Origin: an uncultured virus (IMG/VR IMGVR_UViG_3300047094_001085)
Lineage: Duplodnaviria > Heunggongvirae > Uroviricota > Caudoviricetes
DNA: 64,000 bases
IMG/VR virus record: IMGVR_UViG_3300047094_001085
Strand: one strand, 5' to 3'
Shown: positions 1 through 64,000 of the stretch, in pieces
Layout of the letters: every line of letters begins with the position of its first letter
How positions within the stretch are numbered: the first letter of the stretch is position 1
Position numbers and translations under genes: made by a program
Notes under the pieces: model-generated
The model's input: only the letters and a program-made list of their open reading frames with translations
The model's database searches: none
What the model was told of the DNA's origin: nothing

Positions 1-55
1 TCAGTAGTTTAAGAGACAGAGTTGACTTCTACTTTAAAAAAATACTCTGCGACAG

Positions 56-138
56 GCTGGTGTCGCATAGAGGTTGATTGCACCTGATTTGTAATCAGGA
101 ACCGAAAGGTCACGTTGGTTCGAATCCAATCACCAGCT
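56..138 (+). tRNA. tRNA-Thr(TGT) with atypical long variable arm
   Basis: Acceptor GCTGGTG/CACCAGC; anticodon stem CCTGA/TCAGG with loop TT-TGT-AA; T-arm TTGG-TTCGAAT-CCAA; extra ACC-GAAA-GGT hairpin. Confidence 0.8.
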
Positions 139-364
139 CAGGTCATCCACTTTCGTTCTCTCCGTATGAGGGTATGGGTTCTTGGATGTAAAATGTAGAA
201 CTCGGACGGTTGTAAAAACAACTAAAAGAGAATACGGTCTTTTTACAAATTTTTGTGGGACAAAAAATATGGGTTCTTCGGTGGGCACCGGGTTATTTCT
301 CTTAAAATAACACAACTACTAAAAGTATGGACACATATGGGGAAACCGAACCCGTGTCCTATAT

Positions 365-444
365 AGTCGGGTGGCGGAATTGGATAGACGCGGCCCCGTC
401 GAGGGGTTTAACCGGAATTACAGGTTCGAGTCCTGTCCTGACTA
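365..444 (+). ncRNA. tRNA-like RNA, AGTCRGG family copy 1 (non-canonical anticodon arm)
   Basis: Acceptor AGTCGGG/CCTGACT+A; Leu-type D-arm GGCGGAATTGGATAGACGC; T-arm ACAGG-TTCGAGT-CCTGT; central hairpin lacks U33. Confidence 0.7.
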
Positions 445-446
445 CA

Positions 447-648
447 ATTGAGTGAGAGATACTCAATAGATTTGGTATCGTTTCTTAAACAATGATGTAG
501 CTGACGCCTCAAACGGTTTTACAGAGGGGGTCGTAGGAAAAAAGGGAGTGTACCAACTCACCTCCTAGTAATGGTTGACTTTTAAGCGGTAAGACGCGAT
601 GGGTTTTGAATAGGAAAACTGTGGACATCTACACCAAATTAATCTCAT
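447..648 (+). ncRNA. putative structured RNA between tRNA genes
   Basis: ORF-free and GC-richer than flanks; hairpin ATTGAGT-GAGAGAT-ACTCAAT; long-range GATTTGGT...ACCAAATT pairing. Confidence 0.4.
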
Positions 649-660
649 TGGTGGACAACT

Positions 661-740
661 GCCCCCGTGGTGAAATTGGTAAACACAGCAGGCTTAAAAC
701 TTGCCGCATATGCTTACGAGTTCGAGTCTCGTCGGGGGTA
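661..740 (+). tRNA. tRNA-Leu(TAA)
   Basis: GCCCCCG/CGGGGGT acceptor; GCAGG-CT-TAA-AA-CTTGC anticodon arm; variable arm; TTCGAGT T-loop. Confidence 0.9.
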
Positions 741-754
741 CAAAAATATATATT

Positions 755-940
755 ATGACTATTGAATACTTAAAAGAACACGGAAAGGATGTTTGTGGTG
801 TATGTGAGCCTGCTAATATTGGTGGAAAATACGTAAATCAAACTGTTGATGGTTTAAGACTTTGGAAATGTGAAGGTAGATATTATTGGGTTGAATCCGA
901 TAATGTTTCAATAGTTTATGATACTTTATTAGATGGTTAA
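755..940 (+). CDS. hypothetical protein
   Basis: ORF trimmed to ATG 755 because the upstream part overlaps tRNA-Leu. Confidence 0.55.
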   Translation: MTIEYLKEHGKDVCGVCEPANIGGKYVNQTVDGLRLWKCEGRYYWVESDNVSIVYDTLLDG

Positions 941-1121
941 AAATAACAAACATTAAACCGACAGTGACAAATAGACCAAGTGTGGCACACGTAAAATTGT
1001 ATCAGTCGAAAGTTGAGGTGATAGACCACCATATGTTTGATATTTATATTTAATTGATTATATTACTAATATGAAAAACCAACAACCAAACTCCACATAG
1101 TTTTAGCAGTTAGCTAAGATT

Positions 1122-1352
1122 ATGACTCAGAAATTGAGAATTTGGAGAGTAGTTCCCGTTTATAACGGTGTTCAGGCTCCCACTTTTTTCGTAGAAACTA
1201 CGGAAGAGGGACGTGAGAAGGCAGAGGAATCTGCAATTAAACAAGCACGAATGAAATCGGGCTTAGGAAAGTTCAAACAATGGAACTTTAGATTGGAGAA
1301 ACTCTCTGTGAGGGTTGATAAATTTGGTAGGTATATTAAACACCACCAATAG
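1122..1352 (+). CDS. hypothetical protein
   Basis: 76-aa ORF with phage-like composition. Confidence 0.65.
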   Translation: MTQKLRIWRVVPVYNGVQAPTFFVETTEEGREKAEESAIKQARMKSGLGKFKQWNFRLEKLSVRVDKFGRYIKHHQ

Positions 1353-1442
1353 GTCACAACTAAACCGCTGGGGGTTTCAAATTACTCAGTGTACTTTTTA
1401 GGTTAAAGTCATGTAGGGTGTTTACACCAAAACCTAATTTTT

Positions 1443-1518
1443 GTCCTATTAGCTCAGTCCGGTTAGTAGCAGTTCGCTCATAACGAAAAGGTCACAGGTT
1501 CGAATCCTGTATAGGACA
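1443..1518 (+). tRNA. tRNA-Met/Ile2(CAT)
   Basis: GTCCTAT/ATAGGAC acceptor; loop CT-CAT-AA; ACAGG-TTCGAAT-CCTGT T-arm. Confidence 0.88.
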
Positions 1519-1522
1519 CAAT

Positions 1523-1550
1523 AACCTTCAAGGAAACTTGGGGGTTTTTT
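1523..1550 (+). terminator. intrinsic terminator closing the tRNA cluster
   Basis: AACCTTCAAG-GAAA-CTTGGGGGTT followed by a T-tract. Confidence 0.75.
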
Positions 1551-1572
1551 ATTTTATAAGATATTTATAGTC

Positions 1573-2598
1573 ATGCCAAACTCAATAAAATATAACGTAA
1601 GTGCGGAAACATTAGCTCTCAAGAAAGGAAACTTTTGGATTGGGACAGGTGATGTTGGAAAAGGACCAACTAGTTCAACGGGGTTTTATAATGGGATAAC
1701 GCCACCACCAGAAGGTTATACAATATATCTTAATAAAGTGAGTGGTGGTCCAACTATCTATACCGCAACAAACGATGCTCAATTAATAAGTATTACAAAT
1801 TTAATTGCTGGTGCATCATATACAACTGTTGCTCAATGTTTGACATATTATGCCGGACAAACTGACAAGATGATTTTTAATATTGATTATCCACCAATTG
1901 TCACCAATGGTTTAACCGCTTGTTTAGATGTTACTAATATATTGAGTTATCCTAATACAGGTAATATTTGGTATGATTTAAGTGGAAGTGATAATAATGG
2001 TAGTTTAGCAATTGGTTCACCAACATACACAACTTTTGAGGGTAAAAGGACCATTAGATTTTCAAATCTTAATAAAACAGTATACCAAGGTAATCATGAT
2101 GGATTTATACTTAATAGCAACCCAGGAATAACAGCGGCAGGAACAAGTTTTACATTTGAAGCGTGGTTTTATCAATTAAGTGCTAACCAAGGAGGGACTG
2201 TAATATTGGCGAATGCTGGTGGTTGTGATGGATATAGATGGGGCCCCAATGGTAGTTTTACTTATTGGTTATTGGGTAATTCTGATTGTAGTCAATATTC
2301 TGAAGGAGGAATTAATGTTTCAACCTCATTTATTGGTAGGTGGGTTCAGATGGTTGGAATATTTGATAGGGCAAATACTTTAGGAGGTGGGGCTAAATTT
2401 TATAGTTATGTAAATAATAGTTTAGAAGGAAGTGTAGGGACATACACACCAACAATTCAATTAGGTAGTCCTGGTATTGTAAATTGTTGTGGTGCGTTTG
2501 ATGGTTATTTATCTGTTGTTCGTGTTTATAATAGAGCTTTAACTCAAACAGAAATTACACAAAATTGGAACGCTCAAAAATCATATTTTGGATTATGA
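1573..2598 (+). CDS. LamG/concanavalin A-like lectin domain virion protein
   Basis: GLTACLD..SYP..G..WYDLSG and VRVYNRALTQTEI..NWNA motifs typical of phage LamG-fold proteins; TATTTAT upstream. Confidence 0.75.
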   Translation: MPNSIKYNVSAETLALKKGNFWIGTGDVGKGPTSSTGFYNGITPPPEGYTIYLNKVSGGPTIYTATNDAQLISITNLIAGASYTTVAQCLTYYAGQTDKMIFNIDYPPIVTNGLTACLDVTNILSYPNTGNIWYDLSGSDNNGSLAIGSPTYTTFEGKRTIRFSNLNKTVYQGNHDGFILNSNPGITAAGTSFTFEAWFYQLSANQGGTVILANAGGCDGYRWGPNGSFTYWLLGNSDCSQYSEGGINVSTSFIGRWVQMVGIFDRANTLGGGAKFYSYVNNSLEGSVGTYTPTIQLGSPGIVNCCGAFDGYLSVVRVYNRALTQTEITQNWNAQKSYFGL

Positions 2599-2759
2599 CA
2601 ATAATAAATTTTTATTTTACAGTAACAGGAGGTTGGATTGAATACCTTCAAAATGGACAAACAATAAAAGAGTTGTTTGATACTTCAGAATCTTTATATG
2701 ATTTTATAAAAAAAAATAATTTACCTTTAACTTATTCAGGTTGTTTAACTTGTAAATAA
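2595..2759 (+). CDS. small hypothetical protein
   Basis: ATGA overlap with the previous stop; C-terminal CxxC. Confidence 0.45.
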   Translation: MTIINFYFTVTGGWIEYLQNGQTIKELFDTSESLYDFIKKNNLPLTYSGCLTCK

Positions 2760-2941
2760 AAATGTTCAACAGGTACCAATGCAATAAAGTAATTTACTTT
2801 ATTATTGATTAAAAACAAATTGTCCTTATATTTATTAATGAAACCTTGTTGCTGAGGTTCACGTGTCCACAGAGGCATTTGAGTTGGAAATGATACCAAC
2901 GAAGTGAAGTTCAATAAACATAAAAATAAAATAAGGAAATT

Positions 2942-3808
2942 ATGTATTACCAAACAAAAACAGGTACGCCTTGTGCGTACATCTCAAAAGACAGAAAACG
3001 TCTTAAACAATTTGGACAAACTGTCTATCTAAACAACGGGGAAGAATTCGAACTAGAATTATTTAACCCATCATCAACCACAGTATTAGCGAAAATCAAA
3101 CTTGACGGAAATTATATTTCCGGAGGAGGAATTGTTCTTAAACCGGGACAAAGAGTATTTCTTGAGAGATACCTTGACGACGCTCGTAAATTTAAGTTTG
3201 AAACTTATGAAGTTGACGGAACATCAAATGAGGTATTGGATGCTATCTCCGGAAATGGGGATGTTGTTATTGACTTCTTTGATGAATATAAACAACCGGT
3301 GTGGAATAACCCTATAACTTATGTTGGTGGTTCATTCGGTGGACCAATTCACATTTATGGAAGTAATACTCTTAACACAAATTATGTGAATGGTATGACA
3401 ACAACCACAAATGGTAATGTATCATTTACATCATCAAGTAATACTGCGGGAGTTAATTTTAATACTACTTCAATAAGTAATACTTTTGCAGGACCAAACT
3501 TAAGAAGTGCGACTTCAAGATTAAAAAAATCTAAACCTAATTCTCGTAGTGAGGTTACTATGGATATGTTATCTATGGACTCTATTGAAACCGGTAGAGT
3601 TGAAAAAGGTGGCTCATCTGACCAATCTTTTAAAACTGTGGATAAAAATTTTAATCATCACACTTGTGCAAGTTCTGTATGGAAGATTCTACCTATGTCA
3701 CAAAAGGTATATGAGAAACAAGACCTAAAAGTATATTGTACTAACTGTGGAAAAAAAAGAAAAAAGGATTCCGATAAATTTTGTTCTTCTTGTGGGAACA
3801 AATTCTAA
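2942..3808 (+). CDS. hypothetical protein with C-terminal zinc ribbon
   Basis: 288 aa; CTNCG...FCSSCG zinc ribbon. Confidence 0.8.
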   Translation: MYYQTKTGTPCAYISKDRKRLKQFGQTVYLNNGEEFELELFNPSSTTVLAKIKLDGNYISGGGIVLKPGQRVFLERYLDDARKFKFETYEVDGTSNEVLDAISGNGDVVIDFFDEYKQPVWNNPITYVGGSFGGPIHIYGSNTLNTNYVNGMTTTTNGNVSFTSSSNTAGVNFNTTSISNTFAGPNLRSATSRLKKSKPNSRSEVTMDMLSMDSIETGRVEKGGSSDQSFKTVDKNFNHHTCASSVWKILPMSQKVYEKQDLKVYCTNCGKKRKKDSDKFCSSCGNKF

Positions 3809-3911
3809 AAAATAAACTAATAACAAGGTTTCAAATTAAATCCATCATTTTTTCGTGATGGATTTTTTTATATTAAAAATTTGACTATCTTTGTAAAAAA
3901 ATATATAAAGT

Positions 3912-4385
3912 ATGAAAAGAATTTTTATTGATATGGATGGTGTGTTGGTCGATTTAGGTGCAGAATTCGATAAATGGTTCGATGAACATCCAAATTTAGT
4001 CCACAAGTATAAACATAGTCCAGACCATATTCCAGGTATTTTTAGAGACCCTAAACCATATGATGGTGCTATTGAAGCAATCAATAAGTTGGTTGAGAGT
4101 GGTAAGTATGAATTATTAATTGCGACAGCCGCTCCATGGGGAAACCCATATGCTTCAACAGATAAGAGGTATTGGATTGAAAAATATTTTGGTAGGTTGT
4201 TTCACAAGAAAATGGTAATAACTCACCGAAAAGATTTATTACTTGGTGATTATTTAATTGATGATAGAACGGCAAACGGTGCCGGAGAGTTCACCGGTGA
4301 ATTAATTCATTTCGGTTGGAATTATGAGAAAAAAGTTTGGAATGAATATCCTGATTGGGATAGTGTATTAAAAAAATTATTATAA
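3912..4385 (+). CDS. 5'(3')-deoxyribonucleotidase (HAD, NT5C family)
   Basis: IFIDMDGVL, TAAPW, K..W and LIDDR motifs. Confidence 0.85.
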   Translation: MKRIFIDMDGVLVDLGAEFDKWFDEHPNLVHKYKHSPDHIPGIFRDPKPYDGAIEAINKLVESGKYELLIATAAPWGNPYASTDKRYWIEKYFGRLFHKKMVITHRKDLLLGDYLIDDRTANGAGEFTGELIHFGWNYEKKVWNEYPDWDSVLKKLL

Positions 4386-4386
4386 A

Positions 4387-4857
4387 ATGGAAAATAATGT
4401 AAAACCACCTTACCGTATCTATTTAGATGACGTAAGAACTCCAACGGGAGATAATTGGATTGTTGTAAGAAATTACGATGAATTTGTTAGTGAAGTAAAT
4501 AAAGTTGGGTTAGAAAATATTGATATAATATCTTTGGACCACGATTTGGGAGATACTGCAATGAATGAGTATTTCAATAATGTTTCTCCAAATTATACTT
4601 TGGATTATAACAATATTGAAGAAAAAACGGGATATGATGCAGCTAAATTCTTGGTTGCATTATTTCACAACACTAATGAAGCTCGTTTTAATATGAGTCG
4701 AAGTGAAAGAAAGGCAAACAAATTTGTGTTTCCAATTGTGTATGTTCATTCAGCAAACCCTATCGGGAGTGCGAACATTATGGGATATTTGAACAATTTT
4801 TATATGAACGAGGGTCAAGCACAAACTTGTGTTAGAGTCCAAATACCACACGTATAA
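4387..4857 (+). CDS. cyclic-phosphate-processing receiver-domain protein
   Basis: IYLDDVRTP, ISLDHDLG, TGYD and HSANPIG motifs. Confidence 0.75.
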   Translation: MENNVKPPYRIYLDDVRTPTGDNWIVVRNYDEFVSEVNKVGLENIDIISLDHDLGDTAMNEYFNNVSPNYTLDYNNIEEKTGYDAAKFLVALFHNTNEARFNMSRSERKANKFVFPIVYVHSANPIGSANIMGYLNNFYMNEGQAQTCVRVQIPHV

Positions 4858-5354
4858 TGAATATATTTTTCTTGGATGAAAATCCTACATTGTCGGCTCA
4901 ATACCACGTAGACAAACACGTAGTAAAAATGATATTGGAAACTGCTCAGTTACTATGTTCGGTTCATCACGTAACCGAACAAGTAACCGAACAAGTACCG
5001 TACAAGTTGTCACATAAAAATCACCCTTGTGCTGTTTGGGCTCGTCAGAGTTTATCAAATTATTTGTACTTGTGTGAGTTGGGATTGGAGTTAGGAAAAG
5101 AATATACTCACAGGTATGGTAAGAAACATAAATCAATTCAGGTTATTGAATGGTGTATTATAAATAAACCAAACATCCCGGACATTGGTTTTACTACTCC
5201 GGCTATGGCAATGCCGGATGAGTTTAAAGTAGATTCTGTTGTAGAATCTTACAGAAATTATTATATGGGTGCTAAAATTAGTTTAGCGTCTTGGAAAAAT
5301 AGAGAAAAACCTTTTTGGTTTGGAAAAAAAGAATTACATTTGCAGTATGATTAA
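4857..5354 (+). CDS. pyrimidine-dimer DNA glycosylase/endonuclease V family protein
   Basis: MNIFFLD, DKHVVKMILETAQLL and HKNHPC motifs. Confidence 0.75.
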   Translation: MNIFFLDENPTLSAQYHVDKHVVKMILETAQLLCSVHHVTEQVTEQVPYKLSHKNHPCAVWARQSLSNYLYLCELGLELGKEYTHRYGKKHKSIQVIEWCIINKPNIPDIGFTTPAMAMPDEFKVDSVVESYRNYYMGAKISLASWKNREKPFWFGKKELHLQYD

Positions 5355-6009
5355 GATAGAGAAAGATAGAAAAGTTTTTATTACGTCCGATACACATTAC
5401 GGACATAAAAACATTTGCCGTGGAGTAACGGCTTGGAGATTACCGGATGGTAGCATTCCTGAATCACAGACAAGAAATTTTGAAACAATTGATGAAATGA
5501 ATGATGTAATCATCAACAACATCAATTCAGTTGTTGGTCAAGATGATGTATTAATTCACTTGGGTGACTGGTCTTTTGGAGGATTTGAAAATATTCAAAA
5601 ATTCAGAGATAGAATTTTGTGTAAAGAGATTCACCTTATATTGGGTAACCACGACCACCACATTGAAAACAACCGAGAGGATTGTCAGGAAATGTTTGCA
5701 AGTGTTAATCACTACACAAAATTAATGTATAAGTTTGAGACATTGGTTTTAATGCACTATCCAATTGATTCTTGGGATGGGTTAAACAAAGGACACATCC
5801 ACTTACACGGACACTGTCACTTACCTCAAACAAAAATTTTTGGTAAAGGCCGTAGAATGGATGTAGGAATGGATGGTAGTTTGTTCTTTTCACCATACGA
5901 TTTAAGTAACGTAATTAAGATTGTTAAGGAAAGAGAGATTCGTTCAAATATGGATGGTGACCACCACACAGATGAGGTAATAACTGAAGATGGTAAAAAA
6001 AGAAAGTGA
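5347..6009 (+). CDS. calcineurin-like metallophosphoesterase
   Basis: SDTHYGH, HLGD, GNHD, HYP and HGHCH motifs; ATG start at 5347. Confidence 0.88.
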   Translation: MIKIEKDRKVFITSDTHYGHKNICRGVTAWRLPDGSIPESQTRNFETIDEMNDVIINNINSVVGQDDVLIHLGDWSFGGFENIQKFRDRILCKEIHLILGNHDHHIENNREDCQEMFASVNHYTKLMYKFETLVLMHYPIDSWDGLNKGHIHLHGHCHLPQTKIFGKGRRMDVGMDGSLFFSPYDLSNVIKIVKEREIRSNMDGDHHTDEVITEDGKKRK

Positions 6010-6010
6010 T

Positions 6011-6301
6011 ATGAGAGTTAAAGAAACAAAAACAGATTTATTCATATGTTCCTGTCATAGTACAGAACATCAAATGGTTGTATTATATTCTGAAGACGAA
6101 ATTGATGGTATGACATATCCTATGGTTTATATTCACACACATCTTAATAAAAGACCATTTTGGCAAAGAGTTGGTTATGGATTAAGATATATTTTTGGGA
6201 GACAATGTAGATATGGTGCCTTTGATGAATTCATAATTAAATCGGAGGATGTTAAAGGTCTTGAAAAAATTATTAAACATTTAAAAGAATGTGAGGTATG
6301 A
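6011..6301 (+). CDS. hypothetical protein
   Basis: ORF in operon, start taken at the second Met. Confidence 0.6.
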   Translation: MRVKETKTDLFICSCHSTEHQMVVLYSEDEIDGMTYPMVYIHTHLNKRPFWQRVGYGLRYIFGRQCRYGAFDEFIIKSEDVKGLEKIIKHLKECEV

Positions 6302-6507
6302 TAAAAAATTTAATAATATTATTTTTATTTTTCACTTTGGTGTCTTGTGAAGCTGAAAAAAGAATTTATGAACATTCATATACTGATGAATGGTATTATA
6401 TTGACACGATGAGATTTCAGGTTTACAAAACCAAATCAGGTAAAAGATATATCCTTGTGTTAAATGAACAACAAACAAAATATAAACGACAATACATAAA
6501 ATTATGA
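6298..6507 (+). CDS. small putative lipoprotein
   Basis: hydrophobic signal peptide with LVSC lipobox. Confidence 0.55.
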   Translation: MIKNLIILFLFFTLVSCEAEKRIYEHSYTDEWYYIDTMRFQVYKTKSGKRYILVLNEQQTKYKRQYIKL

Positions 6508-6905
6508 AAGAATTATTTTTATTAAGAGGATTACCGGGAAGTGGTAAATCAACATTGGCAAAATCAATCGGTGGTATTCATATTGAAGCTGATATGTTTT
6601 TTATGAAAGATGGTGAATATCAATTTGATTTTACAAAATTAAAAGACGCTCACGCTTGGTGTCAAGAAAGTACTGAAAAAAGTATGAGAGCACTTGATAA
6701 TCCTAAAATTGGGACTAAGAGAATTATTGTATCAAACACATTCACACAAGAGTGGGAAATGACACCTTATTTTGAATTAGCGGAAAAATATGGATACAGA
6801 GTTCATTCACTTATCGTAGAAAACAGACACGGAGGAGTTAATCAACACGGGGTTCCGGAAGATAAGTTGGAAATAATGAAAAATCGTTTTGAAGTTAAAC
6901 TTTAA
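6504..6905 (+). CDS. polynucleotide kinase-like P-loop protein (AAA_33)
   Basis: RGLPGSGKST Walker A; EAD, VSNTF and HGVP motifs. Confidence 0.8.
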   Translation: MKELFLLRGLPGSGKSTLAKSIGGIHIEADMFFMKDGEYQFDFTKLKDAHAWCQESTEKSMRALDNPKIGTKRIIVSNTFTQEWEMTPYFELAEKYGYRVHSLIVENRHGGVNQHGVPEDKLEIMKNRFEVKL

Positions 6906-6938
6906 TTCCGTATCTTTGACCCACAAAATTATTTAATT

Positions 6939-7268
6939 ATGAGCGGAGGAGCATTTGATTACAACCAATATAAAATTGGTTATATCGCAGACCAAATAGA
7001 AGAGGTTATTGTGAAGAATGGTGTTAAGAAAACACCGGAAGAAATTAAAGATGAAGGTTGGAGAGACGATTCTTGGTATGAAAAATATCCCGAAGATAAA
7101 TTCCATTACAAATATCCGGATGAGGTTATTGAGAAGATGAAAGAGGCGGTTAAGTCTCTTAAAATTGCTCAAGAATATGCTCAACGAGTGGATTGGTTAT
7201 TATCGGGTGATGACAGTGAAGAATCATTCTTAAGTAGATTAGAAGAGAATTTAAAAAAAATAGAATAA
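6939..7268 (+). CDS. hypothetical protein
   Basis: MSGGAFDY...RVDWLLSGDD; coherent ORF. Confidence 0.7.
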   Translation: MSGGAFDYNQYKIGYIADQIEEVIVKNGVKKTPEEIKDEGWRDDSWYEKYPEDKFHYKYPDEVIEKMKEAVKSLKIAQEYAQRVDWLLSGDDSEESFLSRLEENLKKIE

Positions 7269-7269
7269 A

Positions 7270-8295
7270 ATGTTAGAAAAACTAAACAAATATTACGAAG
7301 ACGGATTACTTTACAAACAAGTACATCCATCACTTCCATTAACCATATGGAATTATACTGAAAAAGTTCAGTACGAGAACCTATGGGATGAGGTGACCCT
7401 GATGTGTAGAGGTTTAGTTACCGATAACGAAGGGAATATGGTTGCAATACCATTTCAAAAGTTCTTCAATATAGAAGAAGGTAAATTTACACCAACTGAA
7501 AATTTTGAAGTTTATGAAAAGATGGATGGTTCATTAGGGATTGTGTTTTGGTATCAAGGTCAATGGGTGGTAGCCACTCGTGGTTCATTCACTTCTGACC
7601 AAGCAATCAAGGCGACAGAAATCCTTAAAAAATATAACAAAGATATTATGTTCAGACATTTAACTTTCTGTTTTGAAATTATCTATCCGGAGAACAGAAT
7701 TGTTTTGGATTATGGTAATGATGAGAAACTAGTTCTATTAGGGACATTTGATAAGAACGGAAAAGAAACTGATTCTGAAATTTGGTCACAATGGGGGTTT
7801 GATGTGGTTAAAAAATATGACGGTATCACCGACTACAAACAACTAAAAGAAATGGTTAAAAACGACCAAGAAGGTTTTGTGGTAAAGTTCTCCAATGGAG
7901 ATAGAATCAAAGTTAAAGGGGTTGAATATCTACGTCTTCACAAAATTATGACCAACGTTACCACAACCGGTATTTGGGAGTATTTGAAAAATGGTGAGGA
8001 TGTGATGGAGTTATTAAAAGATGTTCCGGATGAATTCTATAAAAAAATTCAAAACTATGTTAAAGATTTGAGATATTCTTACTTCCAAATATCTGAAGAT
8101 GCAGGTAAAAAGTTTGATTATATGATGTATGGGAAATATAACGACAAAGAACCTATCACAGATAGAAAAGAGTTTGCTGAGTGGGTATCAACCCAACCAA
8201 AACATTTGTCAGGGATTCTATTTAGAATGTTAGATAAAAAAGATTACTCTGAAATCATATGGAACCTAATCAGACCGGAATTTAAAAAATTGTAA
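7270..8295 (+). CDS. RNA ligase, T4 Rnl1/RnlA family
   Basis: CRGLV, KFFN, EKMDGS (motif I), ATRGSF, EGFVV and KVK motifs. Confidence 0.88.
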   Translation: MLEKLNKYYEDGLLYKQVHPSLPLTIWNYTEKVQYENLWDEVTLMCRGLVTDNEGNMVAIPFQKFFNIEEGKFTPTENFEVYEKMDGSLGIVFWYQGQWVVATRGSFTSDQAIKATEILKKYNKDIMFRHLTFCFEIIYPENRIVLDYGNDEKLVLLGTFDKNGKETDSEIWSQWGFDVVKKYDGITDYKQLKEMVKNDQEGFVVKFSNGDRIKVKGVEYLRLHKIMTNVTTTGIWEYLKNGEDVMELLKDVPDEFYKKIQNYVKDLRYSYFQISEDAGKKFDYMMYGKYNDKEPITDRKEFAEWVSTQPKHLSGILFRMLDKKDYSEIIWNLIRPEFKKL

Positions 8296-8369
8296 AAAAG
8301 TGGGGCGTTAGTTCCACTTTTTTTATTTAATTACTATTTATAAGTTATATAAAACATTAAGTTAAAATT

Positions 8370-8975
8370 ATGAGTGTATCTATAATAGTAGCGTTTATCA
8401 CGGGGGTTTTAGGTCCTATTCTATTATTATTCATTAAGAATAAATTAGAAAAAAAAGCAGAAAAGCCGGATATGGTATTGGAAACGTTAAAAGTCAGTGA
8501 GCTTGTAATGACCAAATTAGACCATATAAAGGAAGAATATAAAGGAGATAGAGTATGGGTTGCACAATTCCACAATGGAGGTAATTTCTATCCAACCGGA
8601 AAATCAATGGCAAAGTTCAGTATTATATATGAATCTGTTGCTCCGTCAGTATCATCAATACAAGGAAATTTTCACAATATACCTGTTAATTTATTTAGCC
8701 GTTCAATTAATCAATTATTAGAACATGATACAATTGAAATTCCTGATTTTAAAGATGATACAGTAGCGACTTTTGGTTTAAAATATATTGCAGAAGATAC
8801 CGGATGTAAATCAGGATATCTTTTTGCGATAAAATGTATTGAAGGTAGATTTATTGGAATGTTAGGAATTGATTATACCAAGAAAAAAACAAAATTAAAC
8901 GAAGAAACTGTAACTCAATTATTGGTTCAGTCAACATCAATTGGTGGTGTGTTAATGAACCACTTACAACAATAA
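8370..8975 (+). CDS. membrane-anchored GAF-like protein (possible holin)
   Basis: single N-terminal TM helix followed by a GAF-like alpha/beta domain (FHNGG, GMLGIDY). Confidence 0.5.
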   Translation: MSVSIIVAFITGVLGPILLLFIKNKLEKKAEKPDMVLETLKVSELVMTKLDHIKEEYKGDRVWVAQFHNGGNFYPTGKSMAKFSIIYESVAPSVSSIQGNFHNIPVNLFSRSINQLLEHDTIEIPDFKDDTVATFGLKYIAEDTGCKSGYLFAIKCIEGRFIGMLGIDYTKKKTKLNEETVTQLLVQSTSIGGVLMNHLQQ

Positions 8976-8976
8976 T

Positions 8977-9591
8977 ATGAAAAAATTAATACAATTATTA
9001 GAAGCGAATATTCAGATATCATCTTTGAGTTGTGGAAACGTTAAAGTAGATAATGATAGTTCAAGTGATAAAGTTAATGAAAATTTATTGAAGGATATTT
9101 GTAAAGCGGCTAAAAATGCTAATGTTAGGGTTACTATAACTACAGCAATTTCAGGTCATAGTGCGGAAACAGCATCAGGAAACACAAGTAGACATCCATC
9201 AGGTAATGCTGTCGATATTAGTTTAGTTAATGAAACTCCGGTTAAAACTCCGTCAAATAGAGGTAATGTTGATAATTTTGTTAATCAATTAGAAATACTG
9301 GGATATACTAAAAATTCTGAACCTGATTCTTCAGTTCCTAAATCAGTTTTAACTTTTGGTTTTCCGGGTCATGATAATCATGTTCATGTCTCAAATATTG
9401 AACAAAGTTCCACAACATCATCTAGTGGTACAACATCATCTAGTGGGACTGCAGCGGCAAAGGATAGTCCTGAATCTATAAGTACAAATATTTTAAATAG
9501 TTTTATTGGAGATACGTTTGGTAAGGCTTTAGGGTTAAGAGAACAAAGAGTAAATAAAGAAATAAGTAAAATTAAAAACTTACTTAAATAA
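8977..9591 (+). CDS. peptidase M15-like Zn peptidoglycan hydrolase
   Basis: SRH-x6-D (SRHPSGNAVD) and HDNHVH zinc-ligand motifs. Confidence 0.65.
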   Translation: MKKLIQLLEANIQISSLSCGNVKVDNDSSSDKVNENLLKDICKAAKNANVRVTITTAISGHSAETASGNTSRHPSGNAVDISLVNETPVKTPSNRGNVDNFVNQLEILGYTKNSEPDSSVPKSVLTFGFPGHDNHVHVSNIEQSSTTSSSGTTSSSGTAAAKDSPESISTNILNSFIGDTFGKALGLREQRVNKEISKIKNLLK

Positions 9592-9620
9592 AAAAACCCC
9601 TCCGTTAAGAGGGGTTTTTT
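9590..9620. terminator. bidirectional intrinsic terminator
   Basis: AAAAAACCCCT-CCGTTAAG-AGGGGTTTTTT between convergent genes. Confidence 0.75.
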
Positions 9621-9628
9621 GTTTTAGA

Positions 9629-9802
9629 TTACTTCACTTGAGTAGTATCTACTTGTGTAGTGTCTACGGCTGTTGTATCTACTGATACTGAATCAACCGC
9701 TGTTGTATCAACAGATGTTGTTGATTCTTCTGTGTTTACTTGTTTACAAGATGTTAATGATAATGTTGCAATCACTGTAAGAGCTAATAATACTTTTTTC
9801 AT
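9629..9802 (-). CDS. small Thr/Asp-rich lipoprotein (not in ORF track)
   Basis: MKKVLLALTVIATLSLTSC-KQVNTEESTTSVDTTAVDSVSVDTTAVDTTQVDTTQVK; lipobox LTSC. Confidence 0.8.
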   Translation of the reverse strand: MKKVLLALTVIATLSLTSCKQVNTEESTTSVDTTAVDSVSVDTTAVDTTQVDTTQVK

Positions 9803-9935
9803 AATACTTTGTTTTAAATTAATTTTTAAGTTCGTTAAATAAATAGTTAATTAAAACGGGTAAGTCAAACATTATACCAAAAAAATTTACTTAATCGTTG
9901 TAATAAAAAATTTTTAAAAATATTTTTAGATAATG

Positions 9936-9966
9936 TTTGGTGTAAAGAAAAAAAGTATTATCTTTG
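9936..9966 (+). promoter_or_regulatory. Bacteroidota sigma-A type promoter
   Basis: TTTG-N19-TATCTTTG. Confidence 0.75.
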
Positions 9967-9987
9967 TACTCACAAAACGGATAAGAT

Positions 9988-10242
9988 ATGGCTAAAGAGA
10001 AATTGTATAGAAGTGTTAATGGTGAATACCTATATTTGTTTAATTGGATTGGTGGTGGATTTAATGATGTGTGGGGTCCAAGTAAAAGAGAGGCGTATGC
10101 TCGTGTTATGAGAGAACAAAAGGAACACGAGAAGAAATATCCAACTCACGTTAAGTTGAGACCGGACTATAAGTCAATGAGAAAATGTACTTATTCTCAG
10201 TATCAAGAACAAAACCGAATGGGTTGGATGATGAGTTGTTAA
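9988..10242 (+). CDS. hypothetical protein
   Basis: 84-aa ORF directly after the promoter. Confidence 0.7.
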   Translation: MAKEKLYRSVNGEYLYLFNWIGGGFNDVWGPSKREAYARVMREQKEHEKKYPTHVKLRPDYKSMRKCTYSQYQEQNRMGWMMSC

Positions 10243-10397
10243 AAACTACTTGAGTAAGTGGGAGTGGTCAATCAACAACCCAAAGAAGTTTCAGGTAAAA
10301 CTATATTTAAAAGAGGACGGCCGAGCCTATAATAGAGTAAGTAGGAAGTTAGTGTTTTTTAGGAAGATTGAGTCAGTTTTTAACATTAACGAAACAT

Positions 10398-10489
10398 AGT
10401 CGGGTGGCGCAATTGGTAGAGCAAGTAGATGACACAGATACTGATTCTGTAAATTTTCCGCTATACAGGTTCGAATCCTGTCCTGACTA
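10398..10489 (+). ncRNA. tRNA-like RNA, AGTCRGG family copy 2
   Basis: AGTCGGG...ACAGGTTCGAATCCTGTCCTGACTA; D-arm GGCGCAATTGGTAGAGC; extended non-canonical central arm. Confidence 0.7.
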
Positions 10490-10577
10490 CAGAGTAACTT
10501 AATGCGGTAGTAACCGAGTAGTAAGACTCCCTCAAGTGATATACCCGGTGTGGTTGGTTAATTGAAGTATCACGTAG

Positions 10578-10753
10578 AGTCAGGTGGCGGAAAGGTAGAC
10601 GATTCCCATCAACACACATAGGGAGATTCAGATTGTTGTGTGTATCGATTGTAGCACGTATTATAGCGTAAGTGACTGAAACTAAGGTCGTAGTATAATC
10701 GTAGTGTATAGGTGAAGCAATCACTCGTACAGGTTCAAATCCTGTCCTGACTA
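10578..10753 (+). ncRNA. tRNA-like RNA, AGTCRGG family copy 3 with ~125-nt central domain
   Basis: AGTCAGGTGGCGGAAAGGTAGACG...ACAGGTTCAAATCCTGTCCTGACTA. Confidence 0.7.
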
Positions 10754-10902
10754 CTTAGCAAGGTGTAAACGATTAGGAAAATTCGTCACAGGTTTACATT
10801 AAGTTGCAGACGAACCGAAATGCTTACGGTTAACAGGGCTTAACTCATAAAGTCCAGAGAGCATAATCTAACGAGTGACAGATTGGAAAGACAATCAAAT
10901 TT

Positions 10903-11004
10903 AGTCAGGAGACCATTGGTTGGTGGCACCTCCCCAAGGTTGAGTAACGATAAGGTCGACTCTTTATGGCAAAGCTGAAGCGGGTTCGAATCCTGTCCTG
11001 ACTA
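10903..11004 (+). ncRNA. tRNA-like RNA, AGTCRGG family copy 4
   Basis: AGTCAGG...GCGGGTTCGAATCCTGTCCTGACTA; divergent D region. Confidence 0.65.
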
Positions 11005-11026
11005 CAAATTTTAAAATAAATAAATT

Positions 11027-11185
11027 ATGGAAATAGTATTATTACAATTCGCATTGACTGGTTTAAACCTATACGGAGCAAAAACTCAAAAAGATAATGG
11101 TAGGAATCCCGCATTCAGTTATTTCGTTGCCGGAATGTGTTTTGGTTTTGGTTTATCCGGTTTGATAGAATTATTATTAAAATAA
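11027..11185 (+). CDS. small membrane protein (not in ORF track)
   Basis: 52 aa MEIVLLQFALTG...FVAGMCFGFGLSGLIELLLK; A-rich leader. Confidence 0.5.
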   Translation: MEIVLLQFALTGLNLYGAKTQKDNGRNPAFSYFVAGMCFGFGLSGLIELLLK

Positions 11186-11217
11186 TTTGACAGATTAAAA
11201 TAAAAGTATTATCTTTG
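11186..11217 (+). promoter_or_regulatory. Bacteroidota sigma-A type promoter
   Basis: TTTG-N20-TATCTTTG. Confidence 0.75.
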
Positions 11218-11250
11218 TAGAAGAAATAAAGTTCTTAAAAATATTGAAAA

Positions 11251-11337
11251 TATAGGTGGACGTTGTGTCGAGGTTTCAAATCCCTCCGGTTTTAACACCG
11301 TAGCTCAGATGGTAGAGCATACGTCCACTAACTTATA
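11251..11337 (+). ncRNA. circularly permuted tRNA-like RNA (YrlA-like topology)
   Basis: closing stem GTGGACGT/ACGTCCAC encloses a T-arm, then a closed acceptor-like stem CGGT-TTTAAC-ACCG, then D-arm TAGCTCAGATGGTAGAGC. Confidence 0.7.
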
Positions 11338-11339
11338 AT

Positions 11340-11431
11340 GGTATTGTAGCTCAGTGGGAGATTCGTCTTCCTTTGGTAGAGCAGGAGTAACGAAAGACTC
11401 TGTGCCGTAGGTTCGAACCCTTCCGATACCA
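11340..11431 (+). ncRNA. atypical tRNA-like RNA with hairpin inserted in the D-loop
   Basis: GGTATTG/CGATACC+A acceptor; GCTC/GAGC D-stem with GGGAGA-TTCG-TCTTCC insertion; 8-nt anticodon loop AACGAAAG; TTCGAAC T-loop. Confidence 0.6.
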
Positions 11432-11437
11432 CAAAAA

Positions 11438-11573
11438 TATAAACCATAATTTGGCGGAGGATGGAACTACGAATTTATTTGTAGTAAAGTATCGTCGGGT
11501 GAGAGACCCGGATGGATAGAAGGTAGACAAGTAATCCTAGACACGTCCGCAGATTCCTTCTCTTGGGTTTATA
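11438..11573 (+). ncRNA. putative structured RNA
   Basis: terminal TATAAACC/GGTTTATA pairing; inner GCGGA/TCCGC, ACTACGAAT/ATTTGTAGT and CGGGT/ACCCG helices. Confidence 0.45.
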
Positions 11574-11580
11574 GATTTAT

Positions 11581-11698
11581 TCTGTGATAAGATAGCAGAT
11601 AGACCTATTACAGCAGACTATCCCGTAGGGAGTGCGAGTTTTAGGTAGAATAGAATGGGTGACCTACGAATGAGTAAATCTTAAGGTCTTATCACAGA
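11581..11698 (+). ncRNA. putative structured RNA
   Basis: perfect 12-bp terminal stem TCTGTGATAAGA/TCTTATCACAGA. Confidence 0.5.
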
Positions 11699-11720
11699 TT
11701 AAAAAAAAATAAAAAAAAAG

Positions 11721-11866
11721 TTTGACAATTCAAATAAGTTTACTTACCTTTGTCAAACATTTGAGAAACAGGTTGACCGGAGTCATAAAACGTTGTATAG
11801 TTTTCCTCTTCTCAAAAAAAAAGTTTTATAAAGTGCTTGACAAATGAAAAAAATCACTTACCTTTG
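11721..11866 (+). promoter_or_regulatory. tandem sigma-A type promoters
   Basis: TTTG-N20-TACCTTTG (11721-11752) and CTTG-N19-TACCTTTG (11836-11866), each with an upstream A-tract. Confidence 0.75.
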
Positions 11867-11904
11867 TAAAACAAATTAGGGAAACCTAATACGTTCTTAG
11901 AAAT

Positions 11905-12778
11905 TTTAGATTATCCATCAGGATGTTGATGATGAGACCCTCGGGTTGATTCTGAGATAACTGAAAAACGATAATGGGTGGTATATCATCCTTAAATAAA
12001 CCGGGAAACCGGGATAAAGTGAATCTGTTGTGTTAACAGGTTTGCGGTCTCAGAAATGGGACTCGAGTATACAAGTCGGATATCGCCTAACCTTTAGTAC
12101 TGAGGGAAACTCTGTAAGGAAAGTGGTTGGGTGACCGGGAGATGTGGGTCTTTCGGTTGAGATTGGAAAATCAATAAGAATAACCGATAGGAATCAAGTG
12201 AGAAATAGGGTCATCCAACCTTATAATTGCGGGTTCCAATATGAGAGAAATCTTAAAGTCGAAAGACAAGATAAGTAACAGGTGGTGCTGTCATTATCCT
12301 TATCAAATATCTACCAAGATTTTGATTCGAAGAATTCTTAAAATATGAGAGATGGGAATTTCTACCGGGTAGATTGGTATTTCGTCGTCCAAAAGATGAT
12401 GAAGCCTAAGACAAACCTCTACTTGGACAAATCCACAACACAAACCAAACTTTTCAATAGGTGAAAAACTAACAGAAAAACGGAAAAGTGTTTGTCAGGT
12501 GATAACGAAAGTTGCTTCCATAGTCACGGGCTGTCCGTGGCACGAAAGAACCCCAAGTTCAATCGTATTTTTACCAAAAACCTCTACGGAGTCGAATCCG
12601 GAGTCAGGTCGCAAGCTTGAAGAGAGTAGAGTAGTAAGAGAGTAGTTATTATCTTAAGGAGTAATTGGTCTAACCAATTAGCAATGAGGATTACCACTCA
12701 AAAGGTGGTGGAAACGAAGGGAAACAATAATCCTTCTAAAGATTCTTACTAAGACGAGTATTCTCATCGTATTAAGCC
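11905..12778 (+). ncRNA. large ornate non-coding RNA, GOLLD-like
   Basis: ~870 nt without an ORF; GC-richer; many GNRA-capped hairpins (CCGG-GAAA-CCGG, GTC-GAAA-GAC, GGTC-GCAA-GCT); own promoter and terminator; adjacent to the tRNA-like cluster. Family assignment rests on size and context only. Confidence 0.6.
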
Positions 12779-12814
12779 AAAAAGGTAACTCATTTATTTG
12801 TGTTACCTTTTTTT
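12779..12814. terminator. bidirectional terminator
   Basis: AAAAAGGTAAC...GTTACCTTTTTTT. Confidence 0.75.
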
Positions 12815-12816
12815 GT

Positions 12817-13464
12817 TTATAATAGTTTATTTGATTTTTTTAGATTGTCTTCAGCCCATAATGGTTGAAGATTTGTATAATAACATAGATTATAAAGTTC
12901 TTTTTCCGTTTTTGCGGATGATAATGGGATTATATGGTCAATATGCCATCCGTACACTCCATAATTATCCCAAGACATTCCTTCCGTAAATTTAGATTCC
13001 AAGTAATGAGATATTTCAATAGGTGTTAAACCAATAATTTCAAAAGTTTTATTTTTTTTTAATATGTTATTTTTTTTAATATACTCGGACATTCTTTTTC
13101 TTACTGAACACGAAATTAAAAATATCAAGTCAGTTTGTTTTCGTAATTTTCTTTTTTGATTAACTTTATCTTTGTTTTGTTCATACCATTCTTTTTGATA
13201 TTTTTTTAACTCTTCACTATTTTTTTGATTATAACTTTTATGGTAATTATAAACGTGTTCCGGATTAGATATTTTCCACTTTTTATTATATTCTAATAAA
13301 TGTGTTTTATTATTTAATCTCCATTCTTTTCCACAACTTTTACATTCACTTCGAAGACCATCTTTAGAATCATTACGTTTTCCAAACTCGCAAACTTCTT
13401 TCTCTTCTTTACACTTACTACAAACTTTTTTTTCCATAATGTTTACTTTAAACCATAACTCCAT
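12817..13464 (-). CDS. HNH homing endonuclease
   Basis: N-terminal CSKC...CKSC zinc finger; WHIDHIIP...NLQPLWAEDNLKKSN. Confidence 0.85.
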   Translation of the reverse strand: MELWFKVNIMEKKVCSKCKEEKEVCEFGKRNDSKDGLRSECKSCGKEWRLNNKTHLLEYNKKWKISNPEHVYNYHKSYNQKNSEELKKYQKEWYEQNKDKVNQKRKLRKQTDLIFLISCSVRKRMSEYIKKNNILKKNKTFEIIGLTPIEISHYLESKFTEGMSWDNYGVYGWHIDHIIPLSSAKTEKELYNLCYYTNLQPLWAEDNLKKSNKLL

Positions 13465-13840
13465 TGGAGGTTATTGTAAAATCTATTATTTTTACCGTAT
13501 CATTCTCATCATTAAAATGAATTTTACCAAAAGTGTGACCATTTTTAGTTTCTACGTCGAATACATTAGTTTCAAAATTTAAATTCAAGTTTAAACGCTC
13601 TTGTAATTTTTCATTTAATTCATCCACGGAATCGTATAAATGTTCTTGAAGGAAAGATTTGACGATAATTTCCACCAACATTCCTTTGTAACTTTTTTGT
13701 TTTCCATAATGTTCATTTAATAATGTTTCAATCAGTCGAGATTTATTAATCATCTCATCATCCATTTTTTTGTAAATTATTGGGTCAACACAGATTCCAA
13801 ATTTTACTTTTTTATCTTCTTCTTTTTTTCTTGGGTTCAT
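13448..13840 (-). CDS. hypothetical protein (possible ribbon-helix-helix N-terminus)
   Basis: 130-aa ORF; NKSRLIETLL helix. Confidence 0.5.
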   Translation of the reverse strand: MNPRKKEEDKKVKFGICVDPIIYKKMDDEMINKSRLIETLLNEHYGKQKSYKGMLVEIIVKSFLQEHLYDSVDELNEKLQERLNLNLNFETNVFDVETKNGHTFGKIHFNDENDTVKIIDFTITSNGVMV

Positions 13841-13916
13841 AATATCTTTTTATTATAAATATCTCAAAAAATCTAAAAAGTCATAATTTTTAGAAAAAAA
13901 GTATTATCTTTGTCCT

Positions 13917-14192
13917 ATGAAAAAATTAATCACAGAAAATTGGGAAAGAAAATATACCGGAGAATTACGGGTTAGGAAAGTATTGTCTATATTACCATTT
14001 ATTATTGTCAATGGTGAAGATAGTGATTTTCATTGGACCGGTAAATGGTTCAAGTATGTTACAATTCAGGAACAAAAAGTGAAAGACCGTTATTTAGAGT
14101 TTGATGATGGATGGAATTACCAACATTATTGGGGAGAATGGGAGTTAAGTTGGGTATTAACCAAAATTATAGAAGATGAAAAAGTCAATTAA
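13917..14192 (+). CDS. hypothetical protein
   Basis: ORF starting 4 nt after TATCTTTG. Confidence 0.6.
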   Translation: MKKLITENWERKYTGELRVRKVLSILPFIIVNGEDSDFHWTGKWFKYVTIQEQKVKDRYLEFDDGWNYQHYWGEWELSWVLTKIIEDEKVN

Positions 14193-14613
14193 TATTGTCA
14201 ATAAGAAAGCCAAGTTTGAGTATTCATTCTTGGAAACTCTAATTGTGGGAATCAAATTAGTTGGTTCAGAGGTGAAGTCCATCCGTCAGGGGAAGGTGTC
14301 CATATCTGAAGGGTATTGTTATTTTAATGATGGGGAATTGTTTATAAAAGGGATGAACATTTCCGATTATGGTTATGGGTCATTCCACGAGACCATTAAA
14401 GATAGAAAACTATTGGCCAAGAAAAAAGAACTAAATAAGTTGGAACGTGAGTTAATCAACGGGACAACCATCATTCCTTATCGTGTCTTCATAAATGATA
14501 CCGGATTGGTTAAGATGGAGATTGCTCTTGCCAAAGGGAAAAAACTCCACGATAAACGAGATAGTATAAAATCTCGTGATATTGAAAGAGATATGAAAAG
14601 GGACTTGAAATAG
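14176..14613 (+). CDS. smpB: SsrA-binding protein SmpB
   Basis: NKKAKFEY, GIKLVGSEVKSIR, RKLL and LAKGKKLHDKR motifs. Confidence 0.95.
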   Translation: MKKSINIVNKKAKFEYSFLETLIVGIKLVGSEVKSIRQGKVSISEGYCYFNDGELFIKGMNISDYGYGSFHETIKDRKLLAKKKELNKLERELINGTTIIPYRVFINDTGLVKMEIALAKGKKLHDKRDSIKSRDIERDMKRDLK

Positions 14614-14638
14614 TCCCTTTTTTTATTATAATTAAATT

Positions 14639-15019
14639 ATGAATTTATTAATACCTACTAAAATAGAAATTAAACCCTCACCAGGAAAAGGTATGGGGGT
14701 CTTCGCTATTGACGTTATTCAAAAAGATGAGGTAATTGAAGAATGTCATTTAGTAAAATTACCCACAAAAAAATGGGAGAAATCAAAACTACTTGATGAT
14801 TATAGATTTTGTTATCCTCAAGGACCAAATTGGGAAGAATATGTTATTCCATTAGGTTATGGGTGTATATATAATCATTCCGATACAAATAATGCTATGT
14901 GGAGAAATCATCCAACACAAAGAGCATTCCAATTCTACGCTTTACAAACAATCCAACCCGGTGAAGAAATTTGTACAAACTATGGTGAAGGTTACCTATG
15001 GGGTGGTGTCAAACAATAA
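14639..15019 (+). CDS. SET domain lysine methyltransferase
   Basis: GKGMGVFA, YNHS..N and IQPGEEICTNYG motifs. Confidence 0.85.
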   Translation: MNLLIPTKIEIKPSPGKGMGVFAIDVIQKDEVIEECHLVKLPTKKWEKSKLLDDYRFCYPQGPNWEEYVIPLGYGCIYNHSDTNNAMWRNHPTQRAFQFYALQTIQPGEEICTNYGEGYLWGGVKQ

Positions 15020-15053
15020 ATTATCAGTTCAATATAAACAAATTAAAAAAAAA

Positions 15054-15395
15054 ATGGAAATTATGATTATAGGAATTTTTTTAGGTATGGTTATGGTTCT
15101 CGGGATACTGGGGGTTATAGTTGTGGTTAGGATGTATTCAAACATCAAAAAATTAAAAGGATTGGTTAGAACTCAACAAGAAATAATAAATAATATTTAT
15201 TTAAGAATAGATGAGGTAGACCAAATGATTAACCGTCGTATTGATGGTGAGATTGATAGAACAAATAAATTAAATGAAACAACGAATAGACATATTACGA
15301 CTAATATTGACGAAATATATAGATTTGTTGATTCAAGATTAGATAAATTAACAAATAAATTAAATCCGAGTAAAAAGGATTTATTACAAGATTAA
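15054..15395 (+). CDS. membrane-anchored coiled-coil protein
   Basis: start taken at MEIMII; TM helix then coiled coil; upstream part of the track ORF overlaps the SET gene. Confidence 0.6.
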   Translation: MEIMIIGIFLGMVMVLGILGVIVVVRMYSNIKKLKGLVRTQQEIINNIYLRIDEVDQMINRRIDGEIDRTNKLNETTNRHITTNIDEIYRFVDSRLDKLTNKLNPSKKDLLQD

Positions 15396-15474
15396 AAAAT
15401 AAACATTGAACTGATAACAAACCACCTCCGGGTGGTTTTTTTTTTATAATAGATATTTATATTAAAAAAATATT

Positions 15475-16095
15475 ATGAAAAATAATTTTGAAGAAATTAA
15501 TGAATTGATACGTACTAATAACAATAATCGTAAATATGATAGTTGGTTTGATTGGGAGATTAATAATAATATTGAGATTTCTAAATTTAAAGAAGTAATA
15601 AGTGGTGTAGATTCATCAAATTTTAATCCTGATTTTTTACCAAAATCTTTAATTGACCAACTTTCAAAAATTAAAACGGATACAATATTAGATTATGGTG
15701 CAGGATTAGGTAGAAATCTACCATTATTAAAAAAATATTCAAATAATGTTGATTACATAGATTTAGAACACTATCAAAAAAATTATATTGATTATATTAA
15801 TGATTTGGGTTACAATGAAACCTATTTTATAGAAATGATACCTGATTGTTTAATCGGAAAAAAATATGATTTAATTTATTGTTCTGTAGTTTTACAACAT
15901 ATTATTGATGATGAGATATATGAAAAAATTGTAAAAATATTATATGACGCTTGTGATTATTTATTTTTAGTTCAAAATATGACACCAATAAAAGATGTGT
16001 TTTATGATTACTTTAAATTAGAACATTGTGAAATAAGTAATGTTTATTTTGGTAAACATAGATACTGTTTATTTAAAACAAAAAACCCATCGTAA
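15475..16095 (+). CDS. class I SAM-dependent methyltransferase
   Basis: ILDYGAGLGR and YDLIYCSVVLQHI motifs. Confidence 0.8.
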   Translation: MKNNFEEINELIRTNNNNRKYDSWFDWEINNNIEISKFKEVISGVDSSNFNPDFLPKSLIDQLSKIKTDTILDYGAGLGRNLPLLKKYSNNVDYIDLEHYQKNYIDYINDLGYNETYFIEMIPDCLIGKKYDLIYCSVVLQHIIDDEIYEKIVKILYDACDYLFLVQNMTPIKDVFYDYFKLEHCEISNVYFGKHRYCLFKTKNPS

Positions 16096-16110
16096 TGATG
16101 GGTTTTCTTT

Positions 16111-16506
16111 TGGTGGAAGTGCGGAGACTCGAACTCCGGTGTTACTTGTATTACCTATTAAGGACTACACGTTTAGGTCATTGTTTAAGCTAACAATCCG
16201 AAATTTCACAATTCCCTTATTTTTTGAGTGGTTCGGTTTACTGAGAACTAATCTTCCACTTGTTTCTTTTCGGGTAGAAACCACACCTTTGTAGGGACTT
16301 CTGTTGCTAGGTTATATGTCCACCGACCCCGTGTTGTGTTTCCGCTTAGGCTACTACAACTTCTTCAGCACGGATTAAACCGATAGCTGACATTTTGTCT
16401 AAAACGTTTCCGTTTACTTTTCGTACTCCATAGATTTAAGTGATAGGAAACTTCTCACTACGTGCCCCGAATAACTATTACGAATAGTCAATTCCATGTC
16501 ACTCCC
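16111..16506 (-). ncRNA. ssrA: tmRNA
   Basis: 5' GGGAGTGACATGGAATTGAC; 3' CGGAGTTCGAGTCTCCGCACTTCCACCA; G3.U70 pair; tag ORF 16411-16346; sigma-A promoter at 16521-16551; smpB nearby. Confidence 0.92.
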
Positions 16507-16583
16507 ATATTTTGATACCACAAAGATAATACATTTTTGGATAAATCCAAATAAAATTATATTTATTATTAAAATAAATATCA

Positions 16584-17951
16584 ATGCCTGACACAAAGGA
16601 TTTTCACGGGATGAAAAATATATTATTAGATAATGAAGATTGGATGGTTGTAGACCCATTGGACTACGATTCCTTTGTTTATTACGCACCGGAAAACTAT
16701 AAAGACAGATGGAATCAATTTAAAGAGGGGGACACTTATTTTATTATAGATAAAAATAAGGAACCAATTCAAACATCAGTTATTCATAAAACACAAGATA
16801 ATAAAATAGAATATTATGGTGGTGAAGCAACCAGACACAGAGAATTAAATAGAAGTGAATTTGAATCCGATTTACCGGATGAGGTTAAATCCGTTGTTGA
16901 TAATATTGTGGGTCAATCAGATGTTTACAAATTACTATTGGATGTTAAAAACGGAGAAAAAGTAACGTCTAATCAAATGCAAAGAGCTGACGACCTTGTT
17001 TGGAAGTTCATATATAATGAGAAAAATCCAACTAAAAGTATGGTTAAACTTCAGTTTGATGATATGGAGGATTATTTAAAATTATTTGATATTGACGAAT
17101 ACGATATTCCTTTTGCGGAATCGGTTTATTCTTATTATGATGGAGCCAATTTTATTGATTATGACCACGGATATAATGAATGGAATGAAGGATATCTTTT
17201 ATATCAATTTTCAGATGACAATTTAACTAAATTAAAACAAATACTTCGACTTATTAGTCCATCTACCGCTAAATTAGATACTGATGAAGACAAAGAACAA
17301 TCTAGTAAATTATTAGAGAAAATGTTTCCAAATGAGGTTGATTACATTATTACTGATTGGACTGACGAAGAAAATGCTAGTAGAAATAATGGTGCCAAAG
17401 AATGGATTGAGGGTGACGTGTGTGATTATTTTTCTAATTATGGTTTAATTAGACAAGATTGTTTTAGACAGTATTACACCACTGTGAGTATATTATTATC
17501 TTTATATAACAACGTTGGAGATAAAACATTATCTTTACGAGAAGTGTTAAAAAATATTGGTCATAGAGATAGTAATATTGGCGGATGGGATGAGAATAGG
17601 TGGGAAATTGATAGTGTCAGCTTTGATGAAAAATCATTCAATGAATCTGTGGAAAGACAACTTGATAAAATTTTTGAAAAAATAGAAGATTCTGATGAAT
17701 TTATTGATGTTTATGAATACTCTAATATATTCAATAGAATTACTAAAAATTATCATCTTAACAACAGATATGAAACTAAATCAGGTAGAGAGTTTTTTAT
17801 TAGAAAAATCGACCCGGCAACAAATAAAATTGTTGTTCAAGTGTTTAAAAAAGATGGTGGTGGATTGGAAGATAGAAGTTACACCGAAGAAGAATTTAAT
17901 AACTTTTTAGTTTCTCCCGAGTTATTTGAAGGGTTTATTAGAATAAACTAA
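16584..17951 (+). CDS. acidic hypothetical protein
   Basis: 455-aa ORF with TATTTAT upstream. Confidence 0.8.
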   Translation: MPDTKDFHGMKNILLDNEDWMVVDPLDYDSFVYYAPENYKDRWNQFKEGDTYFIIDKNKEPIQTSVIHKTQDNKIEYYGGEATRHRELNRSEFESDLPDEVKSVVDNIVGQSDVYKLLLDVKNGEKVTSNQMQRADDLVWKFIYNEKNPTKSMVKLQFDDMEDYLKLFDIDEYDIPFAESVYSYYDGANFIDYDHGYNEWNEGYLLYQFSDDNLTKLKQILRLISPSTAKLDTDEDKEQSSKLLEKMFPNEVDYIITDWTDEENASRNNGAKEWIEGDVCDYFSNYGLIRQDCFRQYYTTVSILLSLYNNVGDKTLSLREVLKNIGHRDSNIGGWDENRWEIDSVSFDEKSFNESVERQLDKIFEKIEDSDEFIDVYEYSNIFNRITKNYHLNNRYETKSGREFFIRKIDPATNKIVVQVFKKDGGGLEDRSYTEEEFNNFLVSPELFEGFIRIN

Positions 17952-17993
17952 TAAAATCTTTAATATTGTCATATTTTATATTATCTTTGTTGA

Positions 17994-18815
17994 ATGGATA
18001 GAGATTATGAATTATTAAAAGAAGTTTTGTCAGTTCCGACAAAAACATATCAAGAAGACCTTATGGTGGAGTTTCTAATCAAATGGTTAGAAGAGAATGG
18101 AATTCCATTTAATGTGGATGAACATAAAAACATTTATGCCGTAAAACAAACGGATGAATCTATTGAATATTTCCCTTGTGTTATTGCTCATACAGATACG
18201 GTTCACTCATTGGATAACATTATTATTCGTGAGGAAACATTACCTAACGAACAAAAAGTTTTAAAACCTTCCCTAAAAGCGTACAATAATTTTGGACACC
18301 CAACCGGAATTGGTGGTGATGATAAATGTGGAATCTTCGCTTGTTTGGAATTATTAAAAGAGTTACCAAATTTAAAAGCAGCATTTTTTGTTTCTGAAGA
18401 AACCGGATGTCACGGTTCTAAAAAAGCCGACCCAACATTCTTTTCAAACGTAGGATATGGGATTCAGTTTGATGCTCCGGGGAATGTAATGGTAAGTGAA
18501 TATTGTATGGGGACACAATTGTTTGAAAGGGATAGTGAATTTTTTAAAATTTGTGATGTAGCATTAAACGAAGGGTTTAACGGTAGACATGACTATCAAT
18601 CTCACCCATATACAGATGTTTACGCATTGAAGAATATCTTTGACTTCTCCTGTATCAATTTTGCGATAGGTTATTACAACTATCACACACCAAATGAATA
18701 TGTTGTTGTTGAAGATGTTTATAGCGGAATAGAGACCGGTAAAAAGATGATTGAGGGGTTAGGATATAAGAAGTATCCGTTTAAAGTTGACAGTAAATAT
18801 TTTAGAATGTTTTAA
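17994..18815 (+). CDS. M20/M28 family zinc peptidase
   Basis: AHTDTV, GGDDKCG, SEETGCHGS and YHT motifs. Confidence 0.85.
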   Translation: MDRDYELLKEVLSVPTKTYQEDLMVEFLIKWLEENGIPFNVDEHKNIYAVKQTDESIEYFPCVIAHTDTVHSLDNIIIREETLPNEQKVLKPSLKAYNNFGHPTGIGGDDKCGIFACLELLKELPNLKAAFFVSEETGCHGSKKADPTFFSNVGYGIQFDAPGNVMVSEYCMGTQLFERDSEFFKICDVALNEGFNGRHDYQSHPYTDVYALKNIFDFSCINFAIGYYNYHTPNEYVVVEDVYSGIETGKKMIEGLGYKKYPFKVDSKYFRMF

Positions 18816-18830
18816 TAAAAAAAAAGAGGA

Positions 18831-20876
18831 CTAATTGTCCTCTTTTTTCTTTCTTGTCTTTTTGGTAGGTTCAGTTTTGACTACCACTTCTTTCTCTACG
18901 GATACAAGGGTGTATGGAACGCCCTCCACCATATTTCCATTGATAATCTCTTCAGATACAAAATCTTCAATCTTATCTTGGATTGCTCTTTTAATTGGTC
19001 TCGCTCCATAGGTCTCATCGAATCCAACCTCAGAGATTAGTTCTAAAATACTTTCATCAAATGTGATATCATATTTCAACCCAACCAATCTTTTAGATAG
19101 TTTGTTCAATTCCAATTTCACAATTTTCTTAACGTCTTCTTTAACCAAAGAGTTAAAGATAACAACCTCATCAATTCTGTTTAAGAATTCCGGTGTAAAG
19201 AATTTTTTAAGTTCTTTTTTAAGAATATCACGTTTGTACTCTTCTTCAGCGTATGAAACATTTCCTGTTTTGAATCCAACACCCGAACCAAAGTCCTGTA
19301 ATTTTTTAACCCCCACGTTTGATGTCATAATGATGACACAATTTTTGAAGTTAATCTTTCTCCCCATACCATCGGTAAGGTGACCGTCGTCTAATACTTG
19401 AAGAAGTGTTGAGAAGATGTCTTTGTTTGCTTTCTCAATTTCATCAAATAGAATTACAGAATAAGGTTTGTTTTTCACTTGTTCGGTTAATTGTCCACCT
19501 TCATCGTATCCAACGTATCCCGGAGGTGCTCCAATTAATCTTGAAATGGTGTGTTTTTCTTGGTATTCAGACATATCCACACGAATCATATTATCTTCGC
19601 TACCGAACATTTGTTTGGCTAGTTGTTTTGCCAAGTATGTTTTACCAACACCTGTTGAACCTAAAAAGATGAATGAACCGATTGGTTTGTTTGGGTCCTT
19701 GATACCAATTCTGTTTCTACGGATTGATTTTGCAATCTTTGAAACTGCTTCAGATTGTCCGATAACTTTATCAGATAGATTTGTTTCCATCTCAGATAGT
19801 AGTTTGGTTTCATCCGCATTTAATTTGGTAACCGGGATTTTTGTCATATTGGAAACTACCTCATAAACTAAATCCAAAGTGATTTCTTTTTTGTGTGTAA
19901 GAAGTTCTTCTTCAAACTTTTTCTTTTCAGTTTCAAGTTTGGTTAAGATACGTTTTTCTTTATCACGTAGATTTGCTGCCTCCTCGTATCTTTGTTGTTT
20001 TACGACATCAATTTTCTCTTGTTTAATGTTTGATGCTTGTAGTTTCAATTTTTCAATTGAATCCGGCATTTTTACATCTACCTGACTTCTTGCTCCAACC
20101 TCATCAATAATGTCGAATCCTTTGTCCGGGAATTCTCTATCGGTGATATAACGGTCTGCCAAATCAACACATACTGATAGTACTTCATCGGTATAAGTTA
20201 CCTTATGGTAGTTTTCGTATTTGTCTTTTACATTTTTAAGGATGATTAATGTTTCTTCTTTGGTTGCTGCATCCACAACAACTTTTTGGAAACGTCTTTC
20301 TAACGCTCCGTCTTTCTCGAAGTTTTTTCTGTATTCATCCAAAGTGGTTGCTCCAACACATTGAATCTCTCCACGAGCAAGTGCTGGTTTAAAGATGTTT
20401 GATGCGTCCATTGAACCTGATGAATTTCCGGCTCCAACAATTGTGTGGATTTCGTCAATGAATACGATGATGTTTGGTTCGTTTTGAAGTTCTTCGATGA
20501 TGACTTTCATTCTTTCTTCAAATTGTCCACGGTATTTTGTTCCCGCAACAATTGATGTCATATCTAAGGATACAATACGTTTGTCCATTAAGTTTCTTGG
20601 ACAATCCCCATTATAAATCATAATTGCAAGACCTTCAACGATTGCGGTTTTACCACAACCAGGTTCACCAATAATGATTGGGTTATTTTTCTTTCTACGT
20701 GAAAGGATTTGTGCAATTCGAGTGATTTCTCTTTCTCTACCTACCACCGGGTCAAGTTTACCCTCTTCGGCAAGTTTAATCAAATCTCTACTAAAATTGT
20801 CTAATACGGGAGTTGATGAATCAGTTTTAACTGCTTTATTCCCACCGTTACTTCCACCATCCATAGATTCTGTCAT
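18831..20876 (-). CDS. clpC: ClpC-type AAA+ chaperone lacking the N-terminal domain
   Basis: two AAA modules ([16 protein letters not shown]); [12 protein letters not shown]-like M-domain; VGF loop. Confidence 0.88.
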
Positions 20877-20988
20877 AATTAATTGTTTTATTTAAGTATA
20901 AGGATTATTTTCACTTTTTCAAATGATTGGGACAAAAGTAATACAAATATTTGAATGGACAAAACAAATTTGAAATATATTTATTGAA

Positions 20989-21321
20989 ATGGAACATAAA
21001 AAACATTGGATGAAATATATTGATACGTTAGGTGTTGATAATGAGTTGGCTCAAACGTATTACAATTTACGTAAGGCATTTAAACGTGAAGGGTGGACTG
21101 AAGAGGATTTAAAAAGTCCCCCATATTACCCGACTGATATAATGAGAAATTTTCAAAAATTTTCAGATTTAAGAAATGAAGTATTTTTTGAGATAAAAAG
21201 TTTTTTCGGTGATGTTGACCATAATGAGTTTAGTGATTATCTTATGGATAAACTAAAAATAATCGACTTAAAAACACCTTTAGACAATGGCGGTAAAAAA
21301 AGAAATAATAGACGGGACTAA
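20989..21321 (+). CDS. hypothetical protein
   Basis: 110-aa ORF with TATTTAT upstream. Confidence 0.7.
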   Translation: MEHKKHWMKYIDTLGVDNELAQTYYNLRKAFKREGWTEEDLKSPPYYPTDIMRNFQKFSDLRNEVFFEIKSFFGDVDHNEFSDYLMDKLKIIDLKTPLDNGGKKRNNRRD

Positions 21322-21529
21322 AATCATCAATGAGATTGAGTCAACAAACATCGTAAGAACTGAATACGATACTACTACAAAAAAAATGATTGCGGAATTT
21401 AAAAATGGTACTAGATACGAATATGAAGACGTACCTCATAATGTTTATACCAAATTTAGAATGGCGGAATCTCAAGGGAAATACTTCACTACAGATATTT
21501 CTAAAAAATTCAAATACAAAAAAGTATAA
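21287..21529 (+). CDS. KTSC domain protein
   Basis: S.NI...YD...EFKNG..YEY.DVP...AESQGKYF. Confidence 0.85.
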   Translation: MAVKKEIIDGTKIINEIESTNIVRTEYDTTTKKMIAEFKNGTRYEYEDVPHNVYTKFRMAESQGKYFTTDISKKFKYKKV

Positions 21530-21559
21530 CAATTATACTTATTTAAGTATTTATTGTTA

Positions 21560-22342
21560 ATGAGTAATTTAAAAAGTATATTATCAAGCTTTCATCTACA
21601 AGATGAGTTAAATTCTAAAATTTGGGAACTACCTAATGAAAGGTATATGTCCGACCCTAAAGGTCAGGATGAAATCATGGTGCCAAAGGTTAGAGAACGT
21701 TTGTTACAAATTGCTTACGAATTCATTGACTTTATTGGTGTGGATATGGTTGTGGACGATGTTGTTATGACCGGGTCATTGGCAAACTACAACTGGTCAA
21801 AATATTCAGATATTGACTTACACATTCTTGTTGACTTCAAACAATTCTCGGAAAAAGAATTACCTCTATATCAAGAACTATTCAGATTAAAGAAAACATT
21901 ATATAACGATAAACATAATATAACCATTTTTGGTTATGATGTTGAATTATATGTTCAGGATACAAGTGAACCTCACACTAGTAGTGGTGAGTATTCTGTA
22001 TTGATGGATGAGTGGATAAGTAAGCCAAAAAAAGAGGATGTTGATATTGACACAACGTTAATCAAAACTAAATCTGAAGAATGGATGAAAATGATTGATG
22101 ATGTAATCAATGATGCTGAAGATGAAGATTCATTAGAAACTTCTAAAGAAATCATAAATAAATTCAAAGATAAACTTAAAAAATACAGAACACGAGGTTT
22201 AGAAGATGGGGGTGAATTCTCAAATGAGAACTTGGTTTTTAAAGTTTTAAGACGAAATGGTTATATTCAAAAACTATTTGATTTTCAAACAAAACACACA
22301 GATAAAAATCTTTCACTGAAAGAATTATCATATAATCAATAA
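21560..22342 (+). CDS. Pol-beta superfamily nucleotidyltransferase
   Basis: TGSLANYNW..YSDIDLH (GS...DxD) and ELYVQD motifs. Confidence 0.75.
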   Translation: MSNLKSILSSFHLQDELNSKIWELPNERYMSDPKGQDEIMVPKVRERLLQIAYEFIDFIGVDMVVDDVVMTGSLANYNWSKYSDIDLHILVDFKQFSEKELPLYQELFRLKKTLYNDKHNITIFGYDVELYVQDTSEPHTSSGEYSVLMDEWISKPKKEDVDIDTTLIKTKSEEWMKMIDDVINDAEDEDSLETSKEIINKFKDKLKKYRTRGLEDGGEFSNENLVFKVLRRNGYIQKLFDFQTKHTDKNLSLKELSYNQ

Positions 22343-22416
22343 AAATAAGACAGAATTTCAACATTTTTAATTCTGAATATATTTATATATAAAATAATTT
22401 TATAAAAAATTAACAA

Positions 22417-23763
22417 ATGGGAAATAATTTAAGACCGATTGGTAGCGAAAAATTACAAGGTATGGAGAAAATTCAACGTATCATGGAAATCGCAAAATAT
22501 AATGAAAACATACCTACACCGATAAATGAGAACACATCAGTTGACTATAATAGAACATTAGCCGATGGTAGAAATTATCAAATTATCAAAGAAAAAAACG
22601 GATATGTTATTAAAAGAAGTTTAACCGAATCTGCTGGTGATGTAGATTATTTAGAGCCAATGAAAAATAGAAAGTATTATTCTTCTTATTCACAAGCGTT
22701 CAAAAGGCTTAATTTAATTGCTAAAGAAGTTAATGTTAATGAAGGTCAAGAGGCTAACGTTAATTTATTTTACGAGAATGACGCAACAAAATATATTTTA
22801 AAAATGAAAGGTGGTGAAACTGAAGAACAAGCTGCTCCGGCACCTGCTCCAGCTCCAGCTCCAGCTCCCGCACCTGCTCCGGCACCTGCTCCTGCTCCGG
22901 CACCTGCACCCGCTCCGGCACCTGAAGACGAATTTGATATTGATGATACAGAAGAACTTGATTTAGGTGATGACGAAATGGACGCTGAAGATGACGAAAT
23001 TGTTACATTAAAAGTTATCCAAAAGTTAACAGGTAAATTAGCTCAAAAATTAAGAGCGTTTGAAGATGCTCAAGAAGACGAACCAATGACTTCTAAAGAC
23101 ATTAAATACGTTATCAACTCAATCTTATCGGCTTTAGATTTAGAATCTTTAGATGAAGAAGATAAGGAGGAGATAATGAATAAATTTGAAGGTATTGAAG
23201 CTGACGATTATTTAGGTGGTGACGATATGGATGGTGAAGATTTAACAGATGATAGTGAAGTTGAAGATATCCAAGCAGATATGGATGTAGAACCTGAAAT
23301 GGCCGAAGGATTTATGTATGATGATGTTGACGAAGATAATCCTGATGATTTTGAATTTGATTTTGAAGAAGAGGACGAATTACCTTCTCACCCAAGACAT
23401 AGAAGATTAAGACCACATTCAATGAAAGACAGCCACGCTGACCGTTTAGAAGGTATGTTTGAAGGTATGTTCACAGAATCAAAAGTTGATGAAGTATTAA
23501 GAGGTTATTTTAAAATAGACCAAAAAGAAAAACAATTAATTGAAAATAAAAAACAAAAAGTTAATTTAATTAAAGAAGATAGAAAAAATAAGATTTCTAA
23601 AATCAAACAAATTTCAGAAAGTATTTCTCAAGAAGTTGCTTCTACTAAATTAATAACAAAATATCCGGGAGCGAAATTAGTTGGTAAAACTAACAAACAT
23701 AACTTGGTATTTGAAATGGATAATAAACAGCTTAGAGTAAACACTAAAGGTGAGATACTATGA
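22417..23763 (+). CDS. acidic virion/prohead-associated protein with AP repeat
   Basis: 448 aa; (AP)n linker; D/E-rich. Confidence 0.75.
   Translation: MGNNLRPIGSEKLQGMEKIQRIMEIAKYNENIPTPINENTSVDYNRTLADGRNYQIIKEKNGYVIKRSLTESAGDVDYLEPMKNRKYYSSYSQAFKRLNLIAKEVNVNEGQEANVNLFYENDATKYILKMKGGETEEQAAPAPAPAPAPAPAPAPAPAPAPAPAPAPAPEDEFDIDDTEELDLGDDEMDAEDDEIVTLKVIQKLTGKLAQKLRAFEDAQEDEPMTSKDIKYVINSILSALDLESLDEEDKEEIMNKFEGIEADDYLGGDDMDGEDLTDDSEVEDIQADMDVEPEMAEGFMYDDVDEDNPDDFEFDFEEEDELPSHPRHRRLRPHSMKDSHADRLEGMFEGMFTESKVDEVLRGYFKIDQKEKQLIENKKQKVNLIKEDRKNKISKIKQISESISQEVASTKLITKYPGAKLVGKTNKHNLVFEMDNKQLRVNTKGEIL
22831..22923 (+). repeat. in-frame Ala-Pro coding repeat
   Basis: GCN-CCN tandem, about 15 units. 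Confidence 0.85.
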
Positions 23764-24170
23764 GTTATTTAATATATGTTAACGAATTAGGTCCAAATTA
23801 TAAAGGGGATAACATATATGAATTTATTTTCTCGGATAGTTTGGAAAACATTTGGGGTGAAAACTGGGATGCTAAACCATCCAACAGATACCCACTCCCA
23901 CCTGATTTAGAACACATAAAAAAAGTAGGAGTTTTGAAGAATGATATGATAACCATGTCAGTAATTCAAAACTCTGATTATTTTTCGATGATTGATTCTA
24001 TGGATGGGATAATTGCTTTAGGGTATGAAAATGAAAGTGATGACGTTGATTTTGATAGACAAACTAGATTAGTTTTCTCGTTTGGTGAAACTGAAGAATC
24101 GGTAAAAAATAAATTATATGAACGAGACATCGTTTTAGAATTTGAAAAAAAAGTAACATATGAACACTAA
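23760..24170 (+). CDS. hypothetical protein
   Basis: 136-aa ORF coupled to its neighbours. Confidence 0.7.
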   Translation: MSYLIYVNELGPNYKGDNIYEFIFSDSLENIWGENWDAKPSNRYPLPPDLEHIKKVGVLKNDMITMSVIQNSDYFSMIDSMDGIIALGYENESDDVDFDRQTRLVFSFGETEESVKNKLYERDIVLEFEKKVTYEH

Positions 24171-25161
24171 TCAAAAAAAATTAAAACTTGTTAAAGAAGG
24201 ATTTAGAGTATCAACTCTTCAGTACTTATCTGATAAACAAGTTAACGCGTTATATACACGTTTATTAGAGAGTAAAAAAGAACCTAACGAAGTTCAAACA
24301 GTTACTTCTACAAAAATTATTGCAACACCTGATGAGGTTAAAAAAGGTGTTTCAACTCAAGGAAAAAGTATGGCTAAAATGTTACCTGATGGTAAAATAG
24401 AATTTACTGAAGATACTCCTGTAGATAAAGATGACGAAGATAAAGGTGAGGTAAGTCAAGACCCTGTACAAGTACAAGGGCCTGATGGAATGGATGATGA
24501 TTCGGATAACCAACTTCAAGAAAAATTTGAATCTAAAAGTCAACAAAAATATTTCTTTGCAAGATGTAATGATAAAACACAATCTAAAAAAATTAGAGAT
24601 AAGTGGTGTAGAATGGCTGATGAGTTTGCTCAAGATACTAAATTTAATAAATTACCTGAAAAGAAAAAAGAACCAAAAGAAAATTTTAGTTTCGATGATT
24701 ATACTAAAAAAGTAGGTGCTGCATTGACGGGTGGAATGAAAAATAATTTGACTAAAATATCTCCAAGTGTTACTATTGGTGAAAACGAAATAGAAAAACA
24801 AATTATGAGATTAGTTGAAAAACATATAACACCTAAAATGTCTAAAAAAGATTTTTTAAGTTTAATTGGTGAGGACACAAAAACTGCTCCGGCAAAACCA
24901 AAAGTTAAACCGGGAACAAAACCGGGAACAGATTCACCATACAAACCTAAACCGGGTGTTAAACCAGCTCCTAAAGCAAAAAAAGAAATTGATGAGGATA
25001 CTAAAACGGCTCCTGTAAAACCAAAAGTTAAACCAGGGACAAGACCGGGAACTGATTCTCCATACAAACCTAAACCGGGTGCTAAACCGGCACCTAAAGC
25101 TACTAAAAAAGAATTACCTACTTGGTTATCGTTTGATAGTATAGGTCTTAAAATTGATTAA
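24160..25161 (+). CDS. hypothetical virion protein with duplicated Lys/Pro-rich segment
   Basis: 333 aa; EDTKTAP.KPKVKPGT.PGTDSPYKPKPG.KPAPKA occurs twice. Confidence 0.75.
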   Translation: MNTNQKKLKLVKEGFRVSTLQYLSDKQVNALYTRLLESKKEPNEVQTVTSTKIIATPDEVKKGVSTQGKSMAKMLPDGKIEFTEDTPVDKDDEDKGEVSQDPVQVQGPDGMDDDSDNQLQEKFESKSQQKYFFARCNDKTQSKKIRDKWCRMADEFAQDTKFNKLPEKKKEPKENFSFDDYTKKVGAALTGGMKNNLTKISPSVTIGENEIEKQIMRLVEKHITPKMSKKDFLSLIGEDTKTAPAKPKVKPGTKPGTDSPYKPKPGVKPAPKAKKEIDEDTKTAPVKPKVKPGTRPGTDSPYKPKPGAKPAPKATKKELPTWLSFDSIGLKID

Positions 25162-25163
25162 TC

Positions 25164-26522
25164 ATGAGTTTAAATATAAAAATGGAAGAGATTTTAAAAG
25201 CTAAAACAAAATTAGAAAAAAAATTATCTGAAGGTACTATCACTAAAAATGAACGTTCATTACTTAAAGAAATTAAAAGTGGTTTAGTTGAGGCACCAAT
25301 TGATTATGAAGGTCCTGAAAGAATGGAGCCGGGTATTGAAAGAAAAATTACTTCAAAACAAACACCATTTAATCAAAATCCTGCTTTACCAAAAGACGGT
25401 GATAAAGATTATATTGAAGTAATCTCGTCTAAACGTTTTAAAGATTCTGTAGACAAAGTAAGAAGATATTTGGGAGATACTACCGCAATCCAAGGAAACA
25501 ATCCAATGATGGGGTTAATGTCGACTGTAATGAGTGGTTTACAAAGAATTATACAAGTTGAATCTCAAAATAAAGAATATTTAGAAAGATTAGCAGTTAA
25601 TTTAGTTGTTAAAGAACTTGGAATTCCTGAAGGGTCTTTACAGTTTGACGCTAAATTAGTTCACGGACCTATGGCCGCTGCTCAAGGAATGCAAACAGAA
25701 CCTCAACAACCTAGTGATGAAGAAGTTAAAGACGCATTTAAAAAGGCAGAAGACCATCCTGAAGAATTAGAAGATTTTGCTGATGAGTTTGAAAAATTCA
25801 ATTTAGAAAAGGCGAAACGAAGATTAATTAATTCATTAATACAAGGAGCGGCTTTTAAAGGTGGTCATATGTATGTGTTAGTTAGTGATGAATTAAATAA
25901 TTTAGACCCTAACTTACTTAATCATTATGGTGTTACACAATCCCTTATGGAACATTTATACTGGTTATACCCGGATATGGAAGGTATGGCAGGTTCAGGT
26001 GGAGGACAAATGGGACAAAGTGAAGTTGATGATGAAACAGACCCACCAACAGTTAAAGCAAGAGCTATGACGTTTCCATTATTGGTTCACGAATTAGTAA
26101 AAGGTGTATATGAAGTATTTGGTACTCATGGTTTACCGGATGACCCAAAACAAGCTGAAATGGTTTTAGGGGCTGAAGATACATTACCTGCCGAAATATG
26201 GGATTCTAGATTAGGTCCAATATTTTGGGAAAAATTTTTAGAGGCGTATCCTGATAAATTGTTTGATGATGATATGAAACACATCCAACATTATTTATTT
26301 GTGAGATTCTCGAAACTATCAGCACAAGAGTTTTTAAGAGTAGCTAAACTAATATTAGAAGGAAACCCACAAGGTGCTCAATTTATTCAAAGAATGGTTG
26401 ACGAAATCGTTAATGATTTGAAAAAAGATGAGTATGAAGATAAAATGGGTGACGATAATGATGATGATGACTACGGTGACGACGACTTGGATGATTTTGA
26501 TTTGTCGGCACTTGGGTTCTAA
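25164..26522 (+). CDS. hypothetical protein upstream of terminase
   Basis: 452-aa ORF. Confidence 0.8.
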   Translation: MSLNIKMEEILKAKTKLEKKLSEGTITKNERSLLKEIKSGLVEAPIDYEGPERMEPGIERKITSKQTPFNQNPALPKDGDKDYIEVISSKRFKDSVDKVRRYLGDTTAIQGNNPMMGLMSTVMSGLQRIIQVESQNKEYLERLAVNLVVKELGIPEGSLQFDAKLVHGPMAAAQGMQTEPQQPSDEEVKDAFKKAEDHPEELEDFADEFEKFNLEKAKRRLINSLIQGAAFKGGHMYVLVSDELNNLDPNLLNHYGVTQSLMEHLYWLYPDMEGMAGSGGGQMGQSEVDDETDPPTVKARAMTFPLLVHELVKGVYEVFGTHGLPDDPKQAEMVLGAEDTLPAEIWDSRLGPIFWEKFLEAYPDKLFDDDMKHIQHYLFVRFSKLSAQEFLRVAKLILEGNPQGAQFIQRMVDEIVNDLKKDEYEDKMGDDNDDDDYGDDDLDDFDLSALGF

Positions 26523-26537
26523 AAACCAATCCGACTT

Positions 26538-28307
26538 ATGTCAAATTTAACAAAAGAACAAGTATTAATTGAATACGTAAAATGTAATAGAGATGTTGAA
26601 TACGCACTTAGAACGTATTTAGAAACATATGATAATACGGTTAAAAAATATGTTCCATTAGAACTTTTCCCGGACCAATTATCATTATTAGAAGATTACG
26701 AGGAATACAATGAGAATATAGCATTAAAGTACAGACAGGCCGGGGTATCAACAGTTACCGCGGCTTGGATGTCTCGTAAACTTGTATTCGCAAGAAAAGA
26801 AACCCCCGAGAAAATATTGATTATTGCCAATAAGTTGGATACTTCATTGGAGATGGCAAATAAAATAAAAGCGTTCGTTGCTCAATGGCCGTCTTGGACC
26901 GGTGTGGATTTTGATAAAGCAAAAAATTCCCAAAAACATTATAAATTAACAAATGGTTGTGAGGTTAAAGCCGTTGCGACATCTAAGGATGCCTTGCGTG
27001 GATTTACACCTACAATACTTGTATTTGACGAGGCGGCGTTTATCGAAGCCGACAGTGACTTTTGGGCTGCTTGTATGGCGTCCCTATCTACGGGGGGTAA
27101 AGTAATTGTTGTTTCAACACCTAACGGATACGACCCAATTTACTATGAAATATACGACCAAGCGTTACGTAATATGAATGATTTCAAAATTACTGAGATG
27201 TTTTGGTATCGTGACCCACGTTATACTAAAGATTTATTTTTAGTTAAAACTGATGATATAATTCATTTCCTATTAAATAAAGAAGATTATAATCCGGATG
27301 AATTTCTTGATTGGGCTAAAATACCTTATGAACATAGAAATTATAAAGAATTAAGAGTTCTAATGGATGCCGGTTACAAACCTTGTTCAAGTTGGTTTGA
27401 GGCGATGGTTAAGAAATTAAAATATGATAAACGTAAAGTATCTCAGGAGTTAGAATGTAACTTCTTAGGTTCGGGGGATAACGTATTTGATTCACTTATG
27501 ATGCAAAAAATTCGTGAGAATATGATTCTTGAACCTATATCAAAATTAATGGGTAATGCTCTTTGGATTTGGAAAGAACCTGTGATTGGTCATAAATATA
27601 TTATGGGTGTCGACGTTTCTCGTGGGGATTCTGAAGATTTTAGTTCATTCCAAATTGTAGATTTTGACACTCAAGAACAAGTTGCTGAGTACGTGGGTAA
27701 ATTACCTCCCGACACTATGGCGGAAATTTGTCATAAATGGGCGACAAACTATTCTTGTTTTGTGGTAATTGATATCACGGGAGGTATGGGTGTTTCAACA
27801 TCAAGAAAACTCCAAGAAATGAATTATAAAGATTTATATGTTGATGGTGTTGACACGGCAAACAAATGGAAATACGACCCAAAAGCTGCGGAGAAAATTC
27901 CGGGAATAAACTTTAATAATAAAAGGGTTCAAATCATTGCTTCGTTTGAAGAAGTAATGAGACATGGATTTAGAATTTATAGTTCCCGTTTATATAATGA
28001 AATGAATACTTTTATTTATATGAATGGTAGACCTGACCACCAAAAAGGTCATCATGACGATTTAATTATGTCTATTGCGATGGCAACCTACGTTGCGGAA
28101 TCGTCTTTTAGTAAATTGACTAAAGTTACTGAACATACTAAAGCAATGATTGATTCTTGGGCGGTTACTAATAATGACAATGTAAGTGAATCATTAGCGT
28201 TTAATCCTGTTATACCAAATACTCGAGAAAGAATTGGTCAATTTAGTAATGGTAATATAAGTATGGACGATTATATGAGATACGGCTGGTTATTTGGTGC
28301 AAGATAA
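26538..28307 (+). CDS. terL: terminase large subunit (T4 gp17-like)
   Basis: LKYRQAGVST Walker A; LVFDEAAF Walker B; STPNG; QELEC.F; GVDVSRG and HDDLIM nuclease motifs. Confidence 0.93.
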   Translation: MSNLTKEQVLIEYVKCNRDVEYALRTYLETYDNTVKKYVPLELFPDQLSLLEDYEEYNENIALKYRQAGVSTVTAAWMSRKLVFARKETPEKILIIANKLDTSLEMANKIKAFVAQWPSWTGVDFDKAKNSQKHYKLTNGCEVKAVATSKDALRGFTPTILVFDEAAFIEADSDFWAACMASLSTGGKVIVVSTPNGYDPIYYEIYDQALRNMNDFKITEMFWYRDPRYTKDLFLVKTDDIIHFLLNKEDYNPDEFLDWAKIPYEHRNYKELRVLMDAGYKPCSSWFEAMVKKLKYDKRKVSQELECNFLGSGDNVFDSLMMQKIRENMILEPISKLMGNALWIWKEPVIGHKYIMGVDVSRGDSEDFSSFQIVDFDTQEQVAEYVGKLPPDTMAEICHKWATNYSCFVVIDITGGMGVSTSRKLQEMNYKDLYVDGVDTANKWKYDPKAAEKIPGINFNNKRVQIIASFEEVMRHGFRIYSSRLYNEMNTFIYMNGRPDHQKGHHDDLIMSIAMATYVAESSFSKLTKVTEHTKAMIDSWAVTNNDNVSESLAFNPVIPNTRERIGQFSNGNISMDDYMRYGWLFGAR

Positions 28308-28327
28308 TATTTATCAAATAAACATAA

Positions 28328-28831
28328 ATGGGTATTACCGATAGAAAAACATCTACATTAAATAATAGTATAACATTTGACGCAAATGCGGATTTGTATG
28401 CAAATGCAACTCTTAATTTGGGTGTCGGTAAATCAGGTGGTTTTGTAAATCGAAAAAAATCAGGTAAAATTTTCGCAGGTTCTAGAATGGTTGTTCCGGG
28501 ACAAGATATTTTAAGTGTTAAAGTGTTTGAACCTGATTTTAATAGACCTAGAACTGTTGATACATTTAGTGGGGCTCTTCCACCAACACCAACCCCTGAA
28601 CCAACACCGACTCCAACACCAACACCACCACCAACTAGTACACCAACACCTACACCAACACCTACAATGACTCCGTCACCAATTGTTGAGATTTGTTACT
28701 TAGCAACTGAGGACTTTATCCGTATTATTGCTGAAAATGGTGATAACTTAATTGTTGATTGTGACCCATTCCCAATACCTGTACCACCGGTTAATTATCC
28801 AACGCCAACCCCCACACCAACAATCCCATGA
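28328..28831 (+). CDS. Pro/Thr-repeat protein
   Basis: PTPTPEPTPTPT repeats; TATTTAT upstream. Confidence 0.65.
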   Translation: MGITDRKTSTLNNSITFDANADLYANATLNLGVGKSGGFVNRKKSGKIFAGSRMVVPGQDILSVKVFEPDFNRPRTVDTFSGALPPTPTPEPTPTPTPTPPPTSTPTPTPTPTMTPSPIVEICYLATEDFIRIIAENGDNLIVDCDPFPIPVPPVNYPTPTPTPTIP

Positions 28832-28888
28832 TGATATTTGGTTAATCTAAACTATTTATTAAAATAAAAAAATATTTAAATTTTTCAT

Positions 28889-30757
28889 ATGGAAAACAAT
28901 CAAAATAATGATTTAACGGTTTGGCAAAGGTTATCCAAAGCATTTGGACCAAATTCGTTATTGAATCAAGATTATCCCGTATATCAGTTAGATAAGAAGG
29001 AATTATTAAAAACCACTTCTAAAGATGAATACGAGAGAGAAAAATTACAGGCACAACAAACTTATTATCTAGCCAATCAATGGACTAAAATTGAAAGTAA
29101 TTTATATACTCAAGCGGTATATTATGAACCAACTCGTTTAGCCTCATTTTATGATTATGAATCGATGGAGTATACTCCTGAAATTTCTGCCGCTTTGGAT
29201 ATCTATGGTGAAGAATCAACAACTGTTGACCAGAATGGTTATATGTTACAGATTTATTCTGAATCAAAAAGAATTAAAGGAATCTTAACCGACTTATTTA
29301 ACAACGTATTAGATTTAAATACTAATTTACCTATGTGGACAAGAAATACTTGTAAATATGGGGATAACTTCGTGTATCTAAAATTGGATGCTGAAAAAGG
29401 TATTGTTGGGTGTATGCAATTACCAAACATTGAAATAGAACGTTTGGAAAGAGGTATGGCAGCAAAATCAGCAAATGTTGAAGAACCGGCGGAAAACAAA
29501 GGTTTACGTTTCAAATGGAAAATTAAAGACATGGAATTTAACTCATGGGAGATTGCTCACTTTAGATTATTAGGTGATGACAGAAAACTTCCTTACGGTA
29601 CTTCTATGTTAGAAAAAGCAAGACGTATTTGGAAACAATTATTACTTTCAGAAGATGCGATGTTAATTTATAGAACTTCAAGAGCACCTGAAAGACGTGT
29701 ATTTAAAGTTTATGTTGGTAATATGGACGATAAAGATGTTGAACCATATGTACAACGTGTTGCTAACAAATTTAAAAGAAGTCAAGTAGTGGATAATAAA
29801 ACAGGTAATGTTGATATGAGATTTAATCAAATGGCTGTTGACCAAGATTACTTTATCCCTGTTCGTGACCCTGCGGCACCAAGTCCAATTGACACATTAC
29901 CGGGAGCACAAAATTTGGCGGAGATTGCCGATATTGAATATATCCAAAAGAAACTATTAACCGCACTTCGTGTCCCTAAAGCATTTTTAGGTTTTGAGGA
30001 AGTAACGGGTGAGGGTAAAAATTTATCTTTAATGGATATTCGTTTTGCAAGAACAATTAATAGAATTCAAAAATCAATGATTGCTGAATTGAATAAAATA
30101 GCGATTATTCATTTATTTTTATTAGGGTTTGAGGATGAATTGTCAAACTTTACTTTGGCACTTACAAACCCATCATCACAAGCTGATTTATTAAAAATTG
30201 ATATTTGGAAAGAGAAAATTTTATTATATAAAGATGCTGTTGCGGCTATTGAAGGTATCGCTCCGGTATCTGTTACATGGGCTAAGAAACACGTGTTAGG
30301 ATTCTCTGATGAAGAAATTAAATTAGATTTACAACAACAACGTATTGAAAAAGCAGTTGGTGCGGAATTAACTAATACCGCAACAATCATTACTCATACG
30401 GGTGTGTTTGATACTATTGATAAATTATACGCAACTAAATCCGGAACTACTGCTGTTGGTGCTACGGCACCTGCCCCACCACCTGGTGGAGGAGGTGGAG
30501 GAGGTCTTGAATCTGACTTAGGAGGAGGTCCTGAATTAGGTGGTGCACCTGAATTAGGTGGCGAGGCTGACTTAGGTGGAGCACCTGAACCGGGTGGTGA
30601 AGCTGAAATAACTCCCGAATCTGTCAAACGGGATAATCTAAATATATTATTGGAAAGTGGTAATCTAACTGAAGACGATTCTTATATTGATTTATCTCGA
30701 GCAAGAAATTCTTTAGGTGATATGGAAAAAGAATTGGATAAAATCTTAAATGATTGA
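28889..30757 (+). CDS. portal vertex protein (T4 gp20-like)
   Basis: EDAMLIYRTSRAPERRVF, DYFIP.R, IDTLPGAQNL and ALRVP motifs. Confidence 0.95.
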   Translation: MENNQNNDLTVWQRLSKAFGPNSLLNQDYPVYQLDKKELLKTTSKDEYEREKLQAQQTYYLANQWTKIESNLYTQAVYYEPTRLASFYDYESMEYTPEISAALDIYGEESTTVDQNGYMLQIYSESKRIKGILTDLFNNVLDLNTNLPMWTRNTCKYGDNFVYLKLDAEKGIVGCMQLPNIEIERLERGMAAKSANVEEPAENKGLRFKWKIKDMEFNSWEIAHFRLLGDDRKLPYGTSMLEKARRIWKQLLLSEDAMLIYRTSRAPERRVFKVYVGNMDDKDVEPYVQRVANKFKRSQVVDNKTGNVDMRFNQMAVDQDYFIPVRDPAAPSPIDTLPGAQNLAEIADIEYIQKKLLTALRVPKAFLGFEEVTGEGKNLSLMDIRFARTINRIQKSMIAELNKIAIIHLFLLGFEDELSNFTLALTNPSSQADLLKIDIWKEKILLYKDAVAAIEGIAPVSVTWAKKHVLGFSDEEIKLDLQQQRIEKAVGAELTNTATIITHTGVFDTIDKLYATKSGTTAVGATAPAPPPGGGGGGGLESDLGGGPELGGAPELGGEADLGGAPEPGGEAEITPESVKRDNLNILLESGNLTEDDSYIDLSRARNSLGDMEKELDKILND

Positions 30758-30778
30758 TATTTATAATTAAAAAAGAAA

Positions 30779-31498
30779 ATGACAAAGTTTGGTATATTAA
30801 AATCGAAGATAGAAAACGTATTACTTGAGTCGTATAAAAACGACACATTTAAAGAAGAATTAAAAACATTTAAAAAACTTGTATTAGAGAATAAAAATGT
30901 TAGTAAAATTTTCTATATGTATGATGAGTTAAACTCTAAAAAAGGTTTAAGTGAATCATATTCAAGGGAATACATCCACGAATGTGTAACTCTATATGAA
31001 AATGCTGTGAATAAAATTTTACCAGCAGATTTAAAAAAATTAAATATGTGGGTTAGAAATACTAACTCTAATAACTCATACGAAAATATTGATAACTTAT
31101 TTTCAACAGATGTTTTAACTATCGAATCAAGAATTAAAAGTAAAAATTTAATTATTGAGAATTTAAGAAAACTTCCAATTACAGAATCTAAAGGAATTGA
31201 ACTTCCATTATCAACTATGGTTAGTGTGGCTAATAAAACTATTAAAAACTATATAGACACTTTAAGTGAATCTGACAAAGCTGAAATAGTTAAATTGTTA
31301 TCTGAAGATGATGGTGAATTGTCAGTGAAATATAACACCCTTAAAGAAAATGTTGTTGATAAATTAACAGCAATGAAGAATTCGTCCGAAGATAATTCAG
31401 TGAAAACTAGAATTGATGAAACACTTACAAAAGTGTTATCAGAGAAGTACGACAAATTAACGTATTTTAAACTTAAAAGTTTAAACGAGAATCTTTAA
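30779..31498 (+). CDS. hypothetical head-module protein
   Basis: 239-aa ORF after the portal. Confidence 0.75.
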   Translation: MTKFGILKSKIENVLLESYKNDTFKEELKTFKKLVLENKNVSKIFYMYDELNSKKGLSESYSREYIHECVTLYENAVNKILPADLKKLNMWVRNTNSNNSYENIDNLFSTDVLTIESRIKSKNLIIENLRKLPITESKGIELPLSTMVSVANKTIKNYIDTLSESDKAEIVKLLSEDDGELSVKYNTLKENVVDKLTAMKNSSEDNSVKTRIDETLTKVLSEKYDKLTYFKLKSLNENL

Positions 31499-31689
31499 TC
31501 GTTATCCGAATAATATTTTAATTGAACGTGTTTAGCCTTCGCTAACACGTTTCTTTTTTTTACGGAAGGTTTGATAAATTCTTTTCGCTTATTAAGTTCA
31601 GAACTTTGACGTGTCTTGATAACTTTACTTTTATAGAGTTTCAGTGCTTTCTCTATTGGCGTATTTTTATCTAATTTAACTATTAACAT
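31495..31689 (-). CDS. rpsU: ribosomal protein bS21
   Basis: MLIVKLDKNTPIEKALKLYKSKVIKT..ELNKRKEFIKPSVKKR. Confidence 0.9.
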   Translation of the reverse strand: MLIVKLDKNTPIEKALKLYKSKVIKTRQSSELNKRKEFIKPSVKKRNVLAKAKHVQLKYYSDND

Positions 31690-31781
31690 ATATAACATAT
31701 ATATCAAAATAACAAAAAATTTGACCTGACCCCTTATTTTACCTATCTTTTTTAAAAATAAAAGGAAAAATATGAAAATTA

Positions 31782-32252
31782 ATGAAAAAGGGGAAAACCT
31801 CTCAACTAACAGGTTTCAAAACCGCGAAAGTTGTTTATGGAACAGTTGATTCTGTAAACTTGAAATCACTTTACTTAAACATACAAACATGGGTCGAACC
31901 AATCAATGAATCTGATAATTGGTCGAGGACTGTTTTAAATTTAAGTAGAGGCGTTAAACACTCGGTTTACGAGTCGTTAAATAATAAAATTTTTGATACA
32001 AAATTTATTGTAGATTTAGATTTAAGGTCAAGTGGATTAAATTTGGGTAAAAAATCATTTATGAATTTAGAAGTCAATTTCTATGTTATAGAAGAAAACC
32101 TCGATTTTAAATCAAAACAAATTAAAGATACATTATTAAAAATTACAAATAAAATCTACAATGATAACTTTTATGACAACAATTATTTTAAGTTTTATCT
32201 AACTAAAAAAATCAAATCCGTTAAAGATACGTTACAAATCGATAATGTTTAA
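31782..32252 (+). CDS. hypothetical protein
   Basis: 156-aa ORF. Confidence 0.7.
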   Translation: MKKGKTSQLTGFKTAKVVYGTVDSVNLKSLYLNIQTWVEPINESDNWSRTVLNLSRGVKHSVYESLNNKIFDTKFIVDLDLRSSGLNLGKKSFMNLEVNFYVIEENLDFKSKQIKDTLLKITNKIYNDNFYDNNYFKFYLTKKIKSVKDTLQIDNV

Positions 32253-32275
32253 TATTTATTATTAAAACATTTAAA

Positions 32276-33001
32276 ATGAGTTTAAGAATATTACAACCGA
32301 ACGAATCAGGAAAAGGTATATTAGTTGAATACGATGCCGGATATATTAATCCAAAGGATAATCGTAACGAAACATTAATAAGAGAATCTAATGAAATGTT
32401 AGACCACTCAAAACCATTTGAATTTTATGCTGTATTACAAAAATATGATACACCAAATAGAAATGGTCGACTATACCCTGAACGTATATTAAAAAGAGAA
32501 GCTGATAATTATAAAAAAATGATTAAAAAGGGGACGGCTCTTTCAGAGTTAAATCACCCGGAATCATCTTTAATTGATTTAGATAGAGTTTCTCACGCAA
32601 TCACCGAAGTATGGTGGGAAGGTAATGTCCTAATGGGAAAGATTAAATTATTGACATCACCGGGATATCACGAAAGTGGTATTTGCTCAACTAAAGGAGA
32701 TTTGGCGGCAAATTATTTAAGACAAGGGGTTACATTAGGTATATCATCAAGAGGTGTAGGTTCTCTTAAAAAGATTGGTGAACAAAATGAAGTACAAGAC
32801 GATTTTGAATTAATTTGTTTTGACTTGGTGTCCTCACCTTCAACTCCGGGGGCATATCTATTCTTGAATAAAGATGATAAACATCTATACGATGAGAACT
32901 TAGAAGAAGAGAAAAAAATGAGTGTTGAAAGACATGTTGGTGATTCAGGAAACAAATCACTTGACTTAATGAAAAAATTAAACGATTATTTAGGATATTA
33001 A
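32276..33001 (+). CDS. prohead core protease (T4 gp21-like)
   Basis: NRNGRLYP, ELNHP, VSH, GISSRGVGS and DLVSSPS motifs. Confidence 0.93.
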   Translation: MSLRILQPNESGKGILVEYDAGYINPKDNRNETLIRESNEMLDHSKPFEFYAVLQKYDTPNRNGRLYPERILKREADNYKKMIKKGTALSELNHPESSLIDLDRVSHAITEVWWEGNVLMGKIKLLTSPGYHESGICSTKGDLAANYLRQGVTLGISSRGVGSLKKIGEQNEVQDDFELICFDLVSSPSTPGAYLFLNKDDKHLYDENLEEEKKMSVERHVGDSGNKSLDLMKKLNDYLGY

Positions 33002-33018
33002 ACTAAATAGAAAAAATT

Positions 33019-33228
33019 ATGGACGAAAAGTATTTCATTGCAAAAATCACATTGGACTCAGTTGATAACGAGTCGGGAAAGATTAAAAAATTAAGAGAAG
33101 AAAAATTAGTGAGTGGTTATAACCCAACTGATGTAGAGGCAAAAGTAACAAAAGTATTTGAGCATTATACTATGGAATGGAGAATCACCGCAATTGTTGA
33201 AAGTAAAATTGATGAAGTGATAGAATAA
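33019..33228 (+). CDS. hypothetical protein
   Basis: 69-aa ORF followed by a terminator at ~33252-33278. Confidence 0.7.
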   Translation: MDEKYFIAKITLDSVDNESGKIKKLREEKLVSGYNPTDVEAKVTKVFEHYTMEWRITAIVESKIDEVIE

Positions 33229-33394
33229 TAATTTATATTCAATAATTAATTAAGGAGACAGAAATGTCTCCTTTTTTTATGCTTTTATTTTTTTTGTAAT
33301 ATTTATTGTTATAAAAAACTCATTATCAAATTAGTAAAATTAATACTTTTTTGATAATGGGAGATATTTATATATTAAAATAACTTAAACACAA

Positions 33395-34888
33395 ATGGCA
33401 AAAGAAAAATCTTTAGTTGAAGAAGCTATCATCCAAATGAAAAATTTGGAAGAGGCGGTAGCGGAAAATGCAAAAGGAATACTTGCTTCGACAATGTCGC
33501 AAGAAATCAAAGAACTAGTAAAAGAATCTCTTACAGAACAAGATGATGAGGAGATTGACACTGAGGTTGACATGGATGACATGGATATGGATACTGATAT
33601 GGACGATACAGAAATGGACGACATAGATGTTGATATGGATATGGAAGATGACATGGATACTGATAATATGGATATGGATATGGATGATGAAGACACCATA
33701 GACCTTACTGACATAGAAGATGATGAAGAAATCTTACGTGTATTCCAATTGATGGGACCTGAAGACAATATTGTTGTTACTAAAGATGATTCTGGTAACA
33801 TCAGTTTAAAAGACGAAGAGAACGACAAAGAATATATGATTGTTGGTGAAGGTGAAGATGAATTAGATATGTTCGAAGAATTTGACGAAGAAGACGATAT
33901 GGACTTCGAGGACGAAGAAGAGGACATGGATTCTGAAGGTATCGAAGATATTATCTCTAAAGTATTTGATAACGACGACGAAGATTCTGAATTTGGAGAA
34001 AGTGATGAAATGATGTTTGACGAAGAAGAAGAAATAGACGATGAAGAAATCGTTTATGAAATTTCTTTTGATGACGAAGATGATTCAGAGTTAGAAGAAC
34101 AAGACGACATGGGCATGGATGATGAAACAATGATGGAATCTAAAATGTCTGTAAAACCAAAAGGAACCGGAATGGGTAATCCAAGTAAATTTAAATATGA
34201 TGCAAAACCTAATCAAAATGGTGGATTTAAAACTGTGAAAAAATCAGTTAATCCAACAATGGGAACAGGTAAAGCTAAATTTGAATATAAAGAAGGTGAA
34301 AATCTTGAAGGAAAAATGAAATCTGTTAAAAAAACAGAAACAAAAGAGCAATCTACTAAAATTGCTAATACAACTAAAAAAGTTGAACCTAAAGAGGCTT
34401 CTCGTACATTAGGTAGTGGAAGTAATTTCAGAAGAGGTGGGTTACCAAAACCAAGAGCACACTCATCTTTTAATACTGCAATCAAAGAGAACCAAAACAC
34501 AAGTGAATTAAAAGTTTTAAGAGAAAAGAATGAAGAATACAGAAAAGCTCTTAACGTATTTAGAAATAAATTAAATGAAGTTGCGGTGTTTAATTCAAAC
34601 TTAGCTTATGCTACTCGTTTGTTTACTGAACATTCAACATCAAAACAAGAAAAAATAAATATCTTAAGAAGATTTGACGGTGTGGAAAACATTAAAGAAT
34701 CTAAAAACTTATACAAAGTCATTAAAGATGAACTTACAGGGACTACTTCTCAACCTATGAATGAATCATTAGAAAGAACAATTGCTAAAGCACCTTCAAC
34801 AGGTTCAGCAGTTAACTTAATTGAATCTAAAACATATGAGAATCCACAGTTCTTGAGAATGAAAGATTTAATGTCAAAATTAAAATAA
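33395..34888 (+). CDS. prohead scaffolding/core protein
   Basis: highly acidic, coiled coil, located between the protease and capsid genes. Confidence 0.75.
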   Translation: MAKEKSLVEEAIIQMKNLEEAVAENAKGILASTMSQEIKELVKESLTEQDDEEIDTEVDMDDMDMDTDMDDTEMDDIDVDMDMEDDMDTDNMDMDMDDEDTIDLTDIEDDEEILRVFQLMGPEDNIVVTKDDSGNISLKDEENDKEYMIVGEGEDELDMFEEFDEEDDMDFEDEEEDMDSEGIEDIISKVFDNDDEDSEFGESDEMMFDEEEEIDDEEIVYEISFDDEDDSELEEQDDMGMDDETMMESKMSVKPKGTGMGNPSKFKYDAKPNQNGGFKTVKKSVNPTMGTGKAKFEYKEGENLEGKMKSVKKTETKEQSTKIANTTKKVEPKEASRTLGSGSNFRRGGLPKPRAHSSFNTAIKENQNTSELKVLREKNEEYRKALNVFRNKLNEVAVFNSNLAYATRLFTEHSTSKQEKINILRRFDGVENIKESKNLYKVIKDELTGTTSQPMNESLERTIAKAPSTGSAVNLIESKTYENPQFLRMKDLMSKLK

Positions 34889-34921
34889 AAATAAACTAAA
34901 AAATTAATAAAAACCAAAAAA

Positions 34922-36838
34922 ATGGGAGCATTATTAGAATCAGGTCTAGTTGGTAACATCGGGTTAAAACACCTTAAAGTTATTAAAGAGGACACAATTA
35001 ATAAATGGGACAAATTAGGATTTCTTGAAGGTCTTAAAGGTCACTTAAGAGAAAACGTAGCTCAATTATATGAGAACCAAGCGTCTTTCTTAATAAACGA
35101 AGCAACTTCTGACGGGTCTTCAGGTTCATTTGAAACTGTTGTATTCCCAATCGTAAGAAGAGTATTCTCTAAATTATTAGCGAATGACATCGTTTCTGTA
35201 CAAGCTATGAACTTACCAATCGGTAAATTATTCTACTTTGTACCAAAAATCCAAGGATATAAAGATGGTATTGCTGGTCAATACTCAGGTGAACACTACG
35301 CACCAATAGGGGCTCCGGGTAACTACAGTGATGGTACAATGCCTTCTCCAAATGGAACGGCTGGTAATCCAAACGCAGGTTATACTACAGGTTCAGGAAC
35401 TTATAATCCTGTATATGAAAAAAATCTTTATGATTTATTCTATGAAGGTAATGAAGCTCAATTAGACCCTCCGGGATTATTTGACTACTCTAAAGGTCGT
35501 TGGTCAGCAATCACTGCTACTACAACTATCCAAAAATGGACAGGTGGAGTTTTAGTTGATGCTACAATTTCTGGAACAACTGACGGAGCAACAGTAATTG
35601 CTTCAGGTAACACAAGAAAAGTTATCGTTAAAATGTGTGGTTTTGCTGACACAGGTGCTGGTAAATTAATTGGTCCTGATGGTAACGAAATGGATACAGA
35701 ATCTTTCTTATCTGATTTAATTATCTATACAGGTTCTGGTTTAACAGTTGCTGCAGGTTCTCCATGTACAGTTTCAACAGGAGCATTATTGTTCAGAGTT
35801 GTAACTCAAATCTATGGTAGAGGTATTGTAAAATATGGTAACACAACACAAACTTACTTCCCAAGTGGTAATCCAGCAGGTACTGCATCTAATACAGGTA
35901 ACGGTGGTACATTCAAAAACGTATGTGACGCTGATGGTTGTATTTGGTTAGAAGTAGATTTATCTTGTCCAGTATGTGCTGATTGTGATTCTACATCATT
36001 AGATGGTTACACAGGAACTACAATTTCTCAAGGTTTACCAACTACTTCATTCGCAGCGGCTTTCAGACGTTACGAAGAGTTAGAATTTGAAGATAAAATC
36101 GGTGAGGTTTCTTTCGACTTAGATTCAGTTACTGTATCTGTTACAGAAAGAAAATTAAGAGCACAATGGTCTCCTGAGTTAGCTCAAGACGTTGCGGCTT
36201 TCCACAACATCGATGCTGAAGCTGAATTAACAGCTTTATTATCTGAACAAGTTGCGGCTGAAATCGACCGTGAAATCTTAAGAGATTTACGTAAAGGTGC
36301 AGCATGGAACTTACGTTGGGATTATAATGGTTGGAGAAGAATTTCTCAAACAACTTCTTATACTCAAAAAGATTGGAATCAAACATTAATTACAGCAATC
36401 AACCAATTGTCTGCACAAATCCACAAATCTACATTGAGAGGTGGAGCAAACTGGATTGTTGTTTCTTCTGAAGTTTCTGCTATCTTTGATGATTTAGAGT
36501 ACTTCCACGTATCTAATGCGTCTCCTGAGCAAGACCAATACAACATGGGTATTGAAAGAGTAGGTACATTAGCAGGTCGTTACCAAGTTTACCGTGACCC
36601 TTACTTCCCAGCTAACCAAGTGTTAATTGGACACAAAGGAACATCATTGTTAGACACAGGTTACATCTACGCACCATACGTACCGTTACAATTAACTCCA
36701 ACAATGTACAACCCATTCAACTTTACACCTATTAAAGGTATTATGACTCGTTACGCTAAGAAAATGGTTAACAACCGTTTCTACGGACGTATCACAGTTG
36801 ATGGTGTTAGAACATTCGATTTAAGAGAATTGAGATAA
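34922..36838 (+). CDS. major capsid protein (T4 gp23-like)
   Basis: VSVQAMNLPIG, RKLRAQWSPELAQD, EIDREI, YAPYVPL and GIMTRY motifs. Confidence 0.95.
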   Translation: MGALLESGLVGNIGLKHLKVIKEDTINKWDKLGFLEGLKGHLRENVAQLYENQASFLINEATSDGSSGSFETVVFPIVRRVFSKLLANDIVSVQAMNLPIGKLFYFVPKIQGYKDGIAGQYSGEHYAPIGAPGNYSDGTMPSPNGTAGNPNAGYTTGSGTYNPVYEKNLYDLFYEGNEAQLDPPGLFDYSKGRWSAITATTTIQKWTGGVLVDATISGTTDGATVIASGNTRKVIVKMCGFADTGAGKLIGPDGNEMDTESFLSDLIIYTGSGLTVAAGSPCTVSTGALLFRVVTQIYGRGIVKYGNTTQTYFPSGNPAGTASNTGNGGTFKNVCDADGCIWLEVDLSCPVCADCDSTSLDGYTGTTISQGLPTTSFAAAFRRYEELEFEDKIGEVSFDLDSVTVSVTERKLRAQWSPELAQDVAAFHNIDAEAELTALLSEQVAAEIDREILRDLRKGAAWNLRWDYNGWRRISQTTSYTQKDWNQTLITAINQLSAQIHKSTLRGGANWIVVSSEVSAIFDDLEYFHVSNASPEQDQYNMGIERVGTLAGRYQVYRDPYFPANQVLIGHKGTSLLDTGYIYAPYVPLQLTPTMYNPFNFTPIKGIMTRYAKKMVNNRFYGRITVDGVRTFDLRELR

Positions 36839-36860
36839 TCAAAATCTTAAAATATTTAAG

Positions 36861-36890
36861 AAAAAGGGACTATATGTCCCTTTTTTTTTT
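36861..36890 (+). terminator. intrinsic terminator after the capsid gene
   Basis: AAAAGGGAC-TATAT-GTCCCTTTTTTT. Confidence 0.8.
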
Positions 36891-36942
36891 GGAAAAAAAC
36901 GAAATTTAATTAATAACAAAGTATTTATATTAAAAGAAAATT

Positions 36943-38094
36943 ATGAAAAATTTATTTGAAATATCGAGTGAAGAGAAAAATAGAATCTTAAATCTTCACG
37001 AGAATGCAACAAAAAAACAATACTTGATGTCGGAACAATCGTTTAACGAGATAGGTGGGGTTTCATCAACACAATCAACTTCAAAAACATCATTTCCAAA
37101 ACAAAATATAGGAAACCAATTTAAATTTGGTGAATATCAATCAAATACAGTTAAAAATGCGATTGCGTCATTAAAACCAAAAATAGAAGAATTTATTAAA
37201 AATAGTGGTGGTAAAAATTTTGTAGTTAACATTAGTGCTGGAGAATCAAATGTTACAAATCCAAAGGGGTTTGAAGAGAAAGGAAGTTTAGCCTTAGCGA
37301 GAGCAAATTCAGTTAAACAATATTTCCAAGAATTATTTCCTGAATTAATTAAAAATGGGACTTTAGTTATTAAAAACCCTGTAAATGTTAGTGAGGTTGT
37401 CATAGGTAAAACACCATACGACAAAACAAAAGGTGATAATAAAAATCCGGAAAAAATTAAACAATATAAAAAAGAACAATTTGTGACTTTTGATGTTCAA
37501 GGTTCTGGAGAAGTGGGAAATGTTAAAAGTATATGTGATTGGTCGGCAAGTATTACAGGTAAAACAGGGGATGCCGCAAAAAATTATATAACAGCAAACG
37601 ATAAATTACAAGGTAAAGGTTTATTAACATTTGATACTGGTAGTATTCCGGATAGAATGATTGTTAAAAACAAAAAAGGTGTTATTGTTCAAGATACCGG
37701 GTATGTCGCAACCGCACCTCATCAATATGGTGATTTTAAATATGTCCCATTATATGTTGCTGAATTAACTAAATTATATAAAACAGTCGCAGTTAGTGGT
37801 AATAAAATAGTTACTATCCAAGTTAAAAGTTTTGATGATTTAATGAAACAAATACTTAATTCGGGTGTAGCAATACCTGAAACACAACAACTTATAGATA
37901 TGAGTCAATCTGAGGTTTATAATGGTGTTCAACAATTACAAAAATTATATAGTAGAGGTGTTAGAGAATTTGTGATTTATAATATAAGTCCTTCATCAGT
38001 TATAACCCCGTTCGATAATAAAACGGGGGATTCTGATGTTATTGTTTATTCTCCGGTTGGTAAAACGGGTTATACATTAACGGGTAAATGTTAA
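36943..38094 (+). CDS. hypothetical virion protein
   Basis: 383 aa; N-terminal ISSEEKNRILNLHE; LALARANSVKQYF is reminiscent of an OmpA-C helix. Confidence 0.7.
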   Translation: MKNLFEISSEEKNRILNLHENATKKQYLMSEQSFNEIGGVSSTQSTSKTSFPKQNIGNQFKFGEYQSNTVKNAIASLKPKIEEFIKNSGGKNFVVNISAGESNVTNPKGFEEKGSLALARANSVKQYFQELFPELIKNGTLVIKNPVNVSEVVIGKTPYDKTKGDNKNPEKIKQYKKEQFVTFDVQGSGEVGNVKSICDWSASITGKTGDAAKNYITANDKLQGKGLLTFDTGSIPDRMIVKNKKGVIVQDTGYVATAPHQYGDFKYVPLYVAELTKLYKTVAVSGNKIVTIQVKSFDDLMKQILNSGVAIPETQQLIDMSQSEVYNGVQQLQKLYSRGVREFVIYNISPSSVITPFDNKTGDSDVIVYSPVGKTGYTLTGKC

Positions 38095-38345
38095 TCTTTT
38101 TTAACTTTTTCTTGTTTAATAATTTTATAAACTAAGTCACCATTTTTATCGGAGTAACCGATTGATGTTGTTATTACACCATTTAATCTTACCTCTTTAA
38201 TTGAACAGATTTTTACTTTATGAACTTTAGATAGTGAATCTAAATAGACGTTGGCTTCTTTGTCAACGTCTTTTGTTTTTGGTTTTGTTTGACCAAATGA
38301 TAATGTTCCAATAAATAATACGGATAGTAATAATAATTTTTTCAT
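38091..38345 (-). CDS. secreted small protein
   Basis: Bacteroidota-type signal peptide ending SFG-Q. Confidence 0.6.
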   Translation of the reverse strand: MKKLLLLSVLFIGTLSFGQTKPKTKDVDKEANVYLDSLSKVHKVKICSIKEVRLNGVITTSIGYSDKNGDLVYKIIKQEKVKKD

Positions 38346-38385
38346 AGTGTTTATGTTTTAGATTACAAATGTAATACTTTTTTAT

Positions 38386-38616
38386 TTATTCCACAACATT
38401 TTTTTCAACTTTATTTAAAGTTCTTATTGATTTTGAAATAATTTCAGATTCGCCCAATGAAAAGATTCCTGAATGGAATGCAAAACTAACTGCTTGTGTT
38501 AGGATATAGATTGATTGTTCTTTATCCATTGTTGATAGTAGGACATCTAAATGGTCTTCGTTATACAATGGGATTGTGTTAAATAGTTTTCCGAATAGTT
38601 CTTGTTGTTGTTCCAT
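38386..38616 (-). CDS. hypothetical protein
   Basis: 76-aa ORF. Confidence 0.6.
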   Translation of the reverse strand: MEQQQELFGKLFNTIPLYNEDHLDVLLSTMDKEQSIYILTQAVSFAFHSGIFSLGESEIISKSIRTLNKVEKNVVE

Positions 38617-38644
38617 AATTAAAATTTTGTATATTTATAAGTAT

Positions 38645-39346
38645 ATGGATAAAAATAACAAAAAACAAATTAAAGAGGCGACTAGTCATCGTGGGTCAGG
38701 ACAAGTTAGAGTTCCTTTAAGTCCGGGTGTTAGGTTGTTCAATAAAGAACAACTACAACCTTTTGTTGTTCCTACTTCAAAATATGATAGTGCGGAATTA
38801 TCGTTTGATAGTTATGATGGTGAAATGAGTACACCAAAATCTAAAATATCTAAAATAGAGAGAGAGTCAAGAAAAATGGCCAAATACGTAAAAAAACATC
38901 CTGAACAAAATGATGAGGAAGGTGGGGTATTAAATCAAACTCCCGGTAAAGGTAAGAAAATTGTTCCTATTGATGAAAACACCACTTCTGTTAGTGCCGG
39001 AGAATACAATGGTCCTATTGAATTAGGATTAAGAAAATGGATTAAATCTGAATTAGACCCATTTGTTAATACCCTTGAATCTGAATTTAATAATAAAAGT
39101 AAAAGTAAAACATTAAAAGGTAATAGGGACACCGTTGTTGGTATGTGGGAAAAAGGTGTTGATGGTACATATCACATTGATACATACGATGTTAATACGG
39201 TTAATGAATGGATTGAGATAACCAAAGACACCCTTATAGAAGATGTTGTCCCAAATGAACTAAAAATCCCCTCAAAAAATGAATCATTAAGAAATATAAT
39301 TAAAAAAGTATTAAAAGAAGAATTTAAAAAAACCCTTACTCGATAG
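38645..39346 (+). CDS. hypothetical virion protein
   Basis: ATG 38645 just after TATTTAT; IKE/IDE motifs. Confidence 0.7.
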   Translation: MDKNNKKQIKEATSHRGSGQVRVPLSPGVRLFNKEQLQPFVVPTSKYDSAELSFDSYDGEMSTPKSKISKIERESRKMAKYVKKHPEQNDEEGGVLNQTPGKGKKIVPIDENTTSVSAGEYNGPIELGLRKWIKSELDPFVNTLESEFNNKSKSKTLKGNRDTVVGMWEKGVDGTYHIDTYDVNTVNEWIEITKDTLIEDVVPNELKIPSKNESLRNIIKKVLKEEFKKTLTR

Positions 39347-39779
39347 TAGGGGTTTTTGATTTAAGTAAAATTTTATTCTTTAATTTTGATAATGAATGTT
39401 CAACTTGTGATTTCATTTGGTCAATTCTTCTCATACGATTTTCTTGTACCCTATTATCGAACATTCTAACCATTTTCTTCCAATCTCTATCGGTCATGGA
39501 AATGTTACTATAATAACAAACGTGATTAATGATTGTTATTTTTTTATCATCTAATACTACAAACACTCCCAATTTTTTATTTTCAATAATTCTGTGTGAA
39601 GATAGTGGTGCAATTTCATAGATAGAACTTGGATGTTTTAATGTATTACGAAAAATAAACATACAATCTTTCATATCCGCTAACTTACCAGGGTCAACAA
39701 CATCATAAATTATTTGGAACTCCAATAATTTTTTTCTAACGGCTCTACGTTTTAATTTTCGTTTTATGTATTTTATCAT
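39336..39779 (-). CDS. hypothetical protein
   Basis: 147-aa ORF with TATCTTTG upstream. Confidence 0.65.
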   Translation of the reverse strand: MIKYIKRKLKRRAVRKKLLEFQIIYDVVDPGKLADMKDCMFIFRNTLKHPSSIYEIAPLSSHRIIENKKLGVFVVLDDKKITIINHVCYYSNISMTDRDWKKMVRMFDNRVQENRMRRIDQMKSQVEHSLSKLKNKILLKSKTPTIE

Positions 39780-39887
39780 CTTAATAATTTTAACACGACA
39801 AAGATACGCAAATTTTTTAAATAACCAAAAATAATAAGAAATATTATCTATAAAATAAAACCCCCAATTAATGGGGGTTTTTTATTT

Positions 39888-40565
39888 TTAACAATATGGT
39901 GATGAACACCTTTTATTTCCGTCTAATCCGGGTTTAGTTCCTTTACACACTTGTACAGCGTACCCGTTTGCGTAAGCTGAAGGGTAAACTTTAAATTTTG
40001 ATTTAGCGGCCGCTTTACCACGAGCACATAATTTAGTACCGGGTTTCTTTTTACCTTCAGAAACTACCTCATCATTACTTTGACGTTTTGCTTTATCTAA
40101 ATAATCATAAACTTTGTCTCCGTACATTTGATAAATTTTCTTAATGAACTGAGCAGGGCTCTTTCTAATATATCTAATAACATCGTTAGGAATATACTGT
40201 CCGTATTTATCACCAAACAATGACTTTACTTGACGTTCTCTGTCACTTGTAGGTCTTTCAGTGTCTGAAGAATAATCTTGTTCTAAAACAGTTATATTGT
40301 CTTCATTTTTAGTTTCATTCATCATAAAATCAAAAACTTGGTCAAGGCTTTCTTTTGCGGTCGATACGTGGTCTTGAGCCCAATCGTGCCCACCATCTAA
40401 AACACTTTCAACAGTGTTTTTATTTAATTCTAATAACAAACCTGTTTGTCTATGAATTTGTTCTAAATTACTAAAAAACATATATCTTTCACTATCTTGT
40501 TCAGACATAATTCGTTTAACTAATTCAGTTAATTTAGATTCTGATAATTTAACCACTCTTTTCAT
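39888..40565 (-). CDS. hypothetical virion protein
   Basis: N-terminal KLSESKLTELVKRI; C-terminal KFKVYPSAYANG module. Confidence 0.75.
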   Translation of the reverse strand: MKRVVKLSESKLTELVKRIMSEQDSERYMFFSNLEQIHRQTGLLLELNKNTVESVLDGGHDWAQDHVSTAKESLDQVFDFMMNETKNEDNITVLEQDYSSDTERPTSDRERQVKSLFGDKYGQYIPNDVIRYIRKSPAQFIKKIYQMYGDKVYDYLDKAKRQSNDEVVSEGKKKPGTKLCARGKAAAKSKFKVYPSAYANGYAVQVCKGTKPGLDGNKRCSSPYC

Positions 40566-40569
40566 ATTA

Positions 40570-40947
40570 TTATGCGTTTAATCCATTACCACCAATTGTG
40601 ATGGCGTTTAATTGTACGATAGCTTGATTTTGTCCATTTGTGTAAACCGGATGTGGTGGGACAATAGTAAACGTTCCTCCACTACAATTGTCTTCACATA
40701 CTAATCCTCCATTACCACCATTATTAGCAATAATTGGTTCAGCACATTCATCACAAGTGTCAAATGGTCCGGCAAGTATCATTGAATTTGCGTAAAATGA
40801 TACGGTATCACCTGAAGTTAATGATACACATTCACCTGTTGGTAATTGATAAAATTTACTTTCGTCAAATCCTACATTACCTGGTAAAATAATTAATTGT
40901 GAATCTCCTCCACAAGTTGTTGCTGTTACGTTAACATTATATGCCAT
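40570..40947 (-). CDS. small Cys-rich structural protein
   Basis: 125 aa; GPFDTCDEC; late motif upstream. Confidence 0.65.
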   Translation of the reverse strand: MAYNVNVTATTCGGDSQLIILPGNVGFDESKFYQLPTGECVSLTSGDTVSFYANSMILAGPFDTCDECAEPIIANNGGNGGLVCEDNCSGGTFTIVPPHPVYTNGQNQAIVQLNAITIGGNGLNA

Positions 40948-40969
40948 AGTTTTTTTATTTATAAATATC

Positions 40970-42448
40970 TTATAATTGCAAATACTTTGTATTTACAACT
41001 TGAAATTTAATTTGTCGTTTATATGTATTTATTTCACCACTACTTATTACTTGTATATCTATAAAATATTCATTTGGTATTTTGTCTCTACTATCAAATA
41101 TAAAGTAGTATTCGTTAGGTGTTCTATTAATTTTTGTCCATCCTTGAACTTGTACTTCTGTTGTCCCCTCCTTAACATAAATTCTATATGAAGCGTCCAC
41201 GTTTAATAATAAATTTTGAGTGGTGTAAGCTTGTTTAATAATCACACCTACTTTACGAGTATCCGTATTTACAATTTGTTCGTCTTGTTTTAATCCGTAA
41301 AAATCAAATCCGTATAATAATGGGTTTGCCGATACAACCCCCATTTGGATTGCGTTTTTAAATGGTTGTAATGTAAAATCATTTAATACCTGTGGAAGTG
41401 GGAAGTTATTATAACTTATGTTGTACCATCTATCAGAGAATGTACAAGGGGTTTGATACCCCATAAGAGGTGGTATAACAACCTCATAAACTCCTCGTGT
41501 TCTTTGACACGTTGTTAATCCGGATAGTCCCGGAATTACATCACCCATCATATCTAATATATCTACATTTGGTGGGTAATCTAAATTTATTGGGTTACCG
41601 TTATCAAATAGGTATAAATATAATTTGTTAACTTTACCTAAAGTAAATTGATTTCTATCGTCTTCAATTAAATCATTGTAACTTGTTTCAAGATATGGTT
41701 CGTAGAATGTTTGTGTATGACGAGTAAAAAATTGTACTTCGTAATTATCAGTAAGACCTGTAAGATTTTCAACTTGAGGTTTGTAAGCAATTCCCCATCC
41801 AGATACATTAGGTATTGTACCATTTAGAACACCATTAATTTCTGCCGTCATATCGAAAGCAATATTTTCATTACCAAATTCAAAATGTTGTGTATCCACA
41901 ATGGTAATTCCACTAAAAGGAATTGGTCCTAAATTTCTATTATCATAAATCCCCGGTTGTTGCCAAACACCAATTGTGGTTGTTTGAAACCAATTTGACG
42001 GTCTATTTGAAAAGTTTTTATCTGATTCACTATATTGATAAATTAAATCCGCAAAATCATATCCAACACCTTCATCCCAAAGTTGAGGTGTTGATGGATT
42101 ATTATTTAAATAAGGAATTCTAAATAAGATTAAATCAAATGAAGTGGCTCTCATTCTCATTTGAGATGTTAGAGTGTTTAATAGTTCAGCATCAAAAGTA
42201 GACGTATTTGTCATTCTTAAAGTATGCGTCATATTGTCTGTACACCCTGTAGTTATAGTTCCATTAAAAATTAGTTGTTTTAATAAAGTTAAATCTAAAT
42301 CAAAAATAAAACGACTATAGTTATTTGGGTATTGAGTAGTTGCAACATTACCATAGAATAGTTCCATTACAGGGTTTCTACCTGTATTAGTGAAGCTATT
42401 TGATATTAGGGTATTGTTCTTGCTGAAATATGAATTAATTATTGACAT
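40970..42448 (-). CDS. putative structural (baseplate/tail) protein
   Basis: beta-rich 492 aa; WDEG.G motif; late motif upstream. Confidence 0.65.
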   Translation of the reverse strand: MSIINSYFSKNNTLISNSFTNTGRNPVMELFYGNVATTQYPNNYSRFIFDLDLTLLKQLIFNGTITTGCTDNMTHTLRMTNTSTFDAELLNTLTSQMRMRATSFDLILFRIPYLNNNPSTPQLWDEGVGYDFADLIYQYSESDKNFSNRPSNWFQTTTIGVWQQPGIYDNRNLGPIPFSGITIVDTQHFEFGNENIAFDMTAEINGVLNGTIPNVSGWGIAYKPQVENLTGLTDNYEVQFFTRHTQTFYEPYLETSYNDLIEDDRNQFTLGKVNKLYLYLFDNGNPINLDYPPNVDILDMMGDVIPGLSGLTTCQRTRGVYEVVIPPLMGYQTPCTFSDRWYNISYNNFPLPQVLNDFTLQPFKNAIQMGVVSANPLLYGFDFYGLKQDEQIVNTDTRKVGVIIKQAYTTQNLLLNVDASYRIYVKEGTTEVQVQGWTKINRTPNEYYFIFDSRDKIPNEYFIDIQVISSGEINTYKRQIKFQVVNTKYLQL

Positions 42449-42470
42449 GAATATGTTTTACATATAAATA

Positions 42471-44036
42471 TCAATTAATTCTAATATTTTGATTTAAGAT
42501 GGTATTTTCTGCATCTGCAAGGATTGCGTTGATTTCTGCGGATGTTTGTCCGTTACCTGCAGCGACCGGAACAGGTGCCATTGTGGCCACCGGATGAACG
42601 TGTCCGGTAACAAATGAAAATATTTTTCTAAGCAACGCCATTAACTCATCTCCTCTAACAACAGGGTATGTTTGATTAAGAATACTATTTTCATCCCCAA
42701 TAAATTTATCTTGAGGTATTCCGTATAAAGTTTGACTTAATGATATTTTACCTTTAGGACCTGCCGAATCTTGAGATAAGAAATACATACGTTGAGAACC
42801 CATAATACTATAAGTAATATCTGCTGGAATAAACTCTGTCGGTATAACTATTTCTTCTTTTAAATCGGCTTGTGGACCAAGAATTGGTTTACCTGATTTA
42901 TTTTCCCAAACTAAAAACCATCCTTTGTATTTTTTACTTGCAGGGTCTAATGTTATCTTATCATAAAATCTTACATAATTAACGTATTCAGCAACTTCAC
43001 TAACAAGGTCGTTAGGTGAAAACTTATTACCTGTTGTATATGTTAATTTTGATGGTGTAACAACCAATGGGAATGTTACGTTTGGTGCAAAATTTTGGGG
43101 GTTATTAACTGTGTAACCTGATATATTAATGAATCCACTAAACACACCTTGTACAAAATTATTAATAATACTTGATGCTTCATCAAAGGTTTTACTATTA
43201 AATTTTATTTCCTCTAATGGTGAACCATAATTTGTTCCAACGGATAATTGTGTGATAGTATCTGATTTAAAATTTGTACTATTTACACTAACACTTGGAA
43301 TTACATTATATAAACCAACAGAACCATTGAATGCACCTTGAAGATTTTCTAAATTATCAATGTTCCATATAATCATTTTTTTAACAACTTTTACCTGTTC
43401 AACTAATCTTGTAATACCTTCAGGGTCTTTAGTTACTTTCTGTTGTGTAAAATTAGATAACTGAAGGAACGCTCTATTAACATTACCTAAAGGTAGTTGG
43501 TCTTTTACTAATCGTTTAGTTTTACCGGCTCTAATTAATACTTCATTTTCTTTAACCACCACATCGGCACTTCCTCTACCTAACAAAGCGTTATCACCTG
43601 GTTCAGGAAATACTCCAACACTACCTTGATTTCTATAAGCCCCTACTTGGTTTTTAATTGAGATACCTTGAGCGATTCTATCACCTGATGCTAAGAATTT
43701 TTTAGCACCTTGATAATTCTCAAACGGACTTATCATTGGGGATGAAAAAGGTCCTTGAACATAAAATTGATTAGTAAACGGAAAATCTTTATTAGAATAA
43801 ATTATATGAACATATTCATCTTTAAGAGGTACTTGACTAACGTAAAACGGTAATAATGATAAACAAATTAAAGGGTCTCTTGATGTCCAAGGGTCAGTTT
43901 CTTCATTCCAATTTGGGATTGACGCTATTATATCTTGATAATTTTTAGTTTCAGGTATAACACGAAGCCTCCCTAACATCATAGGGTCTTGATTATTAAG
44001 TACTATTCCGGGAAAAATTATTTGATTACTGACCAT
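42471..44036 (-). CDS. baseplate hub/spike protein (gp5 OB-fold-like)
   Basis: [16 protein letters not shown]-terminal OB motif; C-terminal HVH. Confidence 0.65.
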
Positions 44037-44247
44037 TTTTCTTTGTTCTTGATTGATATTCTTTTAAAATAGTATTATACGTTAATTCTAATTTATCTAA
44101 ATGATGAGTTAATTTTATTAACGATTCTTTAGTTAACGTAAAATCTTCTTGAATAAAATCCATAGCAAATGATAAATCTTTGTTTGATGAATTTTTATAA
44201 TCTTTAATTATATTTTTTGTTTTTTCGGATTTTTCAATATTAGTCAT
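44026..44247 (-). CDS. hypothetical protein
   Basis: 73-aa coupled ORF. Confidence 0.65.
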
Positions 44248-44249
44248 AA

Positions 44250-46166
44250 TTATAATTTTTTACCAAAAGCACTTGATGGTACTGTTAAACCAGCTGGGGT
44301 TATGGTTAATGGACCAATGGCCATTTGAACCTTATTATTGTCAGAATCTTCTCTCGCCATAGCTTTCATTTGTCCAAATTTACCTAAAACATCTAAATTA
44401 GGACTACCATCAGGTAATGCTCCCGTTGGAACACCTATTTTTTGTAACTCTTCAATTGCTCCAACAAACGCTCTTGATTCTGAATACCCATCTAATAGTT
44501 GTGATGCGAATAATAATGGTAAAGGGATTTGACCACCAAAACCTAAACTACTAGTTATTAAATCTAACAGAGCTAATAATTCATCCACAACACTTTTACA
44601 CTTCCTCCAATCACTTATAAAAGACGCAACAATTAACAATAACTGAATAAGTTTTAGAATCATTGAAATTCTTTTATCAATTTTTTCCCTAACAATATCA
44701 CTAATCACTCTTTGAATTAATAATAAGATATCTCTTTTAATTAATTCAAATAATTCTTGAACAAATAATGCACCTATTTTTGAAATAAAATTTATTGCGA
44801 ATCTTTTAAATTGTTTTGCAAAATCAACCAACCCTTTTATTGCATCTGTCGTTTCTTGACCTATTGCTTTTAACATTACGTATATTGGTAATAATACTTT
44901 AGGTGTCAAAAACGCTCCGGCAATACCTTGAGCAATTAATTTAATAAAATTTAAATTTAACGCGGCTTGAGCGTTGGTTTGAATACCCGCACCCCATTGA
45001 GGATTATCTGCGAGTACTTGCGTTAAATTATCTGCAGCATTTATGAAATCGCTATTATTGTCAATTAAATTTAAATTATTAATTTGAGCAATAACTGCGG
45101 GAAAATCAACCGGTAATAATATATTATCACACTCTTCTAATTCTATTACTTTATTTTTAATATTAGTAACTCTTTGGTCTACCTTTCTTAAATCAATGTC
45201 GGTAAATTCAAAAAATGTTTCATCTACACCATCAAGTTCAGGTACTTTGGCAATACCACTAACATCTATTTCACTTCTATTATCAAAGCATAATCCAAGA
45301 ATTCGTTGAATTAAAATATCAAATTTACTTTGGTCTTCAACTTGTCCTACACCAGCACTGGCGTTCATTGATACTACACCACTTAATGATTCCATAATTG
45401 ATGCCATCATATTAGTTGGTTCAGTAATTCTAACTGTTTTGTAATAATCAACTAAAAATGTGCCAACTTTATTAACACCATTAACTCTGTTAGATAAATC
45501 AACTTTAAACCAAGGACCGGTTTCACCGGTATCTGGTCTTGATTCAAGGTATTGAATATCAAATAAATCTTGACCTGATTGTCCTATATAATTTTGACCA
45601 TTATCCGCGGAATATGGTTGACCCGTTTGAATTAACCTATATAATTCTTTATTCATAGAAAATGGATAATCTTGAACTAATATTGGGTCTTTTTCATATA
45701 AAGGTTTACCTTCAGTTTTTGGGTCTAAAGTTAGAATGTTTAATAAATCTATCGATTTAACTTTAATATAATAAGTAGAGCCTCCGTTATATGCCTGTTG
45801 CTGGTCACAACCTACAGCATTTATAGATTCTTCTAACGCTATTTGAGAAAGTTTAGGTTCAATATTTTTAAGAGCGGTGATTAATAATCTTTTAATATAA
45901 CTTGGAGAACCACTCCCTACTCCTCCGGTAGTGTTTGCTAAATCTAAAAGTTGTTCAAATTGATTTTTTATTTCTTTTTGATAACGTTTAGTTTGTTCCT
46001 TGATTTTACCAAGTTGACCTGTTACAGCAGCTTTTTTTTGTTCAAAAGTTTCGCCCGCTTGTCTTCTAGTATCATCATATTGAGTTTTTAACTCATTATA
46101 ATTTCTGGTAGCAGTAACCTTGTCTTGTATTTTTTTATAATCAACACCTAAATCTAATGACGCCAT
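44250..46166 (-). CDS. putative structural protein
   Basis: 638-aa ORF in a late operon. Confidence 0.7.
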   Translation of the reverse strand: MASLDLGVDYKKIQDKVTATRNYNELKTQYDDTRRQAGETFEQKKAAVTGQLGKIKEQTKRYQKEIKNQFEQLLDLANTTGGVGSGSPSYIKRLLITALKNIEPKLSQIALEESINAVGCDQQQAYNGGSTYYIKVKSIDLLNILTLDPKTEGKPLYEKDPILVQDYPFSMNKELYRLIQTGQPYSADNGQNYIGQSGQDLFDIQYLESRPDTGETGPWFKVDLSNRVNGVNKVGTFLVDYYKTVRITEPTNMMASIMESLSGVVSMNASAGVGQVEDQSKFDILIQRILGLCFDNRSEIDVSGIAKVPELDGVDETFFEFTDIDLRKVDQRVTNIKNKVIELEECDNILLPVDFPAVIAQINNLNLIDNNSDFINAADNLTQVLADNPQWGAGIQTNAQAALNLNFIKLIAQGIAGAFLTPKVLLPIYVMLKAIGQETTDAIKGLVDFAKQFKRFAINFISKIGALFVQELFELIKRDILLLIQRVISDIVREKIDKRISMILKLIQLLLIVASFISDWRKCKSVVDELLALLDLITSSLGFGGQIPLPLLFASQLLDGYSESRAFVGAIEELQKIGVPTGALPDGSPNLDVLGKFGQMKAMAREDSDNNKVQMAIGPLTITPAGLTVPSSAFGKKL

Positions 46167-46172
46167 AACAAA

Positions 46173-46553
46173 TTATTTTTTCATTTTATAAGAACCCTCT
46201 GATTTAGATGCGTCTTTTTCGATTAGAGTTTTTAACATTGCGTCGTCAACACCTAAATCAGTAATAGAAAATCCTCCACCATCATCATTGTTGTTTGTTT
46301 TTTCCCACATACTTGATTGTAATTTAGATAGGGTTAATTTTTTTTCAACACAATCATTAATAATTTTTTGTTGTTTTTCAATAACCGGACCAATTAAAGT
46401 CATGTCTTCAGGTTCTTTCATCATTGTTAACATTTTGTTTTGAATTCTAATAGCCGTACTTCTTTGTTCCACAAGTTCATTGTAGATTTCCTGCATCAAT
46501 GATAACATTGATTCTTTACTTAAATTAATTTCTTTTTTTGTCGGTCTTGCCAT
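46173..46553 (-). CDS. coiled-coil hypothetical protein
   Basis: 126-aa ORF with late motif upstream. Confidence 0.7.
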   Translation of the reverse strand: MARPTKKEINLSKESMLSLMQEIYNELVEQRSTAIRIQNKMLTMMKEPEDMTLIGPVIEKQQKIINDCVEKKLTLSKLQSSMWEKTNNNDDGGGFSITDLGVDDAMLKTLIEKDASKSEGSYKMKK

Positions 46554-46580
46554 AATTATAAATATTTAATTTATTATTTT

Positions 46581-47330
46581 TTAGTTAACCATCTGTTGAA
46601 TTAATGTGTAATACATATTTTTGTATTTTCTCATTGAACCCCTAATTTCTTTAGTTGAAAGATTGGTCATTTCTCTTAAAGACAATAAAATAATATTTTT
46701 ATTAAACTTGTTATTATCGTTACCAATAAATATTGAGTCATAATTTTCAAAAATGTCGTAAAGAGCGTGACCTAACTTTATTTCATTTTCTGATAGATTT
46801 TCTTCTTTGATAAATCTGTCTAATTCAATTAAAAAGTGTTTAATTACTTTTTCAGAATCTAGTCCGTCATTTTCTATGTAATAGGCAAAGTTTTCATTAT
46901 TTTCCAAATTAGTTGAAATATCTTCATAAGATATTTTTCTATTTGTTTCTTTTTGGTCTTTAATAATTTGACCCATTAAATAGTTTTTACATATTGTACC
47001 AAAATAAGAATAAGCCTTCTTTTCACGAGAAGGTTTAAACTTATCTATTTTAGTCATTAAAAACGAGTGAGTGTCTACATGTATCTCCGTAAAGTCCATG
47101 TCTTTTCTATATAATTTGTATCTTCGTATGATTGAAGATATCATTTTGTCTAAAGGTTTTTTTAAAAACTCATTGTATATTTTATTTTTTTCTTCGTAAG
47201 ACGTGGACTCTAAAAATCGTATTACAGCCATTTCTTCTCGAACATCAAAATAATTTAATTGGGTTGGTTTTCTACCTTTCTTTTTTAACTCAACATTTGT
47301 ATCCCCTGTTAAATTAATATTTTCAGTCAT
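46581..47330 (-). CDS. late-transcription sigma factor (T4 gp55-like)
   Basis: NYF near the N-terminus; region-2-like KIDKFKPSREKKAYSYFGTICKN. Confidence 0.65.
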   Translation of the reverse strand: MTENINLTGDTNVELKKKGRKPTQLNYFDVREEMAVIRFLESTSYEEKNKIYNEFLKKPLDKMISSIIRRYKLYRKDMDFTEIHVDTHSFLMTKIDKFKPSREKKAYSYFGTICKNYLMGQIIKDQKETNRKISYEDISTNLENNENFAYYIENDGLDSEKVIKHFLIELDRFIKEENLSENEIKLGHALYDIFENYDSIFIGNDNNKFNKNIILLSLREMTNLSTKEIRGSMRKYKNMYYTLIQQMVN

Positions 47331-48136
47331 TAAACTTCTTGAGATTCAAATTTTATCGCTCTGTCATTAATGAAAAAATATTCTTTTTTAGCCGATTCAA
47401 TCCAAAATTTAACTTCTTCCGGAGTTAAGACATCTCTACCATTTTTGTAATTCCAAAAGATTGAGCCATCTCTTAAATTAGTGTGTTTATAACCAATTCT
47501 TGGGATAGACATGATGTTAATTGAATTATGTGTTAATCGTAAAAATAACTCATATCCAAACGTTAATTTAAACGATGGTTTAATTAATCCGTAATCAACA
47601 AATTTTGATTTTTTGATTACCATTCCTGATGATTGGAAGTTTTGATAATCTAATAAAGTTTCATGAGTTAATATACCCATTTCCGGAGTAAAGTTTGCCG
47701 CGAAAGTTGCTTCATTAGTAAACCCGGCAAATTTACCTTGTTGGTCTGTATCAACAACGATTGGTAAAAACGCATCCATATTAGGATATGCTTTTGCGTA
47801 GATGTCAACATTCTTAAACCATATGTTAGAATATTCATCATCAAATTCAAATAATGAAACCCATTCAGATTTTGAATTTCTAACACCGTGATTAACTTGT
47901 GCCGCGTAATTAGGTTCTTTTTCCCATTCTAATTTAACAACATTTAAGTCACCAAAATCGTAATCTTTTAAAAGTTCAACTAAAGGTATTTCATTTGTGT
48001 GAACAATAACTAATTCATTAATTTTTAATTTTTGATTATTTAATGATTCAATACATTTCTTAAAGTAATCTTCAAAAAATGGTGCGGTCGCCGATTTAAT
48101 CGGTAATATAACTGATACGTCAAAGTAATTTTCCAT
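47330..48136 (-). CDS. glycosyltransferase family 2
   Basis: VSVILPI, NHGV..S..EWV and FDD motifs. Confidence 0.75.
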   Translation of the reverse strand: MENYFDVSVILPIKSATAPFFEDYFKKCIESLNNQKLKINELVIVHTNEIPLVELLKDYDFGDLNVVKLEWEKEPNYAAQVNHGVRNSKSEWVSLFEFDDEYSNIWFKNVDIYAKAYPNMDAFLPIVVDTDQQGKFAGFTNEATFAANFTPEMGILTHETLLDYQNFQSSGMVIKKSKFVDYGLIKPSFKLTFGYELFLRLTHNSINIMSIPRIGYKHTNLRDGSIFWNYKNGRDVLTPEEVKFWIESAKKEYFFINDRAIKFESQEV

Positions 48137-48137
48137 A

Positions 48138-49199
48138 TTATTCTTCTATTGTTTGTAGTTTATTTAATTGTTCTTCAAATGATTCCAATCTTTTATTTAG
48201 GTATCCTTCAAATAAGTTCACTGAAATTTTTTCAAAATCTTCTTTAGTACTTAAATTTTCTGCAGTTTTAATGATTTCTGTTTCTAAATTTTCATTAATA
48301 CTGTCTTCCAACCAATTTTGTAAAAAGTCCGCAACAAAATCAACCATTTGAATTTTATTGTTAACCCAAACACCATTGTCTTCATTCATCCATTCAGGAA
48401 CTAAATTTGGCACTAAACCAACCACAGGAATTTTACACTTCATAGATTCTAATGGGAAAGTTCCAAATGAACTTGTTTCGTCAATCCAAACTGATAAGAA
48501 ACAATCTTTCATCGCATTTGCAAATTCACTCACAGACAATCCTCTCATATCTCTAAATGTTATCCATCTATATTGAGGAAACTTAATGTAGAAACTTTTA
48601 ATCATATTAAGAGCCTCTCTTTGTTCTCTAGCGTGAATAGCGACGATAGGTTTTGCTGGTAATGTATTTGGTTTAAATTTATCAGAAATGAATGGTTTTA
48701 AAACATCAATTGAAATACCTCTCATAAGATTCTCAATATATTCTTTTTGTGCTTCAGAGGTTGTTATACATTTATAAAACCCTAATTGTGACCATGTCTG
48801 ACCTGGTTGTAATGTTTCCAAGATATGGTCATGAGCCTGAGACAATACAATTTTACCACAAGGTAATTTTGAGATTTGACTCATTACAAACCCGTATAAT
48901 TCAGGAATAACAATTAAATCTTCAGGTGCAATTTCTAAATTTTGACCTTCAATTGTTTTATGAGGTAATGTCATATATTCCTCACCTAACCATTCTTCCA
49001 CACCAGTATAATCAGGTGTTTCATGTAAGATAATTGGGTTATATCCATTTTTTAATAATGCCATACCTAATTCGTATATGTAAGCGACTGAAGCTTTTGC
49101 ATTACCTTTAGTGTCTTGAACTAAAAGATAAATTCTTGACTTTTTATCTTTCATGTTTTGAATCGACTGTTCTAATTTTGTAATTTGTTCTTGTGTCAT
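48138..49199 (-). CDS. GT-B glycosyltransferase-like protein
   Basis: VIPE and SFGTFPLESMKCKIPVVG motifs. Confidence 0.7.
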   Translation of the reverse strand: MTQEQITKLEQSIQNMKDKKSRIYLLVQDTKGNAKASVAYIYELGMALLKNGYNPIILHETPDYTGVEEWLGEEYMTLPHKTIEGQNLEIAPEDLIVIPELYGFVMSQISKLPCGKIVLSQAHDHILETLQPGQTWSQLGFYKCITTSEAQKEYIENLMRGISIDVLKPFISDKFKPNTLPAKPIVAIHAREQREALNMIKSFYIKFPQYRWITFRDMRGLSVSEFANAMKDCFLSVWIDETSSFGTFPLESMKCKIPVVGLVPNLVPEWMNEDNGVWVNNKIQMVDFVADFLQNWLEDSINENLETEIIKTAENLSTKEDFEKISVNLFEGYLNKRLESFEEQLNKLQTIEE

Positions 49200-49204
49200 G
49201 TTTA

Positions 49205-49483
49205 TTATATTTTATTTATTAATTTTTTATACAATAGAGTATTAAATGCTAGTCTAAATGGGATTGATAAGTTGTTAGTACCTTTAGCCCCTAATTGTTC
49301 ATCAATTTCTTCAGGTTCATCCATAACTATTTCTAACATTAATTTAATTGTTTCGTATTTAATTATACTTATGGTAGTCCCTTCAGTGTCACCTGATGTG
49401 ACGGTTTTTTTTGCTTTTATTTGAACATAATCATCAATTTTATCCAAATCAATATAATAGTTTTCTCCTAATACTTTTAACAT
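49205..49483 (-). CDS. hypothetical protein
   Basis: 92-aa coupled ORF. Confidence 0.65.
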   Translation of the reverse strand: MLKVLGENYYIDLDKIDDYVQIKAKKTVTSGDTEGTTISIIKYETIKLMLEIVMDEPEEIDEQLGAKGTNNLSIPFRLAFNTLLYKKLINKI

Positions 49484-50079
49484 TCTAAAATTTGTTTTAA
49501 TTTATCGTCCAATTCTTTTATTGATTTTATAGAATGGATTGTGGTAATATTCTCATTATAATCCGTCTCATATTTTATTAATATTTTATCTGACGGATAA
49601 TCCAATAATAAGGCGGGATTTGATGTAAGTAAAATATCTAATTCATCCCACATTGAATTAATTGTTGAATTACTGTAAAATTTTACTTTTTCTAATTGAC
49701 ACCCAAATTTAGATAAAAAGAATAAGGATGCGGGTTTTGATTTACCTATCTCATCAGAAACAATTAATAAATCGTGGTTATCTCTTAACGATATGTAAAT
49801 TTCGTTTAAATCAATAAATGTGTTATATTCTGAAGATTGTGCATGACCAAAAATTTCCATGGCAAATTCTTCATATAAAAATGAATATAACTCATCATCA
49901 TCCGGAAATGAAAAATGTTCATTTAAAGTTAAACTATTTATTGGATAAGTCATTTTATATTCAAATGACTCATCGTCTTCAATACCATCAGTTTTATCGA
50001 TTAAAAATTTCTGATAAGTTTGTTCAATTTTTCCTAAAGTATCTCTCAACACTCCATTAATTTCTATACCAATTCTCAT
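49477..50079 (-). CDS. HAD/NT5C-like protein with degenerate active site
   Basis: MRIGIEINGVLRD where DxDG is expected. Confidence 0.6.
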   Translation of the reverse strand: MRIGIEINGVLRDTLGKIEQTYQKFLIDKTDGIEDDESFEYKMTYPINSLTLNEHFSFPDDDELYSFLYEEFAMEIFGHAQSSEYNTFIDLNEIYISLRDNHDLLIVSDEIGKSKPASLFFLSKFGCQLEKVKFYSNSTINSMWDELDILLTSNPALLLDYPSDKILIKYETDYNENITTIHSIKSIKELDDKLKQILEC

Positions 50080-50159
50080 ATCAACAAAAGTTATATAAAA
50101 AAAAAGATAAGTAAACTAAATTGTGTTTACCTATCTTTTATAATGAAAGTATGTTAAAA

Positions 50160-50906
50160 TTAATTTTCTTCGTACTTGTCTAATATTCTACTAATCAATG
50201 GATTTCTAACAATATCTTTTTTATCTTTAAACTCAAAAATTGATATTGTGTCATCGTCTCTAAATTTTTCGATAGCATCCCATAATCCACTATGAGTTTT
50301 ATTTTTAAATTTATCTGATTGTTCAACATCTCCTGATATAAAGAATTTACTATTAAAACCAATTCTAGTAAGAAGTAATTTCATTTGACTTGGTGTAGCG
50401 TTTTGACCTTCTTCAAAAATCAAAATTGAGTTATCTATATTCATACCTCTCATAAATGCTAACGCAAAAACTTCAATAATGTCGGCATCTTTTAATTTTT
50501 CTCTAGATTCTTTACCAATAATTTTATTCATTAAATAATAAGAGGGAAAAATATATGGGTCTAATTTTTCTTCCACATTACCCGGTAACGAACCTAATTT
50601 TTCTTCGGCTTCAACCGCAGGTCTTACAATTATGATTTTTTCATAAGGAGTTTCAGGGTCGACTAATAAATCAAGAGCCGCTTTCATTGTTATATAACTC
50701 TTCCCAACACCAGCCGGTCCGGAACAAACAGTAATCTCACTTTCAATTAAAGTGTCGTAATATTTCTTTTGATTAGTTGTTAAAAATTTGTCTTTAGTTT
50801 TTCTTTTAATAACACTGGAAATAAAATCTTTTTTATTAATAGGTTTGTGTGTTGTTTCAGGTGTGGGTGTTGGTTTAGTGTTTTTTGATTTGCTGTACGT
50901 AGCCAT
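50160..50906 (-). CDS. phoH: PhoH family ATPase
   Basis: GPAGVGKS, RPAVEA.EKLG.LPG, FMRG, EEGQN, GDVEQ.D and DIVRN motifs. Confidence 0.92.
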   Translation of the reverse strand: MATYSKSKNTKPTPTPETTHKPINKKDFISSVIKRKTKDKFLTTNQKKYYDTLIESEITVCSGPAGVGKSYITMKAALDLLVDPETPYEKIIIVRPAVEAEEKLGSLPGNVEEKLDPYIFPSYYLMNKIIGKESREKLKDADIIEVFALAFMRGMNIDNSILIFEEGQNATPSQMKLLLTRIGFNSKFFISGDVEQSDKFKNKTHSGLWDAIEKFRDDDTISIFEFKDKKDIVRNPLISRILDKYEEN

Positions 50907-50924
50907 TTAAATTATTTTAGTTGT

Positions 50925-51680
50925 TTAGTTGTAAATCTCAACAAATTTTTTTATTTCAGATTCAATATTATCACATTTTAAAACCTCATATGTGATTATT
51001 TTATCATATCCTAATTTTTTAAGTTCATTTGAGAAATTTATATGTGTTTCAGAAGTTATAATAGGTGTCAATTTTATTTCTGAAATATGTATATGGTTAA
51101 TATAGTCATAATATTTACATAGTTCAGTAATTGGGTCATAACCTTCTAATTTTAAATTATGTGTATCAATCATTGTTTTAATGTTAACAAATTTATTATT
51201 TTTTATAAAATCAACAATTTCGTTTAAGTTATGAAAATAATTACCCCCATAAATTTTTGAATTAGGTTCAATAACTAAAGTAATGTTTGTGTTATTAAGT
51301 AAGTTATCAATTTTTTTAAATATTAATGACAATGAATCATCGATTACTCCGTTTCTCATTGTTGGAGACCCAAAAACCATAACATTAATATCTAATATTT
51401 TACATATTTCGATTAATCTTTTTATATGGTTATAAACAATTTTTTCATCTGTGATACCATCACATTTTATATTATAAAAGATTGATTGGATGGAGGGGGT
51501 CTTTATGTTGTAAGAATCTAACTGTTTTTTGTATTTAAATAAAACATCATTAGTTAATTCGTCCCAATTACCAATTTTAGTTAAAACTCCTTCAATGTTA
51601 ATATTATGGTTTTTTAATATTGATAACATTTGGTCGTTATCCTCATTATCCCAAGCTAAGTTACTTAATGATAGTTTCAT
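50925..51680 (-). CDS. sugar phosphate isomerase/epimerase (TIM barrel)
   Basis: SNLAW, FGSP..R, IEPN, DTHN, HIHISE and TYE motifs. Confidence 0.8.
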   Translation of the reverse strand: MKLSLSNLAWDNEDNDQMLSILKNHNINIEGVLTKIGNWDELTNDVLFKYKKQLDSYNIKTPSIQSIFYNIKCDGITDEKIVYNHIKRLIEICKILDINVMVFGSPTMRNGVIDDSLSLIFKKIDNLLNNTNITLVIEPNSKIYGGNYFHNLNEIVDFIKNNKFVNIKTMIDTHNLKLEGYDPITELCKYYDYINHIHISEIKLTPIITSETHINFSNELKKLGYDKIITYEVLKCDNIESEIKKFVEIYN

Positions 51681-51702
51681 GTCTTTTATATATTTGTATT
51701 AC

Positions 51703-52713
51703 TTAAAATTTAATTTTATTTATAATAAAATCAACTATTGATAAATCACTCTCATCATAAAGTAATAAATTCTTTATTTTATTAATATTTTCTATTTTAG
51801 AATCAATATTCAATAACTCTTTTTGCAATACGTCCTCAAAATTTTTTTCATTTTTATTTAAAATTATTGCAATGTCTTCAAGATTAATAATTTCCTTGAA
51901 TACTTTTTCATATATTTCATAATTGTCATCAAATACAACCGGAATACATCCGAGTAATAAACTATGATAAAATCCTTTTCTTGATTTTTTATCTCCATGT
52001 GGATGTAATGAAAAATGGCTATTCAAATAAAGTTCATCTATTTCGTCGTAAGTTGTTTCATTATTAATACTAATCCATTTGTCATCAATAATTTTATTTG
52101 TGTTTAACACCTCTATGTTGTCAAAATATTCAATCTCTTCACGATATCTACCGGCATAACTTATCAAGTACTTTTTATTAATACTTTTAGGTATAATATA
52201 ATCTTTTGGGTTTTGTTTAATATGGGTACAATAAGGGACGGGAATTTGATTGTTATGACTTAAGATATCTTCATAACAAACAAAATAAACATTTTCGTGA
52301 AAGTTAAAATAATTTAAGAAACATCTGTTATCTTCCCACATAACATCTGAATATACGAAAATCACTTTTTTACCATCATTAATACATTGGTTGATTAAAG
52401 GTAAGATTAAATTTATTTTATTAATAATTTGATTAACATCGTAAAAATATTTTTTTACCCAAGCAGAACAAAATAAATAAACCGGTGTAAAAACAATATC
52501 AGAAGTTTTGTAATCTTGAGTTAAATTTGGATGTAACCCAAACATATTGTGTAAAACAAGTTCTAAAGAATATTGAGACCTTAAAAATTTATAATCGTCA
52601 AATTTAATTACGTCGTTATTAATTATTTCATTATCATTTATATAGATTGGTAATAATCCCGAATTTAATTCGGTATCAATATTTAATATGTAGAAAGATT
52701 TATTATTGGACAT
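51703..52713 (-). CDS. exostosin (GT47)-like glycosyltransferase
   Basis: SHFSLHPHGD..SRKGFYHSLLLGCIPV. Confidence 0.7.
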   Translation of the reverse strand: MSNNKSFYILNIDTELNSGLLPIYINDNEIINNDVIKFDDYKFLRSQYSLELVLHNMFGLHPNLTQDYKTSDIVFTPVYLFCSAWVKKYFYDVNQIINKINLILPLINQCINDGKKVIFVYSDVMWEDNRCFLNYFNFHENVYFVCYEDILSHNNQIPVPYCTHIKQNPKDYIIPKSINKKYLISYAGRYREEIEYFDNIEVLNTNKIIDDKWISINNETTYDEIDELYLNSHFSLHPHGDKKSRKGFYHSLLLGCIPVVFDDNYEIYEKVFKEIINLEDIAIILNKNEKNFEDVLQKELLNIDSKIENINKIKNLLLYDESDLSIVDFIINKIKF

Positions 52714-52734
52714 ATAAACTTATATTTAATAAGT

Positions 52735-53832
52735 ATGAAGATTTTTATTTATAATATCAAAGAATTGGAAAAAATTATGTCATTTTATGAATCCGTTCCA
52801 CCTGAAATGGATTTGTACGATATATTTTTGAGTAAGTTAAAATTAAATTATGAGGTGGTTGACGATATAAACGAATCCGATATTGCTTTTATACCAATTG
52901 ATTTTATTAAATTAATTTTCGGAACTATAAGTCCAATTAATCATCACAAACTTTTTACTTTTTTAAAAAAACATGAAATATATTCTGACTTAATTCCAAC
53001 TGTACAACCACCAACATTTGGTGTTGGGTATAAAGATAATTTTATTAAATTTTTTTGGAACAATTTTGTTAAAAACAATATTAATTCTGACTTAAAAATC
53101 CCACATTTTATTTTATACAGTTACGTATTATTTGAGACATCTTTTGAATCAATAGATAAAGATATATTTATTTTAAGTTATGAGGATGAAGTATCTTTAT
53201 TTAACACTACCACAACCTTTAAATTAGGTACTCATAATAGAATGATTACAATTCCATATGTATTGAATGAAAACAATTCAATGTCAGTACCCTCAATGGG
53301 AAAAATAATTAATAGTGAAAAAACACGTGACTTAACCTTTATAGGTTCATTGTTTTCAGAACACAGACCATTAATTTACAGAGTTAGAAAATTTATAGTA
53401 TTGTTAAATTATGAAGTTCACATTGGTGATATGTCAAAAATTGAAGAGGATTTGATTAAAACTAAATATTTGTTTGTATTAAGGGGTGATACACCTACTC
53501 GAATATGTTTTTATCAGTGTTTTGTCTATAACATAGTACCTATAATATTTGAAGAAGAATTATCATTATATCAAAAAATATTCACTAAAAATATTAATTT
53601 AAAAGATAGTTGTTTAATTTTACCAAATAAAGATGGGATGTCGGACATAGAATATTCAAAAATTGTTGATAACATATTAAACGAAGAACTATTAAATACA
53701 GATAATTATTTTAACAAAATTAAAAATCATGAGATATTATTTAACCAAATTAATTATTTTAGTGATGTGTGTTTACCAATAGAAATCTCAATGGAAAAAA
53801 TAAAATTTAACTATTCTAATAGATTAATTTAG
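52735..53832 (+). CDS. exostosin (GT47)-like glycosyltransferase
   Basis: SDIAFIP and LRGDTPTRICFYQCFVYNIVPII motifs. Confidence 0.65.
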   Translation: MKIFIYNIKELEKIMSFYESVPPEMDLYDIFLSKLKLNYEVVDDINESDIAFIPIDFIKLIFGTISPINHHKLFTFLKKHEIYSDLIPTVQPPTFGVGYKDNFIKFFWNNFVKNNINSDLKIPHFILYSYVLFETSFESIDKDIFILSYEDEVSLFNTTTTFKLGTHNRMITIPYVLNENNSMSVPSMGKIINSEKTRDLTFIGSLFSEHRPLIYRVRKFIVLLNYEVHIGDMSKIEEDLIKTKYLFVLRGDTPTRICFYQCFVYNIVPIIFEEELSLYQKIFTKNINLKDSCLILPNKDGMSDIEYSKIVDNILNEELLNTDNYFNKIKNHEILFNQINYFSDVCLPIEISMEKIKFNYSNRLI

Positions 53833-54588
53833 TAAAATAAATTCGTTTACCAATTTTTTAATTTCAATTAAAATATCCTCTTTAGGTTTTATGTATCCGG
53901 TTGGTGAATATTTGGTAGTATAATCATACTGTATTTTAAATTCGGAATGGGAAACCTTTTCTTTGTGAGATGGAAATAAATTAATTATTTCTTCACTTTC
54001 TAATGGTTCTGTAAATAAGTTAAATATAACTTCGTTAGGGTGTTTTTCACCATAAAAACTTATATCATCCACTAAATCATTTAAATTATACCATTGAAAT
54101 GATGAATTTTTATTAATCATATGAATATTATTATTGTTCAATAAATCATATAATATGTTTTTTTTGATATTTTTACTGAATAAAGCTGGTAATCTAAAAA
54201 TTTTTACATTCTCGTAGTTTAAATGTTTAATCACCATTTTTTCAAAAAGATATCTATTTGAACCATAAGAAAAATCTTTAAATATTGGTTCAAAATCTTC
54301 ATTAACACCTACAGGTGAATTCCCATATACATCAATCGTAGATATTACGTACACGTTTTTATATTTAACACGCCCAATTAATTTAATAATATCGACGACA
54401 GTTTCAATATCTGTTTTAGTATCTTTGTTAATTAACCATTTCGTTGACGGTAAACAAGATAAATACAATTCACATCCATCAGGTGGTGAATAGTCATTAA
54501 TTGACTTTGAATTATACTCAAAATCAAAATTTATACTTTCTTTTAAAGTTTGTCCTACTAAACCGGTGTTTCCTATTAATATTTTCAT
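53824..54588 (-). CDS. NAD-dependent epimerase/dehydratase
   Basis: LIGNTGLVG, ISTIDVY, YGSNR and RLPALF motifs. Confidence 0.8.
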   Translation of the reverse strand: MKILIGNTGLVGQTLKESINFDFEYNSKSINDYSPPDGCELYLSCLPSTKWLINKDTKTDIETVVDIIKLIGRVKYKNVYVISTIDVYGNSPVGVNEDFEPIFKDFSYGSNRYLFEKMVIKHLNYENVKIFRLPALFSKNIKKNILYDLLNNNNIHMINKNSSFQWYNLNDLVDDISFYGEKHPNEVIFNLFTEPLESEEIINLFPSHKEKVSHSEFKIQYDYTTKYSPTGYIKPKEDILIEIKKLVNEFILLN

Positions 54589-55631
54589 CGAACTAAGTTT
54601 AATTTTATATCTTTTGATTGAACTAACATATAATCTTTTAATTGAAATTGTAATAATCTTTCAGGGTACGAGCAATAGTAATAATACAACGAATCTACGT
54701 GACCTTCATGACCTTTTAAATTATAGTTCCCTTGTTCATGAAAAATATTTTTAGGAACTTTTTTAAATTGTTTTAAATTTTCATTAAAAAATGAATCATT
54801 TAGTTTATCATAATTATTATATAATTCACAATATTGTTTCATTGAAGATTTACTTCCGTAAGCAAATAAATCACATATAACATTTGTGTGTTGAAAAATA
54901 TGAACTATCTTTCTATTGTGAGTATAATACAAACTGTCACACGCCCAACAAGATGTTCCATAGTCCATGTGAGTATGTTGATTGTCGTGATTAGGTGTGA
55001 AAATAATATCGTGAGTTTTTATATCTGAGATTGTTTTATCCGTTAAATTAAATGCTGTCATATCACAATCAAATCTAATTTTTAAAACCACATCATATTC
55101 GATATTATTTTCTATCGAATATTCTTCCATTAATTTATACGATTTATTAATGGAATATAATTGTGATTTAATAAAAATTTCCGGAGAAGAAAAATTAAAA
55201 TAGTTATCTCTAATTTCTTGGGATTCAATCCATTCTTTATTATTTTCTATCTCATATTTTTTCACATTAGTAAATTTGTTTATTTCAGAGATTACTGATG
55301 TTGGAACAGATAAATCGTTTAATAATGTTTCATTACCTTTTAATCCAATATTGTCCCATGTGTGTATAAACACATGATAATTTTCATTATTACAAAATTG
55401 GGTAATACCTTTTAACACTGAATTTTTTCTAATATGCCCACTTAATAAAATTGCAATTTTTAAATTACCACTATTAGTATTTTTTGCAGGTAGATTCAAA
55501 TACTCACTACAATTTAATATTTCATTTTCTAAATGTTCTACAGTTTTATTACCATGTACAATTAATTCATAGTTTGTAAAATTTCTATTTAAATACTTGT
55601 TAAATAGATATGATAGTTCTTCATTACTCAT
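54585..55631 (-). CDS. putative glycosyltransferase
   Basis: IAILLSGHIR, VFIHTW, YDVVLKIRFD and DLFAYG motifs. Confidence 0.65.
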   Translation of the reverse strand: MSNEELSYLFNKYLNRNFTNYELIVHGNKTVEHLENEILNCSEYLNLPAKNTNSGNLKIAILLSGHIRKNSVLKGITQFCNNENYHVFIHTWDNIGLKGNETLLNDLSVPTSVISEINKFTNVKKYEIENNKEWIESQEIRDNYFNFSSPEIFIKSQLYSINKSYKLMEEYSIENNIEYDVVLKIRFDCDMTAFNLTDKTISDIKTHDIIFTPNHDNQHTHMDYGTSCWACDSLYYTHNRKIVHIFQHTNVICDLFAYGSKSSMKQYCELYNNYDKLNDSFFNENLKQFKKVPKNIFHEQGNYNLKGHEGHVDSLYYYYCSYPERLLQFQLKDYMLVQSKDIKLNLVR

Positions 55632-56610
55632 TCTTAATTATGTTTAAAATATAATCTTCAATAATATAAATTCCTTGTATTTTTCCGGTGAAACAGGAAA
55701 TAATATTATTTGTTTGTTTTATTACCGGATATCGACTATCCGATTCGTCATTTACTTTACTTTTTATTGATAAAAAATATGAATCATATTTAAAATACTC
55801 ATTAAATTCAGGCATGAATATTTTAACTCTATCTTCAAATTCTGTTATTTTATTTAATATAAACTCATTAGTTATTATTGTTTTATAATCATCAATCTCT
55901 TCAATAGTTGAAAATCTTTTTAGTGGTGTTAATTTAACATCTGTCAATGTGAATTTATTTTCCTTATAAGGATAAATAGAAAATAGTTCACCATCAACAA
56001 ATGTAACAGAATCAAAGTCAGTTGATTTGATTTTATCGTAAATTAATGTGATTGTTAATTCATAAAAAAAATCATTATCTATCAGACCCATAAAATTATT
56101 TGTAGCGTCAATAACTAAATCAGAATTTTTTGATAGTTCTACTAACTTTACTTTATCAACTGTTTCATACTTAATTAAGCCGTTTAGTTCTTTTTCAAAA
56201 TGAGTTTTAATTTTTTGAAAATTAATATGTTTTTCGTTTGTCAACAAACAACCTTCGGTGTTTTTAAAATTATGTTCAATTAAATCTGAAGGATACTCTT
56301 CAAAAATTTTTAAATAAGTATTCAAATCCATCAAGGATAATTTTTTAGGGACACAGTAAAAGTTTTTATCTATGTCTGTAACACAAAAACCATAATCATG
56401 TATAAACCTATAAAAGGTTGTTTTACATAAGTTTCTGGTTTCAAAGTTTCTGGCGTAATGATATCCGTAATGTAATCTATTTTGATTATTATATGAAGTT
56501 CCAATAAATATTTCGTCAGTTTTTTCGTATAATGTTACGTTATGGTTTTTTTTTAATACATTTGCTAAATGACACCCAACCCATCCTGTTCCAATAATTG
56601 ATATATTCAT
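55624..56610 (-). CDS. FAD-dependent oxidoreductase
   Basis: IIGTGWVGC and S..NQNRLHYGYHYAR motifs. Confidence 0.82.
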   Translation of the reverse strand: MNISIIGTGWVGCHLANVLKKNHNVTLYEKTDEIFIGTSYNNQNRLHYGYHYARNFETRNLCKTTFYRFIHDYGFCVTDIDKNFYCVPKKLSLMDLNTYLKIFEEYPSDLIEHNFKNTEGCLLTNEKHINFQKIKTHFEKELNGLIKYETVDKVKLVELSKNSDLVIDATNNFMGLIDNDFFYELTITLIYDKIKSTDFDSVTFVDGELFSIYPYKENKFTLTDVKLTPLKRFSTIEEIDDYKTIITNEFILNKITEFEDRVKIFMPEFNEYFKYDSYFLSIKSKVNDESDSRYPVIKQTNNIISCFTGKIQGIYIIEDYILNIIKNE

Positions 56611-56611
56611 T

Positions 56612-57172
56612 TTAATTATGTACGGTTAATATTTTGTTTATTTTTTTTGTTCTAATGTTAGGGTATTTCATACATTCTTCAACAAATATTCCGTCACAGT
56701 ATTGTGATTCGGGTTGATTGATTCCCACTTTTTTTGCTATATCAGTTCTTAAAACAAATGAGCCCCAATCAATTCTACATTTAATTGGTATAGAATCCAA
56801 TACATTATAATTAAAGTGATTATGAATACAATTGAACATAACCATATCACAATCAATTAAATTAGACATTAATTCACTCACAGTATTAGGTGTGTAGTAA
56901 TCTTGAATAGATGTTTGTATTACAAATTCAGTGTCTATTAACTCTAAAGTTTTTTTTCTATTGTAGTGACCCCAAAAAGATGTAGGGGTTTCATTATTAA
57001 TAATTGTTATTTTATCGGAATTAAAGAATTTAACACATTCTTCAATATATTCATTTTTTTCATCACAATGAATTATACATTTCCAATTAGAGTTTTTTTG
57101 TAACATTAGGGAACTTATAAATTGATAAGAATCTACAGTTTCTTTGTATGCGGTGGCTAAAAAAGTTATCAT
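56612..57172 (-). CDS. glycosyltransferase family 2-like protein
   Basis: WGH.NR, QDYY, IDWG, DG.F and terminal VHN motifs. Confidence 0.65.
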   Translation of the reverse strand: MITFLATAYKETVDSYQFISSLMLQKNSNWKCIIHCDEKNEYIEECVKFFNSDKITIINNETPTSFWGHYNRKKTLELIDTEFVIQTSIQDYYTPNTVSELMSNLIDCDMVMFNCIHNHFNYNVLDSIPIKCRIDWGSFVLRTDIAKKVGINQPESQYCDGIFVEECMKYPNIRTKKINKILTVHN

Positions 57173-58680
57173 TATTTTACTATCTTAATATGTGTTTTTA
57201 ATTTATCATAATTATTAATAACAAATGGTTTTAATATGTTGTTATAATCTTCAAATTGTTTTTTAGATTTTTCTTCATCATTATTTCTTGTTTGACTTTC
57301 ATAATGATATGAAACTAAATTACTATTACAGTAATTATCTAAACCTAACATCAAACATTTCAAATTTAATTCAACATCTTCAAAACAAGTTGAGTATTTT
57401 TCATTGAAATATTCACATTTTATAAATACATCCTTTTTAATTATTAGTAACGCAGCTGTTGAACCAATAATCTTTCTATTAGTATTTGAAAAATTATAGT
57501 AACTATTTAGTCCGTGGTGTGAGATTAATAAATTTTGTTTACTGTCTAATAAACATATTACACCGTCGTGTTGTATTGTTTTATCTTCAAAATGTAATCT
57601 ACATCCAACCGTGCCAACTTTAGGTGTTGTTTTAAAAATATTTAACATTCCATAAATTACATTATTCAATAATTTGATATCGTTATTACAGAATAATAAA
57701 AATTCGTATTTGTCTGTCACGTGATTTTTAACAACATCATTATTAATCTTTGCAAAATTATAATAATCATATTCAATTAACTTTATATTATTATAATCTT
57801 TTATATAACTTTTTAATGTTTCTTTTTCATCATCCGTTGAACCGGTGTCGGCAATAAAAATGTCAAATAATTCAGGGTTACAATGATTGTAAAATGAATC
57901 GACACATTCTTTCAACATTTCAATATTCCCTTTGGTTGGAATGATAACGGCTACTTTACCAATATTTTTAATTGGTTTTTCTTTTATTTCCGGAATGTAA
58001 ATTTTTTCAGGTTTTAAATCTAATGGTAAAACGTGTTTCCATTTCTCCACAAACTTTTCTTTTGTTTCGTAAAATTCTTGGTTAGGTTTACCAACCGATT
58101 GATGTGTAATTTCAAAAGATGATGTAACACCAATCTTAACTCCGTCTAAATAATTTGGTAAACAAAATAAATGGTCATAAAAGTGGAATCTTCCAATACT
58201 TTCATCAAACGTATGTTTTATTTTTGTCTTATTAAATGATAGGAATAAACCGTCTATAGAAACTACGGGAATAATTACTGGTAATTTTGGTGAATACTTA
58301 CTTAACCACTTATCTTTATCAGGTTGATGGTAAACTTGTCCCACCATTGTTTGTTGCATTTTTTCCCAAAACACACCTGATTCAGGAAAGTATGATGTAC
58401 CGGCTTTTCCAATAATACCATATTCCGGATTATCGGAGTAATCTTTTAAAAGTTTTTTACCCCACCCATTTTCTAATTTAATATCATTATGGCAACAAAC
58501 AACAATATCAAAATTTGAATGAGAAATACCTTTGTTGTAAATCTCACTCAAACTAAATTCGTTATTGTTTTTATATTCTAAAATTTGAACATCTTTTAGA
58601 CCAACAGTTTGTAACAAATGTTGTTTAAATTTGTTATTAAATTGTTCATCTTTATGTGTTGAATATATTACTGTTATCAT
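57172..58680 (-). CDS. two-domain glycosyltransferase family 2
   Basis: HNDI and FHFYD in domain 1; IIPT, DTGSTD, NNDI, EDVE and HYESQTR in domain 2. Confidence 0.82.
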   Translation of the reverse strand: MITVIYSTHKDEQFNNKFKQHLLQTVGLKDVQILEYKNNNEFSLSEIYNKGISHSNFDIVVCCHNDIKLENGWGKKLLKDYSDNPEYGIIGKAGTSYFPESGVFWEKMQQTMVGQVYHQPDKDKWLSKYSPKLPVIIPVVSIDGLFLSFNKTKIKHTFDESIGRFHFYDHLFCLPNYLDGVKIGVTSSFEITHQSVGKPNQEFYETKEKFVEKWKHVLPLDLKPEKIYIPEIKEKPIKNIGKVAVIIPTKGNIEMLKECVDSFYNHCNPELFDIFIADTGSTDDEKETLKSYIKDYNNIKLIEYDYYNFAKINNDVVKNHVTDKYEFLLFCNNDIKLLNNVIYGMLNIFKTTPKVGTVGCRLHFEDKTIQHDGVICLLDSKQNLLISHHGLNSYYNFSNTNRKIIGSTAALLIIKKDVFIKCEYFNEKYSTCFEDVELNLKCLMLGLDNYCNSNLVSYHYESQTRNNDEEKSKKQFEDYNNILKPFVINNYDKLKTHIKIVK

Positions 58681-59276
58681 ACCAATCCTGTCGAACCAAA
58701 TCCGTTACTACCTCTTTCTTTATCAATTACTTCTTCTCTTTGGTCCAAATGAACCCAACCCCCATTTACAACGGGACACAATACCGCTTGACCAAATTTC
58801 ATACCTTTATGGATAGTTACGGGGTGATTGTTGGTGTTAAAAATAATTCCCTTAACTTCTCCGGTATAACCATTATCAACAGTCCCCGGTGAGTTTAAAA
58901 CCATAAGTCCTTGATTGATTGCCAATCCACTTTTAGTTCTAACTTGTATTTCATAACCATCTTTAATATCGAATGATAATCCACTTGGAACTAATGCTCT
59001 ACCAAAAGGTTCAATTGTAACCTCTTCTACGGAGTGTAAGTCAAAACCTGAATCACTATCGTAATTATATTTTGGAGTTACTGCGTCAGGATGAATTTTT
59101 ACAAACCCTAATGGTAGTTTAGTTCTTGAATTCATCATATCATCCTCAAGTTGTTTTAAGTCAAGTCCAAATTCTCCCATTATTTCTTCATAGGATAGTT
59201 CATCCAAATCAATGTTGGCCATTCGTTTTAATTCTTCGGCCTTATTTTTTAAGAAATCTAAATCTTCGTTTAACAT
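58677..59276 (-). CDS. dut: dUTPase
   Basis: SGFDL, RTKSGLA, PGTVDNGYTGE and RGSNGFGSTG motifs. Confidence 0.93.
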   Translation of the reverse strand: MLNEDLDFLKNKAEELKRMANIDLDELSYEEIMGEFGLDLKQLEDDMMNSRTKLPLGFVKIHPDAVTPKYNYDSDSGFDLHSVEEVTIEPFGRALVPSGLSFDIKDGYEIQVRTKSGLAINQGLMVLNSPGTVDNGYTGEVKGIIFNTNNHPVTIHKGMKFGQAVLCPVVNGGWVHLDQREEVIDKERGSNGFGSTGLV

Positions 59277-59986
59277 TATTCTAAATTTTTTAATTTTTTT
59301 ATTAAATCAATCAATACTAACACATCACGTTCACAGTATGCAGATATCTCTTCTAACATATTTTTATTCCAATATGCGTCGTGTACTTTATCTCCGGTAA
59401 CATCACCTTCTTTTGGGGAAGGGACTTCCATTGAAGTACACATTAAATCCAATGAACCAATTGCGGTATATGCTCCGTATTGCCAAATTTCTCTGGTATC
59501 AATAGCTTTTACTTCCCACGGTTTTGTATCATAAGATGGTAGAATCGATGGGGGTAATAATCCGTTGATTATCATTCTTTTTGCTGTCATTGGAATATCA
59601 AAGTTTTTTAAATTGTGACCACATAGGAAAAAATCTAATTTTCCGCAACGTTCTAATAAATTTTGACATTCTTTTAATAATACTTTCTCATCATCACCTG
59701 AAAACGTTTGTTTTTTAATCTCACCATTTTCCATTACAAAGGCAACACTCATACAAACAATTTTTGCGAATTCAGGAACTAATGCGGTTCTTGTTGCAAA
59801 TACGTGATTTTTTTGGTTTACTTCAATTTCCTTATCTTCAGGAAAACGTTTTAAGAACCAATCGTAATATTTGTCAAATTGTTTCGATAATTCAGGTCTT
59901 TTTTCTAAACAAGTGTCGTAATCTTTTTCAATTCCAACTGTTTCAATATCTAAAAATAATATTTTGGTTAATGGTATTTTAATCAT
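59276..59986 (-). CDS. DnaQ/PolB-like 3'-5' exonuclease
   Basis: FLDIET, GHNLKNFDIP and YCERDV motifs. Confidence 0.85.
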   Translation of the reverse strand: MIKIPLTKILFLDIETVGIEKDYDTCLEKRPELSKQFDKYYDWFLKRFPEDKEIEVNQKNHVFATRTALVPEFAKIVCMSVAFVMENGEIKKQTFSGDDEKVLLKECQNLLERCGKLDFFLCGHNLKNFDIPMTAKRMIINGLLPPSILPSYDTKPWEVKAIDTREIWQYGAYTAIGSLDLMCTSMEVPSPKEGDVTGDKVHDAYWNKNMLEEISAYCERDVLVLIDLIKKLKNLE

Positions 59987-60434
59987 TTGATTCTAAATTT
60001 TTTATAATGTCCGGATTTTGTTTGATTGTTTGTTTTGTAATTAAATCTTTAATTTTGGTTGTTGACCAATTGTGAGACCTTGTTGTGTAAATTACTTTGA
60101 TTGGTAAATGGTCACCGGTAAATCTTTTACCGATGTAATCATCCCCCAATATTCTAATATCAGGTTTGTAAAATTCCATTAATTGAATCAAATCTTCTTC
60201 AGTTTGATAAGTTACTACCTCATCAATGTATTTGATTGACATTAATGTTTTATATCGTTCATATAATGGAATTACAGGTTTATATTTTGTAAATCTAGTC
60301 TCTGAAGGGTCTCTCTGTAAAAAAACCATAAAATAGTCACAATGACGTTTAGCCTCTTCAAAGGTATAGATATAACCCGGGTGAAGTAAGTCAAAATTAC
60401 CTGCGGTAAAACCAATTGTTTTTTTTGTATTCAT
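59979..60434 (-). CDS. cytidylyltransferase (TagD/RfaE-like)
   Basis: GNFDLLHPG, KP...ER, GDDY and STT motifs. Confidence 0.82.
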   Translation of the reverse strand: MNTKKTIGFTAGNFDLLHPGYIYTFEEAKRHCDYFMVFLQRDPSETRFTKYKPVIPLYERYKTLMSIKYIDEVVTYQTEEDLIQLMEFYKPDIRILGDDYIGKRFTGDHLPIKVIYTTRSHNWSTTKIKDLITKQTIKQNPDIIKNLESND

Positions 60435-60436
60435 TT

Positions 60437-61657
60437 TTATTTAATTAAACTTTTGTAAAATTCTGCTCTTGTAACAGTAACATTATTAAGGTCATATTTG
60501 TCTTTTACTGTGTTATATAATCTCTCACCTAGTTCAGTTATCATTTCAGGATTTTGAACTAATTTTTTAATTGATTTTGACCAATCACTATGGTTTCTAC
60601 TTTCAGGAATTAAAATAGCATTTCCATCGGCAGTAAATTCACCATTCTTTAAACAATGTTTTAAATCAATTGTGTATGGGCCAATTTCTGAAGCAATCAA
60701 TGCTTTTTTATAGAACCCCGCCTCAATCACTTTTAATTGTGATTTCATTCTGTTGAAGATGTGATTTTTAATTGGTGCCAAAGATATGTCAAATTTTGAA
60801 TAATTCATAGCGTAAGAGTTAACAGGTTTTGTCCAAACTCTAACGTAAGGTAATTCTTTATCTGAAATATAGTTTTCATCTTTAAATTCCTTTAAAAATT
60901 TAATATAATTTTCATCTAACGTTTTATAATTGTTTGTAAAAATTCCCTCATAATTAACCCACACTGTTTCGTGAGGTAAAATATCTCTTTTCTTTTGTTC
61001 TCCGGTGGTTGGATTAATTTCAGTTACAGAACCTCTTGTATCGAACCCACAAATTACATATTGTAATTTATCGTTGATGTCTTGATTCTTTTGAACAAAC
61101 GCGTCTAATAAACCTAAATCGTGTAAGTGAGATGAACCTCCTAACCAACCAATTCTAATTTTATCAGATGGTGGTGTCACTTGATTAAATTGAGGTTCTT
61201 TAGGGTCGATTGCGTTTGGTAACACCAATACATTCTTATTGAGTTTACGAATTTCATTTGCAAATATATCCGTTGTTGTTGTTACCCAATCAGCTTCTTT
61301 TAAGTTTGCAACAATTTTTTCGTGAATTTTGTTTTGTACAATAATACTGTGGATTGGGTGGTCAACAGTAGGTAACCAATAATCATCAATATCAATAATA
61401 ACAACTTTACCAATCGACTTTAAATACTTAATGATTGATGGTGTTTGGTCGTAATGACTACCGATGTTTCGGTGTACGTGAATAATTTGGTATTTGTCCC
61501 AATATTTAATATCGTTTATCTTAGGTTCGTAATCAATATCAACGTGAAAATCGTCAGGATATAAATTTTGTAAGAACACGTGAGGGTCAATAGACCTGAA
61601 TTTACCAACTCCGGTTTTATCTGAAGGGAGTACTAAAACATTAATTTTTTCTTTCAT
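60437..61657 (-). CDS. GT-B glycosyltransferase
   Basis: DIDDYW, LPNAID, IGWLGG.SH..DL and FN..KS.LK.IEAG motifs. Confidence 0.8.
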   Translation of the reverse strand: MKEKINVLVLPSDKTGVGKFRSIDPHVFLQNLYPDDFHVDIDYEPKINDIKYWDKYQIIHVHRNIGSHYDQTPSIIKYLKSIGKVVIIDIDDYWLPTVDHPIHSIIVQNKIHEKIVANLKEADWVTTTTDIFANEIRKLNKNVLVLPNAIDPKEPQFNQVTPPSDKIRIGWLGGSSHLHDLGLLDAFVQKNQDINDKLQYVICGFDTRGSVTEINPTTGEQKKRDILPHETVWVNYEGIFTNNYKTLDENYIKFLKEFKDENYISDKELPYVRVWTKPVNSYAMNYSKFDISLAPIKNHIFNRMKSQLKVIEAGFYKKALIASEIGPYTIDLKHCLKNGEFTADGNAILIPESRNHSDWSKSIKKLVQNPEMITELGERLYNTVKDKYDLNNVTVTRAEFYKSLIK

Positions 61658-61768
61658 AGTTTAATATTATAACAGAAAGTATAATTAAAGAGTGTTAGAA
61701 TATCAACTATTAAGAAATAAAAAACCCCCAAGTTTCCTTGAGGGTTTAGTTTTTAGAGTAAATAAAGT

Positions 61769-62362
61769 TTAAGATATTTTTTTAATCTTAGTAACCTTAC
61801 CCTCAAATATATGCTTTCCTACTTTAAAAGAAAATACTTCGTTTGATTTTTGTGTTGATTCGGCTAAAATTCCGTTTTCTTGTAGTACTTCCTCTACAAC
61901 TTCTTTTAACATATCTCTTAATTGTTTGTTATTGAAGTTAGATTGAGGTTGAGTTTGTTCTTGTACTTTTTGTTTTGGTTGACCTACTTGATTGCCTCTT
62001 GCGTCTGTGTTCATTAATCTTGCTGCTTTATCAATTAAGTCATTAGATAGAGTTGGTCCACCCATACCTGCCGGCTGAGCTATTGGATGTTCAATCATCA
62101 ATCGTTTAATCTCATCCGGTAATTTTGAAGCCATAACTCTATCTTGAGTCATTGGTTGGTTAACTTGTTGTACCGGTACTGAGGCTTCTTGTAACATATC
62201 TTGAGGTAAGTTATAAGTTGCCGGAGGAGCATTGTATGTTGCAACTTCAGGTGTACTATATGTGTCCATAGATGGTAGACCACCTCTTGGTGTTTGATTA
62301 TGTTTTTCCATTATTTGTTTGGAAATCATAAGTTTTTGAATTAAATCATTTTCGCTTGTCAT
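61769..62362 (-). CDS. hypothetical protein
   Basis: 197-aa ORF; SKLPDEIK..M...PI. Confidence 0.75.
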   Translation of the reverse strand: MTSENDLIQKLMISKQIMEKHNQTPRGGLPSMDTYSTPEVATYNAPPATYNLPQDMLQEASVPVQQVNQPMTQDRVMASKLPDEIKRLMIEHPIAQPAGMGGPTLSNDLIDKAARLMNTDARGNQVGQPKQKVQEQTQPQSNFNNKQLRDMLKEVVEEVLQENGILAESTQKSNEVFSFKVGKHIFEGKVTKIKKIS

Positions 62363-62363
62363 A

Positions 62364-63044
62364 TTATTTTTTAATTAAACTTTGAGATTGTTGGATTAGT
62401 TCTGAAACTTTTGGTCTTAAATCATTTTTTTCTTGATTGGATAAATTTCTACGAATTTTATCTTCAATACCAGCATATATTCTTTTATATGATTCTGCGG
62501 CTTTAGATAAATCAACACCTTCTAATGAATCGGCACCATCTTTCTCAATAATATCATTAATCATATCATTAACTGTGGTGATAATTACATCATCAATTAC
62601 ATCATTAACTTCAACTTCAGTTTCTGGTGTAGTTGGTTCAGGTTCTTGTTGTGGTGTGACTTGAGAAAAATCAGCATTAATAATAACACGATTCATACTT
62701 TTATCACCATTTGGATTGTAGTTTGGTTTTGGTTCGTTAAATGTCTCACCTGTTGGTTTAAAAGAGAATATTTTGTCCGCTCTGAAAAGCCTCCATCCCG
62801 GTAAAGGTTGTTCACCTAAATACGCGGTGTGTGATGCTCCTTGAGAGTCCCACGCTCTTACAACAGGATTATCCGCTTTTGAATAACCAAAACAAACCGG
62901 TTCAATTAAACGTAATCCACGTCCACCTGGTTCATCCCCATCATAGTAAATTATAATCTTATCTCGTTTTTTTATAGCGTCGACTATAGAGTCAACTGAC
63001 GCTATTTCTAAAATAAGTGATTTAAATGTGTTGTAAAGTTTCAT
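62364..63044 (-). CDS. WYL-like domain protein
   Basis: IYY...R.IEPVCFG...VRAW...GWRLFRADKI. Confidence 0.65.
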   Translation of the reverse strand: MKLYNTFKSLILEIASVDSIVDAIKKRDKIIIYYDGDEPGGRGLRLIEPVCFGYSKADNPVVRAWDSQGASHTAYLGEQPLPGWRLFRADKIFSFKPTGETFNEPKPNYNPNGDKSMNRVIINADFSQVTPQQEPEPTTPETEVEVNDVIDDVIITTVNDMINDIIEKDGADSLEGVDLSKAAESYKRIYAGIEDKIRRNLSNQEKNDLRPKVSELIQQSQSLIKK

Positions 63045-63337
63045 TATGCACTTGGAGTTGTGTATGGTTTTACTTCTTTGTATTTGTTAACAACTATTTC
63101 AGATTTTCTTTCCATAATGTCTTGAATTGCACCCGCACCTTGGTTATAAACATCTAAAAATCCACCAGTACCTTTACCTTGTTCATCACCATCGGCTAAA
63201 GCGTCAGGATTAACTGATGAGTATTGATTTGTGATTTTAAAGTCATTCTTTGGGAATAACATTTTTCTTTGCATATCCGCAATTGCTGATAATTCATTTT
63301 CAGGTTGTGCGAAATCTAAAGGTTCTAAATTTGCCAT
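63044..63337 (-). CDS. hypothetical protein
   Basis: 97-aa coupled ORF. Confidence 0.7.
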   Translation of the reverse strand: MANLEPLDFAQPENELSAIADMQRKMLFPKNDFKITNQYSSVNPDALADGDEQGKGTGGFLDVYNQGAGAIQDIMERKSEIVVNKYKEVKPYTTPSA

Positions 63338-63338
63338 A

Positions 63339-63809
63339 TTAAATTATTTTTTTTATTAATTCGTTTATTCTTTTTAAACTTTCTGTAATATCTTTGTTAA
63401 TATTACCGGTGGTTGAACTATGACTTTTACTTTGTCTATTCATTGTATTTAAATTATCTTTAGTGTGAGTTTGTATAAATTGATTTGGTAAAACTTCAGA
63501 TTTTGATTTCTTACCCATATATACGTTATTTCTCATTCCACCTAATGTGTCGTTAACCCAATTTTTTACATAGTGTCCACCATTCAAAATAAAAGGTAAA
63601 TCGTTTTCTAAACCATTAAAGTTATCAAACCAATTTTTCATTCGTTTTAATTGTTGATAAGTGGTTTCACGACTATCTCTTAATTCTTGATTTCTTTTAA
63701 ATCCTTCAATGGTTGAATCATCTGTGTTTGCAGAATCAAAGCATTGTTGTAAATATTCTACAACATCTTCAGGTAATTGAACGGTATTTCCATATAAATC
63801 CTTATTCAT
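63339..63809 (-). CDS. hypothetical virion protein
   Basis: 156 aa; LKRMKNWF. Confidence 0.7.
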   Translation of the reverse strand: MNKDLYGNTVQLPEDVVEYLQQCFDSANTDDSTIEGFKRNQELRDSRETTYQQLKRMKNWFDNFNGLENDLPFILNGGHYVKNWVNDTLGGMRNNVYMGKKSKSEVLPNQFIQTHTKDNLNTMNRQSKSHSSTTGNINKDITESLKRINELIKKII

Positions 63810-64000
63810 TAGATTTTAACGCTTTGATTAACATATTGATACTGATACCTTCTTTATCGGCGATTTTTTTAATTGATTGAATATTTTTCAATAATATTTT
63901 ACTTATTCCTTTATCTTTTACTACATCGGAATTATTTGACGATTTTTTGGTTAACATATCCTCAACCATTTTAATCATTTTTTTTCTTTGTTGTTCTTCA
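63802..64000 (-). CDS. partial CDS (3' end), hypothetical
   Basis: open frame running off the window, ending ...LIKALKSNE*. Confidence 0.55.
   Translation of the reverse strand, partial: EEQQRKKMIKMVEDMLTKKSSNNSDVVKDKGISKILLKNIQSIKKIADKEGISINMLIKALKSNE

What the first reader, a model, noticed from the sequence alone, without database searches (positions are those of the whole stretch)
365..11004. Family of four tRNA-scaffold RNAs: constant acceptor/T-arm, variable cargo instead of an anticodon arm
Seen: copies at 365-444, 10398-10489, 10578-10753 and 10903-11004 all start AGTC(A/G)GG and end RCRGG-TTCRART-CCTGTCCTGACTAC. They share the same A1-U72 acceptor stem and A73, and three have a Leu-type D-loop plus U48. 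The middles are unrelated (roughly 25 to 125 nt) and none has a canonical U33 anticodon loop. Ends kept nearly identical around freely diverged middles argue against simple pseudogene decay. Established: LeuRS reads A73 and the elbow rather than the anticodon, and RNase P/CCA enzymes read the acceptor/T-arm. Inference: a natural tRNA-scaffold system that processes and stabilises cargo RNAs, or aminoacylatable decoys against anticodon nucleases or tRNA-sensing defences. This is the best candidate for a new system in the window.
Basis: partly seen in the sequence, partly recalled or inferred. Interest (0 to 1): 0.88.

Follow-up and report, generated by a model that had tools for sequence, protein, structure and literature searches.

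The report
Phage tRNA-Leu shells carrying swappable RNA inserts
Lake-water phages carry RNA genes that keep the outer frame of a leucine tRNA but replace the decoding arm with very different inserts, which suggests a natural tRNA scaffold for small RNAs whose role is still unknown.

Summary
The four window copies belong to a family of at least 273 distinct elements in uncultured viral contigs. All have a paired acceptor stem (mostly AGUCAGG/CCUGACU), A73, C74, a D-arm identical to bacterial tRNA-Leu, U8, A14, A15-U48 and a standard T-arm. Between D-arm and T-arm sit about 20-160 nt with no anticodon loop; 186 of 219 insert clusters are singletons.

RNA-level selection is shown. The acceptor, D and T stems and the 15-48 tertiary pair covary. 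The flanks (U-1, C74 then AA/UA) match those of genuine tRNAs in the same phages.

Inserts are not junk. Homologous inserts are about 0.9 identical while their flanks look random, and they carry compensatory changes. Conversely, the same genomic slot holds unrelated inserts in related phages, so inserts behave as cassettes.

The family is not tRNA-island debris: 55 of 81 loci have no canonical tRNA nearby, and in three complete ~34 kb genomes it is the only tRNA-like gene. No linked protein was found, and GOLLD is not obligatory.

Best reading: tRNA-processed, stable, tRNA-Leu-shaped RNAs with a selected, exchangeable payload. Payload function, leucylation and any decoy role are untested. The closest known relative is T4 species 1 RNA.

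The parts
365..444 (+). Copy c1, 80 nt, the most tRNA-like member. It has a Leu-type D-arm. Its pseudo-anticodon arm GGCCCC-GUCGA-GGGGUU has G where U33 should be. C74 follows at 445.
   Evidence: Rfam tRNA 35.3 bits. A homologue with 97% identical insert lies in L035, with a related downstream flank and an unrelated upstream flank.
10398..10489 (+). Copy c2, 92 nt, with a 42-nt insert.
   Evidence: (37.1 bits). Relatives with the same upstream flank (L161, L182) carry other inserts. c2 is absent from the 97%-identical relative G002.
10578..10753 (+). Copy c3, 176 nt, with an insert of about 126 nt.
   Evidence: only a 3' fragment reaches 20.3 bits. L072 shares the upstream flank but has another insert. 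c3 is absent from G002.
10903..11004 (+). Copy c4, 102 nt. The D-arm is replaced and the T-stem is GCGGG/CCUGU with two G-U pairs. The insert type recurs in other contigs.
   Evidence: Homologous inserts occur in L059, L148 and L007. The inner hairpin changes CGA/UCG to CGG/CCG to CAG/CUG, read by eye.
10876..10902 (+). Leader motif GUGACAG-stem-GGAAAGAC-stem-AA that ends at the 5' end of c4. This is a minority feature of the family.
   Evidence: A GGAAAGAC-like octamer lies in 25 of 270 upstream flanks. By my count of the printed rows, about 14 of these have the full hairpin ending at position -1.
9954..9968 (+). Promoter-like motif AGTATTATCTTTGTA. It contains TAnnTTTG, which I recall as the Bacteroidota -7 element. 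It heads the unit ORF 9988-10242, c2, c3, c4, ORF 11027-11185.
   Evidence: One search finds exact copies at 9954 and 11205 and near copies at 13900, 16519 (-, 13 nt before the tmRNA) and 17977. No terminator-like site lies between 9968 and 11205.

Best explanation
These are phage RNA genes built on a tRNA-Leu frame.

- Transcription (inferred): they are transcribed from phage promoters, alone or together with tRNAs or mRNAs.
- Processing (inferred): the host tRNA maturation enzymes cut them out. RNase P would cut between U-1 and A1. The 3' end would be trimmed to the encoded C74 and completed to CCA.
- Fold (shown at sequence level): the acceptor stem, Leu-type D-arm, T-arm and the U8-A14, A15-U48 and G18G19/T-loop contacts are kept, so the RNA should fold into the tRNA elbow and core.
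- Effect of the shell (inferred): it gives defined ends and stability.
- Payload: an unrelated, often structured insert of about 20-160 nt projects from where the anticodon and variable arms would be. Selection on the insert is shown. What it binds is unknown.
- Exchange: the constant arms also act as homology arms, so inserts are exchanged, gained and lost as cassettes between phages. The pattern is shown; the mechanism is inferred.
- Leucylation (untested): because bacterial LeuRS reads A73 and the tertiary core rather than the anticodon arm, the RNAs may be leucylated.

My odds:
- RNA genes matured like tRNAs: about 0.85.
- The insert is the selected working part: about 0.6.
- The role lies in phage-host or phage-phage conflict: about 0.4.
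For: Size of the family:
- Seeding with the 5' end instead gives 128 distinct elements. Of these, 119 have the 3' module within 3 mismatches.
- Pooled, there are 280 distinct elements, 273 of them 200 nt or shorter, with median length 106.5 nt.

tRNA-Leu frame:
- Positions 5-26 are 22/22 identical to annotated tRNA-Leu genes in 5426 of 5426 E. coli genomes.
- U8 is present in 273/273, A14 in 260/273 and A15-U48 in 231/273.
- Of the 7 elements with G15, 6 have C48.
- T-stems carry compensatory variants such as GCGGG/CCCGU and GCUGG/CCAGC.

Acceptor covariation, on a sample not seeded on the acceptor:
- 62 of 70 elements form 7/7 pairs, with 25 distinct stems.
- Mean pairs per stem are 6.36, against 4.66 with partners shuffled (highest 5.60 in 500 shuffles).
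- MW202828.1 has AGUGCAG/CUGCACU around an insert homologous to AGUCAGG members.

Processing context:
- Position -1 is T in 81% and position 74 is C in 97%, followed by AA or TA (272 elements).
- In 185 canonical tRNAs of the same loci, -1 is T in 68% and C74 is present in 86%, followed by CAA or CTA.
- All copies within a record lie on one strand, in 44 of 44 records with matches.

Inserts are selected and modular:
- 186 of 219 insert clusters are singletons.
- In 59 pairs with homologous inserts, insert identity is 0.90 against 0.46 for the flanks. In 44 of the 59, both flanks are indistinguishable from random pairs.
- Homology stops at the predicted RNA ends.
- Compensatory pairs occur inside inserts.
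- In 46 of 56 pairs with at least 0.8 identical upstream flanks, the inserts are unrelated.
- One slot upstream of TerL holds four unrelated inserts.
- The relative G002, 97% identical to the window in the flanking 2.4 kb, lacks c2 and c3, with the junction in the shared 5' heptamer.

Stand-alone gene:
- 55 of 81 loci have no canonical tRNA in the DNA held (up to 10 kb each side).
- In the complete genomes G012, G021 and G049 (about 34 kb each) it is the only Rfam tRNA hit.

LeuRS: A73 and the core tertiary pairs are critical, and the anticodon arm is dispensable for aminoacylation (PMC2377443, abstract and passages).
Against: - No direct evidence of expression, ends or CCA. RNA-library contigs give depth 4-70 over the elements against 10^3-10^4 over GOLLD. 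Part of that cover comes from relatives' constant parts, and DNA carry-over cannot be excluded.
- MFE folding shows no enrichment of a helix closing the insert: 46 of 214 against 43.4 in shuffles. The inserts are only moderately more stable than shuffles (mean z -1.0).
- No motif is shared between inserts.
- No protein partner is linked. The commonest neighbour family is in 9 of 76 loci.
- Inserts match nothing outside the family in 1.6 Mb of phage DNA. Of 485 hits, 477 lie next to family constant parts. The window's inserts match nothing else in the window. So no target is known.
- The samples were seeded with family motifs, so the dominance of AGUCAGG/CCUGACU is partly ascertainment.
- The 46-of-56 figure is inflated, because identical elements were collapsed before counting.
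- Insert clusters were defined by similarity, so the 0.90 identity is partly by construction; the informative part is the randomness of the flanks.
- Compensatory counts rest on alignments of only 3-4 sequences.
Confidence: 0.6

Rival explanations
1. Decoy or sponge. The tRNA-Leu shell is the working part. It ties up a host factor that reads the acceptor end or elbow, such as a tRNA-targeting defence enzyme, LeuRS, EF-Tu or a CCA-end-modifying toxin. The middle only needs to lack a cleavable anticodon loop.
For: - The shell is far more constant than the middle.
- No motif or closing helix is shared between inserts.
- Copy number reaches 11 per record.
- The window phage invests in tRNA repair and rescue: Rnl1-type ligase, kinase, phosphoesterase, cREC, SmpB and tmRNA.
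- The Leu identity elements are kept.
Against: - A filler should drift as fast as the flanks. Instead homologous inserts stay about 0.9 identical where flanks are random, and they show compensatory pairs.
- Inserts are mostly longer than a native anticodon plus variable arm (median element 106.5 nt).
- RNA-repair genes are not linked in other carriers. Window ORFs hit at most 6 of 80 loci.
Confidence: 0.2
2. Punctuation. The elements are processing signals, like the t-elements of plant mitochondria. They make RNase P and 3' enzymes cut polycistronic transcripts and set mRNA ends. The middle is irrelevant.
For: - c2-c4 sit between two small ORFs in one promoter-to-promoter unit with no terminator-like site.
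- In 7 loci the element lies 0-47 nt upstream of TerL on the same strand. In the 6 of these displayed, it sits right behind a TATCTTTG promoter-like motif in 5.
- t-elements are a precedent (PMC1920247, seen only as a search listing with the start of its abstract).
Against: - One signal would do, yet arrays of 3-11 occur.
- A minimal RNase P substrate needs no Leu-type D-arm, no A15-U48 and no A73, all of which are conserved.
- Inserts are conserved and covary.
Confidence: 0.07
3. DNA-level element. The constant ends are recombination or homing sites, or the ends of a small mobile element, and the tRNA likeness is incidental.
For: - Cassette gain, loss and replacement occur exactly at the constant ends.
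- The constant ends are near-invariant across phages that share almost no proteins.
- An acceptor-swapped tRNA-Ile body exists (L102 against L148).
Against: - Compensatory changes keep RNA helices and the 15-48 tertiary pair.
- All copies in a record lie on one strand.
- No recombinase or nuclease is linked.
- The tRNA-type flanks U-1 and C74 are kept.
Confidence: 0.05
4. Neutral debris. The elements are decaying tRNA-Leu pseudogenes produced by duplication in tRNA islands.
For: - Some copies are degenerate. Of the 128 5'-seeded elements, 9 lack a proper 3' end.
- Some carriers have 17-26 canonical tRNAs nearby.
- Rfam scores them as weak tRNAs, 33-45 bits.
Against: - The ends are conserved across hundreds of elements while the middles differ.
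- 55 of 81 loci have no canonical tRNA in the DNA held, and three complete small genomes carry the element alone.
- Covariation is present.
Confidence: 0.03
5. Interrupted tRNA-Leu genes. The middle is an intron, and its removal yields an ordinary tRNA.
For: I recall that tRNA-Leu genes of cyanobacteria carry group I introns in the anticodon loop. The window encodes an RNA ligase.
Against: - No conserved anticodon-stem exon sequence lies next to the D-arm or T-arm.
- Inserts of about 20-160 nt are below the size I recall for group I introns.
- No intron family matched in Rfam.
- These phages already carry normal tRNA-Leu genes.
Confidence: 0.02

Closest known systems
Phage T4 species 1 RNA (rnaC), a small stable RNA of the T4 tRNA cluster
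   Same: - It is encoded among the tRNA genes of a T4-type phage, and the window phage has T4-type portal, prohead protease, capsid and terminase genes.
- It is 139 nt, with a terminal stem, a standard T-arm CCGGG-UUCGAAU-CCCGG next to the 3' strand, and non-tRNA hairpins inside (z -4.57).
- Its role is still unknown (PMC3014915, passage).
   Different: - T4 did not appear among the 40 records matched by c2 in the phage collection.
- rnaC has no Leu-type D-arm and an imperfect terminal stem.
- It is not known as a hypervariable, many-membered family with exchangeable inserts.
Engineered tRNA scaffold for recombinant RNA expression (Ponchon and Dardel; recalled, with follow-up PMC3753655 seen only in a search listing)
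   Same: An RNA of interest is placed where the anticodon arm sits. The tRNA shell gives processing by the host tRNA enzymes and protection from nucleases.
   Different: - It is man-made.
- It keeps the anticodon stem as a closing helix, whereas these inserts show no enriched closing helix.
- Here the shell is specifically Leu-type.
TMER RNAs of murine gammaherpesvirus 68 (viral tRNA-like unit fused to pre-miRNA hairpins; recalled)
   Same: A virus uses a non-decoding tRNA-like unit to express and process other small RNAs.
   Different: - The payload lies downstream of the tRNA-like unit, not inside it.
- It depends on eukaryotic Pol III and tRNase Z.
- There is no homology.
tmRNA and YrlA (bacterial Y RNA), the natural tRNA mimics in Rfam
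   Same: Both keep the acceptor/T-arm or the elbow of a tRNA and replace the decoding part with another functional domain. Both kinds occur in this window: tmRNA at 16111-16506, and a sub-threshold YrlA-like match at 11243-11342.
   Different: - tmRNA has the G3-U70 alanine identity, a tag ORF and pseudoknots.
- In YrlA the RNA ends lie at the Ro-binding stem.
- Neither Rfam model matches c1-c4.
t-elements of plant mitochondria (PMC1920247, seen as a search listing with the start of its abstract)
   Same: tRNA-like structures without decoding function that are cut by tRNA processing enzymes.
   Different: They serve to set mRNA ends and are not known to carry conserved, exchangeable inserts.

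Membership tests
Decoding tRNA (Rfam RF00005) | Acceptor stem, D-arm, T-arm and the core tertiary nucleotides | tested here: met
   c1 and c2 pass the Rfam cut-off weakly (35.3 and 37.1 bits, against a cut-off of 29).
Decoding tRNA (Rfam RF00005) | Five-pair anticodon stem with a 7-nt loop and U33 | tested here: not met
   - c1 has G33, the c2 stem is weak, and c3 and c4 have none (read by eye).
- ARAGORN assigns scattered or no anticodons across 60 loci.
- No closing helix is enriched.
Bacterial LeuRS substrate (tRNA-Leu identity set) | A73 discriminator | tested here: met
   A73 is present in 254 of 273, G in 18 and U in 1. All four window copies have A73. Its importance is documented in PMC2377443.
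Bacterial LeuRS substrate (tRNA-Leu identity set) | Leu-type D-arm and the core contacts U8-A14, A15-U48 and G18G19 with the T-loop | tested here: met
   Met at the sequence level only. c4 lacks the D-arm.
Bacterial LeuRS substrate (tRNA-Leu identity set) | Correct orientation of the variable arm, and actual leucylation | not testable with these tools
   It needs an aminoacylation assay. The inserts have no common architecture.
tmRNA | G3-U70, tag reading frame, pseudoknots, match to the Rfam models | tested here: not met
   The elements have U3-A70. The Rfam tmRNA model matches only 16111-16506.
YrlA / bacterial Y RNA | Match to RF02553, with the RNA ends in a Ro-binding stem | tested here: not met
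   Only 11243-11342 matches, at 38.9 bits against a cut-off of 69. c1-c4 do not match.
tRNA gene with a group I intron | Conserved anticodon-arm exons and a group I core | tested here: not met
   No Rfam intron match, and no conserved bases next to the arms.
T4 rnaC-type stable RNA of a phage tRNA cluster | Terminal stem plus T-arm around a non-tRNA interior, in a T4-type phage | tested here: met
T4 rnaC-type stable RNA of a phage tRNA cluster | Sequence homology to rnaC | tested here: not met
   T4 is not among the records matched by c2. No direct pairwise alignment was made.
GOLLD-linked tRNA | Obligate co-occurrence with GOLLD RNA | tested here: not met
   GOLLD is present in 4 of 50 carrier records and in 1 of 12 records that are at least 90% complete.

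The most novel reading that the evidence does not exclude
Phages of lake Bacteroidota run a natural tRNA-scaffold cassette platform. A constant tRNA-Leu shell guarantees maturation, stability and perhaps leucylation. Its two arms also serve as recombination arms through which phages trade a large pool of small structured RNA payloads. These payloads could be, for example, RNA mimics or inhibitors aimed at strain-specific host defences or rival phages. That would make it an RNA counterpart of an integron or a hypervariable accessory locus.
Probability: 0.3. Interest if true: 0.9.

Novelty: new variant of a known kind. Interest (0 to 1): 0.78.

Why it matters
- Non-decoding, tRNA-shaped stable RNAs in phage tRNA clusters have been known since T4 species 1 and 2, but remain unexplained (PMC3014915). 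This family gives hundreds of natural variants on one frame. That makes the question testable by comparison and by swapping inserts.
- It would be a natural precedent for the tRNA-scaffold trick used in RNA engineering, and a source of small structured RNAs selected in phage-host conflict.
- Annotation pipelines will call these elements weak or pseudo tRNAs with arbitrary anticodons. This distorts phage tRNA counts and codon-usage arguments.
- I found nothing in print on this family. Searches returned nothing relevant, and no Rfam family other than tRNA matched it in the DNA scanned.

Tried and rejected
- Megablast of window 1-12000 against cultured phages gave no match.
- The window's own assembly is not held.
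- Earlier-findings look-ups returned nothing.
- Expression. RNA-library contigs of four runs were laid on 9900-12900. GOLLD is covered at very high depth. The elements get low, patchy cover that partly belongs to relatives' constant parts. One 220-nt contig stops at 10491, two bases past c2. I draw no conclusion about expression or ends of the elements from this.
- Linked protein. tblastn of 111 window ORFs against 80 carrier loci gave at most 6 loci per ORF. All-against-all clustering of 2134 ORFs from 76 loci gave a top family in 9 loci. The top families are ordinary phage genes.
- GOLLD as partner: rejected.
- Host tRNA mimicry or an att site. The 22-mer occurs in only 27 stretches of 185,579 species genomes, all from MAGs or uncultured bins. 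By title, 15 of the 27 are Bacteroidota.
- Common insert architecture or motif: none found.
- Inserts as copies or antisense of other DNA: none found in 1.6 Mb of loci or in the window. Host genomes were not tested.
- Terminase link. 8 of 15 loci with a TerL hit have the element within 90 nt, but they belong to one or two related lineages, so I treat this as one slot and not as a rule.
- Cultured carrier. None was found in the phage collection. Tenacibaculum phage pT24 has other odd tRNA-like genes, but not this family.
- Not used: the metagenome-contig scan, the covariance-model tools, and the protein-structure and complex tools.

Full report
THE OBSERVATION

They share AGTC(A/G)GG at the start and GGTTC(G/A)A(A/G)TCCTGTCCTGACTA at the end. 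The 14-mer TCCTGTCCTGACTA occurs four times, all on the + strand, against 0.19 expected; none of 100 shuffles reached four.

ARAGORN calls c1 'Arg(tcg)' and c2 'Cys(aca)' and misses c3 and c4. Rfam's tRNA model gives 35.3 and 37.1 bits to c1 and c2, 20.3 bits to a 3' fragment of c3, and nothing for c4. The window's ordinary tRNAs score 55.8-58 bits.

By my reading of the sequence, c1 has G where U33 should be. c2 and c3 have imperfect D-stems, and c4 has no Leu-type D-arm.

HOW LARGE THE FAMILY IS

- Seeding with the 3' end. These hold 175 elements, and 156 of them have an exact AGTCRGG within 420 nt upstream. They collapse to 143 distinct sequences, and single elements run continuously from 54 to 191 nt.
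- Seeding with the 5' end and D-arm. This gave 128 distinct elements. Of these, 119 have the 3' module within three mismatches and 9 are degenerate.
- Pooled sample. There are 280 distinct elements, 273 of them 200 nt or shorter, with median length 106.5 nt.
- Copy number. Records carry 0 to 11 copies, and all copies in a record lie on one strand.
- Cellular genomes. The 22-mer is almost absent: 27 stretches in 185,579 species genomes, all from MAGs or uncultured bins. By title, 15 of the 27 are Bacteroidota.
- Cultured phages. None in the phage collection carries it. One uncultured complete genome, MW202828.1, does, and the element is unannotated there.
- Likely host. The promoter-like motif of the window contains TAnnTTTG, which I recall as the Bacteroidota -7 element. 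The host is therefore probably Bacteroidota of lake water, which is also what the sequencing runs that hold the window are labelled.

IT IS AN RNA AND IT IS tRNA-LEU-SHAPED

- Consensus positions 5-26 are identical, 22 of 22, to annotated tRNA-Leu genes in all 5426 E. coli genomes.
- U8 is invariant (273/273). A14 is in 260/273 and A15-U48 in 231/273.
- Of the seven elements with G15, six have C48. This is the other allowed form of that tertiary pair.
- T-stems show compensatory variants.
- I took a sample seeded only on the T-arm and a D-arm pattern, with no pairing required. In it, 62 of 70 elements form 7 of 7 acceptor pairs, with 25 different stem sequences. Mean pairs per stem are 6.36 against 4.66 with partners shuffled (highest 5.60 in 500 shuffles).
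- Examples of other stems around the same frame are AGUCCUG/CAGGACU, GUAGAUG/CAUCUAC and GCCGAGG/CCUCGGU.

THE FLANKS ARE THOSE OF REAL tRNAs

In 272 elements, position -1 is T in 81% and position 74 is C in 97%, followed by AA or TA. In 185 canonical tRNAs of the same loci, -1 is T in 68% and C74 is present in 86%, and the commonest trailers are CAA and CTA. I infer maturation by RNase P and the 3'-end and CCA enzymes. This is not shown.

THE MIDDLES

- Diversity. Of 219 insert clusters, 186 are singletons. No motif is shared. MFE folds show no enriched closing helix (46 of 214 against 43.4 in shuffles) and only moderate extra stability (mean z -1.0).
- Conservation. The inserts are nevertheless not neutral filler. 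In 59 pairs with homologous inserts, insert identity averages 0.90 while the 80-nt flanks average 0.46. Random flank pairs average 0.38, with a 99th percentile of 0.65. In 44 of the 59 pairs both flanks fall below that percentile. The similarity stops at the predicted RNA ends.
- Covariation. Small alignments of three insert families show compensatory pairs. In one family, 7 of 28 predicted pairs are compensatory: three in the acceptor, one in the D-stem and three in the insert. The other two families have one compensatory pair each.
- Origin. Inserts occur only inside family members. Of 485 BLAST hits from inserts, 477 lie next to family constant parts.

CASSETTE BEHAVIOUR

- Among pairs of distinct elements whose 60-nt upstream flanks are at least 0.8 identical, 46 of 56 have unrelated inserts, in 19 groups. 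Identical elements had been collapsed before counting, so this share is inflated.
- One slot, behind a TATCTTTG promoter-like motif and 0-47 nt upstream of a terminase large-subunit gene, holds four unrelated inserts in related phages.
- For the window itself, relatives share the upstream flanks of c2 (L161, L182) and c3 (L072) but carry other inserts.
- The record G002 is 97% identical to the window over the 2.4 kb upstream. It goes straight from the c2 leader into c4, with the junction in the shared 5' heptamer.
- The simplest mechanism is homologous exchange through the two constant arms. This is inferred.

NOT A BY-PRODUCT OF tRNA ISLANDS, GOLLD OR RNA REPAIR

- 55 of 81 carrier loci have no canonical tRNA in the DNA held, up to 10 kb each side.
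- In three complete genomes of about 34 kb, the element is the only Rfam tRNA hit.
- GOLLD is present in 4 of 50 carrier records.
- No protein family is linked.

THE WINDOW'S OWN CONTEXT

This context is striking but not general. The phage is T4-like and probably about 290 kb long, since G001 is rated 17% complete at 49.8 kb. Around the elements it carries:
- an RNA-repair cluster,
- SmpB and a tmRNA,
- a YrlA-like RNA,
- another non-canonical tRNA,
- a very highly represented GOLLD RNA.

WHAT IT MOST LIKELY IS

The elements are RNA genes that the tRNA machinery matures into stable, tRNA-Leu-shaped RNAs. A selected and exchangeable domain sits in place of the decoding arms.

Bacterial LeuRS depends on A73 and the core tertiary pairs and does not need the anticodon arm for charging (PMC2377443, abstract and passages). 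Leucylation is therefore plausible but untested.

What the inserts do is unknown. Rapid replacement between close relatives, together with conservation of each type across distant phages, suggests strain-specific conflict functions.

The main rival is that the shell itself is a decoy and the insert only a tolerated filler.

COMPARISON WITH WHAT IS KNOWN

The nearest relative in kind is T4 species 1 RNA (rnaC). It is 139 nt, lies in the tRNA cluster, and has a terminal stem, a standard T-arm and non-tRNA hairpins inside. Its role is still unknown (PMC3014915, passage).

In how it works, the family resembles the engineered tRNA scaffold and the tRNA-like units of MHV68; both comparisons are recalled from memory.

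It is not a decoding tRNA, a tmRNA, a YrlA or an intron-bearing tRNA, because a defining feature of each was tested and not met.

I rate it a new variant of a known kind, with about a 0.3 chance that it is a true cassette platform for RNA payloads.

Noticed in passing
window 11990-12770 (+): GOLLD RNA. Rfam matches 12365-12770 at 312 bits. RNA-library contigs from four runs of three studies cover about 11984-12774 at depths of 10^2 to above 10^4, so the RNA is probably about 780 nt and very abundant. It is only 79% identical in relative G002, whose flanking genes are 97% identical.
   Followed up: partly
window 11243-11342 (+): YrlA-like (bacterial Y RNA) match at 38.9 bits, below the cut-off of 69 (E 2e-6). 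It lies 24 nt behind a promoter-like motif. No Ro/TROVE protein appeared among the window ORFs I scanned with Pfam.
   Followed up: partly
window 11340-11431 (+): Another non-canonical tRNA-like gene (Rfam 37.7 bits). The Rfam alignment shows a 21-nt insertion in the D-loop and an 8-nt stretch where the 7-nt anticodon loop should be. Its acceptor stem differs from the family's.
   Followed up: no
window 14176-14613 (+) and 16111-16506 (-): Phage-encoded SmpB (Pfam 160 bits) and tmRNA (Rfam 67.8 bits). The tmRNA sits 13 nt behind a copy of the promoter-like motif.
   Followed up: no
window 4387-8295 (+): RNA-repair gene cluster: cREC receiver domain, calcineurin-like phosphoesterase, AAA_33 kinase and a T4 Rnl1-type RNA ligase. 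A nucleotidyltransferase-domain ORF lies at 21554-22342.
   Followed up: no
window 56-139 (+): A tRNA with a UGU (Thr) anticodon and a long variable arm of about 12 extra nt. This type II shape is unusual for tRNA-Thr.
   Followed up: no
window 9954, 11205, 13900, 16519(-), 17977: Recurrent promoter-like motif AGTATTATCTTTGTA. There are 16 matches with up to 3 mismatches against 8.5 expected. The best ones sit just upstream of RNA genes or operons.
   Followed up: partly
L180, L208, L163, L204 (downstream of the element); also L193: A second tRNA-like family with acceptor GGCUAUG/CAUGGCC, a normal T-arm and a non-tRNA body. It lies between the Leu-type element and the terminase gene, and is absent from the same slot in L160.
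   Followed up: no
L102:378-450 against L148:7355-7427: The same 73-nt tRNA-Ile(UAU) body occurs with two unrelated acceptor stems. One of them is close to the family's (AGUCAGG/CUUGACU). The acceptor arms therefore seem to be exchanged between genes.
   Followed up: no
L154, L157, L179, L193: Elements whose 3' acceptor strand is interrupted or replaced by a segment of 50-110 nt. The segment contains a strong hairpin with a UAGAAAU-like loop. In L154 and L157 the rest of the acceptor strand follows downstream.
   Followed up: no
L152:11902-11964: A freshwater-1 RNA (RF02979) match at 70.1 bits, just under its cut-off of 72, inside a large phage tRNA island that also holds 8 family members.
   Followed up: no
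L422 (Tenacibaculum phage pT24, LC168164.1 192032-192477): A cultured Flavobacteriaceae phage has two 79-nt 'tRNA-Undet' genes. They have normal acceptor, D and T arms, but a 9-pair hairpin with a 5-nt loop in place of the anticodon arm. This could be a workable model for non-decoding tRNA-like RNAs.
   Followed up: partly
L424 (T4, NC_000866 70908-71046): T4 rnaC folds with a terminal stem and a textbook T-arm next to its 3' strand (MFE -50.2 kcal/mol, z -4.57).
   Followed up: yes

What the first reader, a model, noticed from the sequence alone, without database searches (positions are those of the whole stretch)
10243..12814. 2.6-kb non-coding RNA island in a gene-dense phage
Seen: only one short ORF, but three strong sigma-A promoters inside the island (a fourth just upstream at 9936), five tRNA-shaped but non-decoding RNAs, several closed-stem RNAs and one giant RNA. 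No canonical tRNA lies in the island. Inference: a co-expressed RNA toolkit (decoys, scaffolds and a large RNA assembly) acting together early in infection.
Basis: partly seen in the sequence, partly recalled or inferred. Interest (0 to 1): 0.75.

Follow-up and report, generated by a model that had tools for sequence, protein, structure and literature searches.

The report
GOLLD and tRNA-mimic phage RNA island
A large lake phage devotes 2.6 kb to stable non-coding RNAs: the known cage-forming GOLLD RNA preceded by five tRNA look-alikes that cannot read codons, three of which belong to a large family that I did not find described.

Summary
Window 10243-12814 contains one real small gene (52 aa); the rest is RNA genes.

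The "giant RNA" is GOLLD (Rfam RF02032, 312 bits against a cut-off of 150), with its own promoter-like site and terminator.

Ahead of it lie five non-decoding tRNA-shaped RNAs:
- Three copies of a tRNA-Leu-like scaffold. The acceptor, D and T arms are constant and the middle is hypervariable. At least 164 distinct members occur in viral contigs, and none of 98 tested has a usable anticodon arm.
- A permuted, YrlA-type tRNA-like RNA. No Ro60 gene is found in the window or in two complete relatives.
- A tRNA-like RNA with a hairpin inside its D loop and an 8-nt anticodon loop.

RNA-library contigs from four lake or freshwater studies cover GOLLD, the tRNA-like region and the phage tmRNA, but almost none of the flanking protein genes.

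Twelve related records keep the same module order and gain or lose individual modules. The permuted/hairpin pair lies next to GOLLD in 17 of 18 informative records, all of one clade. The Leu-like scaffolds mostly occur without GOLLD (GOLLD in 6 of 49 records).

"Acting together, early" is untested. The most likely mechanism is inferred, not shown: tRNA-processing enzymes cut these RNAs out, and they act as tRNA mimics or tRNA-anchored effectors.

The scan had already noted the permuted RNA and the hairpin RNA on other DNA.

The parts
9937..9966 (+). Promoter-like site P1 (TTG..TATCTTTG) ahead of the 84-aa ORF and the first RNA array
   Evidence: Motif scan. Its core is a 21-nt repeat of the site at 11199-11219 (D4).
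9988..10242 (+). 84-aa ORF with no Pfam family, the first gene of the transcription unit that runs into the RNA array
   Evidence: Present at 88-97% identity in 12 of 12 related records.
10243..10397 (+). Conserved 155-nt leader RNA ('lead') directly before the scaffold array
   Evidence: 88-100% identical in 10 of 12 relatives and in an unrelated contig (L065), again directly before a scaffold RNA. Its structure is only weakly supported.
10398..10489 (+). S1, a tRNA-Leu-like scaffold RNA (AGUCGGG acceptor, constant D and T arms, unique middle)
   Evidence: Model R1 gives 72.5 bits. ARAGORN calls it 'Cys-ACA' at 93 nt. The MFE fold shows no anticodon arm. Absent from all 12 relatives. An RNA contig covers 10272-10491.
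10492..10577 (+). Spacer with two hairpins between S1 and S2
   Evidence: 48 nt are 98% identical to a spacer behind a scaffold in L057. Fold z 0.1.
10578..10753 (+). S2, a scaffold RNA with a middle of about 126 nt
   Evidence: Same 5' and 3' constant parts as S1 (D1). R1 matches only its 3' part, at 30.9 bits. Found in 1 of 12 relatives.
10756..10902 (+). Spacer sp2 between S2 and S3
   Evidence: 99% identical in 2 of 12 relatives. An RNA contig covers 10787-10873.
10903..11004 (+). S3, a scaffold RNA of a conserved subfamily
   Evidence: R1 gives 44.4 bits. The middle is 84-100% identical in L133, L012, L040 and in 9 of 12 relatives. Compensatory changes are seen by eye in two hairpins: CGA/UCG to CGG/CCG to CAG/CUG, and ACC/GGU to CCC/GGG.
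11027..11185 (+). 52-aa conserved small membrane-type protein, the only real ORF in the island
   Evidence: 47 homologous clusters at 62-94% identity, nearly all 52 aa. Present in 8 of 12 relatives. No Pfam family.
11187..11217 (+). Promoter-like site P2 (TTGACA..TATCTTTG)
   Evidence: Conserved in relative G021.
11243..11342 (+). Permuted tRNA-like RNA of YrlA design: closing stem 11256-11263/11321-11328, then T arm, closed 'acceptor' hairpin and D arm
   Evidence: Rfam YrlA gives 38.9 bits, E 3e-6, below the cut-off of 69. In the closing stem 3 of 8 pairs covary and 100% of cells are paired across 12 sequences.
11340..11431 (+). tRNA-like RNA with a 16-nt hairpin inside the D loop and an 8-nt loop (AACGAAAG) in place of the anticodon loop
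   Evidence: Rfam tRNA gives 37.7 bits with a 21-nt insert. In the D-loop hairpin 5 of 6 pairs covary; the acceptor and T stems covary too. The isotype is inconclusive.
11438..11575 (+). csA, a structured module closed by AUAAACC/GGGUUUAU
   Evidence: Fold of 11433-11712 has z -2.9. 94-95% identical in 3 of 12 relatives.
11576..11703 (+). csB, a structured module closed by a 17-nt stem
   Evidence: Inverted repeat I3, 94% complementary. Present in 8 of 12 relatives. In some of them it follows the hairpin tRNA-like RNA directly.
11722..11752 (+). Promoter-like site P3
   Evidence: Repeat D3, shared with P4.
11760..11816 (+). Small hairpin followed by an A run (weakly supported RNA)
   Evidence: Fold z -0.41. 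Present in 2 of 12 relatives.
11837..11866 (+). Promoter-like site P4, in front of GOLLD
11868..12775 (+). GOLLD RNA, about 0.9 kb: 5' domain 11868-12364 and conserved 3' domain 12365-12770
   Evidence: RF02032 gives 312 bits. The 5' domain is 70-78% identical to five other GOLLD loci and folds with z -6.75. RNA contigs with 0 mismatches cover 12203-12603 in two studies.
12783..12815 (.). Hairpin followed by a T run: terminator of GOLLD, facing the convergent - strand genes
   Evidence: Sequence. Inverted repeat I1. The terminator scan does not list it.
365..444 (+). S0, a fourth member of the scaffold family, outside the island among three ordinary tRNA genes
   Evidence: R1 gives 62.4 bits. 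The fold shows a 6-bp stem with a 5-nt loop where the anticodon arm should be.

Best explanation
**What it is.** The island is a mosaic locus of stable RNA genes in a T4-like jumbo phage of roughly 300 kb. The size is estimated from the completeness of related records. The host is probably a freshwater Bacteroidota bacterium.

**Shown.**
- It encodes GOLLD.
- It encodes a permuted (YrlA-design) tRNA-like RNA fused head to tail with a D-loop-hairpin tRNA-like RNA.
- It encodes three members of a large phage-borne family of tRNA-Leu-like scaffold RNAs. Their upper half (acceptor stem, D arm, T arm, A73) is nearly invariant. Their lower half (anticodon and variable arms) is replaced by a different structured insert in each member.
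- It also holds two further structured modules and one 52-aa protein gene.
- These RNAs are present in lake RNA libraries while neighbouring protein genes are not.

**Inferred.**
- Host RNA polymerase starts at four host-type promoters.
- The long precursors are cut by the host's tRNA-processing enzymes: RNase P at the conserved U(-1)/A1 junction, then 3' trimming to the conserved C74 and CCA completion.
- This releases compact RNAs that are stable like tRNAs.
- The invariant upper half serves as the processing and stability handle, and as the part that host tRNA-binding factors see.
- The variable lower half carries the specific activity. It either holds on to a host factor as a decoy or presents a custom hairpin.
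- GOLLD assembles into its known multimeric cage.
- In this clade the permuted and hairpin tRNA mimics are its constant neighbours and are the best candidates for a working partner or cargo.
- The Leu-like scaffolds are independent, exchangeable cassettes.
For: **GOLLD and expression.**
- GOLLD matches at 312 bits over the full model.
- In four RNA libraries from four studies, GOLLD bins have word depth 66-11,729, tmRNA 39-398 and the tRNA-like bins 3-244. Bins 8301-9504 and 13117-14922 are 0 to 6.
- Exact contigs cover 12203-12603 in X16 and X19.

**Scaffold family.**
- The 5' 26 nt, which the search did not constrain, are at least 90% conserved.
- 0 of 98 testable members have a 5-bp/7-nt anticodon arm with U33 and R37.
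- ARAGORN assigns more than 15 different 'anticodons'.
- C follows A73 in 136 of 140 members, and T precedes position 1 in most.
- The same 22-mer occurs in only 25 stretches of 185,579 species' genomes. All are MAG contigs, and about half are from Bacteroidota bins.
- The window's genuine tRNA-Leu is the best-scoring real tRNA under the family model (34.1 bits).
- Subfamily S3 shows compensatory changes.
- Other family members appear in the RNA libraries as contigs that share the constant ends and differ in the middle (joints 10601 to 10723-10728).

**Permuted/hairpin pair.**
- 20 of 25 exact hits of a 16-mer are homologues.
- 96.3% of cells are paired and 12 of 47 pairs change on both sides, against 0-2 in slid controls.
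- GOLLD is present in 18 of those 20 records and adjacent on the same strand in 17 of 18.

**Mosaic structure.** The module map of 12 relatives keeps one order with modules present or absent. Relatives hold 0-4 scaffolds in the same slot.
Against: **No processing or function data.**
- No RNA ends, CCA addition, aminoacylation or binding was measured.
- The RNA data are assembled contigs chosen because they hold this stretch. They show presence, not level, strand or ends.

**Limits of the GOLLD link.**
- The records that link the pair to GOLLD belong to one clade and include near-duplicates: only 11-12 distinct pair sequences. The synteny may therefore be inherited rather than functional.
- No YrlA hit at E <= 0.01 lies within the 3.4-kb loci around five GOLLD genes outside the clade.

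**Nothing points to a partner or target.**
- No protein family lies consistently within 3 kb of the scaffolds (at most 7 of 70 contigs).
- The variable middles show no antisense match within this window beyond shuffles.
- The permuted RNA lacks the Ro60-docking motif. No Ro60 gene exists in the window or in two complete relatives.

**Biases and recalled points.**
- The family was collected by an exact 22-mer, so conservation of the 3' end is by construction.
- The promoter consensus, the RNase P preference for U(-1), and the indifference of LeuRS to the anticodon are recalled, not tested.
Confidence: 0.6

Rival explanations
1. One integrated machine. The small tRNA-like RNAs are cargo or structural partners of the GOLLD cage, and the whole island works as a unit.
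For: - The permuted/hairpin pair is adjacent to GOLLD in 17 of 18 informative records.
- The core order is kept in 11 of 12 relatives.
- The cryo-EM preprint proposes phage tRNAs as possible cage contents (passages read).
Against: - GOLLD is found in only 6 of 49 records that carry a scaffold RNA.
- Modules are gained and lost between near-identical phages.
- There are four separate promoter-like sites.
- Outside the clade GOLLD sits with ordinary tRNAs and tmRNA, with no YrlA hit within the 3.4-kb GOLLD loci.
- No binding was tested.
Confidence: 0.15
2. Chargeable but non-decoding tRNAs. The scaffold RNAs keep what leucyl-tRNA synthetase needs (A73 and the Leu-type D arm and elbow). They are leucylated and serve as an amino-acid donor, or as a sink for the synthetase or EF-Tu, rather than as decoys.
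For: - The D arm is of tRNA-Leu type, A73 is invariant and C74 is nearly so.
- The genuine tRNA-Leu is the closest real tRNA under model R1.
- Recalled, not tested: bacterial LeuRS does not read the anticodon.
Against: - No charging data exist.
- The acceptor stem sequence differs from the phage's own tRNA-Leu.
- It matches no bacterial genome outside MAG contigs.
- CCA is encoded in only 5 of 140 members.
- Subfamily conservation of the lower halves is not explained by a pure charging role.
Confidence: 0.1
3. Recombination cassettes. The constant tRNA-like ends and the repeated promoter cores are mainly homology handles that let phages swap RNA and gene cassettes at a hot spot, and the particular RNAs are passengers.
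For: - Indel borders between the window and G021 fall at the shared 5' ends of the scaffolds and at the repeated promoter cores.
- Relatives hold 0-4 scaffolds in the same slot.
- GOLLD identity (72-98%) is uncoupled from the flanks (88-97%).
Against: - The constant parts keep every tRNA upper-half feature and covary as RNA.
- Members stand alone in 53 of 70 loci, where no exchange partner exists.
- They are present in RNA libraries.
Confidence: 0.1
4. Decayed tRNA genes: remnants of a former tRNA array, without function.
For: - Related phages carry 25 or more ordinary tRNAs in the matching position beside GOLLD and tmRNA.
- ARAGORN still calls some members as tRNAs.
Against: - The upper half is nearly invariant across at least 164 members in unrelated gene contexts.
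- Compensatory changes occur in the lower halves and in the pair.
- The RNAs are selectively present in RNA libraries.
Confidence: 0.05

Closest known systems
GOLLD RNA (Rfam RF02032; Weinberg et al. 2009, recalled; cryo-EM preprint 10.1101/2024.12.08.627333, passages read)
   Same: - Full-length match to the conserved 3' domain.
- A long, variable 5' domain.
- Phage-borne and next to tRNA-type genes.
- Abundant as RNA.
   Different: In this clade the neighbours are non-decoding tRNA mimics rather than ordinary tRNA genes. Cage formation by this member was not tested.
YrlA / bacterial and phage Y RNAs bound by Ro60 (Rfam RF02553; Chen et al. 2014, PMC4201824, passages read)
   Same: The design is the same: a stem that encloses a T arm, a closed 'acceptor' hairpin and a D arm. 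In other words, a tRNA opened at the anticodon end.
   Different: - The score is below the family cut-off (38.9 against 69).
- The GNCGAAN0-1G docking motif is absent.
- No Ro60 gene lies within 4 kb, in the 64-kb window, or in two complete relatives.
- It is fused to a second tRNA-like RNA.
RNA species I and II in the tRNA gene region of phage T4 (named in a figure legend of PMC2330249; their tRNA-like processing is recalled)
   Same: Stable small RNAs of unknown function, encoded among the tRNA genes of a T4-type phage and co-transcribed with them.
   Different: No sequence relation was tested. The present families are far more numerous and have a fixed tRNA upper half.
tmRNA (Rfam RF00023; also encoded in this window at 16111-16506)
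   Same: A tRNA upper half (acceptor and T arm) whose lower half is replaced by another functional module.
   Different: tmRNA has alanine identity, pseudoknots and a tag reading frame and works with SmpB. The scaffold RNAs are 54-182 nt, Leu-like and have hypervariable inserts.
tRNA-anchored viral and engineered RNAs: the tRNA-linked pre-miRNAs of murine gammaherpesvirus 68 and laboratory 'tRNA scaffolds' for RNA expression (both recalled, no call)
   Same: A non-decoding tRNA body used as a handle for processing and stability, attached to another RNA module.
   Different: Those are eukaryotic or artificial. In them the module is attached beside or within the anticodon stem of a single construct, not in a natural family of hundreds of variants.

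Membership tests
GOLLD (RF02032) | Covariance-model score at or above the curated gathering score, over the whole model | tested here: met
   312 bits against 150, model positions 1-416, E 2e-88.
GOLLD (RF02032) | A large, less conserved 5' domain upstream of the conserved 3' domain, giving a total of about 800 nt or more | tested here: met
   11868-12364 folds with z -6.75 and is 70-78% identical to the 5' parts of five other GOLLD loci. Promoter to terminator spans about 0.94 kb.
GOLLD (RF02032) | Phage or prophage location near tRNA genes | tested here: met
   The window has a T4-type portal, capsid and terminase. tRNA-like genes lie upstream, and tmRNA and tRNAs lie within the window.
GOLLD (RF02032) | Assembly into a 14-mer cage | not testable with these tools
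   Known from cryo-EM of another member. No RNA multimer prediction was run.
YrlA / Y RNA (RF02553) | Covariance-model score at or above the gathering score | tested here: not met
   38.9 bits against 69. At E <= 0.01 the same model also rings in 9 of 14 control genomes.
YrlA / Y RNA (RF02553) | tRNA-like domain in the order T arm, closed acceptor-like hairpin, D arm, enclosed by a stem | tested here: met
   Closing stem 100% paired with 3 of 8 covarying pairs. The D stem is invariant. The T and hairpin stems are 77-88% paired.
YrlA / Y RNA (RF02553) | GNCGAAN0-1G motif near the 5' end (the presumed Ro60 contact) | tested here: not met
   Not present in 11217-11262 by inspection. The nearest string is GUCGAG. 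The motif definition comes from PMC4201824.
YrlA / Y RNA (RF02553) | Ro60 (TROVE) gene within about 4 kb on the same strand | tested here: not met
   - No TROVE among 75 window ORFs.
- tblastn with four phage TROVE proteins finds nothing in the window.
- 0 of 5 clade records have TROVE, including two complete genomes.
tRNA (RF00005) | Cloverleaf with a 5-bp anticodon stem and a 7-nt loop (U33, purine 37) | tested here: not met
   - S1 and 11340 pass the model cut-off (37 bits against 29).
- However, 11340 has an 8-nt loop and a 21-nt D-loop insert.
- S0-S3 show no such arm in their folds.
- 0 of 98 family members pass the test.
AGUCAGG tRNA-Leu-like scaffold RNAs (family defined here, model R1) | - 7-bp acceptor stem AGUCAGG/CCUGACU.
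- Leu-type D arm.
- T arm ACAGG-UUCGAAU-CCUGU.
- A73, then C.
- A non-tRNA middle of 16-132 nt. | tested here: met
   - S1 scores 72.5 bits, S0 62.4 and S3 44.4.
- S2 matches in part (30.9 bits) because of its 126-nt insert.
- Alignment of 44 members.
- Middle lengths.

The most novel reading that the evidence does not exclude
The AGUCAGG scaffold RNAs are a natural 'tRNA-handle' platform. Bacteroidota phages carry a shared, exchangeable library of hundreds of different RNA modules. Each is grafted onto the same tRNA-Leu upper half, so host enzymes cut it out, cap it with CCA and perhaps charge it.

The modules would serve as RNA-only counter-defence or host-takeover effectors. In the GOLLD-bearing clade, the companion tRNA mimics would be the long-sought clients of the GOLLD cage.
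Probability: 0.12. Interest if true: 0.9.

Novelty: new variant of a known kind. Interest (0 to 1): 0.68.

Why it matters
**GOLLD function.** GOLLD has had no known function since its discovery, and its cage structure raised the question of what goes inside. A clade in which GOLLD is always preceded by two dedicated, non-decoding tRNA mimics gives concrete candidates for partner or cargo. They can be co-expressed and looked for in purified particles.

**A new RNA family.** The tRNA-Leu-like scaffold family has at least 164 distinct members in viral contigs. It has no Rfam family, and my literature searches found no description of it. It would be a large class of phage RNAs that use a tRNA body for something other than decoding.

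**Annotation.** tRNA finders report these RNAs as tRNAs with arbitrary anticodons or introns, which inflates phage tRNA counts.

Tried and rejected
**Origin of replication.** No iterons or skew switch. Rejected.

**Hidden coding.** Only the 52-aa ORF has homologues. The 87-aa - strand frame has no Pfam hit and overlaps RNA genes. Rejected.

**Host tRNA copy or attachment site.** The 22-mer occurs in no isolate genome, and the phages carry both halves of the tRNA-like body. Rejected.

**Conserved protein partner next to the scaffolds.**
- I clustered 653 ORFs from 72 loci that represent 70 contigs.
- The largest family reaches 7 contigs.
- Nothing found.

**Antisense targets of the four variable middles within the window.** The longest matches (10-12 nt) are no longer than in shuffles. 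A thermodynamic version of this test timed out.

**Isotype of the hairpin tRNA-like RNA.** Among 154 phage tRNA calls the best scores are Ser 25.6, Phe 25.4 and Gly 24.2, so the result is inconclusive.

**Leader structure.** RNAalifold gives only -1.33 kcal/mol of covariation. Most two-sided changes come from one divergent sequence.

**Public phage genomes.** Only the GOLLD part of the island matches, in 3 records at 66-71% identity.

**The window's own assembly is not held**. The nearest record, G001, is 100% identical over the island and adds nothing.

**RNA-library bins without cover.** Parts of 11010-11611 in X16 and X18 have no cover. These are contig data, so this is not evidence of silence.

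**Literature.**
- Searches (listings seen). A search for a 14-nt string of the constant 3' end found 0 papers.
- None of these turned up a description of the scaffold family.
- Subscription journals and supplements were not searched.

Full report
**Setting.**
- The window belongs to a phage with a T4-type portal, prohead protease, major capsid protein and large terminase.
- Its closest cultured relatives by capsid protein are Flavobacterium and Microcystis phages, at 40-43% identity.
- Related viral records that share the island are 308-318 kb when complete.
- Holders of the DNA are lake-water metagenomes.
- Upstream of the island lie RNA-repair-type genes: a cyclic-phosphate REC domain, a metallophosphatase, an AAA_33 kinase and a T4 Rnl1-type RNA ligase.
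- Downstream lie SmpB and, on the other strand, a tmRNA gene.

**The observation.**
- Between 10243 and 12814 there is no ORF above 59 aa on the + strand. The single 87-aa - strand frame overlaps RNA genes and has no Pfam hit.
- G+C rises to 0.37-0.43 from 0.23-0.34 in the flanks.
- The one short ORF (11027-11185, 52 aa) is a real gene. It has 47 homologous clusters, nearly all of exactly 52 residues, with invariant N14, L15, A18, R26, N27, P28, F30, Y32, F33 and G36.

**The giant RNA is GOLLD.**
- Rfam RF02032 matches 12365-12770 at 312 bits (cut-off 150) over the whole model.
- The 497 nt before it fold with z -6.75 and are 70-78% identical to the 5' parts of five other GOLLD genes.
- A promoter-like site ends at 11866, and a hairpin with a T run follows at 12783-12815.
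- The RNA is therefore about 0.94 kb.
- GOLLD is known to be phage-borne and near tRNA islands, to rise during lysis, and to form a 14-mer cage. Its function is unknown (preprint 10.1101/2024.12.08.627333, passages read).

**The Leu-like scaffold RNAs.**
- *Shared ends.* S1, S2 and S3 share the 5' end AGUC(A/G)GG and a 26-34-nt 3' end.
- *Conserved 5' part.* The first 26 nt were not part of the search. They are nonetheless nearly invariant and read like the acceptor strand plus D arm of a tRNA-Leu.
- *Variable middle.* What lies between is 16-132 nt of unrelated sequence.
- *Not decoding.* None of the 98 members with a recognisable D stem has a 5-bp/7-nt anticodon arm with U33 and a purine at 37.
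- *Miscalled by tRNA finders.* ARAGORN scatters them over more than 15 'anticodons', often with 'introns'.
- *Ends.* The base after A73 is C in 136 of 140. CCA is encoded in 5 of 140. The base before position 1 is T in most.
- *Not a host tRNA.* The 22-mer is almost absent from 185,579 species' genomes. There are 25 stretches, all on MAG contigs, and about half are from Bacteroidota bins.
- *Copy number.* Most carriers have one copy within 3 kb (53 of 70 loci), and some have up to 7. In 42 of 70 loci no other tRNA call is nearby.
- *No protein partner.* No protein family is a regular neighbour.
- *In this window.* A covariance model of the family (R1) finds S1, S3, part of S2 and a fourth member, S0, at 365-444 among the window's ordinary tRNA genes.
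- *Selection on the middle.* Subfamily S3 recurs in several contigs, with compensatory changes in two hairpins seen by eye. The lower halves are therefore under selection as RNA.

**The permuted and hairpin tRNA-like pair.**
- From the site at 11187 a conserved leader runs into an RNA closed by an 8-bp stem. That RNA holds, in this order, a T arm, a closed hairpin and a D arm.
- This is the YrlA design (Rfam hit 38.9 bits, E 3e-6; design described in PMC4201824).
- It abuts a tRNA-like RNA with a 6-bp hairpin inside the D loop and the 8-nt loop AACGAAAG.
- A 16-mer from that loop found 25 viral stretches. Of these, 20 are homologues, and in 19 the permuted RNA precedes it.
- On 12 distinct sequences, 96.3% of cells pair and 12 of 47 pairs change on both sides. 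Slid controls give 0-2.
- As a Y RNA it fails three of four defining features: the score, the GNCGAAN0-1G motif and a nearby Ro60 gene.
- There is no TROVE protein in the window or in five clade records, two of them complete.
- Ro60-like genes do sit next to GOLLD in other phages that carry the scaffold family (G046, G049).
- It works like a YrlA-type tRNA mimic, but I do not file it as a Y RNA.

**How the parts travel.**
- A relative whose flanks are 96% identical lacks S1 and S2, the 52-aa gene, csA, csB, the site at 11722 and three downstream ORFs. It keeps the leader, S3, the pair and GOLLD.
- A module map of 12 related records shows one order: ORF84, leader, scaffold array, (ORF52), permuted RNA, hairpin RNA, (csA), (csB), (small hairpin), GOLLD, (ORFs), SmpB. 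Bracketed modules are present or absent.
- Relatives hold 0-4 scaffolds in the array.
- GOLLD identity to the window ranges from 72 to 98%, while the flanks stay at 88-97%.
- GOLLD is present in 18 of the 20 records with the pair. The other two contigs end just downstream of the pair.
- GOLLD is adjacent on the same strand in 17 of 18. These records are one clade and contain duplicates.
- By contrast, GOLLD is present in 6 of the 49 records with a scaffold RNA that I could search, out of about 120 contigs.
- GOLLD genes outside the clade are flanked by ordinary tRNAs, tmRNA, a group I intron or an internal tRNA.

**Expression.**
- Six RNA libraries hold 18-26% of the island's sampled words. 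I laid four of them, from four studies, on 8000-17000.
- Summed contig word depth is 66-11,729 over GOLLD, 39-398 over the tmRNA, 3-244 over 10408-11009, and 0-88 over 11010-11912.
- Depth is 0 to about 6 over the protein genes at 8301-9504 and 13117-14922.
- Contigs with no mismatch cover 12203-12603 in two studies.
- One contig covers the leader plus S1 (10272-10491).
- Several contigs join the constant 5' and 3' parts of S2 across a different middle, which means other family members are present in the same libraries.
- These are assembled contigs from runs chosen because they hold the stretch. They show presence in RNA libraries and a contrast with the flanks. They do not show levels, ends, strand or timing.

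**Promoters.**
- A generic sigma-70 scan shows no excess.
- The four sites fit the Bacteroidota form TTG..TAnnTTTG (consensus recalled) and share 21-27-nt cores.
- One of them is conserved in a relative, and the same form sits directly before the tmRNA gene.
- Host-type promoters fit early transcription in a T4-type phage. That is an inference.

**Mechanism.**
- *Shown.* The families, their conservation and covariation, the mosaic synteny, and the selective presence in RNA libraries.
- *Inferred: processing.* Host tRNA enzymes at the U(-1)/A1 and A73-C74 junctions release tRNA-stable RNAs.
- *Inferred: division of labour.* The invariant upper half is the handle and the face shown to tRNA-binding factors. 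The variable lower half gives specificity.
- *Inferred: partners.* The pair is the likeliest partner of the GOLLD cage in this clade. The scaffolds are independent cassettes.
- *Context.* Fast turnover between near-identical phages, many variants on one handle, and the neighbouring RNA-repair and trans-translation genes fit a conflict over host tRNA or ribosome function. No target was found.

**Prior notes of this scan.** The permuted RNA (e1-5651088) and the hairpin RNA between it and GOLLD (e1-6052874) were noted before on other DNA. My counts agree with both. I could not confirm the 'tRNA-Phe' label of the second.

**Verdict.**
- This is a real and well-supported RNA island.
- GOLLD itself is a new member of a known family.
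- The arrangement, with non-decoding tRNA mimics from apparently undescribed families in place of tRNA genes, is a new variant of the known GOLLD-tRNA island.
- Its value lies in giving testable candidates for what GOLLD works with.

Noticed in passing
window 1-1520: A second RNA cluster.
- tRNA-Thr (56-139), scaffold RNA S0 (365-444, called 'tRNA-Arg' by ARAGORN), tRNA-Leu (661-741) and tRNA-Met (1443-1519).
- Unannotated spacers lie at 140-364 and 445-660. They may hold further RNAs.
   Followed up: partly
window 14176-14613 (+) and 16111-16506 (-): The phage encodes both SmpB (Pfam 160 bits) and a tmRNA (Rfam 67.8 bits).
- The tmRNA has a host-type promoter-like site at 16550-16521.
- It is covered by RNA-library contigs in four studies.
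- tmRNA also lies within a few kb of GOLLD in three other phage records (L138, L140, L185).
   Followed up: partly
window 3912-8295: A run of RNA- and nucleotide-repair-type genes just upstream of the island: NT5C, a cyclic-phosphate REC domain, a Pyr_excise-like gene, a metallophosphatase, an AAA_33 kinase and a T4 Rnl1-type RNA ligase.
   Followed up: no
L181 787-2328, L184 715-2361, L182 796-2421, L183 862-2403: Ro60-like (TROVE) ORFs of 513-548 aa occur in four phage records that carry scaffold RNAs.
- In G046 the ORF starts about 200 nt after GOLLD.
- In G049 it lies about 5 kb after GOLLD.
   Followed up: partly
L143 1501-1991; L185 11956-12155: One GOLLD gene (162.8 bits) contains a canonical tRNA inside it (1575-1647). 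Another phage has a group I intron (60.7 bits) about 1 kb upstream of GOLLD.
   Followed up: no
G053 272389-272547, G061 44411-44560, G068, G052: Relatives of this phage encode ribosomal protein bS21 (76-77 aa) about 19-23 kb from the island. No Pfam hit to it was found in the present window.
   Followed up: partly
window 11868-12775 compared with L212-L221: GOLLD identity to the window varies from 72 to 98% among relatives whose flanking genes are 88-97% identical. This suggests exchange of GOLLD alleles.
   Followed up: no
window 18831-20876 (-): A 681-aa Clp/Hsp100-type double-AAA ATPase (AAA_2 233 bits, ClpB_D2-small) is encoded by the phage. A promoter-like site lies at 20967-20933.
   Followed up: no
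window 10880-10895 and 12160-12175: Two near-identical small hairpins (GAUUG-GAAAxx-CAAUC). One is in the spacer before S3 and one is inside the GOLLD 5' domain.
   Followed up: no
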